From an uncultured Gaiellales bacterium (GTDB lineage: Bacteria; Actinomycetota; Thermoleophilia; RBG-16-64-13), in the NCBI GenBank assembly GCA_964497095.1, contig CAZCCL010000002.1, positions 10,492 through 62,277 on the forward strand: a DNA stretch of 51,786 bases. Direction: 5' to 3'. Below are positions 1-51,786 of the stretch, in pieces (the stretch's first letter is position 1; every line of letters begins with the position of its first letter). The translations under genes were made by a program, and so were the position numbers. The notes beneath the pieces were generated by a model. The model saw only the letters and a program-made list of their open reading frames with translations, ran no database searches and was not told the DNA's origin.

Positions 1-584
1 TATACGGTAAACTCCAGCGGCAGTTGGACCGCATGAACCGCCTCGTCGCGGATCTTCTCACGCTCACTCGGGCGACTCGCACCGACTTTCTGCGCATGGA
101 GAAGGTCGACATCGACCTGCTTCTCACTTCCTTGGTCGGGCAAGGGCCACATCTAGGCGACCGGGATTGGGGGATCGACTCGCTGCCCGGAGTAACGATC
201 GAGGCCGACCAGGACCGGCTGACCCAGGTGTTCCTCAACCTCATGCAGAACGCGGTCGCTCACACCTCGGCCGGGCAGGCGGTGGCCCTTGGCGGCATGA
301 GGATCCCCGAGAAGGGGGCCGTCTCGCTCTGGGTGCGGGACGAAGGCGAGGGTATGGACGAAGAGACGCGTCGGCACATATTCGAGCGGTTCTACCGGGG
401 AAAGGGAGATTCCGGGGGCGGGCGAGCGGGCCTGGGTCTGGCGATCGTGAAGGCGTTGGTCGAAGCCCACAACGGATCGGTGTCGGTAGAAAGCGCTCCC
501 CGTCGGGGATCCAGGTTCGTCGTGGGCCTTCCTATGGAGCAGATCTCCACGAGCGGGCCTTTTCGGGGCGAGAGGAATCGATAA
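1..584 (+). CDS. Two-component sensor histidine kinase, C-terminal part (5' truncated by the window edge)
   Basis: End of HisKA (LDRMNRLVADLL), N-box (QVFLNLMQNA), G1 (VRDEGEGM), F-box (IFERFYRG) and G2 (GLGLAIVK) of HATPase_c. Confidence 0.92.
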   Translation, partial: YGKLQRQLDRMNRLVADLLTLTRATRTDFLRMEKVDIDLLLTSLVGQGPHLGDRDWGIDSLPGVTIEADQDRLTQVFLNLMQNAVAHTSAGQAVALGGMRIPEKGAVSLWVRDEGEGMDEETRRHIFERFYRGKGDSGGGRAGLGLAIVKALVEAHNGSVSVESAPRRGSRFVVGLPMEQISTSGPFRGERNR

Positions 585-591
585 GAGGATT

Positions 592-634
592 CTCATCGGG
601 CCTTAACCTTCTCCTCATCTGCCGCCACTACAGT
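592..634 (+). promoter_or_regulatory. Putative OmpR/PhoB-type response-regulator box plus -10 element
   Basis: Hexamers CTCATC (592), TTAACC (603) and CTCATC (614) recur with an 11-bp period in place of a -35 element, followed by TACAGT (629-634). Confidence 0.45.
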
Positions 635-714
635 AAGAGTCGTGAGCAGCGGAGTCGCGAGCAGCGGCTGATCGCGGTTCACGTCCACAAAGGAAACGAC
701 GAAGGAGGTCATCG

Positions 715-1452
715 ATGCGTAGACGCAAGACGATGGTCGTCATCGCCGTCGCCGCCGCTCTGACTCTGGCGATAGCCGGTTCGGCCTATGCGGTGGCGGC
801 AGGTGGATCACAGGGCTACTCGGGTGCAAGCGATATCGCAGGCGCTGAGGTGTCGGGTCAGAACGGGAACGCCCAGGGCCCCGGTACCACATGCACCGAT
901 TGCGGTGATCCCGATAGAGCCCGCGACCAGCAGCAATTGCAGGATGGCACGGGTGACAACTGTACGGGGACCTGCGACGGTACCTGTGACGGGGTCTGCG
1001 ACGGCACGGGCGCCCGGGGGGTCGAGGCCCAGAGCGTAGGATCGGAGCCGGCCACGGTGCTGCGCGCTCAGACGCAAACCCAGGCTCGTACCGGCGAATG
1101 CGAAGGTACGTGCACACGGACTCAGACTCAAACGCAGGCTCGTACCGGGGAGTGCGACGGCACCTGCGAGCAGGTGCAGACGCAGGCTCAGGTTCAGACC
1201 CAGACCGCGACCCAGACCGCGACGCTTCAGTGCCGGCAGGAAGGTGCCTGTTTGGCAGACGGGCCCCATGGTCCCGGCGGTCCTGATACCGGCTCGGGGC
1301 CGAACACCGAACCCGGTACAGGAGCAGGCCCCGCCGGCGCGGGTAACGGACCCGGCCCTGGCGCTGGAGTCGGCGACGGCACCTGCACCGGAACCGGCAA
1401 CGGGGCGGGAAGGTACATCGCAAGGGTAGCGCTGACCAGGAGTCGGACGTGA
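715..1452 (+). CDS. Secreted Cys/Gly/Thr/Gln-rich low-complexity protein
   Basis: GGAGG RBS; signal peptide MRRRK...AYA; 13 Cys, mostly in CxxC/CxGxC motifs; 18-aa internal repeat QTQTQARTGECxGTC. Confidence 0.75.
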   Translation: MRRRKTMVVIAVAAALTLAIAGSAYAVAAGGSQGYSGASDIAGAEVSGQNGNAQGPGTTCTDCGDPDRARDQQQLQDGTGDNCTGTCDGTCDGVCDGTGARGVEAQSVGSEPATVLRAQTQTQARTGECEGTCTRTQTQTQARTGECDGTCEQVQTQAQVQTQTATQTATLQCRQEGACLADGPHGPGGPDTGSGPNTEPGTGAGPAGAGNGPGPGAGVGDGTCTGTGNGAGRYIARVALTRSRT

Positions 1453-1453
1453 T

Positions 1454-1489
1454 CGGGGCGCACCCCCCCCGCAGGGGGTCTGCGCCCCG
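1454..1489 (+). terminator. GC-rich hairpin after the Cys-rich gene
   Basis: CGGGGCGCA pairs with TGCGCCCCG, with an inner CCCCC/GGGGG stem; lies between convergent genes; no U-tract. Confidence 0.5.
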
Positions 1490-1566
1490 GCTCATTCCTG
1501 CCAGACCGCGGGCCTCAAGGCGTCGTACTAGGTCAGGCTCGGGGGTCGTTCAACGACCGGAGAGGT

Positions 1567-2928
1567 CTAGCTGAACACCTCGTCCCGGCTGACCATGGCC
1601 TTGTGCAACTGGAAGGCGTCATGTAGAGCCTTCACCGCGGTCTCCACGTGCTGTTTCCGGATGACACAGCTGATCTTGATGGTGCTGGTCGAGATCATGT
1701 CGATGTTGATGTCGTTCTCGGCCAGGACGTCGAACATCTTCGCGGCTACGCCGGGGTAGGTCTTCATCCCCGCGCCGACCAGCGTCACCTTGGCCACGTC
1801 CTTGTCGGTATCGAGGGAGGTGAATCCCAACTCGCCCTGCAGGTCCCCTAGGATCTTCGTAATCCTCGGCAAGTCCCCTTCCGAGGCGGTGAACGAGATG
1901 TTGGTGAAGCCTCCCTCGGCGACGTTCTGGATGATCACGTCGAGGTTCACATGGGCGTCGGCCAAACTGGTGAAGATCTTGGCGGCGACGCCGACCTTGT
2001 CGGGAAGGTGGTGGATCGTCACCTTCGCGTCGTCGAGAGCATAGGTCACGCCGGAGATTATCGCCTGTTCCATGCTTGAATCATCCTGTCCTATCCAGGT
2101 GCCGGGGGCCGTGGTGAAGCTCGAGCGGATATGGAGCGGCACGTCGAAACGACGCGCCACCTCGACGCTACGGGCCATCATGACCTTGGCGCCGCTTGCC
2201 GCCAGTTCGAGCAGTTCCTCGTTGGAGATGGTGTCCAGCTTGCGGGCTTCAGGGACGATGCGGGGGTCGGTGGTGAAGACGCCCTCGACATCGGTGTAGA
2301 TCTCGCAGACCTCCGCCCCCAGAGCGGCAGCCAGGGCTACCGCGGTGGTGTCGGAGCCTCCCCTTCCCAGGGTAGTCACATCCTGTTCGGTAGACACGCC
2401 CTGGAACCCGGCCACGAGCACGATCTTGTCCTCTTCAAGGGCCTTGCGGACGCGGTTCGGTCTGATGTCGAGAATCTTGGCCTTGGTGTGAAACGTGTCG
2501 GTGACGATACCCGCCTGAGACCCGGTGAGCGAGATCGCTTCGTGGCCCAAGTCGTATATGGCCATGGCCAGCAGGGCCGCAGATATCCGTTCCCCCGTGG
2601 AGAGGAGCATGTCCATCTCTCGCGCGGGGGGATCGTCGGAGATCTCTTTGGCCATCTCGATCAGCTCGTCGGTGGTATCCCCTCGAGCGGAGACCACGGC
2701 GACGACCGGGTGACCGGCTCTCCGGGCCTCGACGATGCGATTGGCCACGCGTTTGATGCAGGCGGCGTCGGCTACCGAGCTACCCCCGAACTTCATGACC
2801 ACGATGTTGGTGCGCTCGGCTCTCCTCTCCGGACCGCCGATGACGATGTATTCCTCTCCCGCCGCGTCCAGCCCCGCAGCGTCCACTCCCGCCGTGCCCT
2901 GGTGTTTCGATCGCTTCTCTTTTGCCAC
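1567..2928 (-). CDS. ask: Aspartate kinase
   Basis: [31 protein letters not shown] and YTDVEGV motifs, two C-terminal ACT domains, and an internal MEQAIISGV resembling the beta-subunit start. Confidence 0.96.
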
Positions 2929-3059
2929 CTGGATCAGTGCTCCGCTTCAAGTTTGTCGACCGATGAATTCTAACGGATTTCTCAGGATCACGCGCCTTGG
3001 CCGGGTCGCGTGGCGCCACGCGAGGATGCGCTCGCCCTCTCCGGGGCTTGCGCCGGCGA

Positions 3060-3665
3060 CTAGAGGTCGCGCCGGCCGGTCAGCGCCCGGCCCAGTGTGA
3101 CTTCATCCGCGTATTCGAGGTCGCCCCCCATCGGTAGACCGGCAGCGGGCCGGGTGATACGGAGCGTCCCCGCGACGATCGAAGCGCGAAGTTCCTCGGC
3201 GATGTAGAGGGCAGTGGCTTCGCCGGCCATGTTCGGGTTGGTGGCCACGATCACCTCGCGCACCTCTTCCTCACGCACCCGTTCGAACAACTCCGTCAGG
3301 TGCAGCTTCTCGGGCCCGATCCCGTCCAGCGGGGAAAGTGCTCCGCCGAGGACATGGTAGAGTCCCCGGTACTCGTGCGTGCGCTCGACGCTGATGATGT
3401 CACCCGGCTCCTCCACTACGCAGATAGTGGTGGGGTCGCGGGCCATGTCGAGACAGATATCGCAGAGTTCTCGTTCGGTGAGGTTGAAACAACGGCTGCA
3501 GAAGCGGACGCTTTCTTTGACGTCTATGAGCGCCTGCGCCAGAGGCAACGCCTCTTCCGGGGGAAGCTTGAGAAGATGGAAAGCGAGGCGCTGGGCCGTC
3601 TTTGGCCCGACACCGGGGAGCTTGCTCAGTTCGTCGATGAGCTTCTGGACCGTAGGGCTGAACAT
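3060..3665 (-). CDS. recR: Recombination mediator RecR
   Basis: LPGVGPKTAQRLAF HhH, C4 zinc finger (CSRC...CDIC), Toprim (VVEEPGD, YHVLGG, EVIVATNP..GEATA). Confidence 0.97.
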   Translation of the reverse strand: MFSPTVQKLIDELSKLPGVGPKTAQRLAFHLLKLPPEEALPLAQALIDVKESVRFCSRCFNLTERELCDICLDMARDPTTICVVEEPGDIISVERTHEYRGLYHVLGGALSPLDGIGPEKLHLTELFERVREEEVREVIVATNPNMAGEATALYIAEELRASIVAGTLRITRPAAGLPMGGDLEYADEVTLGRALTGRRDL

Positions 3666-3720
3666 GTATGCGCGAGCGGGTGCCAGGAGCCTTGATACAA
3701 GCTAGGTGGATCGCTCCCGG

Positions 3721-4044
3721 TCAGAAGGGCAGACCGGGGATGTTCAGACCCGAGGTGATCCCGCCCAGCTTCCTGTTGGCCAGCTCTTGAGCCGAGCGCA
3801 GGGCTTCGTTGGTGGCGGCCATGATCATGTCCTCGAGCATCTCCACGTCCTCGGGATCCACCGCCGAGGGGTCGATCTTGATGCTCTTCAGCTCCACTGC
3901 CCCGGTGACTTCCACACTCACCATGCCTCCGCCGGCAGACGCCTCGACTACTTCGTTGGCCAGTTCTTCCTGCATCTTGGCCATGTCGGCCTGCATCTTC
4001 TGGACCTGCTTCATCATCTTCTGGTAGTTCGGATTCGGGCTCAC
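3721..4044 (-). CDS. ybaB: YbaB/EbfC nucleoid-associated protein
   Basis: MMKQVQKMQ, ASAGGGMV and DPEDVEMLEDMI motifs; canonical position between dnaX and recR. Confidence 0.95.
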   Translation of the reverse strand: MSPNPNYQKMMKQVQKMQADMAKMQEELANEVVEASAGGGMVSVEVTGAVELKSIKIDPSAVDPEDVEMLEDMIMAATNEALRSAQELANRKLGGITSGLNIPGLPF

Positions 4045-4078
4045 TGGCCTCTCCTCGACTCGTCTGGCGCGCGGGCCT

Positions 4079-5932
4079 TCACTCGATCTCTCGGGCGTCG
4101 AACTCCTGCTGAAGCACCCTGATCAGTTCGTCTTTGCTCAGGATTCTAGCATCTTCCTCTTTGTCGGCCGCCGGGGCGGCGGCGTTCGCAGCCAGCCGGG
4201 TGGCGATACGGAGGTTCTTCCCGGTTATGTCCCGGAGGATCTCCGAGAGTATGCGTGGATTGTCGCCTCGGGTCACCTGGTCGGCTTGGAAGGCGTAGCC
4301 GGCCGGGAATCTGATGACCAGTTCGTCGTTCTCGAGGCCCTCGGGACGTCCCTCGCCGAGCACGGCAGACAGTCCCGCCTGGCGCTTCTTCACGGCCTCG
4401 AGCACCAGAGGCCACGCCCGCCTGAGGTGGTCGATGTCGGCCTTCACCGTGGTGGGTCCCCCCGGCGGCGTCTCCGGCTCGGGAGCCGGTGGCTCAGCCT
4501 CTTTCCCGGGGGAGGGGGCTTGCAGCCCGGGGGGGGCTGTCTCGCCGGGCTCCGCCTCGCCGGGCTCCGCCGGTGCGTCGGCTTCCGCTGGTACGGTGGG
4601 CCCCGTCTCGTCGGGCTCGGCCCTCGCGACGGGCTCCGCTCCCTCGCTGAACGGCCTCGGGTCGACCGGCGGTGTCGCCTCGACCGAGGGGACGTGTTGT
4701 GCGGAGGGTGCTCCCCTTAGGGAGGGCTTTACCTCAGGGGATGGGGTGGGCTTTGGCGAAGGTTCCGCAGCGGCTTCGGCTCCAGGACCGCCGTCGACCA
4801 CCTGGGCCGGCGCAGGTCCTGCGGAGGGAGCGCCGGTCGGAGTCAAGGCGGTCATCTTGATCAAGACGAGTTCGAGTTCGAGCCGGGGGTCAGACCCCTG
4901 GCGGACCGCTCGAAGGGCCTCGCCGAGCAGATCGATGAAGAGGACCGTCTGGGCGGTGAGGACCCGGTTAGCCTGGCTCCGGAGTCTGCCGAGCTGTTCC
5001 TCCGGCAAGGCGATGCTGGCGGGGATCTCGGCCGTGTGCATCGTCACGTAGAGATCTCGCAGGTGGCCGAGCAGGTCCTTCATGAACTGGACGTAGTCGG
5101 TACCGCTTTGGCTGAGTTGCTCGACGAAGAGCAGCGCTCCTTGGGTGTCGCTCTCGTGTACGAGATCTACGAGTTCGAACAGCAGGTCGTGGCGGACGAT
5201 GCCAAGGATGTCGAGCGTTTCCTGCAGGCTGATGGTGCCGCCGGAGTATGTGGACAGTTGGTCGAGCGTGCCGATGGCGTCGCGGAAGCTTCCTCCGGCC
5301 GAGCGGGCGATGACCGTCAGTGCCGTCTCGGAGACCTCGATACCCTCCTGATCGGCGATGGAACTCAAAACACTCACCACCTCCATGACGGAGGGTCGGC
5401 GGAAATCGAAGCGCTGGCAGCGACTGAGGATCGTCTGCGGCACTCTGTGTGGTTCGGTGGTGGCCAGCACGAAGACTGCGTGCGCCGGGGGTTCCTCGAG
5501 GGTCTTGAGCAGGGCGTTGAAGGCCTCTTGAGTCAGCATGTGGACCTCGTCCACGATGTAGACCTTCATGCGGCCTTCCACCGGAGAGAAGTGCACCTTG
5601 TCGCGCAGATCGCGGATATCGTCGATGCCGCGATTGGAGGCCGCGTCCATCTCCACGACGTCCATCGCGCTTCCCCGACGGATGGCTACGCAGTGCGGGC
5701 AGGTCCCGTCGGGTGTCGGCGTGGCTTTGCCGCCGCCGGCGTCGCAGTTGAGGGCCATGGCCAGGATCTTGGCTGTGGAAGTCTTCCCGGTGCCGCGCGG
5801 GCCGGTGAACAGATAGGCGTGACTGACCCGGTCCTGGTTGATGGCGTTGACGAGAGTGCGGGCCACGTGGTCCTGCCCGATGATGTCCTCGAAGCGTGCC
5901 GGCCGGTACTTGCGATAGAGGGAGACTGACAT
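4079..5932 (-). CDS. dnaX: DNA polymerase III subunit gamma/tau
   Basis: Start re-called at MSVSLYRKYRP; GPRGTGKT Walker A, EMDAASNRG, IVDEVHML, SRC motif, Pro/Ala-rich linker and C-terminal domain. Confidence 0.97.
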   Translation of the reverse strand: MSVSLYRKYRPARFEDIIGQDHVARTLVNAINQDRVSHAYLFTGPRGTGKTSTAKILAMALNCDAGGGKATPTPDGTCPHCVAIRRGSAMDVVEMDAASNRGIDDIRDLRDKVHFSPVEGRMKVYIVDEVHMLTQEAFNALLKTLEEPPAHAVFVLATTEPHRVPQTILSRCQRFDFRRPSVMEVVSVLSSIADQEGIEVSETALTVIARSAGGSFRDAIGTLDQLSTYSGGTISLQETLDILGIVRHDLLFELVDLVHESDTQGALLFVEQLSQSGTDYVQFMKDLLGHLRDLYVTMHTAEIPASIALPEEQLGRLRSQANRVLTAQTVLFIDLLGEALRAVRQGSDPRLELELVLIKMTALTPTGAPSAGPAPAQVVDGGPGAEAAAEPSPKPTPSPEVKPSLRGAPSAQHVPSVEATPPVDPRPFSEGAEPVARAEPDETGPTVPAEADAPAEPGEAEPGETAPPGLQAPSPGKEAEPPAPEPETPPGGPTTVKADIDHLRRAWPLVLEAVKKRQAGLSAVLGEGRPEGLENDELVIRFPAGYAFQADQVTRGDNPRILSEILRDITGKNLRIATRLAANAAAPAADKEEDARILSKDELIRVLQQEFDAREIE

Positions 5933-5972
5933 GCGCCGGGCGACTCCTTGATAGCGCTCGCCGAGTGGCGCG

Positions 5973-5978
5973 ATTATA
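5973..5978 (-). promoter_or_regulatory. Putative -10 element (TATAAT) for dnaX
   Basis: Perfect TATAAT directly after the antiporter stop codon, about 40 nt upstream of the dnaX ATG, with an AAGGAG RBS in between. Confidence 0.5.
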
Positions 5979-7694
5979 TCAGTCGTCCTCCTGGGCTCGG
6001 CGCAGGAGGACGTAGTGGTCCTCGCGGATGGCGGCTTCCAGACGCTCGACCTCTTCGCGGGGAAGGGCGAAGTACTCGGCGGTCCGATGGAAGATCTCGA
6101 TGGAGGTCTCGAACTCCTCGGGGACGACATCGCTGGCACCCAGCTTGTAGAGGGGATGCACCTCGGACACGAAACGGGTACGGGCGATGATGTGAAGAGA
6201 GGGGTTCAGGCGGCGGAGTTGAGCCACGACGCCCCGGGTCGCTGCCGGATCGCCGATGACGACTGCTGCCGCCCTGGCCCGAGTGACACCCGCCTGCAGG
6301 AGGACGGCGTCGTTCGTCGCGTCCCCGAAATAGAGGGGTTCGGCCCGAGCGATCTCTTCTCGGACCGTTCGGGGGTTCATCTCTATCACGGCATAGGGGA
6401 GGTCGCACTCGCGGGCAGCCCGGGCGAGATTTCTGCCGTTCATACCGTAGCCGATGATGAGCAGGTGATCGGAGCGGGCCGGCACTTTCGCCGGACCTAT
6501 GGCTCGACCGGAGGTAAGCGATCGTGGGAGTCCGAGCTTCGATACGAGCCGGTAGGCTCCCTCAGCCCGCGCCAGCACGACGGGAGTCACCGCCATCGTG
6601 AGTACCGCCACTGCAAGGAACCCCTGCTCCAGTTCACGCGGCAGTAGCGACTTGCTTGCCGCCACGGCTGCCAGGACGAAGGAGAACTCTCCCACTTGAC
6701 TGAGCGCCATCCCGGTACCCAGCGCCGTCCTAAGGGGATAGCGGACGGCCAGGACGGAAATGGTGCCCATGAGGGTCTTCGCCAGCAAGAGGCCCACCAC
6801 GCCGAGGAGGACCATCCACCAGTACCGGCCCAGGAATCCAAGATCGAGGAGCATACCCACCGACACGAAGAAGAAGCTCACGAGGAGGTTTCGGAACGGC
6901 ATGATGTAGCCGAGAGCTTGGGAACTGTACTCTGATTCCGAGATGATGAGCCCCGCGAGAAAAGCCCCGAGTGCGAGCGACAGGCCCAATCTTGCCGAGA
7001 GAGCGGCCACGCCGAAGCAGACGGTCACCACCACCATGAGAAAGACGTCTGCGCTCCGGCTACGGGCTGCTTCATAGAGCAATCGCGGCGCGACCCACTT
7101 GGTCCCGACGATCACGAGGGCGATGACCCCCACGGCTATCCCGGCGATCGTCAGCGGGCTCCATGAGGTCTCCAAGGTCTCGCCGGCAAGGAGCGGCAGG
7201 ACGAGCATCATCGGCACGACCAGGATGTCCTGGAAGATGAGTATTCCCAAGGTGTTTCTGCCCATGGGGGAATCGATCTGCGCCCGCTCAGAGAGGCTCT
7301 TGAGGACGACCGCTGTGCTGCTCAGCGCCACCAGCATCCCCAGCACGACGGACTGGGACACCGATCTACCGAAGGCGAGGCCTACCCCGGCCCCCAGTGC
7401 CCCGGTCAGTATCACCTGCAAGGGTCCGGCTACCAGGATGACCCGGGCCAAGGGCATCATCCTCCGGAACGAGAACTCGAGGCCAAGGGCAAAAAGGAGG
7501 AATATCACTCCCACTTCGGCCAAAGCCTCCACCTCATCGGTGCTCTTGATCAGTCCCAGGGCGTTGGGACCCGCAAGTGCTCCGGCCACGAAAAGGCCGA
7601 CAAGGGTGGGGAGACGTAGTCGGCCGAAGATGAGGGTGATGGCGGCTGCCACGGCCATGACTATGAGGATGTCGGTAAGGGTCGCGGTGGTCAT
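5979..7694 (-). CDS. CPA2-family cation:proton antiporter with TrkA-N (RCK/KTN) domain (Kef-like)
   Basis: Many TM segments, ALSSTAVV, ILIFQD and GAFLAG motifs; C-terminal IIGYGMNG...GDAT KTN domain; GGAG RBS before MTTATL. Confidence 0.92.
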   Translation of the reverse strand: MTTATLTDILIVMAVAAAITLIFGRLRLPTLVGLFVAGALAGPNALGLIKSTDEVEALAEVGVIFLLFALGLEFSFRRMMPLARVILVAGPLQVILTGALGAGVGLAFGRSVSQSVVLGMLVALSSTAVVLKSLSERAQIDSPMGRNTLGILIFQDILVVPMMLVLPLLAGETLETSWSPLTIAGIAVGVIALVIVGTKWVAPRLLYEAARSRSADVFLMVVVTVCFGVAALSARLGLSLALGAFLAGLIISESEYSSQALGYIMPFRNLLVSFFFVSVGMLLDLGFLGRYWWMVLLGVVGLLLAKTLMGTISVLAVRYPLRTALGTGMALSQVGEFSFVLAAVAASKSLLPRELEQGFLAVAVLTMAVTPVVLARAEGAYRLVSKLGLPRSLTSGRAIGPAKVPARSDHLLIIGYGMNGRNLARAARECDLPYAVIEMNPRTVREEIARAEPLYFGDATNDAVLLQAGVTRARAAAVVIGDPAATRGVVAQLRRLNPSLHIIARTRFVSEVHPLYKLGASDVVPEEFETSIEIFHRTAEYFALPREEVERLEAAIREDHYVLLRRAQEDD

Positions 7695-7729
7695 CTTCTG
7701 GCGATCTCCGACTCCTAGGGTGAAGAAGG

Positions 7730-7995
7730 ACCGTGCACCCACCTTCGAAGACAGACCTCCGAGCGCCCGCCGGTAGCCGGCTCAAGCCAAGCTACCCCAC
7801 GGCACATGGAAGAGTCCGCTTAGGGCTGCTACCTCCCGGTCCTGACCCGGTTCACGGATTTCCATTGCGCAGGACCTGGCCGTCAACACCGCTTGCCGAC
7901 GTCAGACCTCACAGACCCGCTCCTGGGGTGGGGATTCAGTCCCGCTGAAGCGGATTGCGGGTACAGGGCACCGCTAGCTCCCCACCTAGCACGGT
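7730..7995 (-). ncRNA. ffs: Signal recognition particle RNA, large (Bacillus scRNA-type, Alu domain present)
   Basis: 5' end ACCGTGCTAGGTGGGGAGCTAGCGGTGCCCTGTACCCGCAATCCGC matches the Bacillus scRNA Alu region as recalled; S-domain helix GTCAGGACCGGGAGGTAGCAGC; ends pair (CCGTGC/GCACGG); TATACT -10 at 8003-8008; upstream of dnaX. Confidence 0.92.
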
Positions 7996-8061
7996 CGCGG
8001 GGAGTATACCCCGCAGGATGAGTGGTGCACATCAGGCCGAGGAGAGGGGAAGGCGCACCGT

Positions 8062-8682
8062 CTAGGTCGCGGGGACGAGGGCTTTTGCCTCGTCCAGAAG
8101 CGGCCGCAGCGCGGCGATGAACTTGTCGAGGGAAGCGGCGGCCTCTTCCGGCTTGTCCGAAGGCACGCCCAACGTGGCGATCGTGGCGTAGGCGTCTTCC
8201 AAGATCTGGGAGACCGATCCCTCGGCCAGGTTGCGGCCGAGGTTGAGGGTGAGGTAGACGTCTTTCATCGCCATGTCGGCCAGTCCAAGATCACCTTGGT
8301 CGAGGGCCTGGCGGCCGGTTATCGCCTGGGTGCGGGCCCGAAGCCCGAAGATGACGGCCATGCGAGGGTCGTCTTGGGCGGCGCCCTGCTCGGTGAGGTA
8401 GGTGGCGAGTCGATTCTGGACCTGCGCGGTCTCGGCCAATTCGCGGTCCCAATCGGAAAGCATCTCCGGCAGGGTGGTGGTGGAACTGACCGTGGATGTG
8501 GGGCCGGTGCCGGTCCTGGGTCCCATGCTGGTGCCCGAGGCCGTCGTTGGCGTATCTGCGGGTTCCTCCGAGGAGCATCCAGAGGCGGCTACGACAAGCA
8601 CGATGGCCAGCAACGCCGCCACCGCGGCCGCGGCCATCAAGGCGACCTTGGGTTGTCTGGTCACGAGGGCTCGGTTCTTCAC
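8062..8682 (-). CDS. Hypothetical lipoprotein
   Basis: Hydrophobic signal ending AASG-C (lipobox-like), Thr-rich linker, helical C-terminal domain. Confidence 0.7.
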   Translation of the reverse strand: MKNRALVTRQPKVALMAAAAVAALLAIVLVVAASGCSSEEPADTPTTASGTSMGPRTGTGPTSTVSSTTTLPEMLSDWDRELAETAQVQNRLATYLTEQGAAQDDPRMAVIFGLRARTQAITGRQALDQGDLGLADMAMKDVYLTLNLGRNLAEGSVSQILEDAYATIATLGVPSDKPEEAAASLDKFIAALRPLLDEAKALVPAT

Positions 8683-8712
8683 AGCGTATTCCTTCTGGGT
8701 ACAGGCGTGAGG

Positions 8713-8803
8713 CGGAGTGGGAGGGATTCGAACCCTCGAGACGAGTTTCCCCCGCCTACACGATTTCCAGTCGTGCTCCTTAAGCCAACTCGGACACCAC
8801 TCC
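8713..8803 (-). tRNA. tRNA-Ser(GGA)
   Basis: Acceptor stem GGAGTGG/CCACTCC, anticodon arm CACGA-CTGGAAA-TCGTG, long variable arm, GGTTCGAATCC T-loop; CCA not fully encoded; TATAAT at 8835-8840 upstream. Confidence 0.97.
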
Positions 8804-8927
8804 GCGAGGCGCTGATGGCTTGAGACAGGGCGGGATTATAGCTTATGAGGTCGGGTGAGAAGGACGCCTGAATCGAGGCGAAGTCGACGGCCGAGACCTC
8901 GCCTCGGGGACTTCTCCAAAGAGAGGA

Positions 8928-9752
8928 TCAAGGCCAGGTGGGCTGCCCGCCCACGACGAGGGTCCAGACGATCAGAACAAGTCCGGCAAGGAAGGTGCCG
9001 GGCACGACCAAGGCCCCGATGGGGTCCCTGGTGATCTCGGAGGCCGGGAGAGTCCAGAAACTGACCGCGGTCAGTACGATGCTGGCTGCGATCGCCGGGA
9101 TGATCTGTCTTCCCTCCACCCCCAGGTATACGATCACAAGGCCGTAGGTGGCCAATGATCCCAACACGAACAGCAGGCGCTCCGCCCCCGATATCCTCTG
9201 CCCTACGCCCTGACCCACGATGATGATCGCCAAGGTGGCGAGGAAGAAGCCGAGTCCCAACACCAAGTACCCCAGGCTGACATCGAGAAAAGCCACCTTG
9301 GCGGCGAACTCTCCCTGCTCGAAGACATCGGGCAGCGCTCTCTGGGCGGCGTGACCCGCGAGATGTATGCCGTGTCCGATCATGCCGATCCCCAGGCCTA
9401 CCCAGAACATCCAGGCGAGAGGGCTCGAGATCACCGAATACACGTTCAAGGTTCCTCGGGAGGATTGCGTGATCACGAGGAAGAGGCGGGTGAAGGCAAA
9501 GGCGGTCAGGGCCGGCAGCAGGACAAGGAAGAACAGATCGAACGGGGTGAGCGCCCAGGAGCCCGCCGGGATGGGCGCCGCCGCCCGCAGACCTTGGAAC
9601 AACTCCCAGGCCAACAGGGTGATCATCAGCCAGAAGACGCTCCGGGCGACCGGAGCCGTCGCCAGCACCCGGCTTGTGGTGGGGCGCACTCTCTCCCTCA
9701 GCTTCCTGCAGCGGACGACGATGCGGCGCGCCCGCATCGTCGGCATGGCCAC
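8928..9752 (-). CDS. Polytopic membrane protein, CLN6-like
   Basis: About 7 hydrophobic segments; motifs GHGIHLAG, FLDVSLGY, YLGVEG and RDPIG are colinear with motifs recalled from eukaryotic CLN6 (alignment by eye only). Confidence 0.6.
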   Translation of the reverse strand: MAMPTMRARRIVVRCRKLRERVRPTTSRVLATAPVARSVFWLMITLLAWELFQGLRAAAPIPAGSWALTPFDLFFLVLLPALTAFAFTRLFLVITQSSRGTLNVYSVISSPLAWMFWVGLGIGMIGHGIHLAGHAAQRALPDVFEQGEFAAKVAFLDVSLGYLVLGLGFFLATLAIIIVGQGVGQRISGAERLLFVLGSLATYGLVIVYLGVEGRQIIPAIAASIVLTAVSFWTLPASEITRDPIGALVVPGTFLAGLVLIVWTLVVGGQPTWP

Positions 9753-9811
9753 GACGGGGCCATTCTATCGCGCCCGGTCTACTGGGGCCATGAGGGCCGG
9801 TCACTCTTCAC

Positions 9812-9971
9812 AACTCGTTTCACAATGACCTCTCGGCCACCGAGGCCGCGCTTGGCGGCCGGACGCTTCGTCCTTTCGTCGCGTCCGTAGCTCCGCTACG
9901 CCTGCTTCTTGCGTACTTGCCTCCGGCCGCCAACCCCACCCTGCTGGCGAAAGGTCATTCTGAAACGAGCT
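9812..9971. mobile_element. MITE/REP-like non-autonomous element (~160 bp)
   Basis: Terminal inverted repeats AACTCGTTTCACAATGACCT / AGGTCATTCTGAAACGAGCT (18/20 match), an internal TTGGCGGCCGGA/TCCGGCCGCCAA inverted repeat, and a partial second copy at 44240. Confidence 0.75.
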
Positions 9972-10003
9972 CTTGGGCCCGCCCTCTTTTCGGGCGAGGG
10001 ACC

Positions 10004-10789
10004 TCAGACGATGAACGGCAGCAGCGCTCTGCGGCGCCGGGGGTAGTCGGGGAAGTTCTCTCGATACCAGCGATGGGTCTTGATCGCGCGGGGGGCCAGG
10101 TTGGCCACCGTCCACACCAAGAAGGCCAGGGCCCCAGGGTTCCAGCACGCCAATGCCCAGCCGCCCCACTCGACCATCTCCCCCAGGTAGTTGGGGCAGG
10201 ACACGAACCGGTACCCTCCCCCGTACGGGATCTGGTAGCCGGTTTGCCCGTCGCGGCGCAGGCCGATCAACACCCGGTCCGAGTGCTGGTTGAGGACGTA
10301 GCCCGACCAGAAAAGCAGCGTTCCGACGACGAAACGAGGATCTGAGAACCACGACGTCGGCAAATCCGGACCGAGCCCGTAGAGGTAGCGGGCGTTCAGG
10401 TAGCCGTTCCCGATGTTGAAGGCCGCGCCCATGAGGACGACCGACATCGTGATGCTGGGTCGGCTGCTGTGCAGTCGGAAGGGGTAGAAGAGCGCGCGGT
10501 GCACGTAGTGCGCCGCCCAGAACAGAAGCAGGACCAGACCTACGGGATTCGACCTCCGGTCGCTGATGCCCCAGATGATAACGAAGGTGGCCAGCGCGGG
10601 CGTTTCCATCAGCACCCACCCCCAACGGGCGCTCATGCGGGGGCCCCAGCCGCCGCGTGTGAAGCGGCCGTACGGGGCGGTGACGAAGAAGAGGGCGATG
10701 AAGGTGACGGCCGCGAGGGCCATCCAGGCGATCACCAGCCAGTGATAGAAAGTCGATTCGTCCACTGCCGGACTTATATCACGCTCCAC
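10004..10789 (-). CDS. 3-oxo-5-alpha-steroid 4-dehydrogenase (SRD5A-like) / DUF1295-type membrane reductase
   Basis: APYGR, WVLMETP, HYVHR, NGYLN, YQIPYGG, CPNYLGEMVEW and NLAPRA..H.WY...F.DYP motifs of the steroid 5-alpha-reductase family. Confidence 0.9.
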   Translation of the reverse strand: MERDISPAVDESTFYHWLVIAWMALAAVTFIALFFVTAPYGRFTRGGWGPRMSARWGWVLMETPALATFVIIWGISDRRSNPVGLVLLLFWAAHYVHRALFYPFRLHSSRPSITMSVVLMGAAFNIGNGYLNARYLYGLGPDLPTSWFSDPRFVVGTLLFWSGYVLNQHSDRVLIGLRRDGQTGYQIPYGGGYRFVSCPNYLGEMVEWGGWALACWNPGALAFLVWTVANLAPRAIKTHRWYRENFPDYPRRRRALLPFIV

Positions 10790-10835
10790 ACATGGTATCT
10801 AGCCGCGGCAGGTGCGCGGAGTGTACGCTTGCACG

Positions 10836-11717
10836 ATGAACGAGATCGTCACGATTGTCTTGCCGGCGTTCTTCACCATCGCGCTCGGGTACCTGTTCGG
10901 CCGATTCAGCCGACAAAGCTCCGTGGCGCTGATCGACGTGGCTATGTACATCGCCACCCCCTGTCTGGTGATCACGTCGATGCTCTCCACCCCGATCGTG
11001 CTGAGCGAGGCCGCCGAGCTCTGGGCGTCGGGCCTGCTCATCATGGCCGGGACCTTTCTAGTGGGGCGCTTGGTCTTCTCCTGGGGAAAGACCAAGCACT
11101 CGGGTATCTACCTGCCCATCGTCTTCCCAAACACCGTCAATATCCCCTTTCCCATCATCTACCTGGCTTTCGGGGCGGAGGGCCTGGCCAGTTCGGCGCT
11201 CTTCGGCGTGCCGTTCGGGATCCTGATCTACTCGGCGGGTATCTACATCGCGGCCGGGCGACCGGACCTGAGGCAAGGGCTGAGCGTCGTCCTGCGTACG
11301 CCCCTGATATATTCGGCGTTGCTGGGCCTGGTGCTCAACCTGGCAGGCGTCACCCTTCCAGACCTGGTGATGGACTCACTCAGGTTCGTGGGTCAGGCGA
11401 GCATGCCCCTCATGCTGCTCGTTTTGGGGATGAACATCGGGAAGATCCGGCTCTCTCACCTCTCCACGACTGTGGTGGCGAGCGTGCTGAGGATGGGAGG
11501 AGGGCTGGCGTTCGGTCTGCTCGCGGTGTGGCTGCTGGGGATCGCCGGGACCCCTCGGGCGGTGGTCATCTTCCAGTCGGCCATGCCGTCCGCCGTCACC
11601 TGCGCCCTTCTAGCCACCAAGTACAAGAACGAGGCCGAGCTGATCTCCTCGGTGGTGCTGGTGACGACGCTGGCCAGCGTAGTGGTCATCCCTGCGCTGC
11701 TCTACTACCTTATGTGA
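10836..11717 (+). CDS. AEC (auxin efflux carrier) family transporter
   Basis: YIATPCL, FPNTVNIPFP, QSAMPSA motifs, about 10 TM; start at MNEIV, 6 nt after a TACGCT -10-like hexamer (possibly leaderless). Confidence 0.9.
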   Translation: MNEIVTIVLPAFFTIALGYLFGRFSRQSSVALIDVAMYIATPCLVITSMLSTPIVLSEAAELWASGLLIMAGTFLVGRLVFSWGKTKHSGIYLPIVFPNTVNIPFPIIYLAFGAEGLASSALFGVPFGILIYSAGIYIAAGRPDLRQGLSVVLRTPLIYSALLGLVLNLAGVTLPDLVMDSLRFVGQASMPLMLLVLGMNIGKIRLSHLSTTVVASVLRMGGGLAFGLLAVWLLGIAGTPRAVVIFQSAMPSAVTCALLATKYKNEAELISSVVLVTTLASVVVIPALLYYLM

Positions 11718-11754
11718 ATTATGTGAAGTACCTGATTTGGAGGAGGTTGGGAGA

Positions 11755-12729
11755 GTGAACCCACACGACGGCGACAAGAGCATAGTTGCCGAGGGTATCA
11801 CCCGGGACTTCGCGGACTTGAGAGCGGTCGACAGTGTCGATCTCGACATCCGTTCGGGCCAGATCTTCGGCTTCCTGGGGCCGAACGGCTCGGGCAAGAC
11901 CACCACGGTGAAGATGCTCACGACGATCCTCGCCCTGACGGCCGGCTCCGCCCGGGTGGGCGGCTTCGATGTGGTCCGGGAGTCGCACGAGGTGCGGTCG
12001 CGCATCGGGGTGGCCCTCCAGGAGGTCGGCCTGGATATGCTCATGACGGCGCCCGAACTCCTGGTTTTGCAGTCCCGCCTCTTCTCGGCGGATCCGGCCG
12101 CCGCTCGAGCCAAAGCGCAGACGCTGCTCAAGACGGTGGGCTTGGACGACGTCGATCCCAAGAAGCGGGTGGGGCAATACTCGGGCGGGATGAAACGCCG
12201 GCTCGATCTGGCCCTGGCCTTGGTGAACGACCCGGACGTCCTCTTTCTTGACGAGCCCACCACCGGCCTCGACCCGGTCAGCCGCCTCACCATATGGGAG
12301 GAGGTGCGTCGCCTCAATTCGGAGCGGGGAATGACCATCTTCCTCACCACTCAGTACCTGGAGGAGGCCGACAAGCTGGCGGACGAGGTCGCCATCATCA
12401 ACCAGGGACGCATCGCGGCCCGTGGCTCCCCCCGGGCGCTCAAGAAGGAGATCGGCAACGAAGTGGTGACCCTCAGCTTCGCGTCTCCCGACCTCGCAGG
12501 GCGGGCGGATGCGACGCTGGCGGCCCTGGCTCCCAAGCGACAAGTGGCCGGGCACGACCTGCTCTGCTACTTTGCGTCGGCGGCCGACAAGCTTCCCGGG
12601 TTGATCCGGGCTTTGGACGAGGCCGAGATCCCCCTGGAAGCTCTCACCATGAGCGAACCGACCCTCGACGACGTGTTCTTGCGAGCGACCGGTCATCGCC
12701 TGACCGGCTCGGAGGAGGAGGCATCATGA
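11755..12729 (+). CDS. ABC exporter ATP-binding protein (DrrA-like)
   Basis: GPNGSGKTT, YSGGMKRR, FLDEPTTGLDP, LTTQYLEEAD; C-terminal PTLDDVF. Confidence 0.93.
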   Translation: MNPHDGDKSIVAEGITRDFADLRAVDSVDLDIRSGQIFGFLGPNGSGKTTTVKMLTTILALTAGSARVGGFDVVRESHEVRSRIGVALQEVGLDMLMTAPELLVLQSRLFSADPAAARAKAQTLLKTVGLDDVDPKKRVGQYSGGMKRRLDLALALVNDPDVLFLDEPTTGLDPVSRLTIWEEVRRLNSERGMTIFLTTQYLEEADKLADEVAIINQGRIAARGSPRALKKEIGNEVVTLSFASPDLAGRADATLAALAPKRQVAGHDLLCYFASAADKLPGLIRALDEAEIPLEALTMSEPTLDDVFLRATGHRLTGSEEEAS

Positions 12730-13487
12730 CCGACGTTCTACTCCTTGTCTGGCGTTCACTTCGGGGCAGCCTGCGGACACCGATAGCCCTGATTCCGAAC
12801 ATAGCCATCAGCGTGTTCTTTCTCTTCGTCTTCAACTCGGGCCTATCGTCGGTGGCCCAACTACCCGGTTTCAAGGGCTCCTATCTGGCCTTCATCATCC
12901 CCGTCTCGATCGTGTCGGCTTCGGTGGGGGGAGCGGGGGTAGCCGGTCAGTCATTGGTGACCGACATCGAGTCGGGCTACTTCACGAAATTGTTGCTCAC
13001 CCCGGCCTCCAGACTGTCCTTGATCTGGGGACCGATGATTGGCGGAGCCATCATACTGGTGGGTCAAGTGATACTGATCCTGGCCTTGGGGCTGGGCTTG
13101 GGTCTGAGATCCGCCACCGGCCCGGCCGGCCTGATAATCGTACTGATCTTCGCTTTTCTATGGGGCATGGCTTTCGCCGGCTACGCGGTGTTCGTAGCTC
13201 TCAAGACCAAGAGCGGAGCGGCGGCTCAGGCGGCCACCTTCGCCTTCTTCCCGCTGATCTTTCTTTCCACCACCTTCGTCCCCAAGGAATACATCGGGGC
13301 GACATGGCTCAAGTGGGCGGCTACAGTCAACCCCACAACCTACATCTACGACGCCATGCGCTCCTTGCTCATCGACGGCTGGGTGGTGAAACCGCTGCTG
13401 ATCGGGCTGGCGGTCATGCTGGGCTTCGCCACCCTCACCGGGGTGCTGGCCCTACGTGCCGCCGCCCGGGCGACGCAGCTGGGGTGA
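12726..13487 (+). CDS. ABC-2 type permease (DrrB-like)
   Basis: ATGA overlap with the ATPase gene; 6 TM; FLSTTFVP...W...NPTTY motif. Confidence 0.9.
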   Translation: MTDVLLLVWRSLRGSLRTPIALIPNIAISVFFLFVFNSGLSSVAQLPGFKGSYLAFIIPVSIVSASVGGAGVAGQSLVTDIESGYFTKLLLTPASRLSLIWGPMIGGAIILVGQVILILALGLGLGLRSATGPAGLIIVLIFAFLWGMAFAGYAVFVALKTKSGAAAQAATFAFFPLIFLSTTFVPKEYIGATWLKWAATVNPTTYIYDAMRSLLIDGWVVKPLLIGLAVMLGFATLTGVLALRAAARATQLG

Positions 13488-13581
13488 GGCCCGTCGGGAC
13501 CCGGCTCTGGCTGATAGCATACCTGCGTAGCTCGGCGCCCGATTCGGGCCCGTCAATGTGCCTGGACGAAGGAGTCTGTGC

Positions 13582-15267
13582 GTGGAAAGCCGGCGACAGA
13601 AGGAATCAGGGGGTCATCGCCCCAGCGCGGACCGTAGCCCCTTCCTGCCTTCCGGCGCGCCGTTTCGAATAGCGGCGGTGCTCTTCGACTTCGACGGCAC
13701 TCTGACCCGACCGGGAGACCTGGACCTGGCCGCCATCAAACGGGAGATCGGCTGCCCCCCCGAGAAGGGTCTGTTGGAATACCTGCGCGAGACCGAGGAT
13801 CCCGAAGAGCGGCGCGGCCGCGAAGTCGTCCTGGAGCAAGCGGAGGGGGAGGCGGCCGACAGGGCCGAGCCCGGCGAGGGCGCCGAGGCACTGATCGATT
13901 TCCTCCGCGGGCAGAGGATCCCCATGGCCATCATCACCCGCAACGCCGGGGTGAGTGTTCGGAGGGCACTGGGCCGGTTTCGGGGAGTCGAACCGGACGA
14001 CTTCGCCCTCATTGTCTCCCGTGACCTGCCCTTCGATCCCAAGCCGTTCCCCGCCGGGGTCCTGTATGTGGCCGAAGAGCTGGGTGTGGAGGCGGGCGAG
14101 CTGCTGATGATCGGTGACCATGCCTTCGACATCGAAGCGGGCAAACGGGCCGGGACTCTGACGATGTTCCTGCGCAACGATCCCTTGGAGGATCTGGCGG
14201 CCGTGGGCGCTGATTTCGTGGTGACCGACCTGAGGGAGGCGCAGCGGACGATCCGCTACGGCATCCCCCTGCCGGTGGGCAAGCTACCGCCCGATCTGCT
14301 GGAGGTCAGCCTGGCGGGGATCGCCCCGGACGACCCCACTGTGCTCGTGGGAGCAGCCATCGGCGAGGATGCCGCTGCCGTGGATGTCGGGGAATCGGAG
14401 GTGTTGGTCTTGGCCTCCGATCCGATCACGTTGGCCGCCGACTCGCCGGCCCGGTACGCGGTGCTGGCCAATGCGAACGACGTGGCCACGAGTGGGGCCA
14501 CTCCCAGGTGGTTCCTCAGCACGCTCTTGCTGCCCACCGATTCGAGCGCCTCCGAAGTGCTCGCTTTGGCGAGGGACATCCAGGAAGTCTGCGCGGCCTA
14601 CGGCATCTCGCTGTGCGGCGGGCACACGGAGATCACCGATGCCGTCTCGCGGCCGCTCGTGGTCGGGATGATGGCGGGCACGGTCGTGGCCGGACGGCTC
14701 ATCGCCAAACACCGGATGCAGGAGGGCGACCGCATACTCATGACAAAAGGGGTGGCGGTAGAGGGCACGGGCCTGGTCGCTCGAGAGTTCCCCCACCGCT
14801 TGGCCCGGGAGGGAATGACGCAGGCGGAGATAGTTGACTGCGCCGCCTTCCTCGAGCAGATGGGGATCCTCGAGGAGGCCCGCGTGGCCCGGTCCGTCGC
14901 GGGGGTCACCGCCTTGCACGACGTGACGGAAGGCGGGCTGGCGACGGCGGTGAGGGAGCTGGGCGCAGCCGGCGGCCGCCGGCTGCGCGTCCACATGGAC
15001 CGCATCCCCATCTATGCGCAGACCGCCCGCGTGTGCTCGATCCTGGGCATCGACCCACTGGGCCTGATCGGTTCGGGCAGTCTCCTCATCACCTGCTCCG
15101 CCGTTGACGCCGGTTCCTTGGCCGCGGCGATCGCCGCGATCGGGATCGAGATCGCCGACATCGGGGAAGTCCTGGAGCCGGGGGAGGGTGTGGAGGCCTA
15201 CAGCGAGGGTGTTCCCGTGGCCTGGCCGTACTTCGCGCGAGACGAGGTGTCCCGCCTCAATAGTTAG
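13582..15267 (+). CDS. HAD-family phosphatase fused to an AIR-synthase-related (PurM/HypE/ThiL fold) domain
   Basis: N-terminal FDFDGTL, TRN, PKP and IGDHAFD HAD motifs; C-terminal GKLP, GEDAA, SDPIT, NANDVATSGA, GGHTE and HDVTEGGL; AAGGAG RBS before GTG 13582. Confidence 0.88.
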   Translation: MESRRQKESGGHRPSADRSPFLPSGAPFRIAAVLFDFDGTLTRPGDLDLAAIKREIGCPPEKGLLEYLRETEDPEERRGREVVLEQAEGEAADRAEPGEGAEALIDFLRGQRIPMAIITRNAGVSVRRALGRFRGVEPDDFALIVSRDLPFDPKPFPAGVLYVAEELGVEAGELLMIGDHAFDIEAGKRAGTLTMFLRNDPLEDLAAVGADFVVTDLREAQRTIRYGIPLPVGKLPPDLLEVSLAGIAPDDPTVLVGAAIGEDAAAVDVGESEVLVLASDPITLAADSPARYAVLANANDVATSGATPRWFLSTLLLPTDSSASEVLALARDIQEVCAAYGISLCGGHTEITDAVSRPLVVGMMAGTVVAGRLIAKHRMQEGDRILMTKGVAVEGTGLVAREFPHRLAREGMTQAEIVDCAAFLEQMGILEEARVARSVAGVTALHDVTEGGLATAVRELGAAGGRRLRVHMDRIPIYAQTARVCSILGIDPLGLIGSGSLLITCSAVDAGSLAAAIAAIGIEIADIGEVLEPGEGVEAYSEGVPVAWPYFARDEVSRLNS

Positions 15268-15270
15268 GCC

Positions 15271-15300
15271 TTGCCAAACAGTACGGTAATACCGTACAAT
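15271..15300 (+). promoter_or_regulatory. Sigma-70-type promoter with palindromic operator upstream of marR
   Basis: TTGCCA-18bp-TACAAT; the perfect inverted repeat GTACGGTA-A-TACCGTAC (15281-15297) covers the spacer and -10. Confidence 0.75.
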
Positions 15301-15307
15301 ATCTGCC

Positions 15308-15769
15308 ATGACTCGATGTACTACACAAGATGCGGTGTCGGCGCTCCAGGATCGATTCCGGGTGGGCTACTGGAAGGCCTTGCGGGATATGGACACTCTC
15401 AGACTCGGGCAATGGGAGCATTCCCGGCTTACGCTGCCCCAGCTGCGGGTGCTCTTCCAGGTGCGGCGTAGCCCGGGCATCACTACCGGCGAACTGGCCC
15501 GCTGTCTGGGCATAACCACCTCGACCACGAGCGGGCTGGTGTCGAAACTGGCCGACCGCGGGCTTTTGGCCCGGGGCAGCAGCGAGGAGGACCGCCGGCA
15601 GATACCCTTGGAGCTGACGGAGAGCGGACGGGAACTGGCGGGGGAGCTCCGCAGGCAGACCCTCCCCTTTCTCGAAGCAGTGGCCGAAGAGCTGGGGGAT
15701 GAACTTGACCACGTGGTCGAGGCGCTCGAGAAGCTTGCTACAGCCAGCTCCCGAGTGAGAGAGCGATGA
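15308..15769 (+). CDS. MarR-family transcriptional regulator
   Basis: LTLPQLRVL, ELARCLG..ST.SGLVSKL..RGL and EDRR...LT..G winged-helix motifs. Confidence 0.92.
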   Translation: MTRCTTQDAVSALQDRFRVGYWKALRDMDTLRLGQWEHSRLTLPQLRVLFQVRRSPGITTGELARCLGITTSTTSGLVSKLADRGLLARGSSEEDRRQIPLELTESGRELAGELRRQTLPFLEAVAEELGDELDHVVEALEKLATASSRVRER

Positions 15770-17100
15770 CCAGGACACGCAAAGGCCTGTGGGCGGTGGC
15801 CCGCGGCGTGCGCTCTCTCAACAACCGCAACTACCGACTCTTCTGGTTCGGGCAGCTGGTTTCTCTCGGGGGGACCTGGATGCAGGACGTGGCCCTCAGC
15901 TGGCTGGTTCTCAGCCTGACCGATTCCCCCATGGCTCTGGGATTGGCTATGACCATCCGCTTCCTGCCCGTGCTCCTTTTCTCACTCTACGGCGGAGTGC
16001 TGGCCGACCGCCTGCCCAAGCGGCAGACCATCATCGTCGTGCAGGCGATACAGCTTCTGGTGGCGCTCACGCTGGCCATCCTCACGTCCACGGAGCTGGT
16101 GACGGTGACCATGATCTACGCGCTGGTGGCGGTGCGGGGTCTTCTGGACGCCGTCGACGGTCCTACCCGTCAGGCCTTCGTTCCCGAGATGGTGGGGACC
16201 GAGGATCTGTCGAACGCTATTGCTCTCAACTCGACCCAGTTCAACGCCGCTCGCTTGGCAGGGCCGGCCGTCGGCGCCGTGGTGATAGGCACCGCGGGCA
16301 TCGCTGCCTGCTTCTACCTGAACGCGGCCAGTTTCTTGGTGGTGATCGCGGCCCTGCTGCTCATGCGCCCGGATGAATTTCACTCAGTCCCTCGAGCTCC
16401 TCGCGAGAAAGCGCTCCGCCAGTTGAAGGAGGGCCTGCGCTATGCCCGCTCCACCCCTGAAGTGGTCGTGATCCTTATCCTGGTGGCAGCCATCGGGACC
16501 TTCGGTTTCAACTTCCAGATCATCCTGCCCCTGGTCACCAAGTATGTGCTGGGCGCGGGAGCATCCACTCTGGCCCTGCTCACTACCTCCAGTGGGGTGG
16601 GCGCCGTGCTGGCCGGGCTCTTCGTGGCCTATCGGGAGAAGCTGAGGCTGCGCCTGCTGATGGGGGCGGCGATCGCTTTTGTCGTGCTGTTGGCTTTCGT
16701 GGGGCTCTCTCGGCAGGGGGTTATCACCGCGGTCTTGATGTTCATGATCGGTTTTGCCGGGGTCCTTTTCATGACGACTGCCAATACTCGGCTGCAGCTG
16801 CGGGTACCCGGGCACATGCGCGGCAGGGTGATGGCTATGTACGGTCTCCTGTTCATGGGGACCACCCCTATCTCGAGTCTGCTCATCGGTCAACTGGCGG
16901 AAAGCGTGGGCGTGCAGGCGACTGTTCTTTGCATGGCCGGCCTGTGTGCGGCCGGGCTCGGGGTGGGAGCGCTGTACGTCCGTCGCGCTACTCCCATGAC
17001 AGGTGGGCCAGGCAGGATGGTCCCTGTGTTCTCGGGCGAGGCTCGGCAGCGGGTGGCGGACCACGGCACCGGCTTGGAGGAAGACACGAGACCGGCGTAA
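15766..17100 (+). CDS. MFS transporter (DHA3/MFS_3-like efflux)
   Basis: FWFGQLVSLGGTWMQ, GGVLADRLPKR, PTRQAFVPEMV, NAIALNS and VPGHMRGRV motifs; ATGA overlap with marR. Confidence 0.92.
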   Translation: MTRTRKGLWAVARGVRSLNNRNYRLFWFGQLVSLGGTWMQDVALSWLVLSLTDSPMALGLAMTIRFLPVLLFSLYGGVLADRLPKRQTIIVVQAIQLLVALTLAILTSTELVTVTMIYALVAVRGLLDAVDGPTRQAFVPEMVGTEDLSNAIALNSTQFNAARLAGPAVGAVVIGTAGIAACFYLNAASFLVVIAALLLMRPDEFHSVPRAPREKALRQLKEGLRYARSTPEVVVILILVAAIGTFGFNFQIILPLVTKYVLGAGASTLALLTTSSGVGAVLAGLFVAYREKLRLRLLMGAAIAFVVLLAFVGLSRQGVITAVLMFMIGFAGVLFMTTANTRLQLRVPGHMRGRVMAMYGLLFMGTTPISSLLIGQLAESVGVQATVLCMAGLCAAGLGVGALYVRRATPMTGGPGRMVPVFSGEARQRVADHGTGLEEDTRPA

Positions 17101-17140
17101 GCTGGTAGGTGACTGACTTCCGACGCGATCCGGGGGGAAG

Positions 17141-18622
17141 ATGCGGCGTGTGCACGGGGGCCGGGTCGCGGCCCCGATTCTCTTGGCAGTCCTCGTGGTG
17201 GTGGTCACCGCGCTTATGGCCCTGTCCGGCCTTGGGTGCGGTGATCCTCCGGCCGGCGCGCCGGGCATTGGCGACCCTTACTTCCCTTCCGCCGGCAACG
17301 GCGGCTACGACGCGCTCAAGTACGAGATCGTCCTGTCTATCGACCCCCGGTCGAACGGTCTGCGCGGGAGTACGACGGTGGACGCGGAGGCCGTCCAAGA
17401 CCTCGACTCCTTCAATCTGGATTTCTTGGGACTGGAGGTCGAGAGCGTGTTCGTGGACGGCGTTCCCGCTGATTTCGAGCGAGAGGGGCAAGAACTCACC
17501 GTCCTGTGCCCCGAGCAACTTGAGACCGGCAAGAGGTTTGCCGTCCAGGTCTCCTACTCGGGAATCCCCGTCTCCCTGGAAGACTCCGGATCGTTCTCGG
17601 TGGGCTGGCAACACACGGGAGGCACCATCTACACGCTGGACGAGCCCCAGGGCGCGGCCACCTGGTTCCCGGTGAACGATCACCCTTCAGACAAGGCGGC
17701 GTATGGGTTCCGTCTGACTGTGCCTCGACCCTACGTGGCGGCGGCGAACGGGGTGTTGGTCGGGACTGAGGCCGGGGAAAGGGACCAGACGTTCGTCTGG
17801 GAGATGGAAGAGCCGATGGCCAGTTACCTGGCCACGGTCGCCGTCGGAGAATACGAGCTGGAGGAGAGCACTGCTCCCAACGGGGTGGCCATCCGCAACT
17901 ACTTCGCCCCCGCGGTGGCCGAGGAGGCGGGCAAAGCGTTCGCGCGCACCGGGGAGATACTGGCTTTTTACGCTGATCTGTTCGGTCCCTATCCGTTCGA
18001 CGTCTACGGCGTCGTGGTCCCGGATGTCGACACCGGGGCGGCCATGGAGAACCAGACCCTTTCCCTGTTCGGGCGGGACGTGCTCTCGAAGAGATTGTCC
18101 GACCCCGTCGTCGGTGACATCTATGTCTCCCACGAGTTGGCTCACCAGTGGTTCGGTAACAGCGTCACCATCACCCGCTGGAAGGACATCTGGCTGAACG
18201 AGGGTTTTGCCACCTATGCGAATTGGCTGTGGCTGGAGCACGACCGAGGACGCGAGGCTCTTGACCAACAGGTGAGACAAAGTCTGGGGATGCTTCTCAG
18301 CGACGGCCGGCCGCCGCCCGGGGATCCCGGACCCGACGACCTCTTCAGCGTGAGCGTCTATCGGCGCGGGGCTCTGACCCTGCACGCGCTGCGGCAGACG
18401 GTGGGCGACGAGATCTTCTTCCGCATCCTGCGTGAGTGGGGCACGCGGTACCGGTATGGGAACGTTTGGACGGAGGATCTCATCGCTTTGGCCGAGGAGG
18501 AAGCGCAAGGTTCGGTGGAAGTCGATCTGGCCGGTCTTTTCGAGACTTGGCTCTATAGCGAGGAGCTTCCGGAGATGCCCGTGCGAATGGAGGACCCGGT
18601 ATCCGCGGAGGCGGCACGTTGA
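17141..18622 (+). CDS. M1-family zinc aminopeptidase, lipoprotein
   Basis: Lipobox-like GLG-C, GDPYFP..GNGGYD, WFPVNDHPSDKA, GAAMEN, HELAHQWFGN...WLNEGFA, VYRRGA. Confidence 0.93.
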   Translation: MRRVHGGRVAAPILLAVLVVVVTALMALSGLGCGDPPAGAPGIGDPYFPSAGNGGYDALKYEIVLSIDPRSNGLRGSTTVDAEAVQDLDSFNLDFLGLEVESVFVDGVPADFEREGQELTVLCPEQLETGKRFAVQVSYSGIPVSLEDSGSFSVGWQHTGGTIYTLDEPQGAATWFPVNDHPSDKAAYGFRLTVPRPYVAAANGVLVGTEAGERDQTFVWEMEEPMASYLATVAVGEYELEESTAPNGVAIRNYFAPAVAEEAGKAFARTGEILAFYADLFGPYPFDVYGVVVPDVDTGAAMENQTLSLFGRDVLSKRLSDPVVGDIYVSHELAHQWFGNSVTITRWKDIWLNEGFATYANWLWLEHDRGREALDQQVRQSLGMLLSDGRPPPGDPGPDDLFSVSVYRRGALTLHALRQTVGDEIFFRILREWGTRYRYGNVWTEDLIALAEEEAQGSVEVDLAGLFETWLYSEELPEMPVRMEDPVSAEAAR

Positions 18623-19362
18623 GTCGGCACGACTCGGACAGGGGCCCTGTCTGGGCCCGGTTCGACTGGACCCCGGAACGGTACGAAGACCTTATACGCC
18701 GGGTGGTCCCCGACTACGGCGAGCAGGAGCCTCTGATCGCCGGATTGCTGCGAGAGGCCATGCCGCCCGAGGGTGCAGGCCCGTTCCGCGTACTGGAGCT
18801 CGGGGCCGGGACGGGGACGCTGTCACGCTTTCTGCTGGAGACCTTCCCCGGAGCCGAACTGACTGCCTTGGACGTGTCGCCGGTCATGCTGGACGCCTGC
18901 GCGGACCTTCTCGCCCCCTTCGCGGACCGGGTGCATCTCCGACACGTGGACTTCGGCACGGCGGAGCTCGGCGCGGCGGAGCTCGGCACGGCGGAGCTCG
19001 GCTTCGGATATCACGCGGCGGTGTCGCGGCTGGCGATCCATCACCTGGAAGACAAGGACAAACGGGGGCTCTTCGGCAGGCTGGCCAAGGCACTGCTGCC
19101 CGGGGGAGTCCTCGCGATGAGCGACCTGGTCACCGGCTCGACCGAAGAGGAGACCGAGATCATGCTGGCGGAGTGGCGGAGATACATGCTGGCCCAGGGC
19201 GAAGACCCTGCCGAGTGGGAGCGGTGGCTCGTGGGTGAGGACGACCTCCCATCTCCCGCTCAGACCCAGGTGGAGTGGCTGCTCGAGGCCGGATTCGCCG
19301 GCGCGAGTGTCGTCTGGCAACGGGCGCAATTCGCCGTAATCCGCGCGGCCAAAGCCGCGTGA
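18619..19362 (+). CDS. Class I SAM-dependent methyltransferase
   Basis: VLELGAGTG, LDVSPVML, AIHHL and LLPGG motifs; TTGA overlap with the peptidase gene. Confidence 0.88.
   Translation: MSRHDSDRGPVWARFDWTPERYEDLIRRVVPDYGEQEPLIAGLLREAMPPEGAGPFRVLELGAGTGTLSRFLLETFPGAELTALDVSPVMLDACADLLAPFADRVHLRHVDFGTAELGAAELGTAELGFGYHAAVSRLAIHHLEDKDKRGLFGRLAKALLPGGVLAMSDLVTGSTEEETEIMLAEWRRYMLAQGEDPAEWERWLVGEDDLPSPAQTQVEWLLEAGFAGASVVWQRAQFAVIRAAKAA
18953..19002 (+). repeat. 15-bp in-frame tandem repeat (x3.3) inside the methyltransferase
   Basis: TCGGC(A/G)CGGCGGAGC three times, encoding GTAEL-GAAEL-GTAEL. Confidence 0.9.
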
Positions 19363-19499
19363 GATCGGGGCCGCGCGGCCCGAGCCCGGCGTGGTCGGGC
19401 ACGCCGTCACGTCTGGCCTCCGCCGCACCGGCGGTGTTAGGATTGGTACCTGATCCCCCCACCACCGACCAGGCGCTCAAGCGCACGGAGGACCGAAGT

Positions 19500-20294
19500 A
19501 TGCGTTTCATCGATGCCCACCTGCACACCGACATGATCGAAGACAAGCAGCTGCAGAAGCTGGTCATGATGGGCATGGAGGCGGCCATCGTCCCCAGCCC
19601 TCACATGTACCTGGGAAGCAAGGACGCGGACAGCGTCCTCCTCATGTGGGAGCGCTTCCTGGGCATGGAGACGACCACGGCCAAGACCCTGGGCTTCGAG
19701 CTCTTCACCTCACTCTCGGTGCCGTTTTTCGGAGTGAACCACGCCGACGCCGAGAAGTGTCTGGAGAGACTTCCCGACTTCCTCAAGGCCGAGCGGGCGG
19801 TGGCTCTGGGCGAGATAGGTCTGGACACCGGGACCGACTTCGAGCGGGAACTCTTCCGGGAGCACCTGAGGATCGCCAAAGCTCACGACCTGCCCGTCAT
19901 CCTCCATACCCCCATCCGCCTGGCTCCTCAAGGGGAGGCGGTGCTGCCGCAAGTACTCGAGATCATCGAAGAAGAGGGTTTCTCCCCGGAGAAGTGCGTA
20001 TTCGACCATGCCGGGGAAGCCACTCTCGACTGGCGCATGAAGACCGGCGGCATGGTAGGGCTCTCCGTGTGCTGGGACAAGATGCCCCCGGAACCGGCCG
20101 CCCAGTACGTCATCGACCACCCGGATCTGCGCGACCGCATCATCATCAACTCGGAACTGGGCGGTGAAGGCAACGACTACTTCATGGTCCCCCGGGTGAT
20201 CTTGGCCATGAAGCTCTTCGGACTCGACAAAGCCAGCATCGACAAGGTCTGCTACCAGAATCCCAAAGACTTCTTCGGGCTGCCGGTGGACTGA
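19500..20294 (+). CDS. TatD-related TIM-barrel metal-dependent hydrolase
   Basis: IDAHLH, GEIGLD, ILHTP, FDH, NSE and NP..FF motifs; start re-called at MRFID. Confidence 0.85.
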   Translation: MRFIDAHLHTDMIEDKQLQKLVMMGMEAAIVPSPHMYLGSKDADSVLLMWERFLGMETTTAKTLGFELFTSLSVPFFGVNHADAEKCLERLPDFLKAERAVALGEIGLDTGTDFERELFREHLRIAKAHDLPVILHTPIRLAPQGEAVLPQVLEIIEEEGFSPEKCVFDHAGEATLDWRMKTGGMVGLSVCWDKMPPEPAAQYVIDHPDLRDRIIINSELGGEGNDYFMVPRVILAMKLFGLDKASIDKVCYQNPKDFFGLPVD

Positions 20295-20336
20295 GGGCCG
20301 GTCCGGGCGTGACGGCGGCTCTACCCGGTAGGCGGT

Positions 20337-21137
20337 CTAGCCCGGCAGGATCGATCCGCACGAATTGCAGAATCGGGCGTCCTGCGTGTTGAGGGCCCCG
20401 CAATCGGCGCACCGTCGTGACGCTGCCGCCGGGGGGGCACCCGCTGCCGCCGGGGGGGCAGGCCGGGTATCTGCGTGCAGAGGGGGGCGGGCGACCGGCT
20501 CATCCGTGATGGGCGCGGGTTCCGTGGGACGCATCTCGGCCGCCGTGGGCTCCATAGGCGTGGGGACTGCTGGGGCCGGCGATACCGGAGAAGGCGCGGC
20601 TGCCTGCGCGCGCGGATGCATGGATTCCGCGGAAACGCTACCCGCGGCGACCGGGCTCGTCTGGACGGGAGCCGGCGGGACCACGCTCCTCCGCGCGGGA
20701 GTCGCGGAGGCCGGTGCCCCTGCCTGGGCGGCGGTTTCGCCCACCAGGAGGACCACCAACCCGTAGAGCGCCGCGACCGTGGGGATGAGCGCGATCACCG
20801 AGACCCAGCTGTGGAACACGGCCGCGGCCGCCACTTGGAACACGACCACGATTGCCAGCAACCAGATGATCGGCCCTTCACGGAACATCTTCCAGGAGGC
20901 GGCAAGCGAGATCAGCGCTGCAATAAAGGCGAATGAGTACTCGATAGCCGAGCCGGTGGTGGCCGAGGCGAAGCTGCTCCCCAGGCCCCCCAGACTGTTG
21001 GTGACCGCGGTGATGAGACCAAGCGCCCCCAGCACCCCTAAGAGCAGGAAGGCCATCCCCCCGACGGCGATCAGGTTCCCCAAGAGGGTGATGTAGAGGT
21101 AAAGGGGCCGCTCCGGGCCTGTAGACGGATCTTTCAT
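20337..21137 (-). CDS. Membrane protein with Pro/Ala-rich linker and C-terminal zinc ribbon
   Basis: About 4 TM, then a Pro/Ala linker and CADC...CNSCG; start re-called at MKDP. Confidence 0.75.
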   Translation of the reverse strand: MKDPSTGPERPLYLYITLLGNLIAVGGMAFLLLGVLGALGLITAVTNSLGGLGSSFASATTGSAIEYSFAFIAALISLAASWKMFREGPIIWLLAIVVVFQVAAAAVFHSWVSVIALIPTVAALYGLVVLLVGETAAQAGAPASATPARRSVVPPAPVQTSPVAAGSVSAESMHPRAQAAAPSPVSPAPAVPTPMEPTAAEMRPTEPAPITDEPVARPPLHADTRPAPPAAAGAPPAAASRRCADCGALNTQDARFCNSCGSILPG

Positions 21138-21290
21138 GGGCCCCTGCCGCTTCGGCCTTTGTATCGTCACGACAAAACCCATCTTAGCACCGGCCCCCAG
21201 CCGCGCAACGCCTCCGTCGCAGATTCGACGGTTTGCAAAAGCCGCCGAGGAAGATAAGAATAGAGCCAACCAAAATCCGGGGGTGGGCAA

Positions 21291-24116
21291 GTGTTCGGTC
21301 GGCTCTCTTTCGAAGGTCGGGACGGTGTCCAGGAACGTCAGCTCGACCAGCCGGTCATAAGCCTGGGGCGCGCTCCCGAGAACGACGTTTGTCTCGATCA
21401 CGCCACAGTCTCCCGCTTCCACGCTCGTATCCTCTCCGATACCCAAGGGAGCACCGTCATCGATTTGGGCAGCGGGAACGGCACGCGGGTGGATGGGGTG
21501 GAGCTTGAGGTCAAGGTCGAGAACCGACTAGCCAATGGCTCTGTCATCCAGATCGGGCCCTTCTCCATCCGTTACCACCGGGAGTCGGTGGCGCCCACCG
21601 TCGCCGCCGCCGTTCCGCCGCGCATCCTGCCGGAGCCCGTGGGCAAACTGGGCCAGACCGTCGTCATGGCTCCTCCCACTCCGGCCCGGTTGATCGTCAC
21701 TACTCCTCAGGGAGTCGGCGAATTCCGCTTGACCGGCGAATCGATGGCTCTGGGACGGGACCCGACGAACGACATCACGATCGATTCCGACGCCGTCTCC
21801 CGCCGCCATGCCCGCCTCGATAGGCGCGATTCAGGCTGGGAGATCACCGATCTGGGCAGCACGAACGGTCTTCGGTCTCAGGGCAGACCGGTCCAGAACA
21901 TGCCGCTGACGGACGGGGACGTGATCTACATCGGTCGCTCTGTCTGTCTGGAGTATCGCAGTCCGGAGCCTGCGGGCGCCGCGGCCCCGGCGGGCGCGGC
22001 GCCGCGCGCGGACACCTTCGATCTGCCCTCCAAGGGGGCGCTCGTCCTTGGTCGGAGCGAGAACGCCGACGTCACCATCTTCCATCCCCAGGTCTCCCGG
22101 GCGCACGCCCAGATCGTCCGGCGCGGCTCCGACCTCTACCTGGAGGACTTGGGCGGCGGCGCCGGCACCTACCTCAACGGCCAGATGGTCAAGGAGCATC
22201 TGCTGGGAGAGGGGGACGTGGTTCGCATAGGTTCCAGCCGCATGGTGCTGGAGCACGGACGCCTCAGGGTGGTCGACGAGGAGGGCAACCTGCGCATGGA
22301 CGCCTTCCATCTGAACCGGATAGTGGGCAAGGGACTGCGCATCTTGCAGGACGTCTCCCTCTCGATCTACCCGCAGGAGTTCGTGGCCATCGTGGGAGCC
22401 AGCGGGTCGGGGAAATCGACCCTGCTCAATGCCCTCTGCGGCTTTCGGCCGGCCAACACGGGGACGGTTCTGCTGAACGGGACCGACCTCTACCGGAACT
22501 TCAGCGCATACCGCAACGATCTGGGGTACGTGCCCCAGGACGACATCATCCACCGGGAACTCCCGGTCTTGCGTGCCCTCGATTATGCCGCCCAACTGCG
22601 GATGTCGGGTGACACGTCCTCTCAGGAGCGTCGGCAACGGGTGCAGGAGGTGCTCGAGGACCTCGACCTGCGCATGTGCGCCGACCGGGCGGTGCGCCAG
22701 CTGAGCGGCGGTCAGCGCAAGAGGGTGTCCATGGGAGTGGAGCTGCTCACCAAGCCCAGCCTGTTCTTCCTGGACGAGGCCACCTCCGGTCTCGATCCAG
22801 GCACCGAGTCGCAGATGATGAAGCTGCTTCGCCGGCTTGCCGACCAGGGCCGCACGGTAGCCCTCGTGACGCACGCCACCAAGAATGTGATGACCTGTGA
22901 CAAGGTCATCTTCATGGCCCGGGGCGGCCACTTGGCCTACTACGGTCCGCCGGAGGACGCCCTCCACTACTTCGGGGTGGACGACTTCGATGAGATATAC
23001 ACGCGGCTGGAGCAGGAGGAGCCGAAGGAGTGGGAAGGCCGTTTCCGGAGCTCAACAGCGTACCGCGAGAACGTGGAATCACGCCTCGCCGAGATGGGTC
23101 CGGCGTTCGCCCAGCAGGTAGGGTGGGCCGGCGCCGGGATGGCCATAGGGAGCGACGGGGCGTATGCCCCCACGTCCCCTGCTGGGTACGGACCCAGCCG
23201 GCTACCGCAGCGCGCCTCCAATCCACCCCGCCGGGTCTCGAACTGGAAGCAGTTCGTGGTGCTCTCCAAGCGCTATATGGACACCATATGGCGCGACAAG
23301 AAGACGGCGGCCCTGCTCTTCGCCATCGCCCCCTTCCTGGGAGTGCTGAACTTCGTCATCTGGAAGCGTGACGTCTTCGATCTCGAGACGGGTAGCGCGA
23401 CCCAGGCCGTCACCATGCTTTTCATGACCTCGATCATCACCATCCTGGTGGGTACCATCACCTCGGTCCGGGAGATAGTCAAGGAAGACGCCGTCTACCG
23501 ACGAGAGCGCATGGTAGGACTACGAGTCATGCCCTATGTGGGTTCGAAGGTGGCTATCGGGCTGATCTTCGCGGTCTGGAGCGCCGTCATGCTCTTCGCG
23601 TTCCTCATCGCCGCGGTCGATTTCTCCCACCTGAGCTTCGCGTCGACCATGCAGCTTTTGGTGCCCTTGGTGCTCGGCACGTTCGCCGGCGTGATGTGGG
23701 GCCTACTGGTCTCGGCAGTGGCGCCCAGCGAAGACCGGGCCATGTTGCTCGTGATACTGGTGCTGGTGCCGCAGTTCGTGTTCTCGGGAGGGATGATCCC
23801 CGTGTCGGATCTGGGGACGGCTGGGAAGATCATGGGGTGGATCACCTCCACCCGTTGGGAATTGGGAGCACTCGTCACTTCGGCTCAGGTCAAGAGCGGT
23901 CCCGGACAGGCGGCCGACCTTTCCGACGTCTACCTCCCCGGGATTCAGAGCCTAAACACACCAGGGGAGAAGCAGGCCTTGATCAACTCCCTGAACGACC
24001 AGTACGGCGATATCTTCAACGTGAATCTGGCCCTCTATTGGGGCATGTCCGCCGTCCTGGCGGCGGTGTTGCTCGCGATCATCATCGCGCTGCAGAAGCG
24101 TAAAGACACCCTGTGA
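21291..24116 (+). CDS. FHA-domain ABC transporter (3x FHA + ATPase + ABC-2 permease; Rv1747-like)
   Basis: Three GR...S+xH...(S/G)xNG-type FHA repeats; GASGSGKST, LSGGQRKR and FLDEATSGLD motifs; C-terminal TM permease. Confidence 0.93.
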   Translation: MFGRLSFEGRDGVQERQLDQPVISLGRAPENDVCLDHATVSRFHARILSDTQGSTVIDLGSGNGTRVDGVELEVKVENRLANGSVIQIGPFSIRYHRESVAPTVAAAVPPRILPEPVGKLGQTVVMAPPTPARLIVTTPQGVGEFRLTGESMALGRDPTNDITIDSDAVSRRHARLDRRDSGWEITDLGSTNGLRSQGRPVQNMPLTDGDVIYIGRSVCLEYRSPEPAGAAAPAGAAPRADTFDLPSKGALVLGRSENADVTIFHPQVSRAHAQIVRRGSDLYLEDLGGGAGTYLNGQMVKEHLLGEGDVVRIGSSRMVLEHGRLRVVDEEGNLRMDAFHLNRIVGKGLRILQDVSLSIYPQEFVAIVGASGSGKSTLLNALCGFRPANTGTVLLNGTDLYRNFSAYRNDLGYVPQDDIIHRELPVLRALDYAAQLRMSGDTSSQERRQRVQEVLEDLDLRMCADRAVRQLSGGQRKRVSMGVELLTKPSLFFLDEATSGLDPGTESQMMKLLRRLADQGRTVALVTHATKNVMTCDKVIFMARGGHLAYYGPPEDALHYFGVDDFDEIYTRLEQEEPKEWEGRFRSSTAYRENVESRLAEMGPAFAQQVGWAGAGMAIGSDGAYAPTSPAGYGPSRLPQRASNPPRRVSNWKQFVVLSKRYMDTIWRDKKTAALLFAIAPFLGVLNFVIWKRDVFDLETGSATQAVTMLFMTSIITILVGTITSVREIVKEDAVYRRERMVGLRVMPYVGSKVAIGLIFAVWSAVMLFAFLIAAVDFSHLSFASTMQLLVPLVLGTFAGVMWGLLVSAVAPSEDRAMLLVILVLVPQFVFSGGMIPVSDLGTAGKIMGWITSTRWELGALVTSAQVKSGPGQAADLSDVYLPGIQSLNTPGEKQALINSLNDQYGDIFNVNLALYWGMSAVLAAVLLAIIIALQKRKDTL

Positions 24117-24146
24117 CGGGTCATTCATGATGGACGAGCTCCGACG

Positions 24147-26453
24147 ATGGAAGACCTAGTAGGCAGCACTCTGGGCCGATACCAGGTGTCCGCGCTGGTG
24201 GGGCGGGGCGGCATGGCCGCCGTATACCGGGCGCTCGACCCGATCCTCAACCGGGCTGTAGCCGTCAAGGTCATGCATAGCCATTTGGCCGCCGACCCTA
24301 ACTTCGTCAGCCGCTTCCGGCACGAGGCTCAGGCGGTGGCTGCTCTCCGACACCCCAACATCGTCAAGGTGTTCGATTTCGGCAACGAGGGCGATTCCTA
24401 CTACATGGTCATGGAGTTCATCGACGGTCCCACCCTGGCGTCCCTCATGATGGCCGGGGCGACCGCCGGCGGCGCGAAAGCTCCGCTGCCTTCCGGCGAG
24501 GCTCCGGGCGGTCTCTCCACGGGCGAGATCCTGCGTCTGTTCCCGCCCCTGTGCTCGGCCATCGACTACGCCACCGCCCACGGCATGGTGCACCGTGACA
24601 TCAAACCGGCCAACATCCTGCTCACCTCGGAGGGGGAGCCCATCCTCACCGACTACGGCATCGCCAAGATCATGGGGGCCACGTCCTACACCGCCTCCGG
24701 GATGGTCCTGGGTTCGGCCCACTACATGTCGCCCGAGCAGGTACAGGGCTTCGCCGTCGACCACCGCTCGGACATCTACTCGTTGGGCGTGGTCCTCTTC
24801 GAGGCCTTGGCCGGCCGGGTCCCCTACGACGCCGATACCACTGCGTCCATCCTGGCCCAACATCTCTCCGCTCCCGTGCCCCCCGCCCGCTCCCTCAACC
24901 CCCAGTTGCCCGCAGAGATCCAAGCGGTGCTGGAGCGGGCGTTGGCCAAAGAGCCGGAGCGGCGCTACCAGCGGGCCGAGGACTTGGCTGCAGCCCTCCA
25001 GACCGCTCTCTCTCCTCCGCCGGTGACCGTCTACGAGACCGTCCCCGGTGCCGCCCCCGCTCCTGCCCTGGCCCCTACCGTGGTGGAGGCTCCCGGCATA
25101 GAGTTGGGGCAAAGCCCGGAGCCGGCCGCTACGGAAGCAGCGGGCGCGGCTCCTACCCGCGTGGAGCGGGTGGCGCCTACCCCAGATCTCGGGGCGCAGG
25201 CCGCTGGTGTGCAGGCCGTCGGGGCGCCGGCTCTCTGGGTGCACCCCAGTCCCGAGGCTCGCCCGGGGAAGAAGCGGTGGCGGTGGCTGCTGGCGGCAGG
25301 GGTGGTGGTGGTGGCGATCGTCGTGGTGGTCGCGGTGCTGGTCACCCGAGCGGACGAGCAGACCACGGAGTCCACCGTCACGACCACAGACGGAGGGCCG
25401 GTCTCGACGTCCACCGCCGGGTCCGGAGACGATTCGACGATCACGACGCTACCGGCGGAAGTGGCTCAAGTGATCGAGGAGGGTGTCGTCCTGGTCGAGA
25501 GCGGGGAGCTCGACGCAGGTATCGCTAAGTACGAGGAGGTGCTGCGCGAGCACCCGGACAGCGACTTGGGCCGCACCCGGTTGGGCATCGCCTACTACCT
25601 CCACGGGGACTACTCCCCCGAGATGACCGAACAACAGCTCAAGCTGGCCACCGAGAAGAACCCGGAGAACGCCGAAGCCTGGGCCTTCCTGGGCCTGGCT
25701 CGGCTGAGCGCAGCCTACAGTCGGAAGACCGGGGATTTCGCTTCAGCAGAAGAAGCCTGCCGTCAAGCCATAGAGCTGGATCCGCAAAGCGGTCTGGGCC
25801 ACGCCTTCCTAGGGCGGGTACTGGCCGCATCGGGTCGGCAGGAAGAAGCTTTGACGGAGATGCAGACTGCTCTGGACCTTGCCCCGCAGGGTCCCTGGGT
25901 GCAGGAGTCTGCCGGTTGGATCAACGCCGTGCACGACGACTGGGAGGCCGCCGTCCCGCATTACGATCTCGCGGCCACCTACAGACCCAACTGGGCCAGC
26001 TTCCTCAGTCTGCTCGGAGAGGCTCTGCGGGAGACCGGGCAGTACGATCAGGCCCTCGAATACTACGAGAAGGAGCTTCAGCTGGGCCAGGGGTACGAGG
26101 CCTCGGCCTATCAGGACATCGGGCTGACGCTGTGGGACAAGGGGGACTCCCCCGGGGCGATCGACAACCTCAAGAAATCGCTGACCCTCGACGAGAACGA
26201 CGACTACACGCACTGGGCCCTCGGAGCCATCTGGGACGAGCAGGAAGACTACGAGGCGGCTCTACCCCATCTCCAGCGCGCGGTAGCCCTGGTGCCGAAC
26301 AACGCGGGCTACCAGGAATGGCTGGGGGATTGCCTCTACTACCTGGGGCGCTATGAGGAGGCCAGGGTGGCCATCGACAAGTCCTTGGAACTCGACCCAG
26401 ACCGGGAGGGGGCGCAGCGGCTGTCGGGATACCTGGAAGAAGCGGGCTACTAG
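24147..26453 (+). CDS. Hanks-type Ser/Thr protein kinase with single TM and extracellular TPR domain
   Basis: GRGGMA, VAVK, HRDIKPANIL, DYG, YMSPEQ and DIYSLG motifs; TM (WRWLLAAGVVVV...); multiple TPR units. Confidence 0.94.
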   Translation: MEDLVGSTLGRYQVSALVGRGGMAAVYRALDPILNRAVAVKVMHSHLAADPNFVSRFRHEAQAVAALRHPNIVKVFDFGNEGDSYYMVMEFIDGPTLASLMMAGATAGGAKAPLPSGEAPGGLSTGEILRLFPPLCSAIDYATAHGMVHRDIKPANILLTSEGEPILTDYGIAKIMGATSYTASGMVLGSAHYMSPEQVQGFAVDHRSDIYSLGVVLFEALAGRVPYDADTTASILAQHLSAPVPPARSLNPQLPAEIQAVLERALAKEPERRYQRAEDLAAALQTALSPPPVTVYETVPGAAPAPALAPTVVEAPGIELGQSPEPAATEAAGAAPTRVERVAPTPDLGAQAAGVQAVGAPALWVHPSPEARPGKKRWRWLLAAGVVVVAIVVVVAVLVTRADEQTTESTVTTTDGGPVSTSTAGSGDDSTITTLPAEVAQVIEEGVVLVESGELDAGIAKYEEVLREHPDSDLGRTRLGIAYYLHGDYSPEMTEQQLKLATEKNPENAEAWAFLGLARLSAAYSRKTGDFASAEEACRQAIELDPQSGLGHAFLGRVLAASGRQEEALTEMQTALDLAPQGPWVQESAGWINAVHDDWEAAVPHYDLAATYRPNWASFLSLLGEALRETGQYDQALEYYEKELQLGQGYEASAYQDIGLTLWDKGDSPGAIDNLKKSLTLDENDDYTHWALGAIWDEQEDYEAALPHLQRAVALVPNNAGYQEWLGDCLYYLGRYEEARVAIDKSLELDPDREGAQRLSGYLEEAGY

Positions 26454-28276
26454 ACCGGCGACCGCGGATCCGGCCGGGCGGCGCCCCGCGCGCCCGGGCC
26501 GGCGGCCGCCTGATCGTCGCTCCGCCCGGCCATGCTCGCCATCCGGTCGACAAAGGACCTGTAGGTCTCCATCATGGCGTCGAAAGGCCTGTCGAACTCG
26601 ATGGTCGTGAAATGCCCGGCCGGCCGGCGCCGTAGCAGATCGAGCGGCAGCAGCCCGTCCCAGGAGTAGGCCAGTTGCGGGAAGGCCCCGCGGCCCACCA
26701 CGCGGATCGCCGTCACTCCCCGAGCCCCACACTCAGTGGCGAAATCGAGGAAGCGCCGGGTCAAGCCCTCGCTGGGCCTGCCCACGGCGACGCTCAAGGA
26801 CTGCAGGGAGCAGGCGGGGAGTAGGCCGAGATATTCCGTGGGCACCTCCATGAGGTCGTCCACCGGGCGCACGATCACGACGCGGCCTTGGCAATCGTTG
26901 ACCAAAGCGGCGAAGACCCTCGGGCTCAGACCGCGTCCGTCGGGGACCCTCTCATCCAGAATCACCACGAAGCGGTCGTCATAGTCCGAAAGCACCTGCA
27001 GACCGGTGCTCACTCCGCCCAAGCTCTCCATGGCCTTGTAGCGGTCGAAGCTGTCGTGAAGCTGGCGGAGGGGCCAAGCGCCCCGGGGAAGCACCTCGGA
27101 AAGCCGGCGCAACTGAGCGACAAGACGTTCGGTGTACTCGAGCGGAGCGGTGTCACCGTGCATCCTTCTCTCGACGAAGTGGATGCGGGAGGAAAGACAG
27201 CCGTTCTGGTCCCAGAAGGCCGAGTCGAGGCCGGCCAGGAGAGCGACGGCGGAGACCAGACCGCCCTCCCCCGAGGAGCTCATGCTCTGGTGATCCAGCT
27301 CGAACATCTCCCGGCCGATGGCCGAGAAGCTGACTTTGTGCCCGTGAGGGTGGAAGCGGACACGGGGCCGGTCTGTCATATCGCCCGCCCGCGAGATCTG
27401 CTCCGCTATGCGGGCGATGGTGTCATCTCCCGCTGCCGCGATGACGAGGCCCGACCAGCCCAGGAGACGCCTCTGCAGGGCCGCGTCGTCGTAGTCCCAC
27501 ACCAAGACGGCCACAGTGGAGACGAGTTCCTCGTCGGCCTCTTGCAGAGCCTGAAGGATCAAGGGACTGAAGATGGGTTCACGTCTCGAGTTGCGCACCA
27601 AGACTACCGGCGGGGCTCCACCGGACAGGGTGGTCGCGAGGGCGAGGAGGATGATGATGAGGGCGGTCCCCGGCACGTTGCCGGCTCCGTAGCCTGTGAC
27701 GAACCGAGGTGCCTCCGGGGCGGCGAAGATCGGGAGCCGGGAGTACAGCGGCACTTGGCCCGAAACCCCGGCGATCCCGGGCGCACGGGAAGGAAAGAAA
27801 CGCAGACGTCCGGGTAATCCGGGCAGAGGCCGCCAACCCGCCGCCGCTGCCTTGGTGGGGTTCAGGGCCAATGCGAGGGCCATCTGCTCGAGGTCCCAGA
27901 TCTCCGGAGCGGCCATGACGGAGCCGATCATGGCCTCGGAGTATCCTGTGTATCCCGGGATCATTTCCAGCGCTCGGCGGGCGGGGTTCCTCGGGTCGGC
28001 CAATCTTTGGGCGACCGCTCCCATCGCCATTCTCAGTCGATCCCAGAACTCCGGTCCGCGGGGGGCCCGCTCGCGGGCCGCCTCTAGGCCTTCGAGCACG
28101 GTCGCCCAGTCGGCTTCGGTGAATCGCGGCCAGCGGGCCCTGACGGCACCGGGCGTCCCCTCTTCACACTCAGCACCGCACTCGCGTCCGCCCGCGAAAC
28201 ATGCCTCCTCCCAGGACCGCCGGCCGGCGATGACCGAGCGGCGGACGGCCTTGGGGAGCCAGAAGCCCTCGCTCAC
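26450..28276 (-). CDS. LuxC-like acyl-CoA/acyl-protein reductase
   Basis: GAGNVP, IAAAGDDTI, HGHKVSF and catalytic-Cys motif DQNGCLS; C-terminal WDG..PL; GTG start overlaps the LuxE-like stop (GTGA). Confidence 0.8.
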   Translation of the reverse strand: MSEGFWLPKAVRRSVIAGRRSWEEACFAGGRECGAECEEGTPGAVRARWPRFTEADWATVLEGLEAARERAPRGPEFWDRLRMAMGAVAQRLADPRNPARRALEMIPGYTGYSEAMIGSVMAAPEIWDLEQMALALALNPTKAAAAGWRPLPGLPGRLRFFPSRAPGIAGVSGQVPLYSRLPIFAAPEAPRFVTGYGAGNVPGTALIIILLALATTLSGGAPPVVLVRNSRREPIFSPLILQALQEADEELVSTVAVLVWDYDDAALQRRLLGWSGLVIAAAGDDTIARIAEQISRAGDMTDRPRVRFHPHGHKVSFSAIGREMFELDHQSMSSSGEGGLVSAVALLAGLDSAFWDQNGCLSSRIHFVERRMHGDTAPLEYTERLVAQLRRLSEVLPRGAWPLRQLHDSFDRYKAMESLGGVSTGLQVLSDYDDRFVVILDERVPDGRGLSPRVFAALVNDCQGRVVIVRPVDDLMEVPTEYLGLLPACSLQSLSVAVGRPSEGLTRRFLDFATECGARGVTAIRVVGRGAFPQLAYSWDGLLPLDLLRRRPAGHFTTIEFDRPFDAMMETYRSFVDRMASMAGRSDDQAAAGPGARGAARPDPRSPV

Positions 28277-29727
28277 ACCTGCGCGGCGCATCCTGCTTCT
28301 CCCAGAAGGTCCACGCGCTGGATGGAGTCTTTCTCGAGATAGGCGCCGGCGTCTCCGCAAGGGCAGAGCATGTCACCGCGCCCGATCACCAGGGTGACCC
28401 GGTCCGCCGTGCGGAAGAAGCCTGGGAACAGGTCGCCGCCTCCGAACGGGTCGAAGAACGCCAGGAGCCCGGTCGCCCGAGGGCCCGATCGGATCTCGCC
28501 GTCATCATCTAGGACGCAAGCGTGGACCCAGGGCGGGACGTGGTAGTTTCCGGCGGAACACTGCATCGCGGCCCAGTTGGCCTCGGCCATGCCGTAGACG
28601 TCTCTCAGGGGCAAGGGGCTTCCGTCCGCCGGGCGGAAAGCACGCTCCAAGTCCCGTCTGATCTCGTCGAGTGAGAACGCATAGGTCTCCTTCATGCCTC
28701 CACCCGTGCCGAGAAGGCTACCCGGAGCCAGGAGGACCGTGCGGTCGGCGCGCACCAACGCCAGGGCTACCCCGTGGAGTTGGGTGGGACTGCCGAACAG
28801 GAGCAGCTTTTCGCCGTCACGGGCGGCGCGGTCGAGTCGGCCGAGGGCTACTTTGACGGCGCGCGGATCGACGTAGCGGGCCTGGATGGTGTTGATGGCC
28901 GGATGCCAGACCCGCCTCTCCACGAACCCGCGCCGGCCGGTCCGGAACGCTCTTCCAGCTCGGATGCGGACCTGGTCGGGATGAGCGGGGAAAGGTATGG
29001 CGAAATGCACCCGGTCGGAGGTCAGTCCTACCCGTTGCACGCTGAACCGGGCCATGCGGGCCATGGCGATCCGGGTGCGTTTCGGCATCATGAAGATGGC
29101 CCGGTGGTCGGCCTTCATTCCCAGGTAGCGCTGGAAGGACAGATAGAAGCTCTCCACGTTCAGGTCTGTGCTTCTCCGATCTCGCGCGATGATGGTGGCC
29201 CGACCCGAGGTGCCGCTCGAGGTGAGCAGTTCCAATCCGAAATCGGAGAACAAGTCTTCGACGGCCTGCAGCAGGGTCTCGAGAGACCTGTAGCTCGAAC
29301 CGAGCCCGCGAAGGCGGTCACGAGGAAGGTCCACGGAGAGCTGGTCCACGAGCCACTCTCCGAAACTGCGAGGCTCGTCTTGGGGGAAGGGGGTGCCGAG
29401 CAGCTCGATGTACGACTTGAAGGTCTGGGCCGTCGGCCGTAGCAGCCGGGACAGATCTGATGGCGCCGCCCGGGGGCCCACGCCCCGGGCGGCCACCGCG
29501 TTGCGATAGGCGGTATTACGCGCGTAGTGGTGGGAATGCGTGACCAGGATGCCGTTCAGCACGGCTTGGTCGCGCTCGACTTCCGTCGCTTCCCAGAAAC
29601 CGGCCAGCGTATCTGCGTTGAGGGTGGCATGTGCCACGGCTTCCTGCGCTCCCTCGAACAGCGGGCGGGATCGGTGCCCGACCTTGGACGATAGGACCGA
29701 CATCATCGTACCGCGAGGCGGGCTCAT
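28273..29727 (-). CDS. LuxE-like acyl-protein synthetase
   Basis: TSSGTSG P-loop, TGGGMK, RDVYGMAE, YHVPPW, FRTAD, CPCG and a C-terminal EAGC acyl-acceptor-like Cys. Confidence 0.82.
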   Translation of the reverse strand: MSPPRGTMMSVLSSKVGHRSRPLFEGAQEAVAHATLNADTLAGFWEATEVERDQAVLNGILVTHSHHYARNTAYRNAVAARGVGPRAAPSDLSRLLRPTAQTFKSYIELLGTPFPQDEPRSFGEWLVDQLSVDLPRDRLRGLGSSYRSLETLLQAVEDLFSDFGLELLTSSGTSGRATIIARDRRSTDLNVESFYLSFQRYLGMKADHRAIFMMPKRTRIAMARMARFSVQRVGLTSDRVHFAIPFPAHPDQVRIRAGRAFRTGRRGFVERRVWHPAINTIQARYVDPRAVKVALGRLDRAARDGEKLLLFGSPTQLHGVALALVRADRTVLLAPGSLLGTGGGMKETYAFSLDEIRRDLERAFRPADGSPLPLRDVYGMAEANWAAMQCSAGNYHVPPWVHACVLDDDGEIRSGPRATGLLAFFDPFGGGDLFPGFFRTADRVTLVIGRGDMLCPCGDAGAYLEKDSIQRVDLLGEAGCAAQV

Positions 29728-29751
29728 GTTGCGGGCTCAGGACCGCCGGGC

Positions 29752-30222
29752 CTACCCGACGTTCTCCGTCTGTCCGCCGCGCCGGGGAATGGGAGGAAGA
29801 TCACGCCCCTCGAGAGCGATGATCGCATCCCGGTATTCGGTCCTGAGCGGGACCCGCTCTCCAGCCATGTAGTCGTAGGAGACGATCAGGGTGTCCCCTT
29901 CAGCGGCCACTCTCCCCAGTGCTCGACTGCGGACCTCGTACTCCATGAAGAAGCGGTCTTCTCCGAGTGCCGAGACCCGTGCTCCTATCGAGAGGGTGTC
30001 CGGATAGGTCACCGGCGCTCTGTAGCGACACCTGTTCTCCCCCAATATGAAACCGTACTCCCAGAGATCCAACCGGGGCGGGATCACCCCGATGCGCTCC
30101 AAGTAGGCGATACGGACGATCTCGAAGTATTCGAAATAGGCGGTGTTGTTGACGTGGCCCAGAGCGTCCATGTCGGCCCAGCGCACCACCACGTCGACGA
30201 ACACCGGGAAGGGGCTCGGCAT
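29752..30222 (-). CDS. Hotdog-fold acyl-CoA thioesterase (4HBT/YbgC/FadM type)
   Basis: VRWADMDALGHVNNTAYFEYFE..R and YRAPVTYPD motifs. Confidence 0.92.
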   Translation of the reverse strand: MPSPFPVFVDVVVRWADMDALGHVNNTAYFEYFEIVRIAYLERIGVIPPRLDLWEYGFILGENRCRYRAPVTYPDTLSIGARVSALGEDRFFMEYEVRSRALGRVAAEGDTLIVSYDYMAGERVPLRTEYRDAIIALEGRDLPPIPRRGGQTENVG

Positions 30223-30293
30223 GATCTCTCCTCGACGAGGACTCGGGGATTTCCTGGCCGCATTGTAACCCCGAGGCGCCCGGCCTGCCTGTT

Positions 30294-30313
30294 TGATGTC
30301 TAAATGATATCAT
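30294..30313. promoter_or_regulatory. Putative RHH operator (TGATRTCW boxes) upstream of the SPFH operon
   Basis: TGATGTCT (30294) and TGATATCA (30305) are 11 bp apart; perfect palindrome ATGATATCAT in an AT-rich island. Confidence 0.5.
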
Positions 30314-30397
30314 GACAATATTATGCGGGCGGGGCCCGGCACGTTCTCATGGGCGGCAGCGGACCTGCCCCACGCTGGGGCGGGACAAGGAGGACAC

Positions 30398-31423
30398 ATG
30401 GAAGAAGTGCAGTTGCCACTCAATCACGAGCGAGAAGCCAGAGCTATGAGCGGCTGGGGGATGCTCGTGGCGGTGATCGTGATCTTCGTCGTCGGCATCG
30501 CCCTGCTGGTGACTGCCGCCGTAAATGGAAACGGGCTGAGTACCGGGGAGATCTGGGCTCTGGTGGGTCCGGGCATCGCCCTTCTGATTCTCGGCTCTTT
30601 CCTCAGTCCCGGCTTCTTCACCCTCGAGCCCAACGAGACCCGGGTCTTGGTGCTGTTCGGTGCCTACAAGGGCACCGTGCGCCAGGGCGGGTTCCGATGG
30701 GCCAACCCCTTCTACTCGAACGGTCCCACGGTCAAGACCACAGCCGACGGCCGGGGCGGCGAGGGAGCCGGCGGCGCTTCTGCCGGCGCCGGCAAGAAGG
30801 GCCAGCCCTCGCGGGCGCCTAAGAAGTTCCCGCGCTACAAGATCTCGGTGCGGGCCCGCACCCTCAACGGTCCCAAGCTGAAGGTCAACGACCGCCGCGG
30901 CAACCCGGTGGAGATCGCCACGGTGGTGGTCTGGCGGGTCAAGGACACCGCTCAAGCGGTGTTCGATGTCGAGGACTTCGAGCTCTACGTGGAGACGCAG
31001 AGCGAGACCGCCCTCAGGCACCTGGCCAGCTCGTATGCGTACGACCATGGAGAAGAGCACGAGATCACCCTGCGTAGCAACGTGGACGAGGTGTCGCAGG
31101 CGCTCAAGGACGAGCTGGGGCGAAGACTCGCCCGCGCCGGGGTGGTGGTCGAGGAGGCCCGTCTTACCCATCTGGCCTACGCGCCCGAGATCGCCCAGGC
31201 CATGCTGCGCCGGCAACAGGCCGAAGCGATCATCGACGCCCGCCAGAAGATCGTGCACGGGGCGGTGAGCATGGTCGACATGGCCCTCCGCGAACTGGCC
31301 GAGAAGAGCGTGATAGACCTCGATGACGAGCGCAAGGCGGCCATGATCAGCAACCTGATGGTCGTACTGTGCGGCGAATCCGAGGTGCACCCCGTGGTGA
31401 ACGCCGGGACCCTGTACCAGTAG
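30398..31423 (+). CDS. SPFH/band-7 domain membrane protein
   Basis: Two N-terminal TMs, [42 protein letters not shown] and VVNAGTLY motifs; GGAGG RBS. Confidence 0.93.
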
Positions 31424-31510
31424 GCCTGAGGCGATGTCGATCGCGATCAGGTTTCTCGTGAGGGTGGAGCGGGCACAAAAAGGCGATCCAACCCGTCGGA
31501 GCGCGGGCTG

Positions 31511-31708
31511 ATGGCCGAGCGGAAGCAGTTCTTGCTGCGCATCGATCCCGGATTGTGGGCCGATCTGGAGTCTTGGGCCGCAGATGAGCTCCGCAGCGTC
31601 AACGGGCAGATCGAGTACGTACTCCGAGAAGCGGTGCGCGCGCGCAAAGGTAGCCACGAGAAAGGACCTGAGGATGAGAGACCCTCGGCTGGACAGGCTC
31701 GCCGATAA
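31511..31708 (+). CDS. Small Arc-like ribbon-helix-helix DNA-binding protein
   Basis: [28 protein letters not shown]; this small protein typically follows this SPFH subfamily. Confidence 0.85.
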
Positions 31709-32780
31709 CCTGCTCGACTATTCACTCGAGCTGCGACCGGGCGAGAAGGTTGGCATCGATGGAGAGACCGGTGCCCGAGACCTGATGGTCGCCCTGGTCG
31801 AGGCGGCCTATCGGCGGGGCGCCGTGCCGTTCGTAGAGGTGGGCGATGCCAAACTGCGGCGGGCCTGGCTGCTGGGCGCCACGCGCGAGCAACTGGATCT
31901 CCGGGCATCGTGGGAGCTCAAGAAGTTCAAGGACCTCGACGCCAGTCTGTACATCCTCGCGGGTGACAACGCCTCGGAGTTGGCCGATGTGCCTCCGGGA
32001 GTCCTGGAGGCCTCTCGGTTGGCCAACGAACCGCTCATGGAGGTGGTCCTAGCCAAAAAGTGGTGTCTGCTCCGATTCCCCACGCCCGCGGCCGCCCAGG
32101 CGGCGGGGATGTCCACCGAAGCTTTCGAGGATTTCTGCCTGGACGTCTCCAGCCTCGACTACGCCCGCATGGACCAAGCCATGGACCCCTTGGTAGACCT
32201 GATGGAGCGCACGGATAGGGTGCGGATCGTCGCGCCCGAGACCGAGCTTTCCTTCTCGATCAAGGGTGTCCCGGTCATCAAGGCGGCCGGTAAGAACAAC
32301 ATCCCCGACGGAGAGGTGTTCACGGCCCCGGTGCGGGACTCGGTGGAGGGCGTCATCTTCTTCAACACCCCGTCTCTCGAGGACGGTACGACCTACGAGC
32401 GAGTACGCTTGACCTTCGAGGAGGGGCTGGTCGTGGAAGCCGATTGCGGCGAACCGGAGAAGATCCGGCAGGTCCTCGACACCGATGCAGGCGCTCGGTA
32501 CGTGGGCGAGTTCGCCCTCGGCGTGAATCCACGCATCGACCGTCCCATGAAGGACACGCTCTACGATGAGAAGATCGGCGGCAGCCTGCATATCGCTCTG
32601 GGACGAGCCTACGAAGAGGCCGACAACGGAAACCGCTCGAGCGTCCATTGGGACCTCGTACTGATACAGACGCGCCAGTGGGGCGGAGGCCAGATCTACT
32701 TCGATGACGTTCTGATCCGCCGGGACGGTCGCTTCGTGCTCCCGGAACTGCAGGGGCTCAACCCCGAGAACCTCGTCTGA
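31674..32780 (+). CDS. M29-family aminopeptidase (AmpS/PepS-like)
   Basis: MRDPR start, [27 protein letters not shown] and SSVHWD motifs. Confidence 0.93.
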
Positions 32781-32830
32781 ACGTTCCCACCGGGGAGAAG
32801 GCGGACGCCTCGAGCAGGGGAAGGAGAAAG

Positions 32831-33274
32831 CTGGAGCGCTACGATGCGATCATAATCGGTAGCGGTCAGGCCGGTGTTCCCCTTGCCCGTGATCTCGCCG
32901 AGGCCGGTTTTAAGACCGCCCTGATCGAAGGTACACGTCGGCGGTATCTGCCACAACGAGGGCTGTACTCCCACCAAGACGATGGGGGCCAGCGCCCGAG
33001 TGGCCTATCCGGCACGAAGGGCCGGCGATTACGGGATCACCGCCGGTCCGGTCACCGTCGACATGCACGCTCTAAGCTCCCCGGGTCTTCGTAAACACCG
33101 GAGCCCGACCGGGCGCATCCTTGGGGCCGCCGTGTTGGGCGTCAACGGAGGGGGCTGGCGGCGCTCATCGAGGTGGCCATGCTGGGTGTTCTCACCGCCG
33201 GCGAGCTACACGATGCAGTCTTCGCCCACCCGACCCTAGCCGAATCCTTGAAGAATCTCTTCGCAGCCAACTAA
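32831..33274 (+). pseudogene. Pseudogene of a mercuric-reductase-like pyridine nucleotide-disulfide oxidoreductase
   Basis: [15 protein letters not shown] motif, a frameshift, [13 protein letters not shown] redox motif, a large internal deletion, then ILGAAVLG, a frameshift, and FAHPTLAE...LF; RBS AAGGAG retained but no normal start codon. Confidence 0.88.
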
Positions 33275-34647
33275 GTCATCTTAGGGCGTCTTGGGGGCGC
33301 GGGAGCGGACGGTTGTCCGCCTTCCGTGCCCTGCTCTCTGACCGTCTCGTCCGATCCCTCCGATCCCGGAGTAGGCAGTTGGTCGGATGCCTTTCCCGCC
33401 CGCCGATAGAGTGGCACGGAGACGAGGTATATCACTCCGCCCACGGTATAGGCGACCGCCTTTGAGGCGACCTGGGCCCCGTAGCCCAGCCCGACTTGCC
33501 CGACCACGGCACCTATGTCGGAGAAGAAGGAGTCGAAGGACAAGACAGTGGCCCGCTGGGCGGAAGGGATGTATTCGTTGATGTAGGCCTGCCTTACGGG
33601 CCTCAGTATGCCGTCCAGCAGACCGAACCCCGCCAGGAACACCACCATCAACACGAAAGCCGCGATGCTTGCCCCGCCGGATATCAAGCCGGTGACGCCC
33701 AGACCGATAGCGCCCAGTGCCATGCCCGCCGACGTCCAAACGAGCACGGTGGCTGATCGGCTTCCAAGTCTGGAACTGGTGATGCGCCCCACCATGGTGT
33801 TGCCGGCGACCCCGGACAGTGCAAAGAGCCCCGTGATGGCTCCGGCCACCCAGACAAGGTTCTCCCTCCCCAGTAGCTCCAGAGCATACGGCTGCGAAGC
33901 GTAGAACAAGTACCAGGTAAGAAGCCCGCTAACCGAAGATGTGAAGAGAAGCGGTCTGACCACTGGGTGACGCCAGCCGTAAGTGATGCCTGCCTGAAAT
34001 ATCTTGCGGCTTTCATCGCCGAAGCGCGAGATCTTGAGCGGCCGCGGAGTGAACCCTATGTCGCGCATGAAGACCAAGGTGATCGCAAACGCAAACACCA
34101 GTAGTCCCGTGCGGACCAGGTAGGGGAAGGCCAGATTGACTTGACCGAGGAAGCCACCTCCCAAGGTGCCGATCAGCATGGCTACGCCTATAAAGATGCC
34201 GCTACGGGCGAACACCCGGTCCTTCTTGCCCACGTACCCGGTCGCATCGAGGGCGTCCACCATCCAGGCATCGACCGCGCCTGTCTGGCAGGTGAAGCCG
34301 AACCCTAACAGGATCGAGAACAGGATGAATCCGGCAAGTCCCCAGTCGAACACGGAAGAGCCCACGTAGCCGAGGGTTGCGACGGCGAGTGCCGCGATCC
34401 CGATGAGGAACGACGCCCTGCGGCCGATGGTGTCGGCGATGACCCCAGTGGGCACCTCGAACACTATCTGGCCCGCGCTGAAGGTCGCGTTGACCACCAT
34501 CACCGTGAATATGTTGAGGCCCGCGTCGAGCAGGAACAGGGTGTTGACGCCCCATATGATCGAGGCGGAGAGGGTGAAGAGAGCGTTCAAGGTGTAGTAC
34601 GTACGCTCGATGCGAACGGGGGTTATCTCAACTGCGGGAGGATTCAT
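33271..34647 (-). CDS. MFS transporter
   Basis: FEVPTGVIADTIGRR, TGAVDAW and IPSAQRATVLSF motifs; about 12 TM. Confidence 0.9.
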   Translation of the reverse strand: MNPPAVEITPVRIERTYYTLNALFTLSASIIWGVNTLFLLDAGLNIFTVMVVNATFSAGQIVFEVPTGVIADTIGRRASFLIGIAALAVATLGYVGSSVFDWGLAGFILFSILLGFGFTCQTGAVDAWMVDALDATGYVGKKDRVFARSGIFIGVAMLIGTLGGGFLGQVNLAFPYLVRTGLLVFAFAITLVFMRDIGFTPRPLKISRFGDESRKIFQAGITYGWRHPVVRPLLFTSSVSGLLTWYLFYASQPYALELLGRENLVWVAGAITGLFALSGVAGNTMVGRITSSRLGSRSATVLVWTSAGMALGAIGLGVTGLISGGASIAAFVLMVVFLAGFGLLDGILRPVRQAYINEYIPSAQRATVLSFDSFFSDIGAVVGQVGLGYGAQVASKAVAYTVGGVIYLVSVPLYRRAGKASDQLPTPGSEGSDETVREQGTEGGQPSAPAPPRRPKMT

Positions 34648-34650
34648 CTA

Positions 34651-35595
34651 TCACCGGTATCTGATGCGCGGGTTGAGGAGTGCATAGATGATATCGGCGG
34701 CCAGATTTGCCAGCGCAAAGATGGCCACTATCAGCATGGTGGTCGATTGGATCAGTGGCAGATCGCGTCGCTGTACGGCATAGAGCACCAGCCGTCCCAA
34801 CCCTGGATAGCTGAAGACCGATTCGGTGATTATCAGCCCGCCCATGAGCCATCCGACCCCGGCCGCTATGACGGTAACCGTAGGTAGGAGCGAATTCCGC
34901 AGCACGTGTTCGAACAGCACCCGGCTGGTCGACAGTCCCTTCAAGCGGGCGGTGCGCACGTAGTCGCTCTGGAGCACCTCGACCGTTCCCGAACGGGTCA
35001 TGCGGACAACGTACGCGAGGCTGGCGAGCGACACGGTCATCGCGGGCAGGATGAGACTGGGCAGGGCACTGAAGAACGAAGCGTCGGGCGGGATCGCCGA
35101 CGAGGAAGGGAACCAACCCAAAGCACGGGAGAAGATCGCCACGACCAGTATGGCGGTGACGAACTCGGGAAGGCCGACGAAGGCCAGCGACCCCGCCGAG
35201 ATGACTTGGTCGAGCGCAGAGTTCCTTCGCCATGACGCCACCACTCCCAGGAATATGCCAAGGGGGACATACATGAGGAAGGCTACGAGCGCCAACATGG
35301 CGGAATTGCGCAGTCTCTCCAAGGTGATGGCACGCACTTCTTGCTGTGTGCTTATAGAGGTTCCCCAGTCTCCTTGGACCAGATCGCCCAGCCAGTTCCC
35401 ATATTGGACTATCAGCGGCTGATCGAGTCCCAGTTCCTGTCTCAGGGCATCCCTTGCTTCCTCGGAGGCCTCTCGACCGAGCACCATTGTGGTGACGTCG
35501 CCGGGGAGCACGTGAGTGGCCGCGAACACGAGCATGCTGGAAAGAAGGAGAGTCAATACGACAAAACCGAGGCGCCGAAGAACGAAGCGGGTCAT
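34651..35595 (-). CDS. Peptide/nickel ABC permease (DppB/OppB-like)
   Basis: LPGD, LGLDQPL..QY, DYVRTARLKG EAA loop, ITESVFSYPGLG, NPRI. Confidence 0.93.
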   Translation of the reverse strand: MTRFVLRRLGFVVLTLLLSSMLVFAATHVLPGDVTTMVLGREASEEARDALRQELGLDQPLIVQYGNWLGDLVQGDWGTSISTQQEVRAITLERLRNSAMLALVAFLMYVPLGIFLGVVASWRRNSALDQVISAGSLAFVGLPEFVTAILVVAIFSRALGWFPSSSAIPPDASFFSALPSLILPAMTVSLASLAYVVRMTRSGTVEVLQSDYVRTARLKGLSTSRVLFEHVLRNSLLPTVTVIAAGVGWLMGGLIITESVFSYPGLGRLVLYAVQRRDLPLIQSTTMLIVAIFALANLAADIIYALLNPRIRYR

Positions 35596-37970
35596 CGACC
35601 GCCCCCTTCCGGCTCAGGCGGTCCCGTAGCCCCCATCTGCCTTTTCGGTTCAACTGGGCCAGGGGGATCGGCTGCGGTCCGGCAGTCCGTCCGGGCTCGG
35701 AGCTGCAGCTGCAGCAAATCGGTCGGGGGGATGTGACAGCGGGTGGCATGGTCGGGGGCGTCGGCGTCGGTCTCGAAAGAGGTCGGTTCGTCGTCGGCAC
35801 TCAGCCAGGGCGGCTCCACCGTGGCGCAGATCTCTCCGAGATAGCGTGGACAGCGGGGATGGAATCGGCAACCGGACGGGACCTCGCCCGCTGGGGGAGG
35901 TCCCCCGCGGAGTTCGAGGCGGGTCCTTCTTGCGCGTGGGTCCGGCACCGGTATGGCTGAAAGGAGGGCTTCCGTATAAGGGTGATAGGGAGGCGAAAGG
36001 ACCCGGGCCGCCTCTCCTTGTTCCACCAATGTCCCCAGGTACATCACCGAGATCCGATGGGAGAGATGCTGGACCGCCGTCACATCATGAGAGATGAAGA
36101 GGTATGAGGTGCCCTGCTCCTCCTGCAGATCGACCAGGAGGTTCATGAGCGAGCCCTGCACCGACACGTCCAGGGACGAGATGGGCTCGTCACAGATCAC
36201 CAAGTCCGGGGCGGCTGCAAACGCCCGGGCGATGGCGACCCGCTGCTTCTCCCCGCCACTGAGTTCCGCAGGGTAGCGGTGCAGGTAATCTTCAGGCAAT
36301 CGTACTGCGGCCAGTAGGTCACGCGCCCGGCGAACGGCGGCATCATGCTTCATGTTCTGGAGAGTCAGCAGGGGACGCGTGATCGCCTGCTCTACGGTGC
36401 GCCTGGGGTTCAGGGAAGCATCCGGATTCTGGAAGACCATTTGCAGGCGCTGCAGTACTTCACGATCTCGGTCGGTGGTCAGGGGGGCCAGGGCCTCGCC
36501 CTCCAGCAATATCCGGCCTGAGGATGGGGCGGAAAGCCCTCCGATTAGGCGGGCAAGAGTGGTCTTACCACTTCCACTCTCTCCTACCAAGCCGAGCGTC
36601 CGGGCCGGATCGACCCAGGTCGTAACTCCGTCGACCGCATGGATAGCCTGTTTTCTGCCGCGAACGGGGTAGAACTTGCCAACGTCTTTCACGCTGATCA
36701 GGTGGTCTCCAGCGGTGGAGAGGGACGCCGACCCATTAGGCTGCGCCTCTTCCTCGGAACGGGTCCCAAGGACGTCGGAGGGGGTCGTCTGCTGTTTCGC
36801 CGGTCTGCCGTGCCGGGGGAGCGTGATGGCCTCGCGGCGGCCGGAATCCGTGAGGAGAGATTCCCATCTCAAACAGGATGTGCTCCGGTTCTCGGCCGTC
36901 CGCATCTGGGGTCGCCCGGCCCGACAGGCGTCCACGGCTATCGGGCAGCGGGGAGCGAAGAGACATCCTGGCGGAAGGTCGTTCAAAGGGGGCAGCGAGC
37001 CCGGTATGGCCGCGAGGCGAGGGGCAAGTCCGTCCGATCTGCGGCCGTCTAGCGGGCGGCCGGTTGAGCGCGAACCGGCAGTAGGAAGAGCTGGGTCGCT
37101 TGAGCCGGGTCCGTTCTCAGAGCCGGACTTGAACCGGGGCACGCAATTGAGCAGGTTGATCGTGTAGGGATGTAGGGGCCGCTCGAAAAGATCGACCACG
37201 CTCCCCTGTTCTACAACCTCACCGGCATACATGACCGCGACCCGATCACACACACGTGCCACTACACCAAGATTGTGCGTGATGTAGAGAATGGCCGTGC
37301 TGAACTGGTCTTTGAGATCCTCCAGCAGATCGAGGACCAAAGCCTGAGTGGTGACATCGAGCGCAGTGGTGGGTTCGTCAAGGATCAAGAACTCAGGACT
37401 CGTGATCAGCGCCATTCCTATCGCCGCGCGCTGGAGCATGCCTCCTGAAAGCTGGTGGGGATAGCTGTCCAGCACGGAACGAGGATTGGGCATGTCTACG
37501 CGGTCCAGCATGGCCAGGCTGGATTTCCTGGCCGCCTCCCGGCTCTGGCCAAGGTGGCGTCGGGCCATCTCGTCGAGTTGGCGTCCGATGGTCAGCGACG
37601 GATTGAAAGCTCCCAGAGGGTTCTGACTGACGAACCCGACCCTCGAGCCCCAGACCTGCCGGAGCTTCTTGCGTGAAAGAGCAGAGAGTTCGGTGTTGCC
37701 GAGTTGTACGAAGGAGCCATCCGCCAGCCGGCCGTTATCGGGAAGGTAGCCCACCGTCCCCAAAGCCAGAGTGGTCTTTCCCGAGCCCGATTCGCCGACC
37801 AATCCCAGGGTCTCTCCCGGGGCCAAGGCCAGGCTGACGCCTCTGACGGCCGGAATCAGGCCACTCTCCGTCCAGTAGATGATGGAGAGGTTGCCGATCT
37901 GCAGGGCGGGCCGTCTCTCCTCCGACTTCGTGCCGCTGGCTCGCGTGACCTCTGGCTTCATCTCGTCCAT
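35592..37970 (-). CDS. Fused DppD-DppF (OppD-OppF) ABC ATP-binding protein
   Basis: Two GESGSGKT / LSGG / DEP modules, each followed by HPYT and a GCxFxxRC Cys cluster; start re-called at MDEMK. Confidence 0.92.
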   Translation of the reverse strand: MDEMKPEVTRASGTKSEERRPALQIGNLSIIYWTESGLIPAVRGVSLALAPGETLGLVGESGSGKTTLALGTVGYLPDNGRLADGSFVQLGNTELSALSRKKLRQVWGSRVGFVSQNPLGAFNPSLTIGRQLDEMARRHLGQSREAARKSSLAMLDRVDMPNPRSVLDSYPHQLSGGMLQRAAIGMALITSPEFLILDEPTTALDVTTQALVLDLLEDLKDQFSTAILYITHNLGVVARVCDRVAVMYAGEVVEQGSVVDLFERPLHPYTINLLNCVPRFKSGSENGPGSSDPALPTAGSRSTGRPLDGRRSDGLAPRLAAIPGSLPPLNDLPPGCLFAPRCPIAVDACRAGRPQMRTAENRSTSCLRWESLLTDSGRREAITLPRHGRPAKQQTTPSDVLGTRSEEEAQPNGSASLSTAGDHLISVKDVGKFYPVRGRKQAIHAVDGVTTWVDPARTLGLVGESGSGKTTLARLIGGLSAPSSGRILLEGEALAPLTTDRDREVLQRLQMVFQNPDASLNPRRTVEQAITRPLLTLQNMKHDAAVRRARDLLAAVRLPEDYLHRYPAELSGGEKQRVAIARAFAAAPDLVICDEPISSLDVSVQGSLMNLLVDLQEEQGTSYLFISHDVTAVQHLSHRISVMYLGTLVEQGEAARVLSPPYHPYTEALLSAIPVPDPRARRTRLELRGGPPPAGEVPSGCRFHPRCPRYLGEICATVEPPWLSADDEPTSFETDADAPDHATRCHIPPTDLLQLQLRARTDCRTAADPPGPVEPKRQMGATGPPEPEGGGR

Positions 37971-37984
37971 CCGAGGCGCCTTGC

Positions 37985-38875
37985 CTATTTCGCCCGAGTC
38001 GAGCCGGGAGGACTGAACACATGACGCAGGCCATCGGACATGAGACTCGTGCCGATAACAAGCAGAGAGATCGCGGAGGCCGGGAAGATGAGCATCCAGG
38101 GGGCCGCGTCGAAAAACGTCCGCGCCTCGTTCACCTGGCGCCCCCAATCGGGAGACGGGGGCTGCACCCCCAGACCCAGGAACCCTAGGGACGCCACTAG
38201 GAAGATGGAGTAGGCGAACCTGACGGAGGTCTCCACCAACAGAGGAGGTATCGAGTTGGGGAGGATCTCGCGGAAAAGGATATGACGCCGACTTTCCCCC
38301 GCCAGTCGAGCTGCTTCGACGAACTCGCGGGTGCGGAGGTCCAGCACCATACTCCGGGCGATGCGGGCGAACATCGGGATGTAGAGGACTGTGATGACGA
38401 GGACGAGGTTGAGGCTCGACGGTCCGGCGGTAGCCACGAGGACCAGAGCCAGCAGCAGGGCGGGAAAGGCTAGAAGCACGTCGAGGATCCGCATGATGGC
38501 CTCGTCGTACAAGCGGCCCACATAACCGGCCAACAGGCCCAGGGAGGTGCCGATTATCGCTGCCAGGAGCGTCCCTGCACCGCCGAGGAGGAAGACCGCG
38601 CGGGCTCCGACCAGCACCCGGCTGAAGACATCACGCCCGAAATTGTCCGTCCCCATCGGGTGCTGGAGCGAAGGGGCCTGTAGCCTGATCGAGGCATCCT
38701 GGGCGGCGTAGTCATAGGGCGCGATAAGGGGCCCTAAGAGGGCTATCAATAGGAACAAGACGAAGATGACGGTTCCGGCGAGGGCTACGGGCTGGCGACG
38801 GAGCCGACGCCAGTAAACGGTGGCCCCCCGTCGCCGGGGGGCCGGGACTGTGGCCTCTTCGATCTTCTCCGTCAA
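37985..38875 (-). CDS. Peptide/nickel ABC permease (DppC/OppC-like)
   Basis: HPMGTDNFGRD, EFVEAARLAG, LGFLGLG.QPP.PDWG and SDGLR motifs. Confidence 0.93.
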   Translation of the reverse strand: MTEKIEEATVPAPRRRGATVYWRRLRRQPVALAGTVIFVLFLLIALLGPLIAPYDYAAQDASIRLQAPSLQHPMGTDNFGRDVFSRVLVGARAVFLLGGAGTLLAAIIGTSLGLLAGYVGRLYDEAIMRILDVLLAFPALLLALVLVATAGPSSLNLVLVITVLYIPMFARIARSMVLDLRTREFVEAARLAGESRRHILFREILPNSIPPLLVETSVRFAYSIFLVASLGFLGLGVQPPSPDWGRQVNEARTFFDAAPWMLIFPASAISLLVIGTSLMSDGLRHVFSPPGSTRAK

Positions 38876-40476
38876 CCCGTGAAGCGAGCGGTACGGAAGA
38901 GGGTACGCGACCAGTCAGGTGCCAGTTGGATACCGTCGACAGTCGCGCTCAGCCCGGCTGCGGCGGTAGAGAAGAACGGGACGATTACCGGTCCGCGTTC
39001 GATCATGATCTCCTGCGCCTGCTTGTAAAGGTCGATGCGTTTTGCCCTATCCATTTCGCTGTTTATCTGAGCGACGATGGCATCGAACTCCGGGTCGCTC
39101 CAGTGGGACTCGTTCCAGGGGGCATCCGTCATGTAGGCGGCGTTGAAGTAGGCGTTGGGCGTGGCCCGAGCCCCCCATTCGGTGATCCCGAAGTCGACGA
39201 CGAGCCAGCTGTTATCGCCCTCGCTGTAATACACGTCTGGAGGAATGGTTTGAATGTCCACTGTTACCCCGATAGCCTTCATCTGCTCTTTCCAGACTGT
39301 GGCGATGGCCGGTACCTCCAGCGCCTGCTGGGCGTAGAGGGTGATGGTGAGACCATCAGCGTATCCCGCCTCGGCGAGCAGCGTCTTCGCCTGCTCGGGG
39401 TCGTAGACGGGAGGCTGGTCGAGATAGTAGTCGCCGTACGCGGGCCCAACGGGGGTGCCGTTCCCCACTACTGCCAGGCCAGGTCTCACCTGGTCGATGA
39501 GGCCCTGATGGTCGGTTCCCAGCTGCAAGGCCTTGCGGACCCGCACGTCGGCGCTCGGTCGACCCTCATCGGAACGCATGTGGATCACGTAGTGGAACGC
39601 ACTGGCAGGCCCGGTGATCACCTTCAGATTCGAGTCACCGCTGATGGAATCGACCAGTTCGGAGGTGAGCCCGGCCACGAACCCGACCTGGCCTCCGCGC
39701 AGGGCTTCGATCTGTCCGGCCACGTCCGGAGAGAAGATGAACTGGATCTCGTCCAAGTAGGGGAGTTGAACGCCCCGGTCGTCCTTCATCCAGTAATGGG
39801 GGTTCTTATTGAGGATGGCTCTGTCCTCCGCCGAGTACGACCCGATGGTGAACGGGCCGGTGCCGATCCATTCCGCAGCAGGATCGGTGACCGACTTCGA
39901 CAGTATGGCCGCGTGATAGTCGGCTACATCGCTCGGGAACTCGGGATTGGCTTCTGTAAGGGTGAATTCGACGTGGGTGGCATCGACGGCCGTGATCGAG
40001 GCTACGTTCTCGTAGAGGCCCACTCCCGGTGATCCGACCTCGGGATCGCGCAGGCGATCGAAGGTGTAGACCACGTCATCCGCGGTGAAGGGTTCGCCGT
40101 TCGAGAACTGAACGTCCGAACGTAGGGTGAAAGTCCACACTTTGCCGTCACTGGACTGCCATTCGGTGGCCAGAGCCGGAACCAAACCGTTGTCCCGAGT
40201 GATTTCCACCAGCCAATCATAGACCTGCTCGTTGATGAGTATGTCTGACCGGGCGCTGGCGAAAGCAGGGTCCCGGTTGGTCGCCGGTTCGGTCGCTACT
40301 TGCAGGACTCCTCCGGTTTGCGGGCCGGCTTCGCCCGCGGTGGTGGAGGTAACGGCTTCATCCTCTCCCGAACCGCATGCTGTAAGTAGGACTAGGGCCG
40401 AAAGCACGACCAGGCAAACCGCCACGATGGGAAATGACGGTCTTGCAGCGTTCATGGACGGAATGCGGTATCGCAT
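38872..40476 (-). CDS. Family-5 ABC substrate-binding lipoprotein (DppA/OppA-like)
   Basis: Lipobox LTA-C, PALATEW, LR..V.FSNG..FTADDV and GTGPF motifs. Confidence 0.93.
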   Translation of the reverse strand: MRYRIPSMNAARPSFPIVAVCLVVLSALVLLTACGSGEDEAVTSTTAGEAGPQTGGVLQVATEPATNRDPAFASARSDILINEQVYDWLVEITRDNGLVPALATEWQSSDGKVWTFTLRSDVQFSNGEPFTADDVVYTFDRLRDPEVGSPGVGLYENVASITAVDATHVEFTLTEANPEFPSDVADYHAAILSKSVTDPAAEWIGTGPFTIGSYSAEDRAILNKNPHYWMKDDRGVQLPYLDEIQFIFSPDVAGQIEALRGGQVGFVAGLTSELVDSISGDSNLKVITGPASAFHYVIHMRSDEGRPSADVRVRKALQLGTDHQGLIDQVRPGLAVVGNGTPVGPAYGDYYLDQPPVYDPEQAKTLLAEAGYADGLTITLYAQQALEVPAIATVWKEQMKAIGVTVDIQTIPPDVYYSEGDNSWLVVDFGITEWGARATPNAYFNAAYMTDAPWNESHWSDPEFDAIVAQINSEMDRAKRIDLYKQAQEIMIERGPVIVPFFSTAAAGLSATVDGIQLAPDWSRTLFRTARFTG

Positions 40477-40669
40477 GGCAGTAGCTCCCCTCTGTGGTCT
40501 ATCTAGTCTGCCTACCCCGGACACGGCAGTCCGCAAACCCCTCGGCCTTTGGCGCGACTCCTTAGGCGCGGCCATTTCGGCGCGGTCACCTTGGTGCGGT
40601 CACTTGGGCGCGACACGTTCGGCGGGGTTCGGATCGGCACGGACAGAGACCCCGCGGCCAGGCATCCTC

Positions 40670-43204
40670 CTAATCGGTAGTTTCGGCGCGCCGAGCCGCC
40701 TCTCTCCAGAACGGGAGCCGCAGCCCGATCCGCCAGCCCAGGCCCACGAAGAACCATGCGAATATGCAGGTCGCGCACGTTACCCCGATCACCGCCCAAC
40801 CAGGCAGATCGAGAGCCAGGAAGTCCCGGGAGAAGGGGACGGAGAATGCTACGGCCAGCAGGGCGGCCATAGCCAAGAGAAGCCACAGCCGCCATCCGCG
40901 GATCGGCCGTTCGATGACGGCGATGACCCGAAGGCCTATGACGCAGAAGATCACGGTCTCCATCGTGCGGGCTTCTTCCACCGAGGCTCCCACGGCTCGG
41001 ATGAGAAGGTACGAGGAGAGGACCGTGACGGCGGCGAGCAGACCGGTGGGGATCACGAACCGCGCCACCCTGTAGACGAAGCCGGGTACGTAGCGCCGCT
41101 TGTTGGGCGCCAGGGCGAGGAAGAAACCGGGTATGCCTATGACCAGCGCGTCGATGAGGCTGAGGTGGCGAGGAAGGATCGGGTAGGACACGGCCAGGAC
41201 GGCGATGGAAATGGCCAGGGCGGCCGCCCAGACACTCTTGGTGGTGAACAGATTGGCCACACGCTCGATGTTGGCCGTGACCCGCCGGCCTTCGGCCATC
41301 ACCCCGGGAAGAGTCGAGAAGCGGGAGTCGACCAGCACCAACTGAGAGACGGCCTGGGCGGCTGCCGTACCGGTCCCCATGGCGATACCCATGTCGGCCT
41401 GCTTGAGAGCGAGCACATCGTTGACGCCGTCGCCGGTCATCGCCACGGTGTGCCCTCTTTGCTGGAGGGCCTCCACCATGGCGCATTTCTGATCGGGATT
41501 CACCCGGCCGAAGACGGTGGTGTTCTCCATCAGGTCGGCCAAGGCCTCTCCCTCGGGCAGCCGGCGCGAATCGATCGCCCGTTCCGACCCGGGCACCCCG
41601 GCCTTGGCGGCTACCGTAGCCACCGTGGCAGGATTGTCGCCGGAGATGACCTTGATCTCCACCCCCTGCTCCTGGAAGTACCGGAGGGTCTGAGGAGCGT
41701 CCGATCGTATCCGCTCTGTGAGTATCACCAGTCCCACCGGGGTCAGCCCCGCCGGGAGCACATCGCCGTTCAGGGGAGCATCGGTGTGAGCGAGCAGGAG
41801 GACGCGCAGGCCGTCTTTGGCGACTTCTCCGGCTCGGGCGCGGGCATGGGCGGCGGCCGGCACGCCGTTCGCCGCCACGATCTCCGGGGCCCCGAGCACC
41901 CAGGAGCCTCGGCCGCTCACGCGCGCCGCGCTCCACTTGCGGGCCGAAGAGAAGGGGACCGAGTCCTCGAGGGTCCAGTCGCGGGGGGCGGGCACAGCCG
42001 CGGCGATGGCATCGAGCGTGGAGTTGCGGCTGGAGGCGGTCGCTGCGAGCAGGCCGAGGACCTGTAGGGCCAGCGCATCCCGTCCCGGGTCGCCATCCAG
42101 GGCACCAGGGGTCCCCTCGGCCTGGACGCCGTCGGCCGTCGCGGCCGCGGCCTCTTCCCCGGCTGCCGCGCTCGCCGTCGGCGCGGCTGATGACCCCGAC
42201 CCTCCGCCGGCATCGAGCCGCTCGAAACGATCGAACGCTGGGACGTGCTCGGTGATGGTGCCCGTCTTGTCGATGCAGAGCACGTCCACTCGGGCCAGCC
42301 CCTCCACCGCGGGCAACTCGCGGGTCAAAACTTTGCGGCGCGCCAGGGTGATGGCCGACACGGCGAAAGCGATGCTCGTCAGCAGGACCAGCCCTTGGGG
42401 GATCATAGCCACGAGGGCGGCTACCGCATTGGTCACCCCCTGTTCCATGGTCACGTCCATACGGAACTGGGCCCAGATCAGAAGCGCGCCGACGGGGATG
42501 ATCCCTATCCCTATGACGCGCAGGATGTTGTTGATCCCGGTCATCAGGTCGGAGCGGAGACGCACGTAGCGCTTGCCCTCCCCCGTCAGTCTTTGGGCGT
42601 AGGCTTCGGCGCCTACCGCGGTCGTGCGGAACAGCCCGCTACCTGCCACCACGAAGCTACCGGAGAGCAGAGGGTCTCCCGCCTCCTTGAGCACGGGCGC
42701 GGACTCACCGGTGAGCAGAGACTCATCCACCTCGAGGCTGAGGGACTCCAGGGTGTCGCCGTCCGCCACGATCTGGTCGCCCACCGTCACCCGGAGGACA
42801 TCGTCGAGCACCACCTCGCCCACGGGGACCTCCCGCTCTTCGCCGTCCCTTATGACTCGAGCCGCCGGCGCCGTGAGCACGTGCAGACGGTCCAAAGCGA
42901 TCTTGGCCCGCATCTCCTGGAAGATACCGATGAAGGAGTTGATCACGATGATGGCGCCGAAGAGGGCATCGCGCCACGAGCCGAAGGTCACCATGAAGAC
43001 GAACAGGACGCCCAGGATCAGGTTGAAATACGTCAGCGTGTTGGTGCGAATGATGTCCCAGGTGGTGCGTCCACCGGGACGGGGGGTCACATTGGTATGC
43101 CCGGCGGCGACCCGCTCACGGACTTCACCGGAGGTGAGCCCGCGCACCGGCGGGGCGCCGTCCGTCACCAGGGCATCGTTCGACGGCGGGGCGCCGTTCA
43201 CCAA
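40670..43204 (-). CDS. P-type ATPase, CtpE-like
   Basis: DESLLTGES, DKTGT, FSSARKWS, ISGDN and MTGDGVND motifs; TM4 motif reads PQGL. Confidence 0.92.
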   Translation of the reverse strand: MVNGAPPSNDALVTDGAPPVRGLTSGEVRERVAAGHTNVTPRPGGRTTWDIIRTNTLTYFNLILGVLFVFMVTFGSWRDALFGAIIVINSFIGIFQEMRAKIALDRLHVLTAPAARVIRDGEEREVPVGEVVLDDVLRVTVGDQIVADGDTLESLSLEVDESLLTGESAPVLKEAGDPLLSGSFVVAGSGLFRTTAVGAEAYAQRLTGEGKRYVRLRSDLMTGINNILRVIGIGIIPVGALLIWAQFRMDVTMEQGVTNAVAALVAMIPQGLVLLTSIAFAVSAITLARRKVLTRELPAVEGLARVDVLCIDKTGTITEHVPAFDRFERLDAGGGSGSSAAPTASAAAGEEAAAATADGVQAEGTPGALDGDPGRDALALQVLGLLAATASSRNSTLDAIAAAVPAPRDWTLEDSVPFSSARKWSAARVSGRGSWVLGAPEIVAANGVPAAAHARARAGEVAKDGLRVLLLAHTDAPLNGDVLPAGLTPVGLVILTERIRSDAPQTLRYFQEQGVEIKVISGDNPATVATVAAKAGVPGSERAIDSRRLPEGEALADLMENTTVFGRVNPDQKCAMVEALQQRGHTVAMTGDGVNDVLALKQADMGIAMGTGTAAAQAVSQLVLVDSRFSTLPGVMAEGRRVTANIERVANLFTTKSVWAAALAISIAVLAVSYPILPRHLSLIDALVIGIPGFFLALAPNKRRYVPGFVYRVARFVIPTGLLAAVTVLSSYLLIRAVGASVEEARTMETVIFCVIGLRVIAVIERPIRGWRLWLLLAMAALLAVAFSVPFSRDFLALDLPGWAVIGVTCATCIFAWFFVGLGWRIGLRLPFWREAARRAETTD

Positions 43205-43425
43205 TCTCCCCCTCTCCCCCTATCCCGTGCCGAGGGCGTCGTCGTGAGCGAGCACGGCGGATCTTTGTCGCCAAAGGTTATCAGAAGAGTCGGGGGGTCT
43301 TGCATTCCTTCCGTGGATGGGTTCCCATGGAGGAGAAGGCAGCCTGTGGGACCTGGAGTCACGAAGATGACGAGGGGTTTGACCGAGAAGCATGCGACCG
43401 GCCGCACGTCCGGCGGGGTCCACTC

Positions 43426-44238
43426 ATGATCCACGCCGACGCCGCTCTGGCCCGGCGTCTGGAGGGTCTCGTCCGTGCCGAGTTCCTCCGTCTGGCCGCC
43501 GTCGCGCCGGCCGTCCTGCCCGGCGTGCCTGTTGAGTGCGTCCAGGTGGGTAGTGGAGCAGCGCTGTGGCTGGGAGAGGGTTCACCGGTCAATCTCGCGG
43601 TCGGACTGGGCATGGCCGGACCGGTGAAGGAAGCGGAACTGGAGCGGGTCGAGGCCTTCTACCACGATAGGGGAGCCGGGGCTGTGATCAGCATGTGCCC
43701 GCTGGCCCACCCTTCGTTGCTCGAGGGTCTGGGCCGGCGGGGCTGGCGGGCCTCGGATTTCGAGCACGTGCTCGTGCTGGAACTCGGCGGGTATCGTAAT
43801 AGGAGCGATGTCCCAGTGCCGGCGGACATCGAGGTGCGGGTATGCGCGCCGCAGGAACGAGAACTGTGGGGACGGCTGGCTGCGCAGGGGTTCTCTGCCG
43901 GGGATCCGCCCGAGCGACGTCACGAGGAGTTCGGCGCGATCATGGCTGCGCGCGAGGACGCGATCCTGGTGCTGGCCTGGGCGGAGGGTGTCCCGGCCGG
44001 TACCGGGGCCTTGATCACGTCCGGGGGAGTGGGCTGGCTATCCGGGGACTCCACGTTGCCCCAGTACCGGAGGCGTGGCATACAGCAGGCCGTCCAACGC
44101 CACCGTCTGCTGCTTGCCGAGGCGGCAGGCTGCGAGTTGGCGGTCACCGAGGCGGCTCCGGGCGGCGCCTCGCAACGCAACATGGAGCGGACCGGGTTCC
44201 GAGTCGCCTACACGCACGTGGAGTTCGCGAAAGGCTAA
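43426..44238 (+). CDS. GNAT-family N-acetyltransferase
   Basis: C-terminal TLPQYRRRGIQ acetyl-CoA motif and SQRNMERTGF; start re-called at MIHAD. Confidence 0.88.
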   Translation: MIHADAALARRLEGLVRAEFLRLAAVAPAVLPGVPVECVQVGSGAALWLGEGSPVNLAVGLGMAGPVKEAELERVEAFYHDRGAGAVISMCPLAHPSLLEGLGRRGWRASDFEHVLVLELGGYRNRSDVPVPADIEVRVCAPQERELWGRLAAQGFSAGDPPERRHEEFGAIMAAREDAILVLAWAEGVPAGTGALITSGGVGWLSGDSTLPQYRRRGIQQAVQRHRLLLAEAAGCELAVTEAAPGGASQRNMERTGFRVAYTHVEFAKG

Positions 44239-44239
44239 T

Positions 44240-44291
44240 AACTCGTTTCAGAATGACATCTCGGCCACCGAGGCCGCGCTTGGCGGCCGGA
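44240..44291. repeat. Partial second copy (left end) of the 9812-9971 element
   Basis: 52 bp matching 9812-9863 with 2 mismatches, just after the GNAT stop codon. Confidence 0.85.
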
Positions 44292-44383
44292 GGCGGCTCC
44301 GTCCCCTGTCTGGCGGACCCACCGAGGGTGTGTTCTACTGTGCCTGGCGGATCGACACGTGGCGACGGCCGAGGAGGCAGCGC

Positions 44384-44647
44384 ATGGCCCTCATACTTTG
44401 GATCGTGGTAGGGATAGTGCTGGGATTGCTGGCCAAATGGATCACGAGGCGGCGGATAGGCTGGTTCTGGACGCTCGCCGTGGGCATCGTCGGCGCCGTG
44501 CTGGGCGGCTTCCTGGGCAGGGCTCTCGGCTACGGCGGTGTGGTGAACGACTTCAGCGTCTGGAGCCTGCTTATCGCCATAGCAGTGTCCGTCGTTCTGC
44601 TACTCGCGCTCAGTGCGACCCGGGTCGGGAGAAGGCGGCGGGCCTGA
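44384..44647 (+). CDS. GlsB/YeaQ/YmgE family (transglycosylase-associated) membrane protein
   Basis: WIVVGIVLGLLAK...GIVGAVLGG pattern; GAGGAGG RBS. Confidence 0.88.
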   Translation: MALILWIVVGIVLGLLAKWITRRRIGWFWTLAVGIVGAVLGGFLGRALGYGGVVNDFSVWSLLIAIAVSVVLLLALSATRVGRRRRA

Positions 44648-44680
44648 ACCCGACGGCACTCCTCACCGGACGGGACACGG

Positions 44681-45142
44681 TCACGTCAACAGCCGCAGTT
44701 TGGGTCCCGTGAACTCGAAACCCAGCCGCTCGTAGAAGCGCACCGCGCGCTCGTCCTGCGGATCCGCCGGGCCGGTGACGTCCAGGCGGTACCATCCCTT
44801 CTCTCGGGCGATGGCGACCGCAGCCTGCACCAGTTGTCCGCCGACGCCTGACCCGCGGTGTCCCGGGCGGACGTACATCTCGTCGATCGTCCCGTACTCC
44901 CCGCCGGCGTACAGGGCGAAGCTCTTCGAAAGGGTCAGGACTCCGACCGCGGTGCCGCTCTCGTCCTCGGCCAGGAGGGCTAGGAATCGTCCCGATTCGA
45001 GATTGCTCTCGATATCAGCCCGGAGCTTGTCGTGATCGATGGAGGCGAATTCTTGCCCCTCTTCCCCCAACTCGGCGAGCAACTCCTCTATGAGTGCCAT
45101 GATGGTCTCGATCTCCCGGGGCTGGGCGATGTGAACCCTCAC
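44681..45142 (-). CDS. GNAT-family N-acetyltransferase
   Basis: [16 protein letters not shown] and [10 protein letters not shown] motifs. Confidence 0.92.
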
Positions 45143-45256
45143 GGTAGCGGAGTATCCTCGGGCTGGGTGTCCTTGGCGGGCATGACGGTCATCCTAGCAC
45201 CAGGCTACAATAGCCGGCACCACTGGCGCCATCGAGGCCGTACGCCCGGAGGAGGA

Positions 45257-46165
45257 ATGAGTATGACGCCGACCGCCATGTTCGCATCCCAGGAACGCGG
45301 CCTGCCGCTCTTGAGGCGAGGCAAGGTGCGCGACGTCTACCAGCCCAGCGACGAGCATCTGATCATCGTCGCCTGCGATCGTATATCCGCCTTCGACCAC
45401 GTCCTGCCCACGCCTGTCCCCACCAAGGGCATGATCCTGACCCGGATGTCCAATTTCTGGTTCCAGAAGACGGAGCACCTGATCGCCAACCATATCGTCG
45501 ATTACGATCCGGGCCCGCAGTGGTACCCGGAGTTGGACTGGTACTACGAAGACCTCAAAGGCCGGACGGTCCTCGTCCGTAAAGCCGAGCCTCTTGCCAT
45601 TGAGGCTATCGTGCGCGGATATCTCTCGGGTTCGGGTTGGAAGGAGTATCAGAACCTGGGAACGGTCTGCGGCATCAGTCTGCCCCAGGGCCTCGAGGAG
45701 TCCGCCCGGCTACCGGAGACGATCTTCACGCCGTCCACGAAGGCTCAGTCCGGCCACGACGAGAACATATCGTTCGACGAGGCTGCCTCGCTCGTGGGCC
45801 GGGATATCGCCGAGAAGGTGCGGGATGCGAGCCTCGCCCTCTACGGCTTCGCGGCGGAGCATGCCCTGGAGCGGGGCATCATCATCGCCGACACGAAGTT
45901 CGAGTTCGGACTTGTGAACGAGGGGGCCGACAAGGGCGAGCTTATTCTGATCGACGAGGTCCTTACTCCCGATTCTTCCCGGTTCTGGCCCGCCGATTCG
46001 TATGAGCCCGGTCGGGCCCAGGCCAGTTTCGACAAGCAGTTCGTGCGCGACTACCTCGAATCCATCGGCTGGAACAAGGAAGCTCCCGCTCCACCCTTGC
46101 CCGACGACGTGATCGAGAAGACCCGGGAGAAGTACCAGGAGGCCTTGCTCCGCCTGACCTCCTAG
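45257..46165 (+). CDS. purC: Phosphoribosylaminoimidazole-succinocarboxamide (SAICAR) synthase
   Basis: [48 protein letters not shown] and SFDKQFVRD motifs. Confidence 0.97.
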
Positions 46166-46181
46166 CGGTGCGTTCTCCCCG

Positions 46182-46245
46182 GCGACGCCGCCTCCCAGCG
46201 ACGCCGCCTCCCAGCGACGCCGTCTGCTAACGACGCCGTCTGCGA
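46182..46245. repeat. 16-bp tandem repeat (x4) overlapping the helicase stop codon
   Basis: GCGACGCCGCCTCCCA twice, then GCGACGCCGTCTGCTA and ACGACGCCGTCTGCGA. Confidence 0.8.
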
Positions 46246-47519
46246 GCGCTGCCGTTGTAGACCAGCCGGGGCTTGGGCTTCTTGGCCGTCCGGTCCGGGT
46301 TGGGGATCAGTCGCTGCATGTAGGCGAAGTCATCGAGGTCGTGACAGGGCAGGGTCTCGCCCAGCATGACCTCGATCTCCCGTAGCTCGTTGGCCTGTTC
46401 CGCGGCTAGGAAGCTGATGGCGGTGCCGGCGGCTCCCGCTCGCGCCGTGCGACCGATGCGGTGGACGTAGTCCTGGGCCTGGGCCGGGAGGTCGTAGTTG
46501 ACGACGTGGGAAATGCGGTCGACATCGATCCCTCGGGCCACGATATCGGTGGCCACCAGGACTCGATACGTCCCGTTCTTGAAACCGTCGAGGGCTCGTT
46601 GCCGCTGCGCTTGGGTGCGGTTGGAGTGGATGGCCACTCCGTTGATACGGTTCCGTTCCAGGTGGCGGCAGACCCGGTCGGCACGATGCTTGGTGCGGGT
46701 GAAGACCAACACCCGGTCGAGCTTCTCCTGCTCCAGGAGGCGGACCAGGAGGTCGGTCTTCTGCATCTCGGCCACCGGGTAGACCGCCTGGGCGACGGTC
46801 TCGACGGGAGTGGCGCTGGGCGCCACCTCGATCCGGGTCGGGTCGTTCAGGATGGGCCCGGCCACGCGCATCACATGGTTCGAGAGCGTGGCCGAGAACA
46901 GCATGTTCTGCCGCACAGGCGGCAGGAGGTTGATGATGCGGCGCACATCGGGCCAGAAACCCATGTCGAGCATGCGATCGGCCTCGTCGAGAACCAGGAT
47001 CTCCACGTGGGAGAGATCGATCTCTCCGCGGTGGTGCAGGTCGAGTAGGCGTCCGGGAGTGGCCACCAGAAGGTCGACACCGCGACGCAGCTTCTTCAAC
47101 TGCGGGTCGTAGCCGACGCCTCCGTAGACCGCTGCTATGCGCCGTCCGGTGTATCGGGCGCAGGCTCGGGCCACTTCGTCTATCTGGCCGGCGAGCTCAC
47201 GGGTGGGAGTCACGACCAGGGTGTGGATGGCGGGACGGCCGTTTGTGCCGGGGCCCCCGCCGCCGGTGCGCGCTGGGCCGCCAGCGGGACCACCGTTGCC
47301 TGCCGCCGTGTCGGTGGTCACTCGACCACCCATCAGTTGTAGGGCGGGGAGGATGAAGGCGGCCGTCTTGCCGGTGCCGGTCTGGGCGCAGCCCAGGATG
47401 TCGCGTCCGGTGAGGGCGAGGGGGATCGCCTGCTCCTGGATGGGGGTGGGATCGGTGTAGCCGAGGCTGTGTACAGCCTTCAGAAGACCTGGCTCCAGGC
47501 CTAGTTCAGCGAAACTCAT
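46227..47519 (-). CDS. DEAD-box RNA helicase (RhlE-like)
   Basis: Q motif [36 protein letters not shown] and HRIGRT. Confidence 0.96.
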
Positions 47520-47720
47520 GTTGTGTCGAGCTCCTTGCCGTGCGTCTCGAGCGATGCACTGCGGTTGTAGACGCAGTTGATCCTATCGAGTCCTTGGGGA
47601 AGAGCGCGGGGGACAACCGAGTCTGTAGTAGTGTCGAGGCAGTATAGCCTATTTCGTCGGTGGTCTGCTCGACCGGTCCCGGAACGTCGGCTCCGGGGAT
47701 GGGGCGCAAGCTGCGCGCGG

Positions 47721-49559
47721 CTAGCGCTCCGGGATGACCGGCAGCACGACGTGCGACGCATGCTCCTTATCGTGATAGATGGTGTCCCGCCCCACCTTGA
47801 GGCCGTAGTAGTGGCCACCGAAGTCGAAGGCGTTCGAGTCGTAGCAGGCTAGATCCACCCTAATGCGGTGGCCCTTGAGGAAGCAGCACGAGGTGGCCCA
47901 GACTTCGATCTCGAACTTGTAGATCGTGTTGGGCTCGAGCGGCTTGGGTTCATCGTGCCGGTAGTACGGCCGGTAGGGCAGGCTCTTGGCCTCTTCCTTG
48001 GTGAAGGCATGTGACGCCCTGAGCCAGCCTCGGGTCAGCATCCGGCCGCGGGGGGCCATACCCGGTATCTGCTCGTCGTCGGGCAGTTGATCGGTGAGAC
48101 GCACGAAGAAGTCGGTGTCGGTCTGGTCGGAGGACGCCCAGAGATTGAGGACGATGCTCCCTATCACCTCCAGGTCCTCGGCGAGGGGCGCGCTCGCGAA
48201 GGTGAGGATCTTGCGCACCGGGTTGGGCACCCCGTCTTCCATGACCGCCGTCCCCAGACCGGAGAAGTGCGACCAGTCGGGGTCGGGGTAGTCGTAGCTG
48301 GTCGAACCGGCGGTCACCGCGGCCTCGGTCTCACCGGCGGCCACGATGTCCTCGGGCGCCCAAGCGGTCCGCGGTCTGCCCATGGCATCCACCGCGGGTC
48401 GGGCGGGGGCGGGGGGCGGGCCGGCCGCCGCCGCCGTCGGCGCTTCCCAGCTCAGGGCTCCATCGTTCAGCGATCCCACCGCGCCACTCGGTCCCGGCGC
48501 CAGATACAGGTTCCGATACTCCGTATCCGGGATGGGCCAATCCTTCTCCGGGCGGTAGACCTCGCGATTGCGCACGAACACCGTGACAGGGTCCTCATCC
48601 ATGAAACCGGTGTCGTTGCCCTTGAGCCAATGGTCGTACCAGCGCAAATGCAGCCACTGCATCTCTCGGGAGTTGAAGATGGCCATCTCATCGCCCTCGA
48701 AGTCTCCGTGGCAAAGGAGCAGTTTCTTGGGAGTGGTCACCATCTCGTAGCCCCGGATGTTGCCCCGTAGATGGATGCCGACCTTGTGCAGGATGCCGAT
48801 GCTGTAGACCGGTACCTGGATCTTGGTGAAGTCGGGGTTGCGGGTCTTCCAGAAGTCGTCGCAGGTGGGGTGGTGAATGACGTTCCAGGGGAGGTCCCAC
48901 TTGCCCACGTCGGGGGAGGGGCCGTACCTACCTAGACGGTAGTTCGCCCGGATCTCCGCGGTCCACCAGTTGGCGGGAAAGCCCAGAGCCATGATGCCCC
49001 CGTGGAAGGCCACATCCCGATACATATCCGCGCCTGCGTCGAAGGGGGCGATGCAGCACAGGTGGGGGGGCTGCATGGCGGCGGTGAACCATTGTACCCA
49101 GGCGAGCAGCGATTCCCCGATCATCCCGACTTTGCCCGTACACCAGGGCTGGACCGCGATCCACTCCACCATGTCGTAGAGATCGTTCTGCTCCTCTTGG
49201 CTGAAGAGTTGGAACTCGCCCTCCACGGACTTGCCGCTGCCTCGGATGTCCTGGTGCACGTACACGTAGCCCCGGGACACGAACCATTCGATGTCGTTGG
49301 TCTCGCGAAAGTGGTAGACGGGCCACTGCGGTAGGTACTCGAGGTCCTTCTGGTAGGCGCTGGTGGCGTAGAGAGCCGGGAACTCCCCAGGTGCATCCGG
49401 GCGGAAGATGTCACACGCCACCCGCACCCCGTCGCGCATGGTGACCATCACATCCCTCTCCACGACCATCTCGTATTCGGGCTTGCTCAGTTCGTCCGCA
49501 GGGAAGTCCTTGGGGAGCATGGTGGACATGATCTCGGGTTTGAGGATCTTGGTGTACAT
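47721..49559 (-). CDS. CocE/NonD family serine hydrolase
   Basis: MRDGV....D..RP, D.RG.G.S.G, QPWCTGKVGMIGES nucleophile elbow, C-terminal jelly-roll (GWLRAS, GHRIRVDL). Confidence 0.9.
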   Translation of the reverse strand: MYTKILKPEIMSTMLPKDFPADELSKPEYEMVVERDVMVTMRDGVRVACDIFRPDAPGEFPALYATSAYQKDLEYLPQWPVYHFRETNDIEWFVSRGYVYVHQDIRGSGKSVEGEFQLFSQEEQNDLYDMVEWIAVQPWCTGKVGMIGESLLAWVQWFTAAMQPPHLCCIAPFDAGADMYRDVAFHGGIMALGFPANWWTAEIRANYRLGRYGPSPDVGKWDLPWNVIHHPTCDDFWKTRNPDFTKIQVPVYSIGILHKVGIHLRGNIRGYEMVTTPKKLLLCHGDFEGDEMAIFNSREMQWLHLRWYDHWLKGNDTGFMDEDPVTVFVRNREVYRPEKDWPIPDTEYRNLYLAPGPSGAVGSLNDGALSWEAPTAAAAGPPPAPARPAVDAMGRPRTAWAPEDIVAAGETEAAVTAGSTSYDYPDPDWSHFSGLGTAVMEDGVPNPVRKILTFASAPLAEDLEVIGSIVLNLWASSDQTDTDFFVRLTDQLPDDEQIPGMAPRGRMLTRGWLRASHAFTKEEAKSLPYRPYYRHDEPKPLEPNTIYKFEIEVWATSCCFLKGHRIRVDLACYDSNAFDFGGHYYGLKVGRDTIYHDKEHASHVVLPVIPER

Positions 49560-49625
49560 TCGCTACCTCCTAGCGAGTCGGCAACGGATCCCAGAGCCCC
49601 GGCCTGCCGGCCGGTGGGCGTCAGC

Positions 49626-50651
49626 TCAGAGCGCGAACCCCAATCTGGCCGGATTCTCCTCGTAGATCATCGTCTGTTCGTCGGTGGATAGTCCGAGCCC
49701 GTCGAGAAACTCCCCGCTTTCCACGGTTGTCTCGTAGGGGTAGTCGGTCCCCAACATGATCTTCTCTATTCCCAGGGCGGCCCGGGTGCACTCGAAGGCG
49801 GCCGCCAGGAAGTTCCCGCTGGTGGTCGCGTACATGTTGCCGAGCAGGTACTCGCTGGGCCGCTTCTCGATTCCGGGCATGGATCCGGACCCTTTGGGCA
49901 CGTGGTACTGGAGGAAGGAGCGGTCCACCCGCTTGAGCAGGAAGGGGAGGGCTTCGCCGTAGTGGCCGAGAATGATCGTCAACTTGGGGAAGGCGTCGAA
50001 CACCCCGCTCAGGATCAGTCGCATCATGACGGTCGAGGTCTCGATCCCGAAGCCGAAACCGGGCCCGGCCAAGGCCAGACCGTAATCGGTCAGTTGGCGG
50101 ATCATGGGGAAGGTCGGATGCAGATAGACCGGCACGCCCAGTTCCTCGGCCTTGCCCAGTATGGGCCAGTAGCGTCTATCGTCCAGATAGGAGTCACCGA
50201 AGTTGGAGTGAGTGTTCCAACCTCGGAAGCCCAGGGCCTTGACGGCCCGCTCCAATTCCTTGACGGCCTCTTCCGGCTCTCTGGGACCGAGCGTGGCGAA
50301 GCCGAGATACCGGTCCGGATGGCGGTCGATGGCCTGGGCCAGTCTGTCGTTGGCGTCCTTCGCCAGGGCGGTGGCAACCTTGGGCTCCAGTTGCTCCAGC
50401 GCCGGCGCCGTATGGGAGAGCACCGCCACGTCGATGCCGATGGCGTCCATCGCCTGCAGGCGCCTTTCGTCGAGGTCGAGTAGTCGGTCCACCAGGGCGT
50501 CCCCGAAGGGCTGCCAGTAGTCGACCGAATGGTAGACATGGCGCTCGCCGGTCTCCCTGTCGTCCACGAAGCGGGGATAGCCCGGGTTCTTGTAGAGGGC
50601 GTCGATATAGGCTTCTGTGGCGAAGTGGTTCTCGGTGTCGATCTTCATCAA
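49626..50651 (-). CDS. Amidohydrolase_2 family protein (aromatic-acid decarboxylase-like)
   Basis: TENH, YLHP, GHYGEALPF, TTSG and GTDYPY motifs typical of the 2,3-dihydroxybenzoate/gamma-resorcylate decarboxylase-like group. Confidence 0.88.
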   Translation of the reverse strand: MMKIDTENHFATEAYIDALYKNPGYPRFVDDRETGERHVYHSVDYWQPFGDALVDRLLDLDERRLQAMDAIGIDVAVLSHTAPALEQLEPKVATALAKDANDRLAQAIDRHPDRYLGFATLGPREPEEAVKELERAVKALGFRGWNTHSNFGDSYLDDRRYWPILGKAEELGVPVYLHPTFPMIRQLTDYGLALAGPGFGFGIETSTVMMRLILSGVFDAFPKLTIILGHYGEALPFLLKRVDRSFLQYHVPKGSGSMPGIEKRPSEYLLGNMYATTSGNFLAAAFECTRAALGIEKIMLGTDYPYETTVESGEFLDGLGLSTDEQTMIYEENPARLGFAL

Positions 50652-50785
50652 GGCGTGTCCCCCGTGTTCGCTTCGATCATTGCGCGCGGCGTCGAGCCTT
50701 GCGTTACGGACCCGCAGGCTGTCCGTGATACTCGTGGCCTGCGGGTCCGGAAAGGGGGTGGGCGCTCCAGGATCAGCCCGCGCTG

Positions 50786-50840
50786 CTGATATCAGTAAGC
50801 GCTCACTCCGTTACCATACCCTGTCTGGGAGCATTGTCAA
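50786..50840 (-). promoter_or_regulatory. Promoter and operator for the amidohydrolase-CocE genes, embedded in the TetR 3' end
   Basis: TTGACA-16bp-TATGGT, followed by the imperfect palindrome AGTGAGCGCTTACT (50794-50807) and the perfect palindrome CTGATATCAG. Confidence 0.65.
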
Positions 50841-51474
50841 GCCGGACCGGCGAGGTGGCAATCGAGATGCTCTCCAGGATGCGGTCCAGCATCCGCTGGA
50901 CCCGGTCGGCGTCAGCATATTCGGTCAGTCCCATGAGATAGGAGATGTCCTGGGCCCAATACACGCTCACCAGTTCCCAGGCCAATTGTTCCGTGTCGAT
51001 CTCCGGCCTTATCACTCCCTGGGACTTTCCCTCGTCCAGTATGGCCGCGAGCGCATTGATGGACGATCGCTCTCTTTCGGCCAGGGCATCCCGAAGGCCG
51101 ACCTCAGGCGGAGCGGCCACGAATTCAAACAGGGGATAGACGTAGCCCTCTATCTCGGAAGAGACTATGGCCGAGTGGAGTCTGCCGATGGCCCGCAGGC
51201 GATCGAGGGCGTTCTCTTGGTCGGCGCTACGGATCACTTTGAAGACACGCTCGTACACCAGATCGAGCGCGGCCAGCAGCATCTCCGCGCGACTGGAGAA
51301 ATGCCGGTAAAGGGTGGCTTCGGACACCCCCGCCGCCGCCGCGATCCGGGAAGTAGTCGTCCCCTGGATGCCGTACCTGGCCACCACATCCATCGTCACT
51401 TCAACGATCTGTCTCTTGCGGTCGGGGGCGCTAAGCCGCCGGGTCCTCCCGGGCCCGGCGCCGGGCTTGGCCAT
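50803..51474 (-). CDS. TetR/AcrR family transcriptional regulator
   Basis: TTTSRIAAAAGVSEATLYRHFSSR HTH; start re-called at MAKPG. Confidence 0.92.
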   Translation of the reverse strand: MAKPGAGPGRTRRLSAPDRKRQIVEVTMDVVARYGIQGTTTSRIAAAAGVSEATLYRHFSSRAEMLLAALDLVYERVFKVIRSADQENALDRLRAIGRLHSAIVSSEIEGYVYPLFEFVAAPPEVGLRDALAERERSSINALAAILDEGKSQGVIRPEIDTEQLAWELVSVYWAQDISYLMGLTEYADADRVQRMLDRILESISIATSPVRLDNAPRQGMVTE

Positions 51475-51786
51475 GACGGCCGGTCTTGCGCGTTCTGCTC
51501 CGTTTCGCCTAGCGCTCGTGCCGGCTCCCTTCCTTCGCGTCGCAGCGGAACCACGGGCGCGGGGCCCGACCCGCGTTTCGGGTCGGAGCACCGCGCCTTG
51601 GAGGGCTGCTCTTGTCCGTGGTTGCCATCCTAGCTCATGAGGGTCGCTCGGTGCGAGCGGCTTTGACCCCGGAGGCTGTGGAGCGCGTGAGGCGAGGGCT
51701 AGGCCGAGGGCCGGCGGTCAACCCGTCAGCGGTGTACGCCGGCCCGCACACCAGCGCGTAAGTTAACCCCCCCGGCGACGCCACGG

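Follow-up and report, generated by a model that had tools for sequence, protein, structure and literature searches.

LuxE–LuxC, without its neighbouring thioesterase, is the conserved unit of an uncharacterised branch of the LuxC/LuxE system in Actinomycetota and Chloroflexota

The closest described relative of the locus considered here is the LuxC–LuxE pair of the lux operon, known structurally from Photobacterium phosphoreum (PDB 7XC6; PMC9157457). In the portion of that report drawn on here, LuxE (PpLuxE) carries a cysteine tail in place of its C-terminal subdomain, the residues of note being Lys238, Arg355 and Cys364, and the canonical enzyme resembles PaaK. Non-luminous use of luxE–luxC is already in print (PMC7874193; see also PMC4875605): luciferase-free homologues of both genes lie in the flagellin-glycosylation islands of Aeromonas and Enterobacteriaceae. 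Another point of reference is TabE, presented in the available part of a preprint (bioRxiv 10.1101/2025.08.11.669332) as a stand-alone LuxC-like reductase of the tambjamine BE-18591 pathway in Streptomyces. The neighbours of our locus call to mind the pknF-Rv1747 operon of Mycobacterium tuberculosis, for which excerpts of PMC3138270 and PMC5549992 discuss possible glycolipid export; in the latter, Rv1747 is a proposed mover of envelope glycolipids. A literature search covering main texts rather than supplements found no paper on the present LuxE/LuxC clade or on a link between LuxE–LuxC and FHA-domain ABC (FHA-ABC) exporters.

The window, that is, the whole stretch of DNA that was analysed, comprises 51,786 nt from an uncultured Gaiellales bacterium, whose genome assembly (G000; 2.78 Mb in 195 contigs, 94.6% complete) was searched alongside it. 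The features of the locus are collected in Table 1. We conclude that the locus is an uncharacterised branch of the known LuxC/LuxE system.

Table 1. Genes and intergenic region of the LuxE–LuxC locus, in window coordinates.
Feature	Coordinates	Strand	Remarks
Hotdog (4HBT_2) thioesterase	29752-30222	-	156 aa; first of the co-oriented trio
LuxE-like acyl-protein synthetase (predicted)	28273-29727	-	484 aa as called; PaaK-type adenylating N-domain and C-terminal Cys tail
LuxC-like acyl-thioester reductase (activity predicted), ALDH fold	26450-28291	-	613 aa from ATG 28291; 608 aa from GTG 28276
Ser/Thr protein kinase with C-terminal TPR domain	24147-26453	+	Pkinase 4.2e-42 and TPR families
FHA-domain ABC exporter with ABC-2 membrane domain	21291-24116 (provisional start codon)	+	FHA 9.2e-55 (3 stretches), ABC_tran, ABC2_membrane
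AT-rich divergent intergenic region, thioesterase / SPFH gene	30223-30322	.	Read from sequence

An earlier note on this DNA had described the thioesterase, luxE and luxC as three co-oriented genes. All of them do lie on the minus strand, and the 24-nt gap between the thioesterase and luxE is confirmed. The note also placed the start of luxC in a GTGA overlap with luxE, giving 608 aa, and this start is probably wrong. An ATG at 28291, 15 nt further upstream, is preceded by the Shine-Dalgarno-like GGGAGAAG, and the 613-aa protein that it opens agrees with database entry P0001 and with the N-termini of homologues (MRRAGV...). If translation begins at this ATG, as is probable, luxC and luxE would overlap by 19 nt. 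At its other end, luxC meets the convergent kinase gene, the two gene ends overlapping by 4 nt. The AT-rich intergenic region is likely to be the promoter region of a thioesterase–luxE–luxC transcript. A scan with the sigma-70 consensus, which is uninformative for a high-GC host such as this one, found no promoter site there; over 26000-30700, it returned a single promoter-like site and a single terminator-like site, each of them on the plus strand and no more than in shuffled sequences, and no terminator-like site between the thioesterase and luxE.

The best profile matches of the pair are the LuxE and LuxC families, both above the Pfam gathering scores, as the earlier note had expected. The LuxE-like protein scores 38.9 bits against PF04443 (cut-off 24.9), over profile positions 199-384 of 391 only. 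Its sole sequence match in the PDB, by phmmer, is the LuxE chain 7xc6_E (E 8.7e-6), in an alignment where the TSSGTSG motifs of the two proteins coincide and tgggmk falls opposite tgggwk. Its key positions are T169-G175 (TSSGTSG), K346 (GGGMK), R471, D473 and C480, the last within a C-terminal end that reads ...GEAGCAAQV. That TSSGTSG and the C-terminal GC are intact, as had been claimed, holds for the relatives too: among 35 family members, TSSGTSG is found in 34, GGGxK in 31, and a tail of the form R-x-D-L-x-x-E-x-G-C-A-x-Q-x, with cysteine fifth from the end, in 33. For the AF2 model (pLDDT 82.2), PaaK-family aryl- and small-acid CoA ligases (PDB 2Y27, 2Y4O, 4RVN, 6HE0; Z ~26 over ~314 residues) give the best structural matches, and 7xc6_E is not among the matches listed by Foldseek or VIA-align. 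The likeness is confined to one domain, since model residues 41-475 align solely with residues 7-331 of PaaK1, its N-domain (Z 26.1). Judged from the model, the ANL C-terminal subdomain, which forms the CoA thioester in the ligases, is missing from the LuxE-like protein, and the cysteine tail stands in its place.

The LuxC-like protein matches PF05893 at 99.3 bits (cut-off 21), over profile positions 95-400 of 401, and has no match in NCBIfam. Confidence in its AF2 model is moderate (pLDDT 70.7). The best Foldseek match of this model is LuxC itself, 7xc6_A (E 5e-17 over 568 columns; query-normalised TM 0.52, target-normalised TM 0.65), with other aldehyde dehydrogenases behind it at ~1e-11. 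Identity to LuxC is ~15%, and neither phmmer with the protein nor hmmsearch with the 14-sequence family profile A1 found a LuxC or ALDH match among solved structures. The candidate catalytic cysteine lies in FWDQNGC, as Cys360 in the 608-aa numbering or Cys365 in the 613-aa numbering; this loop presumably resembles the ALDH catalytic loop. Because sequence similarity is too low for phmmer or the profile to reach 7xc6_A, this residue is equated with LuxC Cys296 (Cys286 in the older numbering) only provisionally, on the fold match and the ALDH-like motif. The DQNGC motif pointed out earlier is indeed intact, and its cysteine is kept in 104 of the 113 database homologues that carry the WDQ motif. 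By family profile and fold, then, this protein is an acyl-thioester reductase, its activity being a prediction.

How does the pair compare with the described systems? With lux LuxC–LuxE, it shares, as far as the consulted part of PMC9157457 goes, the combination of an adenylating enzyme without the ANL C-terminal subdomain, a cysteine tail, and an ALDH-fold reductase (here with a candidate active-site cysteine), together with TSSGTSG and GGGxK. It differs in several respects. Both proteins are longer than the luminous enzymes, as the earlier note had remarked, by ~110-135 aa: 484 aa against 373 aa for LuxE, and 608 or 613 aa against 477 aa for LuxC, taking the solved Photobacterium chains. The tail reads RxDLxxExGCAxQx, whereas that of lux LuxE reads TRxxKGCxLS, and the LuxE-like protein reaches 34.2 bits against NF052244, the NCBIfam equivalog for lux-operon LuxE, below its cut-off of 550. 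In the branch described here, the order is E then C, with the genes adjacent and often overlapping, and the hosts are Chloroflexota and Actinomycetota. The genome has no luxA, luxB or luxD match of the kind expected of a luxCDABE operon: the luciferase-like monooxygenase family PF00296 and the LuxD family PF02273 each gave 0 matches in the 94.6% complete assembly, which extends to the whole genome what had been claimed for the window as regards luxA, luxB and luxD. The flagellin-glycosylation islands, compared by description from parts of the papers cited above, resemble the locus in having luciferase-free luxE–luxC among genes for a product that is exported or displayed at the surface; they contain, however, an ACP, a 3-oxoacyl-ACP reductase, an AMP-dependent synthetase and glycosyltransferases, which the window locus lacks. 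TabE, again compared by description in the part of the preprint available, is likewise an ALDH-like, cysteine-dependent thioester-to-aldehyde reductase in an actinomycete secondary-metabolite setting, with a thioesterase, TabJ, alongside. It has no LuxE partner there, uses acyl-ACP and acyl-CoA substrates and prefers NADH, whereas in the present branch LuxE is always there.

The unit that is conserved is LuxE–LuxC, not thioesterase–LuxE–LuxC. Our survey took in 45 related loci of the phyla Chloroflexota and Actinomycetota, 28 of them Chloroflexota-labelled, with neighbouring genes traced by tblastn and clustering. In 43 of these loci luxE immediately precedes luxC, and the other two have no upstream DNA. 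The three-gene synteny that the earlier note proposed to look for is thus found in part: the luxE–luxC portion stands, but the thioesterase accompanies it in only 15 of the 45 loci and in none of the 28 from Chloroflexota. The clade counts >370 database proteins, its hosts being Anaerolineae from sludge and sediment and Actinomycetota from soil and marsh. Two DNA sequencing runs contain at least half of the query's words, both labelled salt marsh metagenome, and no RNA run is among those listed as matching. Judged by its sequences, the pair is genuine and apparently active.

We propose that the core of the locus is a two-enzyme carboxylic-acid reductase with a role other than light, next to which the thioesterase is a non-essential neighbour; we put the probability of this reading at roughly two in three, its chemistry, cofactor and substrate being predictions. 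It is favoured because both proteins belong to the LuxE and LuxC families by profile and fold, the residues needed are conserved, E and C are adjacent in that order, and luciferase and LuxD matches are absent. With TSSGTSG and Lys346, the LuxE-like enzyme would activate a free acid by adenylation; it would then transfer the acyl group to its own Cys480, in the flexible C-terminal tail. The tail would hand the acyl group to the FWDQNGC-loop cysteine of the LuxC-like enzyme, which would reduce the thioester to the aldehyde with NAD(P)H. The earlier suggestion of an acid-to-aldehyde system put to non-luminous use survives in this form, with an intact LuxE–LuxC pair and no luciferase match; what finds no support is the thioesterase as its integral third part.

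What, then, surrounds the pair? An FHA-ABC exporter, often together with a Ser/Thr kinase, is a partner that recurs across both phyla. The ABC membrane domain adjoins LuxE–LuxC in the window and in 11 of the 45 loci, with at least four different gene arrangements, and no match to it occurs within 6 kb in the other 34. ABC and luxE genes overlap by 1-4 nt in L036, L038, L039 and L042, with translational coupling in about four to five Anaerolineae loci. Two further loci, L022 and L046, had appeared to be FHA-ABC-positive and were dropped when the membrane domain alone served as the query. In the window's genome, the exporter membrane domain is single-copy and the kinase gene is one of five kinase-domain matches. 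Among 40 relatives, eight have both LuxC and the ABC exporter, two LuxC alone and two the exporter alone, counts that overstate the association because related genomes are not independent; the two genes lie within ~7 kb of each other in seven of the eight. Five Anaerolineae genomes whose LuxE–LuxC loci lack an adjacent FHA-ABC gene have homologues elsewhere (1-5 matches per genome), and therefore adjacency is not universal. Kinase genes flank 12 of the 45 loci; for Chloroflexota, they are near 8 of 28, compared with roughly 2-6% expected from 7-22 kinases per genome.

The Pfam architecture of the exporter unites FHA, NBD and ABC-2 membrane domains in one protein beside a Ser/Thr kinase gene. 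Compared by architecture, this is the arrangement of PknF-Rv1747, with its N-terminal FHA; the window's exporter has three FHA stretches, and no link of Rv1747 to LuxE or LuxC is reported in the parts of PMC3138270 and PMC5549992 used here. By analogy with this architecture, and given that the exporter recurs, an envelope or exported product may be envisaged: the aldehyde or a derivative would, at lower confidence than the chemistry itself, be built into the envelope or exported as a secreted lipid-like product under phospho-signalling control. We advance the link of exporter and kinase to LuxE–LuxC tentatively, at somewhat less than even odds. In some Anaerolineae loci, a B12-radical-SAM gene belongs to the same operon; the best matches of such neighbours, weak ones, are hopanoid and lipid methylases. 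It is tempting to suppose that LuxE–LuxC and the FHA-ABC exporter, often with the kinase and here and there the B12-radical-SAM enzyme, might form an undescribed make-and-export module. Such a module would turn a lipid-like acid into an aldehyde, send the aldehyde or a derivative (alcohol, ether, methylated lipid) to the envelope under a phosphothreonine switch, and would have passed as a unit between Chloroflexota and a single Actinomycetota family; in full, this picture is speculative and we doubt it.

The same LuxE/LuxC chemistry could instead serve for a carboxylate other than a fatty acid, for example a small, hydroxy, branched or aromatic one, or part of a cofactor. The product would then be a metabolite or a signal, not a lipid. 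The structures nearest to the LuxE-like model would suit this, being PaaK, 2-hydroxyisobutyryl-CoA ligase and aryl-acid ligases. However, canonical LuxE is itself PaaK-like (PMC9157457, in the part cited), and for that reason the fold tells little about the substrate. A divergent KARI-like reductase just upstream in 7 of the 45 loci (188-202 bits against an ilvC cut-off of 226) points the same way as the model, as does the lack of any fatty-acid synthesis or carrier-protein gene in the flanks scanned. On the other hand, ABC-2/ABCG-type exporters and B12-radical-SAM neighbours suit lipid-like products at least equally, and Rfam offers no riboswitch clue to the substrate, with no match at E <= 0.1 in window positions 18000-34000 and none at the gathering score in 10 related loci. 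We regard a non-fatty substrate as rather unlikely. In the window's genome, the wax-ester synthase family PF03007, looked for as a clue to the further fate of the aldehyde, had no match, a negative that carries no information since the control likewise matched nowhere; PF07993 gave three generic matches.

According to the earlier note, the hotdog thioesterase may have replaced LuxD and completed a three-part pathway. In such a pathway, it would release a particular acyl chain from CoA or ACP, to be activated by LuxE and reduced by LuxC. The arrangement in the window is consistent with this: the thioesterase heads the co-oriented trio with its own Shine-Dalgarno sequence (GAGGAGA, ahead of the ATG), and only the 24-nt gap, with no terminator-like site, separates it from luxE. 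Of the 15 loci with a thioesterase, nine have it abutting luxE (by overlap or < ~90 nt), and it is present in 8 of 10 LuxC-positive relatives. Against this stands its distribution, since all 15 loci fall within the window's Actinomycetota clade, a single starred clade of the tree, whose basal member, L025, lacks the gene. Moreover, orthologues at 49-54% identity are kept in six relatives without a LuxC match. In two of these, G007 and G013, the thioesterase adjoins SPFH and M29. G007 retains the whole TatD ... thioesterase-SPFH-M29-MFS backbone, with Nramp and Usp in the place that is taken, in the window, by a variable block of Zn-ribbon protein, FHA-ABC exporter, Ser/Thr kinase, LuxC and LuxE. 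In the remaining 6 of the 15 loci, a spacer of 0.45-0.7 kb parts the thioesterase from luxE, and four of these spacers hold a GNAT-like ORF. The protein itself is a clear member of 4HBT_2 (87.5 bits, cut-off 25.5) but scores 47.8 bits against TIGR00051 (YbgC/FadM), below the subfamily cut-off of 68.7, and its closest solved chains, 2cye and 5byu, are uncharacterised thioesterases without a known substrate.

Confined to one clade and persisting beside SPFH and M29 where the LuxE–LuxC block is absent, the thioesterase therefore looks like a backbone gene rather than a dedicated substitute for LuxD. The LuxE–LuxC pathway probably does not include it as an integral third component, and a dedicated three-component pathway is unlikely. 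Its co-transcription with luxE–luxC is nevertheless probable in this genome; given the short gap and the lack of a visible terminator, it may well act with the pair here, and may supply it with free acid, without the pair depending on it.

That LuxE and LuxC are a regulatory or scaffolding pair of pseudo-enzymes, connected with the signalling genes (kinase or FHA) found near many loci, is very improbable. A sub-clade of relatives with open frames does lack the LuxC cysteine (L007, L017, L024, L027, L046, as well as 9 of the 113 database homologues), the LuxE lysine (L022, L024, L027, L046) or both, but the window's copies and their nearest relatives (L004-L006, L018, L019, L029) keep all catalytic signatures, which are invariant in the 18-sequence alignment A2.

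For annotators, the correction that follows from the two-enzyme reading is that the conserved unit is LuxE–LuxC, without the thioesterase. LuxC/LuxE-type reductases turn free acids into aldehydes without CoA, which makes them useful for producing fatty aldehydes, alcohols and alkanes and for autonomous lux reporters, and the present clade is built somewhat differently from the lux enzymes, with longer proteins and another tail motif. Identifying the acid would give a function to the widespread annotation “acyl-CoA reductase”. If the link to the exporter and kinase is true, the pair would also provide a biochemical handle on the cargo of FHA-ABC (Rv1747-type) exporters.

The three co-oriented ORFs described in the earlier note are present at 26450-30222, on the minus strand, and thioesterase and luxE are separated by the 24 nt that it gave. 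The GTGA overlap of luxE and luxC is likewise present, although the LuxC-like protein of 608 aa read from it probably has a better start at the ATG at 28291; this codon is preceded by GGGAGAAG and yields 613 aa, in agreement with the database entry and the N-termini of homologues. The thioesterase scores under the cut-off of the YbgC/FadM subfamily profile. The window is C2:10492-62277 of a genome of 2.78 Mb (195 contigs, 94.6% complete), whose closest relatives carry the labels uncultured Actinomycetes or Actinomycetota.

Features of the window and of related LuxE-LuxC loci (L handles)
Feature	Position	Strand	Remark
Hotdog thioesterase, 156 aa	29752-30222	-	Pfam 4HBT_2, 87.5 bits
LuxE-like, 484 aa	28273-29727	-	PF04443, 38.9 bits (cut-off 24.9)
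LuxC-like (ATG start)	26450-28291	-	PF05893, 99.3 bits (cut-off 21)
Ser/Thr kinase with TPR repeats	24147-26453	+	convergent with luxC
Exporter FHA(x3)-NBD-ABC-2	21291-24116	+	beyond convergent luxC end
Zinc-ribbon ORF, 369 aa	20337-21446	-	divergent from exporter ORF
9.4-kb block	20337-29727		Zn-ribbon protein, FHA-ABC, kinase, LuxC, LuxE
Thioesterase/SPFH intergenic region	30223-30322		AT-rich
Opp/Dpp-type peptide ABC importer operon	35592-40575		fused double ATPase (851 aa), permease, family-5 binding protein; unrelated to LuxEC
P-type ATPase	40670-43204	-	after importer operon; unrelated to LuxEC
B12-binding radical-SAM gene	L042:7586-9643		
S8 subtilase, C-terminal FHA domain	L010:7828-10224		convergent with luxC
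S8 subtilase, C-terminal FHA domain	L021:7723-10137		convergent with luxC
KARI-like gene	L008:3511-4521		
KARI-like gene	L013:3424-4437		
KARI-like gene	L020:3579-4478		
KARI-like gene	L030:3437-4480		
KARI-like gene	L044:3491-4504		
KARI-like gene	L033:435-1469		
KARI-like gene	L035:1236-2273		
1074-aa in-frame ORF	L027:4546-7770		LuxE-like, linker, LuxC-like

Both the LuxE-like and the LuxC-like protein score above the Pfam LuxE and LuxC cut-offs, and the motifs said to be intact (TSSGTSG, the tail C480 and FWDQNGC) are all there. The sole sequence match of the LuxE-like protein in the PDB is the LuxE of the Photobacterium LuxC-LuxE complex 7XC6; in the alignment TSSGTSG lies opposite TSSGTSG, and GGGMK (its lysine being K346) opposite GGGWK. 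The account in PMC9157457 names Lys238, Arg355 and the tail Cys364 as working residues of LuxE, and describes an enzyme without the ANL C-terminal subdomain, in whose place stands a short Cys-bearing tail. The AF2 model of the LuxE-like protein (pLDDT 82.2) matches, over residues 41-475, the N-domain only of PaaK-type ligases (residues 7-331, Z ~26), and its C-terminus reads R471-V-D473-LLGEAG-C480-AAQV. Its N-terminus (residues 1-40) is disordered. Among 35 family members drawn from the loci, TSSGTSG is found in 34, the GGGxK lysine in 31 and the tail cysteine, fifth from the end, in 33.

PDB sequence searches with the LuxC-like protein gave no match. Its AF2 model (pLDDT 70.7) has as best Foldseek match the LuxC chain 7xc6_A (E 5e-17, 568 columns), with ordinary aldehyde dehydrogenases at ~1e-11, and the candidate catalytic cysteine of FWDQNGC is retained in 104 of the 113 homologues with the WDQ motif (120 homologues listed, 7 outside the pattern). 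Both proteins are thus members of these Pfam families, and they appear equipped for the Lux mechanism. They stand far from the lux-operon enzymes: the LuxE-like protein scores 34 bits on the NCBI LuxE equivalog, whose cut-off is 550. A single LuxE locus and a single strong LuxC locus were found in the genome, and the reported lack of luxA, luxB and luxD in the window extends to this 94.6%-complete genome, which gave no match to the luciferase-like monooxygenase or LuxD families.

A word-indexed search returned at least 370 homologues of the LuxC-like protein, most of them unnamed or called "acyl-CoA reductase" and from Anaerolineae or Chloroflexota, and scanning a single genome for each species gave 45 loci (28 Chloroflexota, 16 Actinomycetota and 1 unlabelled). 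In 43 of these luxE lies immediately 5′ of luxC, the remaining two having less than 200 nt of upstream DNA; the genes overlap or stand within ~25 nt in most loci, the spacing reaching ~270 nt in one Anaerolineae clade. A maximum-likelihood tree of 36 LuxC sequences, its root unplaced, groups the window with nine Actinomycetota rows (support 98/98) among Chloroflexota branches; L025 is the basal member of this clade, and the long-branch L041 falls outside it. Within a sample of 40 relatives, LuxC-like proteins occur in 10 genomes, all from the window's own family (10/24), whereas the 16 that represent other families in the class have none.

One sub-clade (L007, L017, L022, L024, L027 and L046; proteins P0015, P0016, P0022, P0024, P0029, P0044, P0060, P0095 and P0109) keeps open LuxE and LuxC frames but lacks catalytic residues: S, R, G or A stands in place of the LuxC cysteine, the lysine of the LuxE GGGxK motif has been lost, or both. 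These loci, which tend to have a GNAT-like insert between thioesterase and luxE, may represent a pseudo-enzyme lineage. The long ORF of L027 joins a LuxE-like part without the Cys tail to a LuxC-like part through a Gly/Ala-rich linker, and may be either a true fusion or an artefact of assembly; frameshifts occur in several loci of its MAG series (L017, L018, L029 and L046-L048).

The thioesterase was found in 15 of the 45 loci and in none of the 28 labelled Chloroflexota, nor is there a match in L025, despite ~4.5 kb of locus upstream of luxE. Of the 40 relatives, 14 have an orthologue of it, and six of these 14 (G007, G008, G010, G011, G013 and G021) have no LuxC match, while G022 and G024 are LuxC-positive without a thioesterase match. 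The G007 locus reads TatD - Nramp - Usp - thioesterase(-) - SPFH(+) - M29 - MFS, so that the flanking genes are those of the window and Nramp and Usp replace the 9.4-kb block; the G013 locus reads M1 - thioesterase - ... - SPFH - M29. In addition, 6 of the 15 loci with the thioesterase have a spacer of 0.45-0.7 kb between it and luxE, with a GNAT-like ORF inside in four of the six (confirmed by Pfam for L046). Given this distribution, these layouts and the spacers, the thioesterase-luxE-luxC synteny that the earlier note asked to be surveyed in relatives breaks down outside the immediate clade: of the three-gene interpretation the LuxE/LuxC pair is supported and the integral thioesterase is not, the latter appearing to belong to the locus backbone, independently of the pair. 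In the window the thioesterase is the first gene of the trio and has a Shine-Dalgarno sequence of its own, and a scan found no terminator between it and luxE; co-transcription, and opportunistic use of the thioesterase with the pair, are plausible in this genome. On its other side, a near-palindromic ATAATATTGTCATGATATCAT stretch resembles an operator or promoter that the divergent thioesterase and SPFH genes would share.

The window's genome has one copy of the exporter membrane domain and five kinase-domain matches. With the membrane domain alone as query, an orthologous exporter was found in the flanks of 11 of the 45 loci, in several arrangements. In L004, L005 and L006, as in the window, the exporter gene is followed by the kinase gene and both converge on luxC, whereas in L009 the exporter gene itself is the one that converges on luxC. 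L025 has a divergent exporter gene 5′ of luxE, and L045 has the order exporter, kinase, luxE. In L036, L038, L039 and L042 the exporter gene overlaps luxE by 1-4 nt, a group that L043 resembles, its contig being cut where the exporter gene ends. Kinase genes flank 12 of the 45 loci, including 8 of the 28 from Chloroflexota, where ~2-6% would be expected by chance, as estimated from genomes of 3.2-5.7 Mb with 7-22 kinases each. Among the 40 relatives, 8 have both LuxC and exporter, 2 LuxC alone, 2 the exporter alone and 28 neither, and in 7 of the 8 both lie on one contig, at most ~7 kb apart. Because these counts are not independent phylogenetically, and because 34 of the 45 loci have no exporter within 6 kb, we regard the link of LuxEC to the FHA-ABC exporter and kinase as a supported lead rather than a fact.

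In the Anaerolineae clade of L036, L038, L039, L042 and L043, a B12-radical-SAM gene comes after luxC; its best matches, all weak, are to BchE and to HpnR and HpnJ, both hopanoid methylases. Next comes the gene of a single-pass membrane protein of 243 aa that matched no family. In L042 this operon, from the exporter gene to that of the 243-aa protein, covers 551-9643. Two further Anaerolineae loci have the FHA-bearing subtilase, and in Candidatus Amarolinea (G042:C46) three consecutive Ser/Thr kinase genes precede luxE. In the window, the zinc-ribbon ORF (the domain is C-terminal), part of the block absent from G007, overlaps the called 5′ end of the exporter, so that the true exporter start is probably downstream of 21291.

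What, then, is the substrate? A LuxE/LuxC-type reductase acting on a non-fatty substrate is a serious rival. No Rfam elements, riboswitches included, were found in the window region and 10 related loci, the scanned flanks showed no gene for a carrier protein or for fatty-acid synthesis, and a divergent gene resembling ketol-acid reductoisomerase (KARI), under all ilvC equivalog cut-offs, lies 5′ of luxE in 7 Chloroflexota loci; it is for these reasons that the rival is kept. The KARI-like gene adjoins luxE or the kinase preceding it, and 4 of the 7 loci have a phosphoribosyltransferase gene next to it in divergent orientation.

Luciferase-free luxE/luxC pairs as such are already known: one is reported from Aeromonas flagellin-glycosylation islands (PMC7874193), and TabE is published as a stand-alone LuxC-like reductase (bioRxiv 2025.08.11.669332). 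Compared by domain layout alone, the window's kinase and FHA-ABC share the architecture described for mycobacterial pknF-Rv1747, where Rv1747 is presented as positively regulated by phosphorylation and as a proposed mover of envelope glycolipids (PMC3138270; PMC5549992). In the literature searched we found no description of a LuxEC association with FHA-ABC and kinase genes. The conserved unit is the LuxE-LuxC pair and not the trio, recurring beside FHA-ABC exporters and kinases, and the window represents a deep and uncharacterised clade, whose proteins are longer and whose tail motif is its own.
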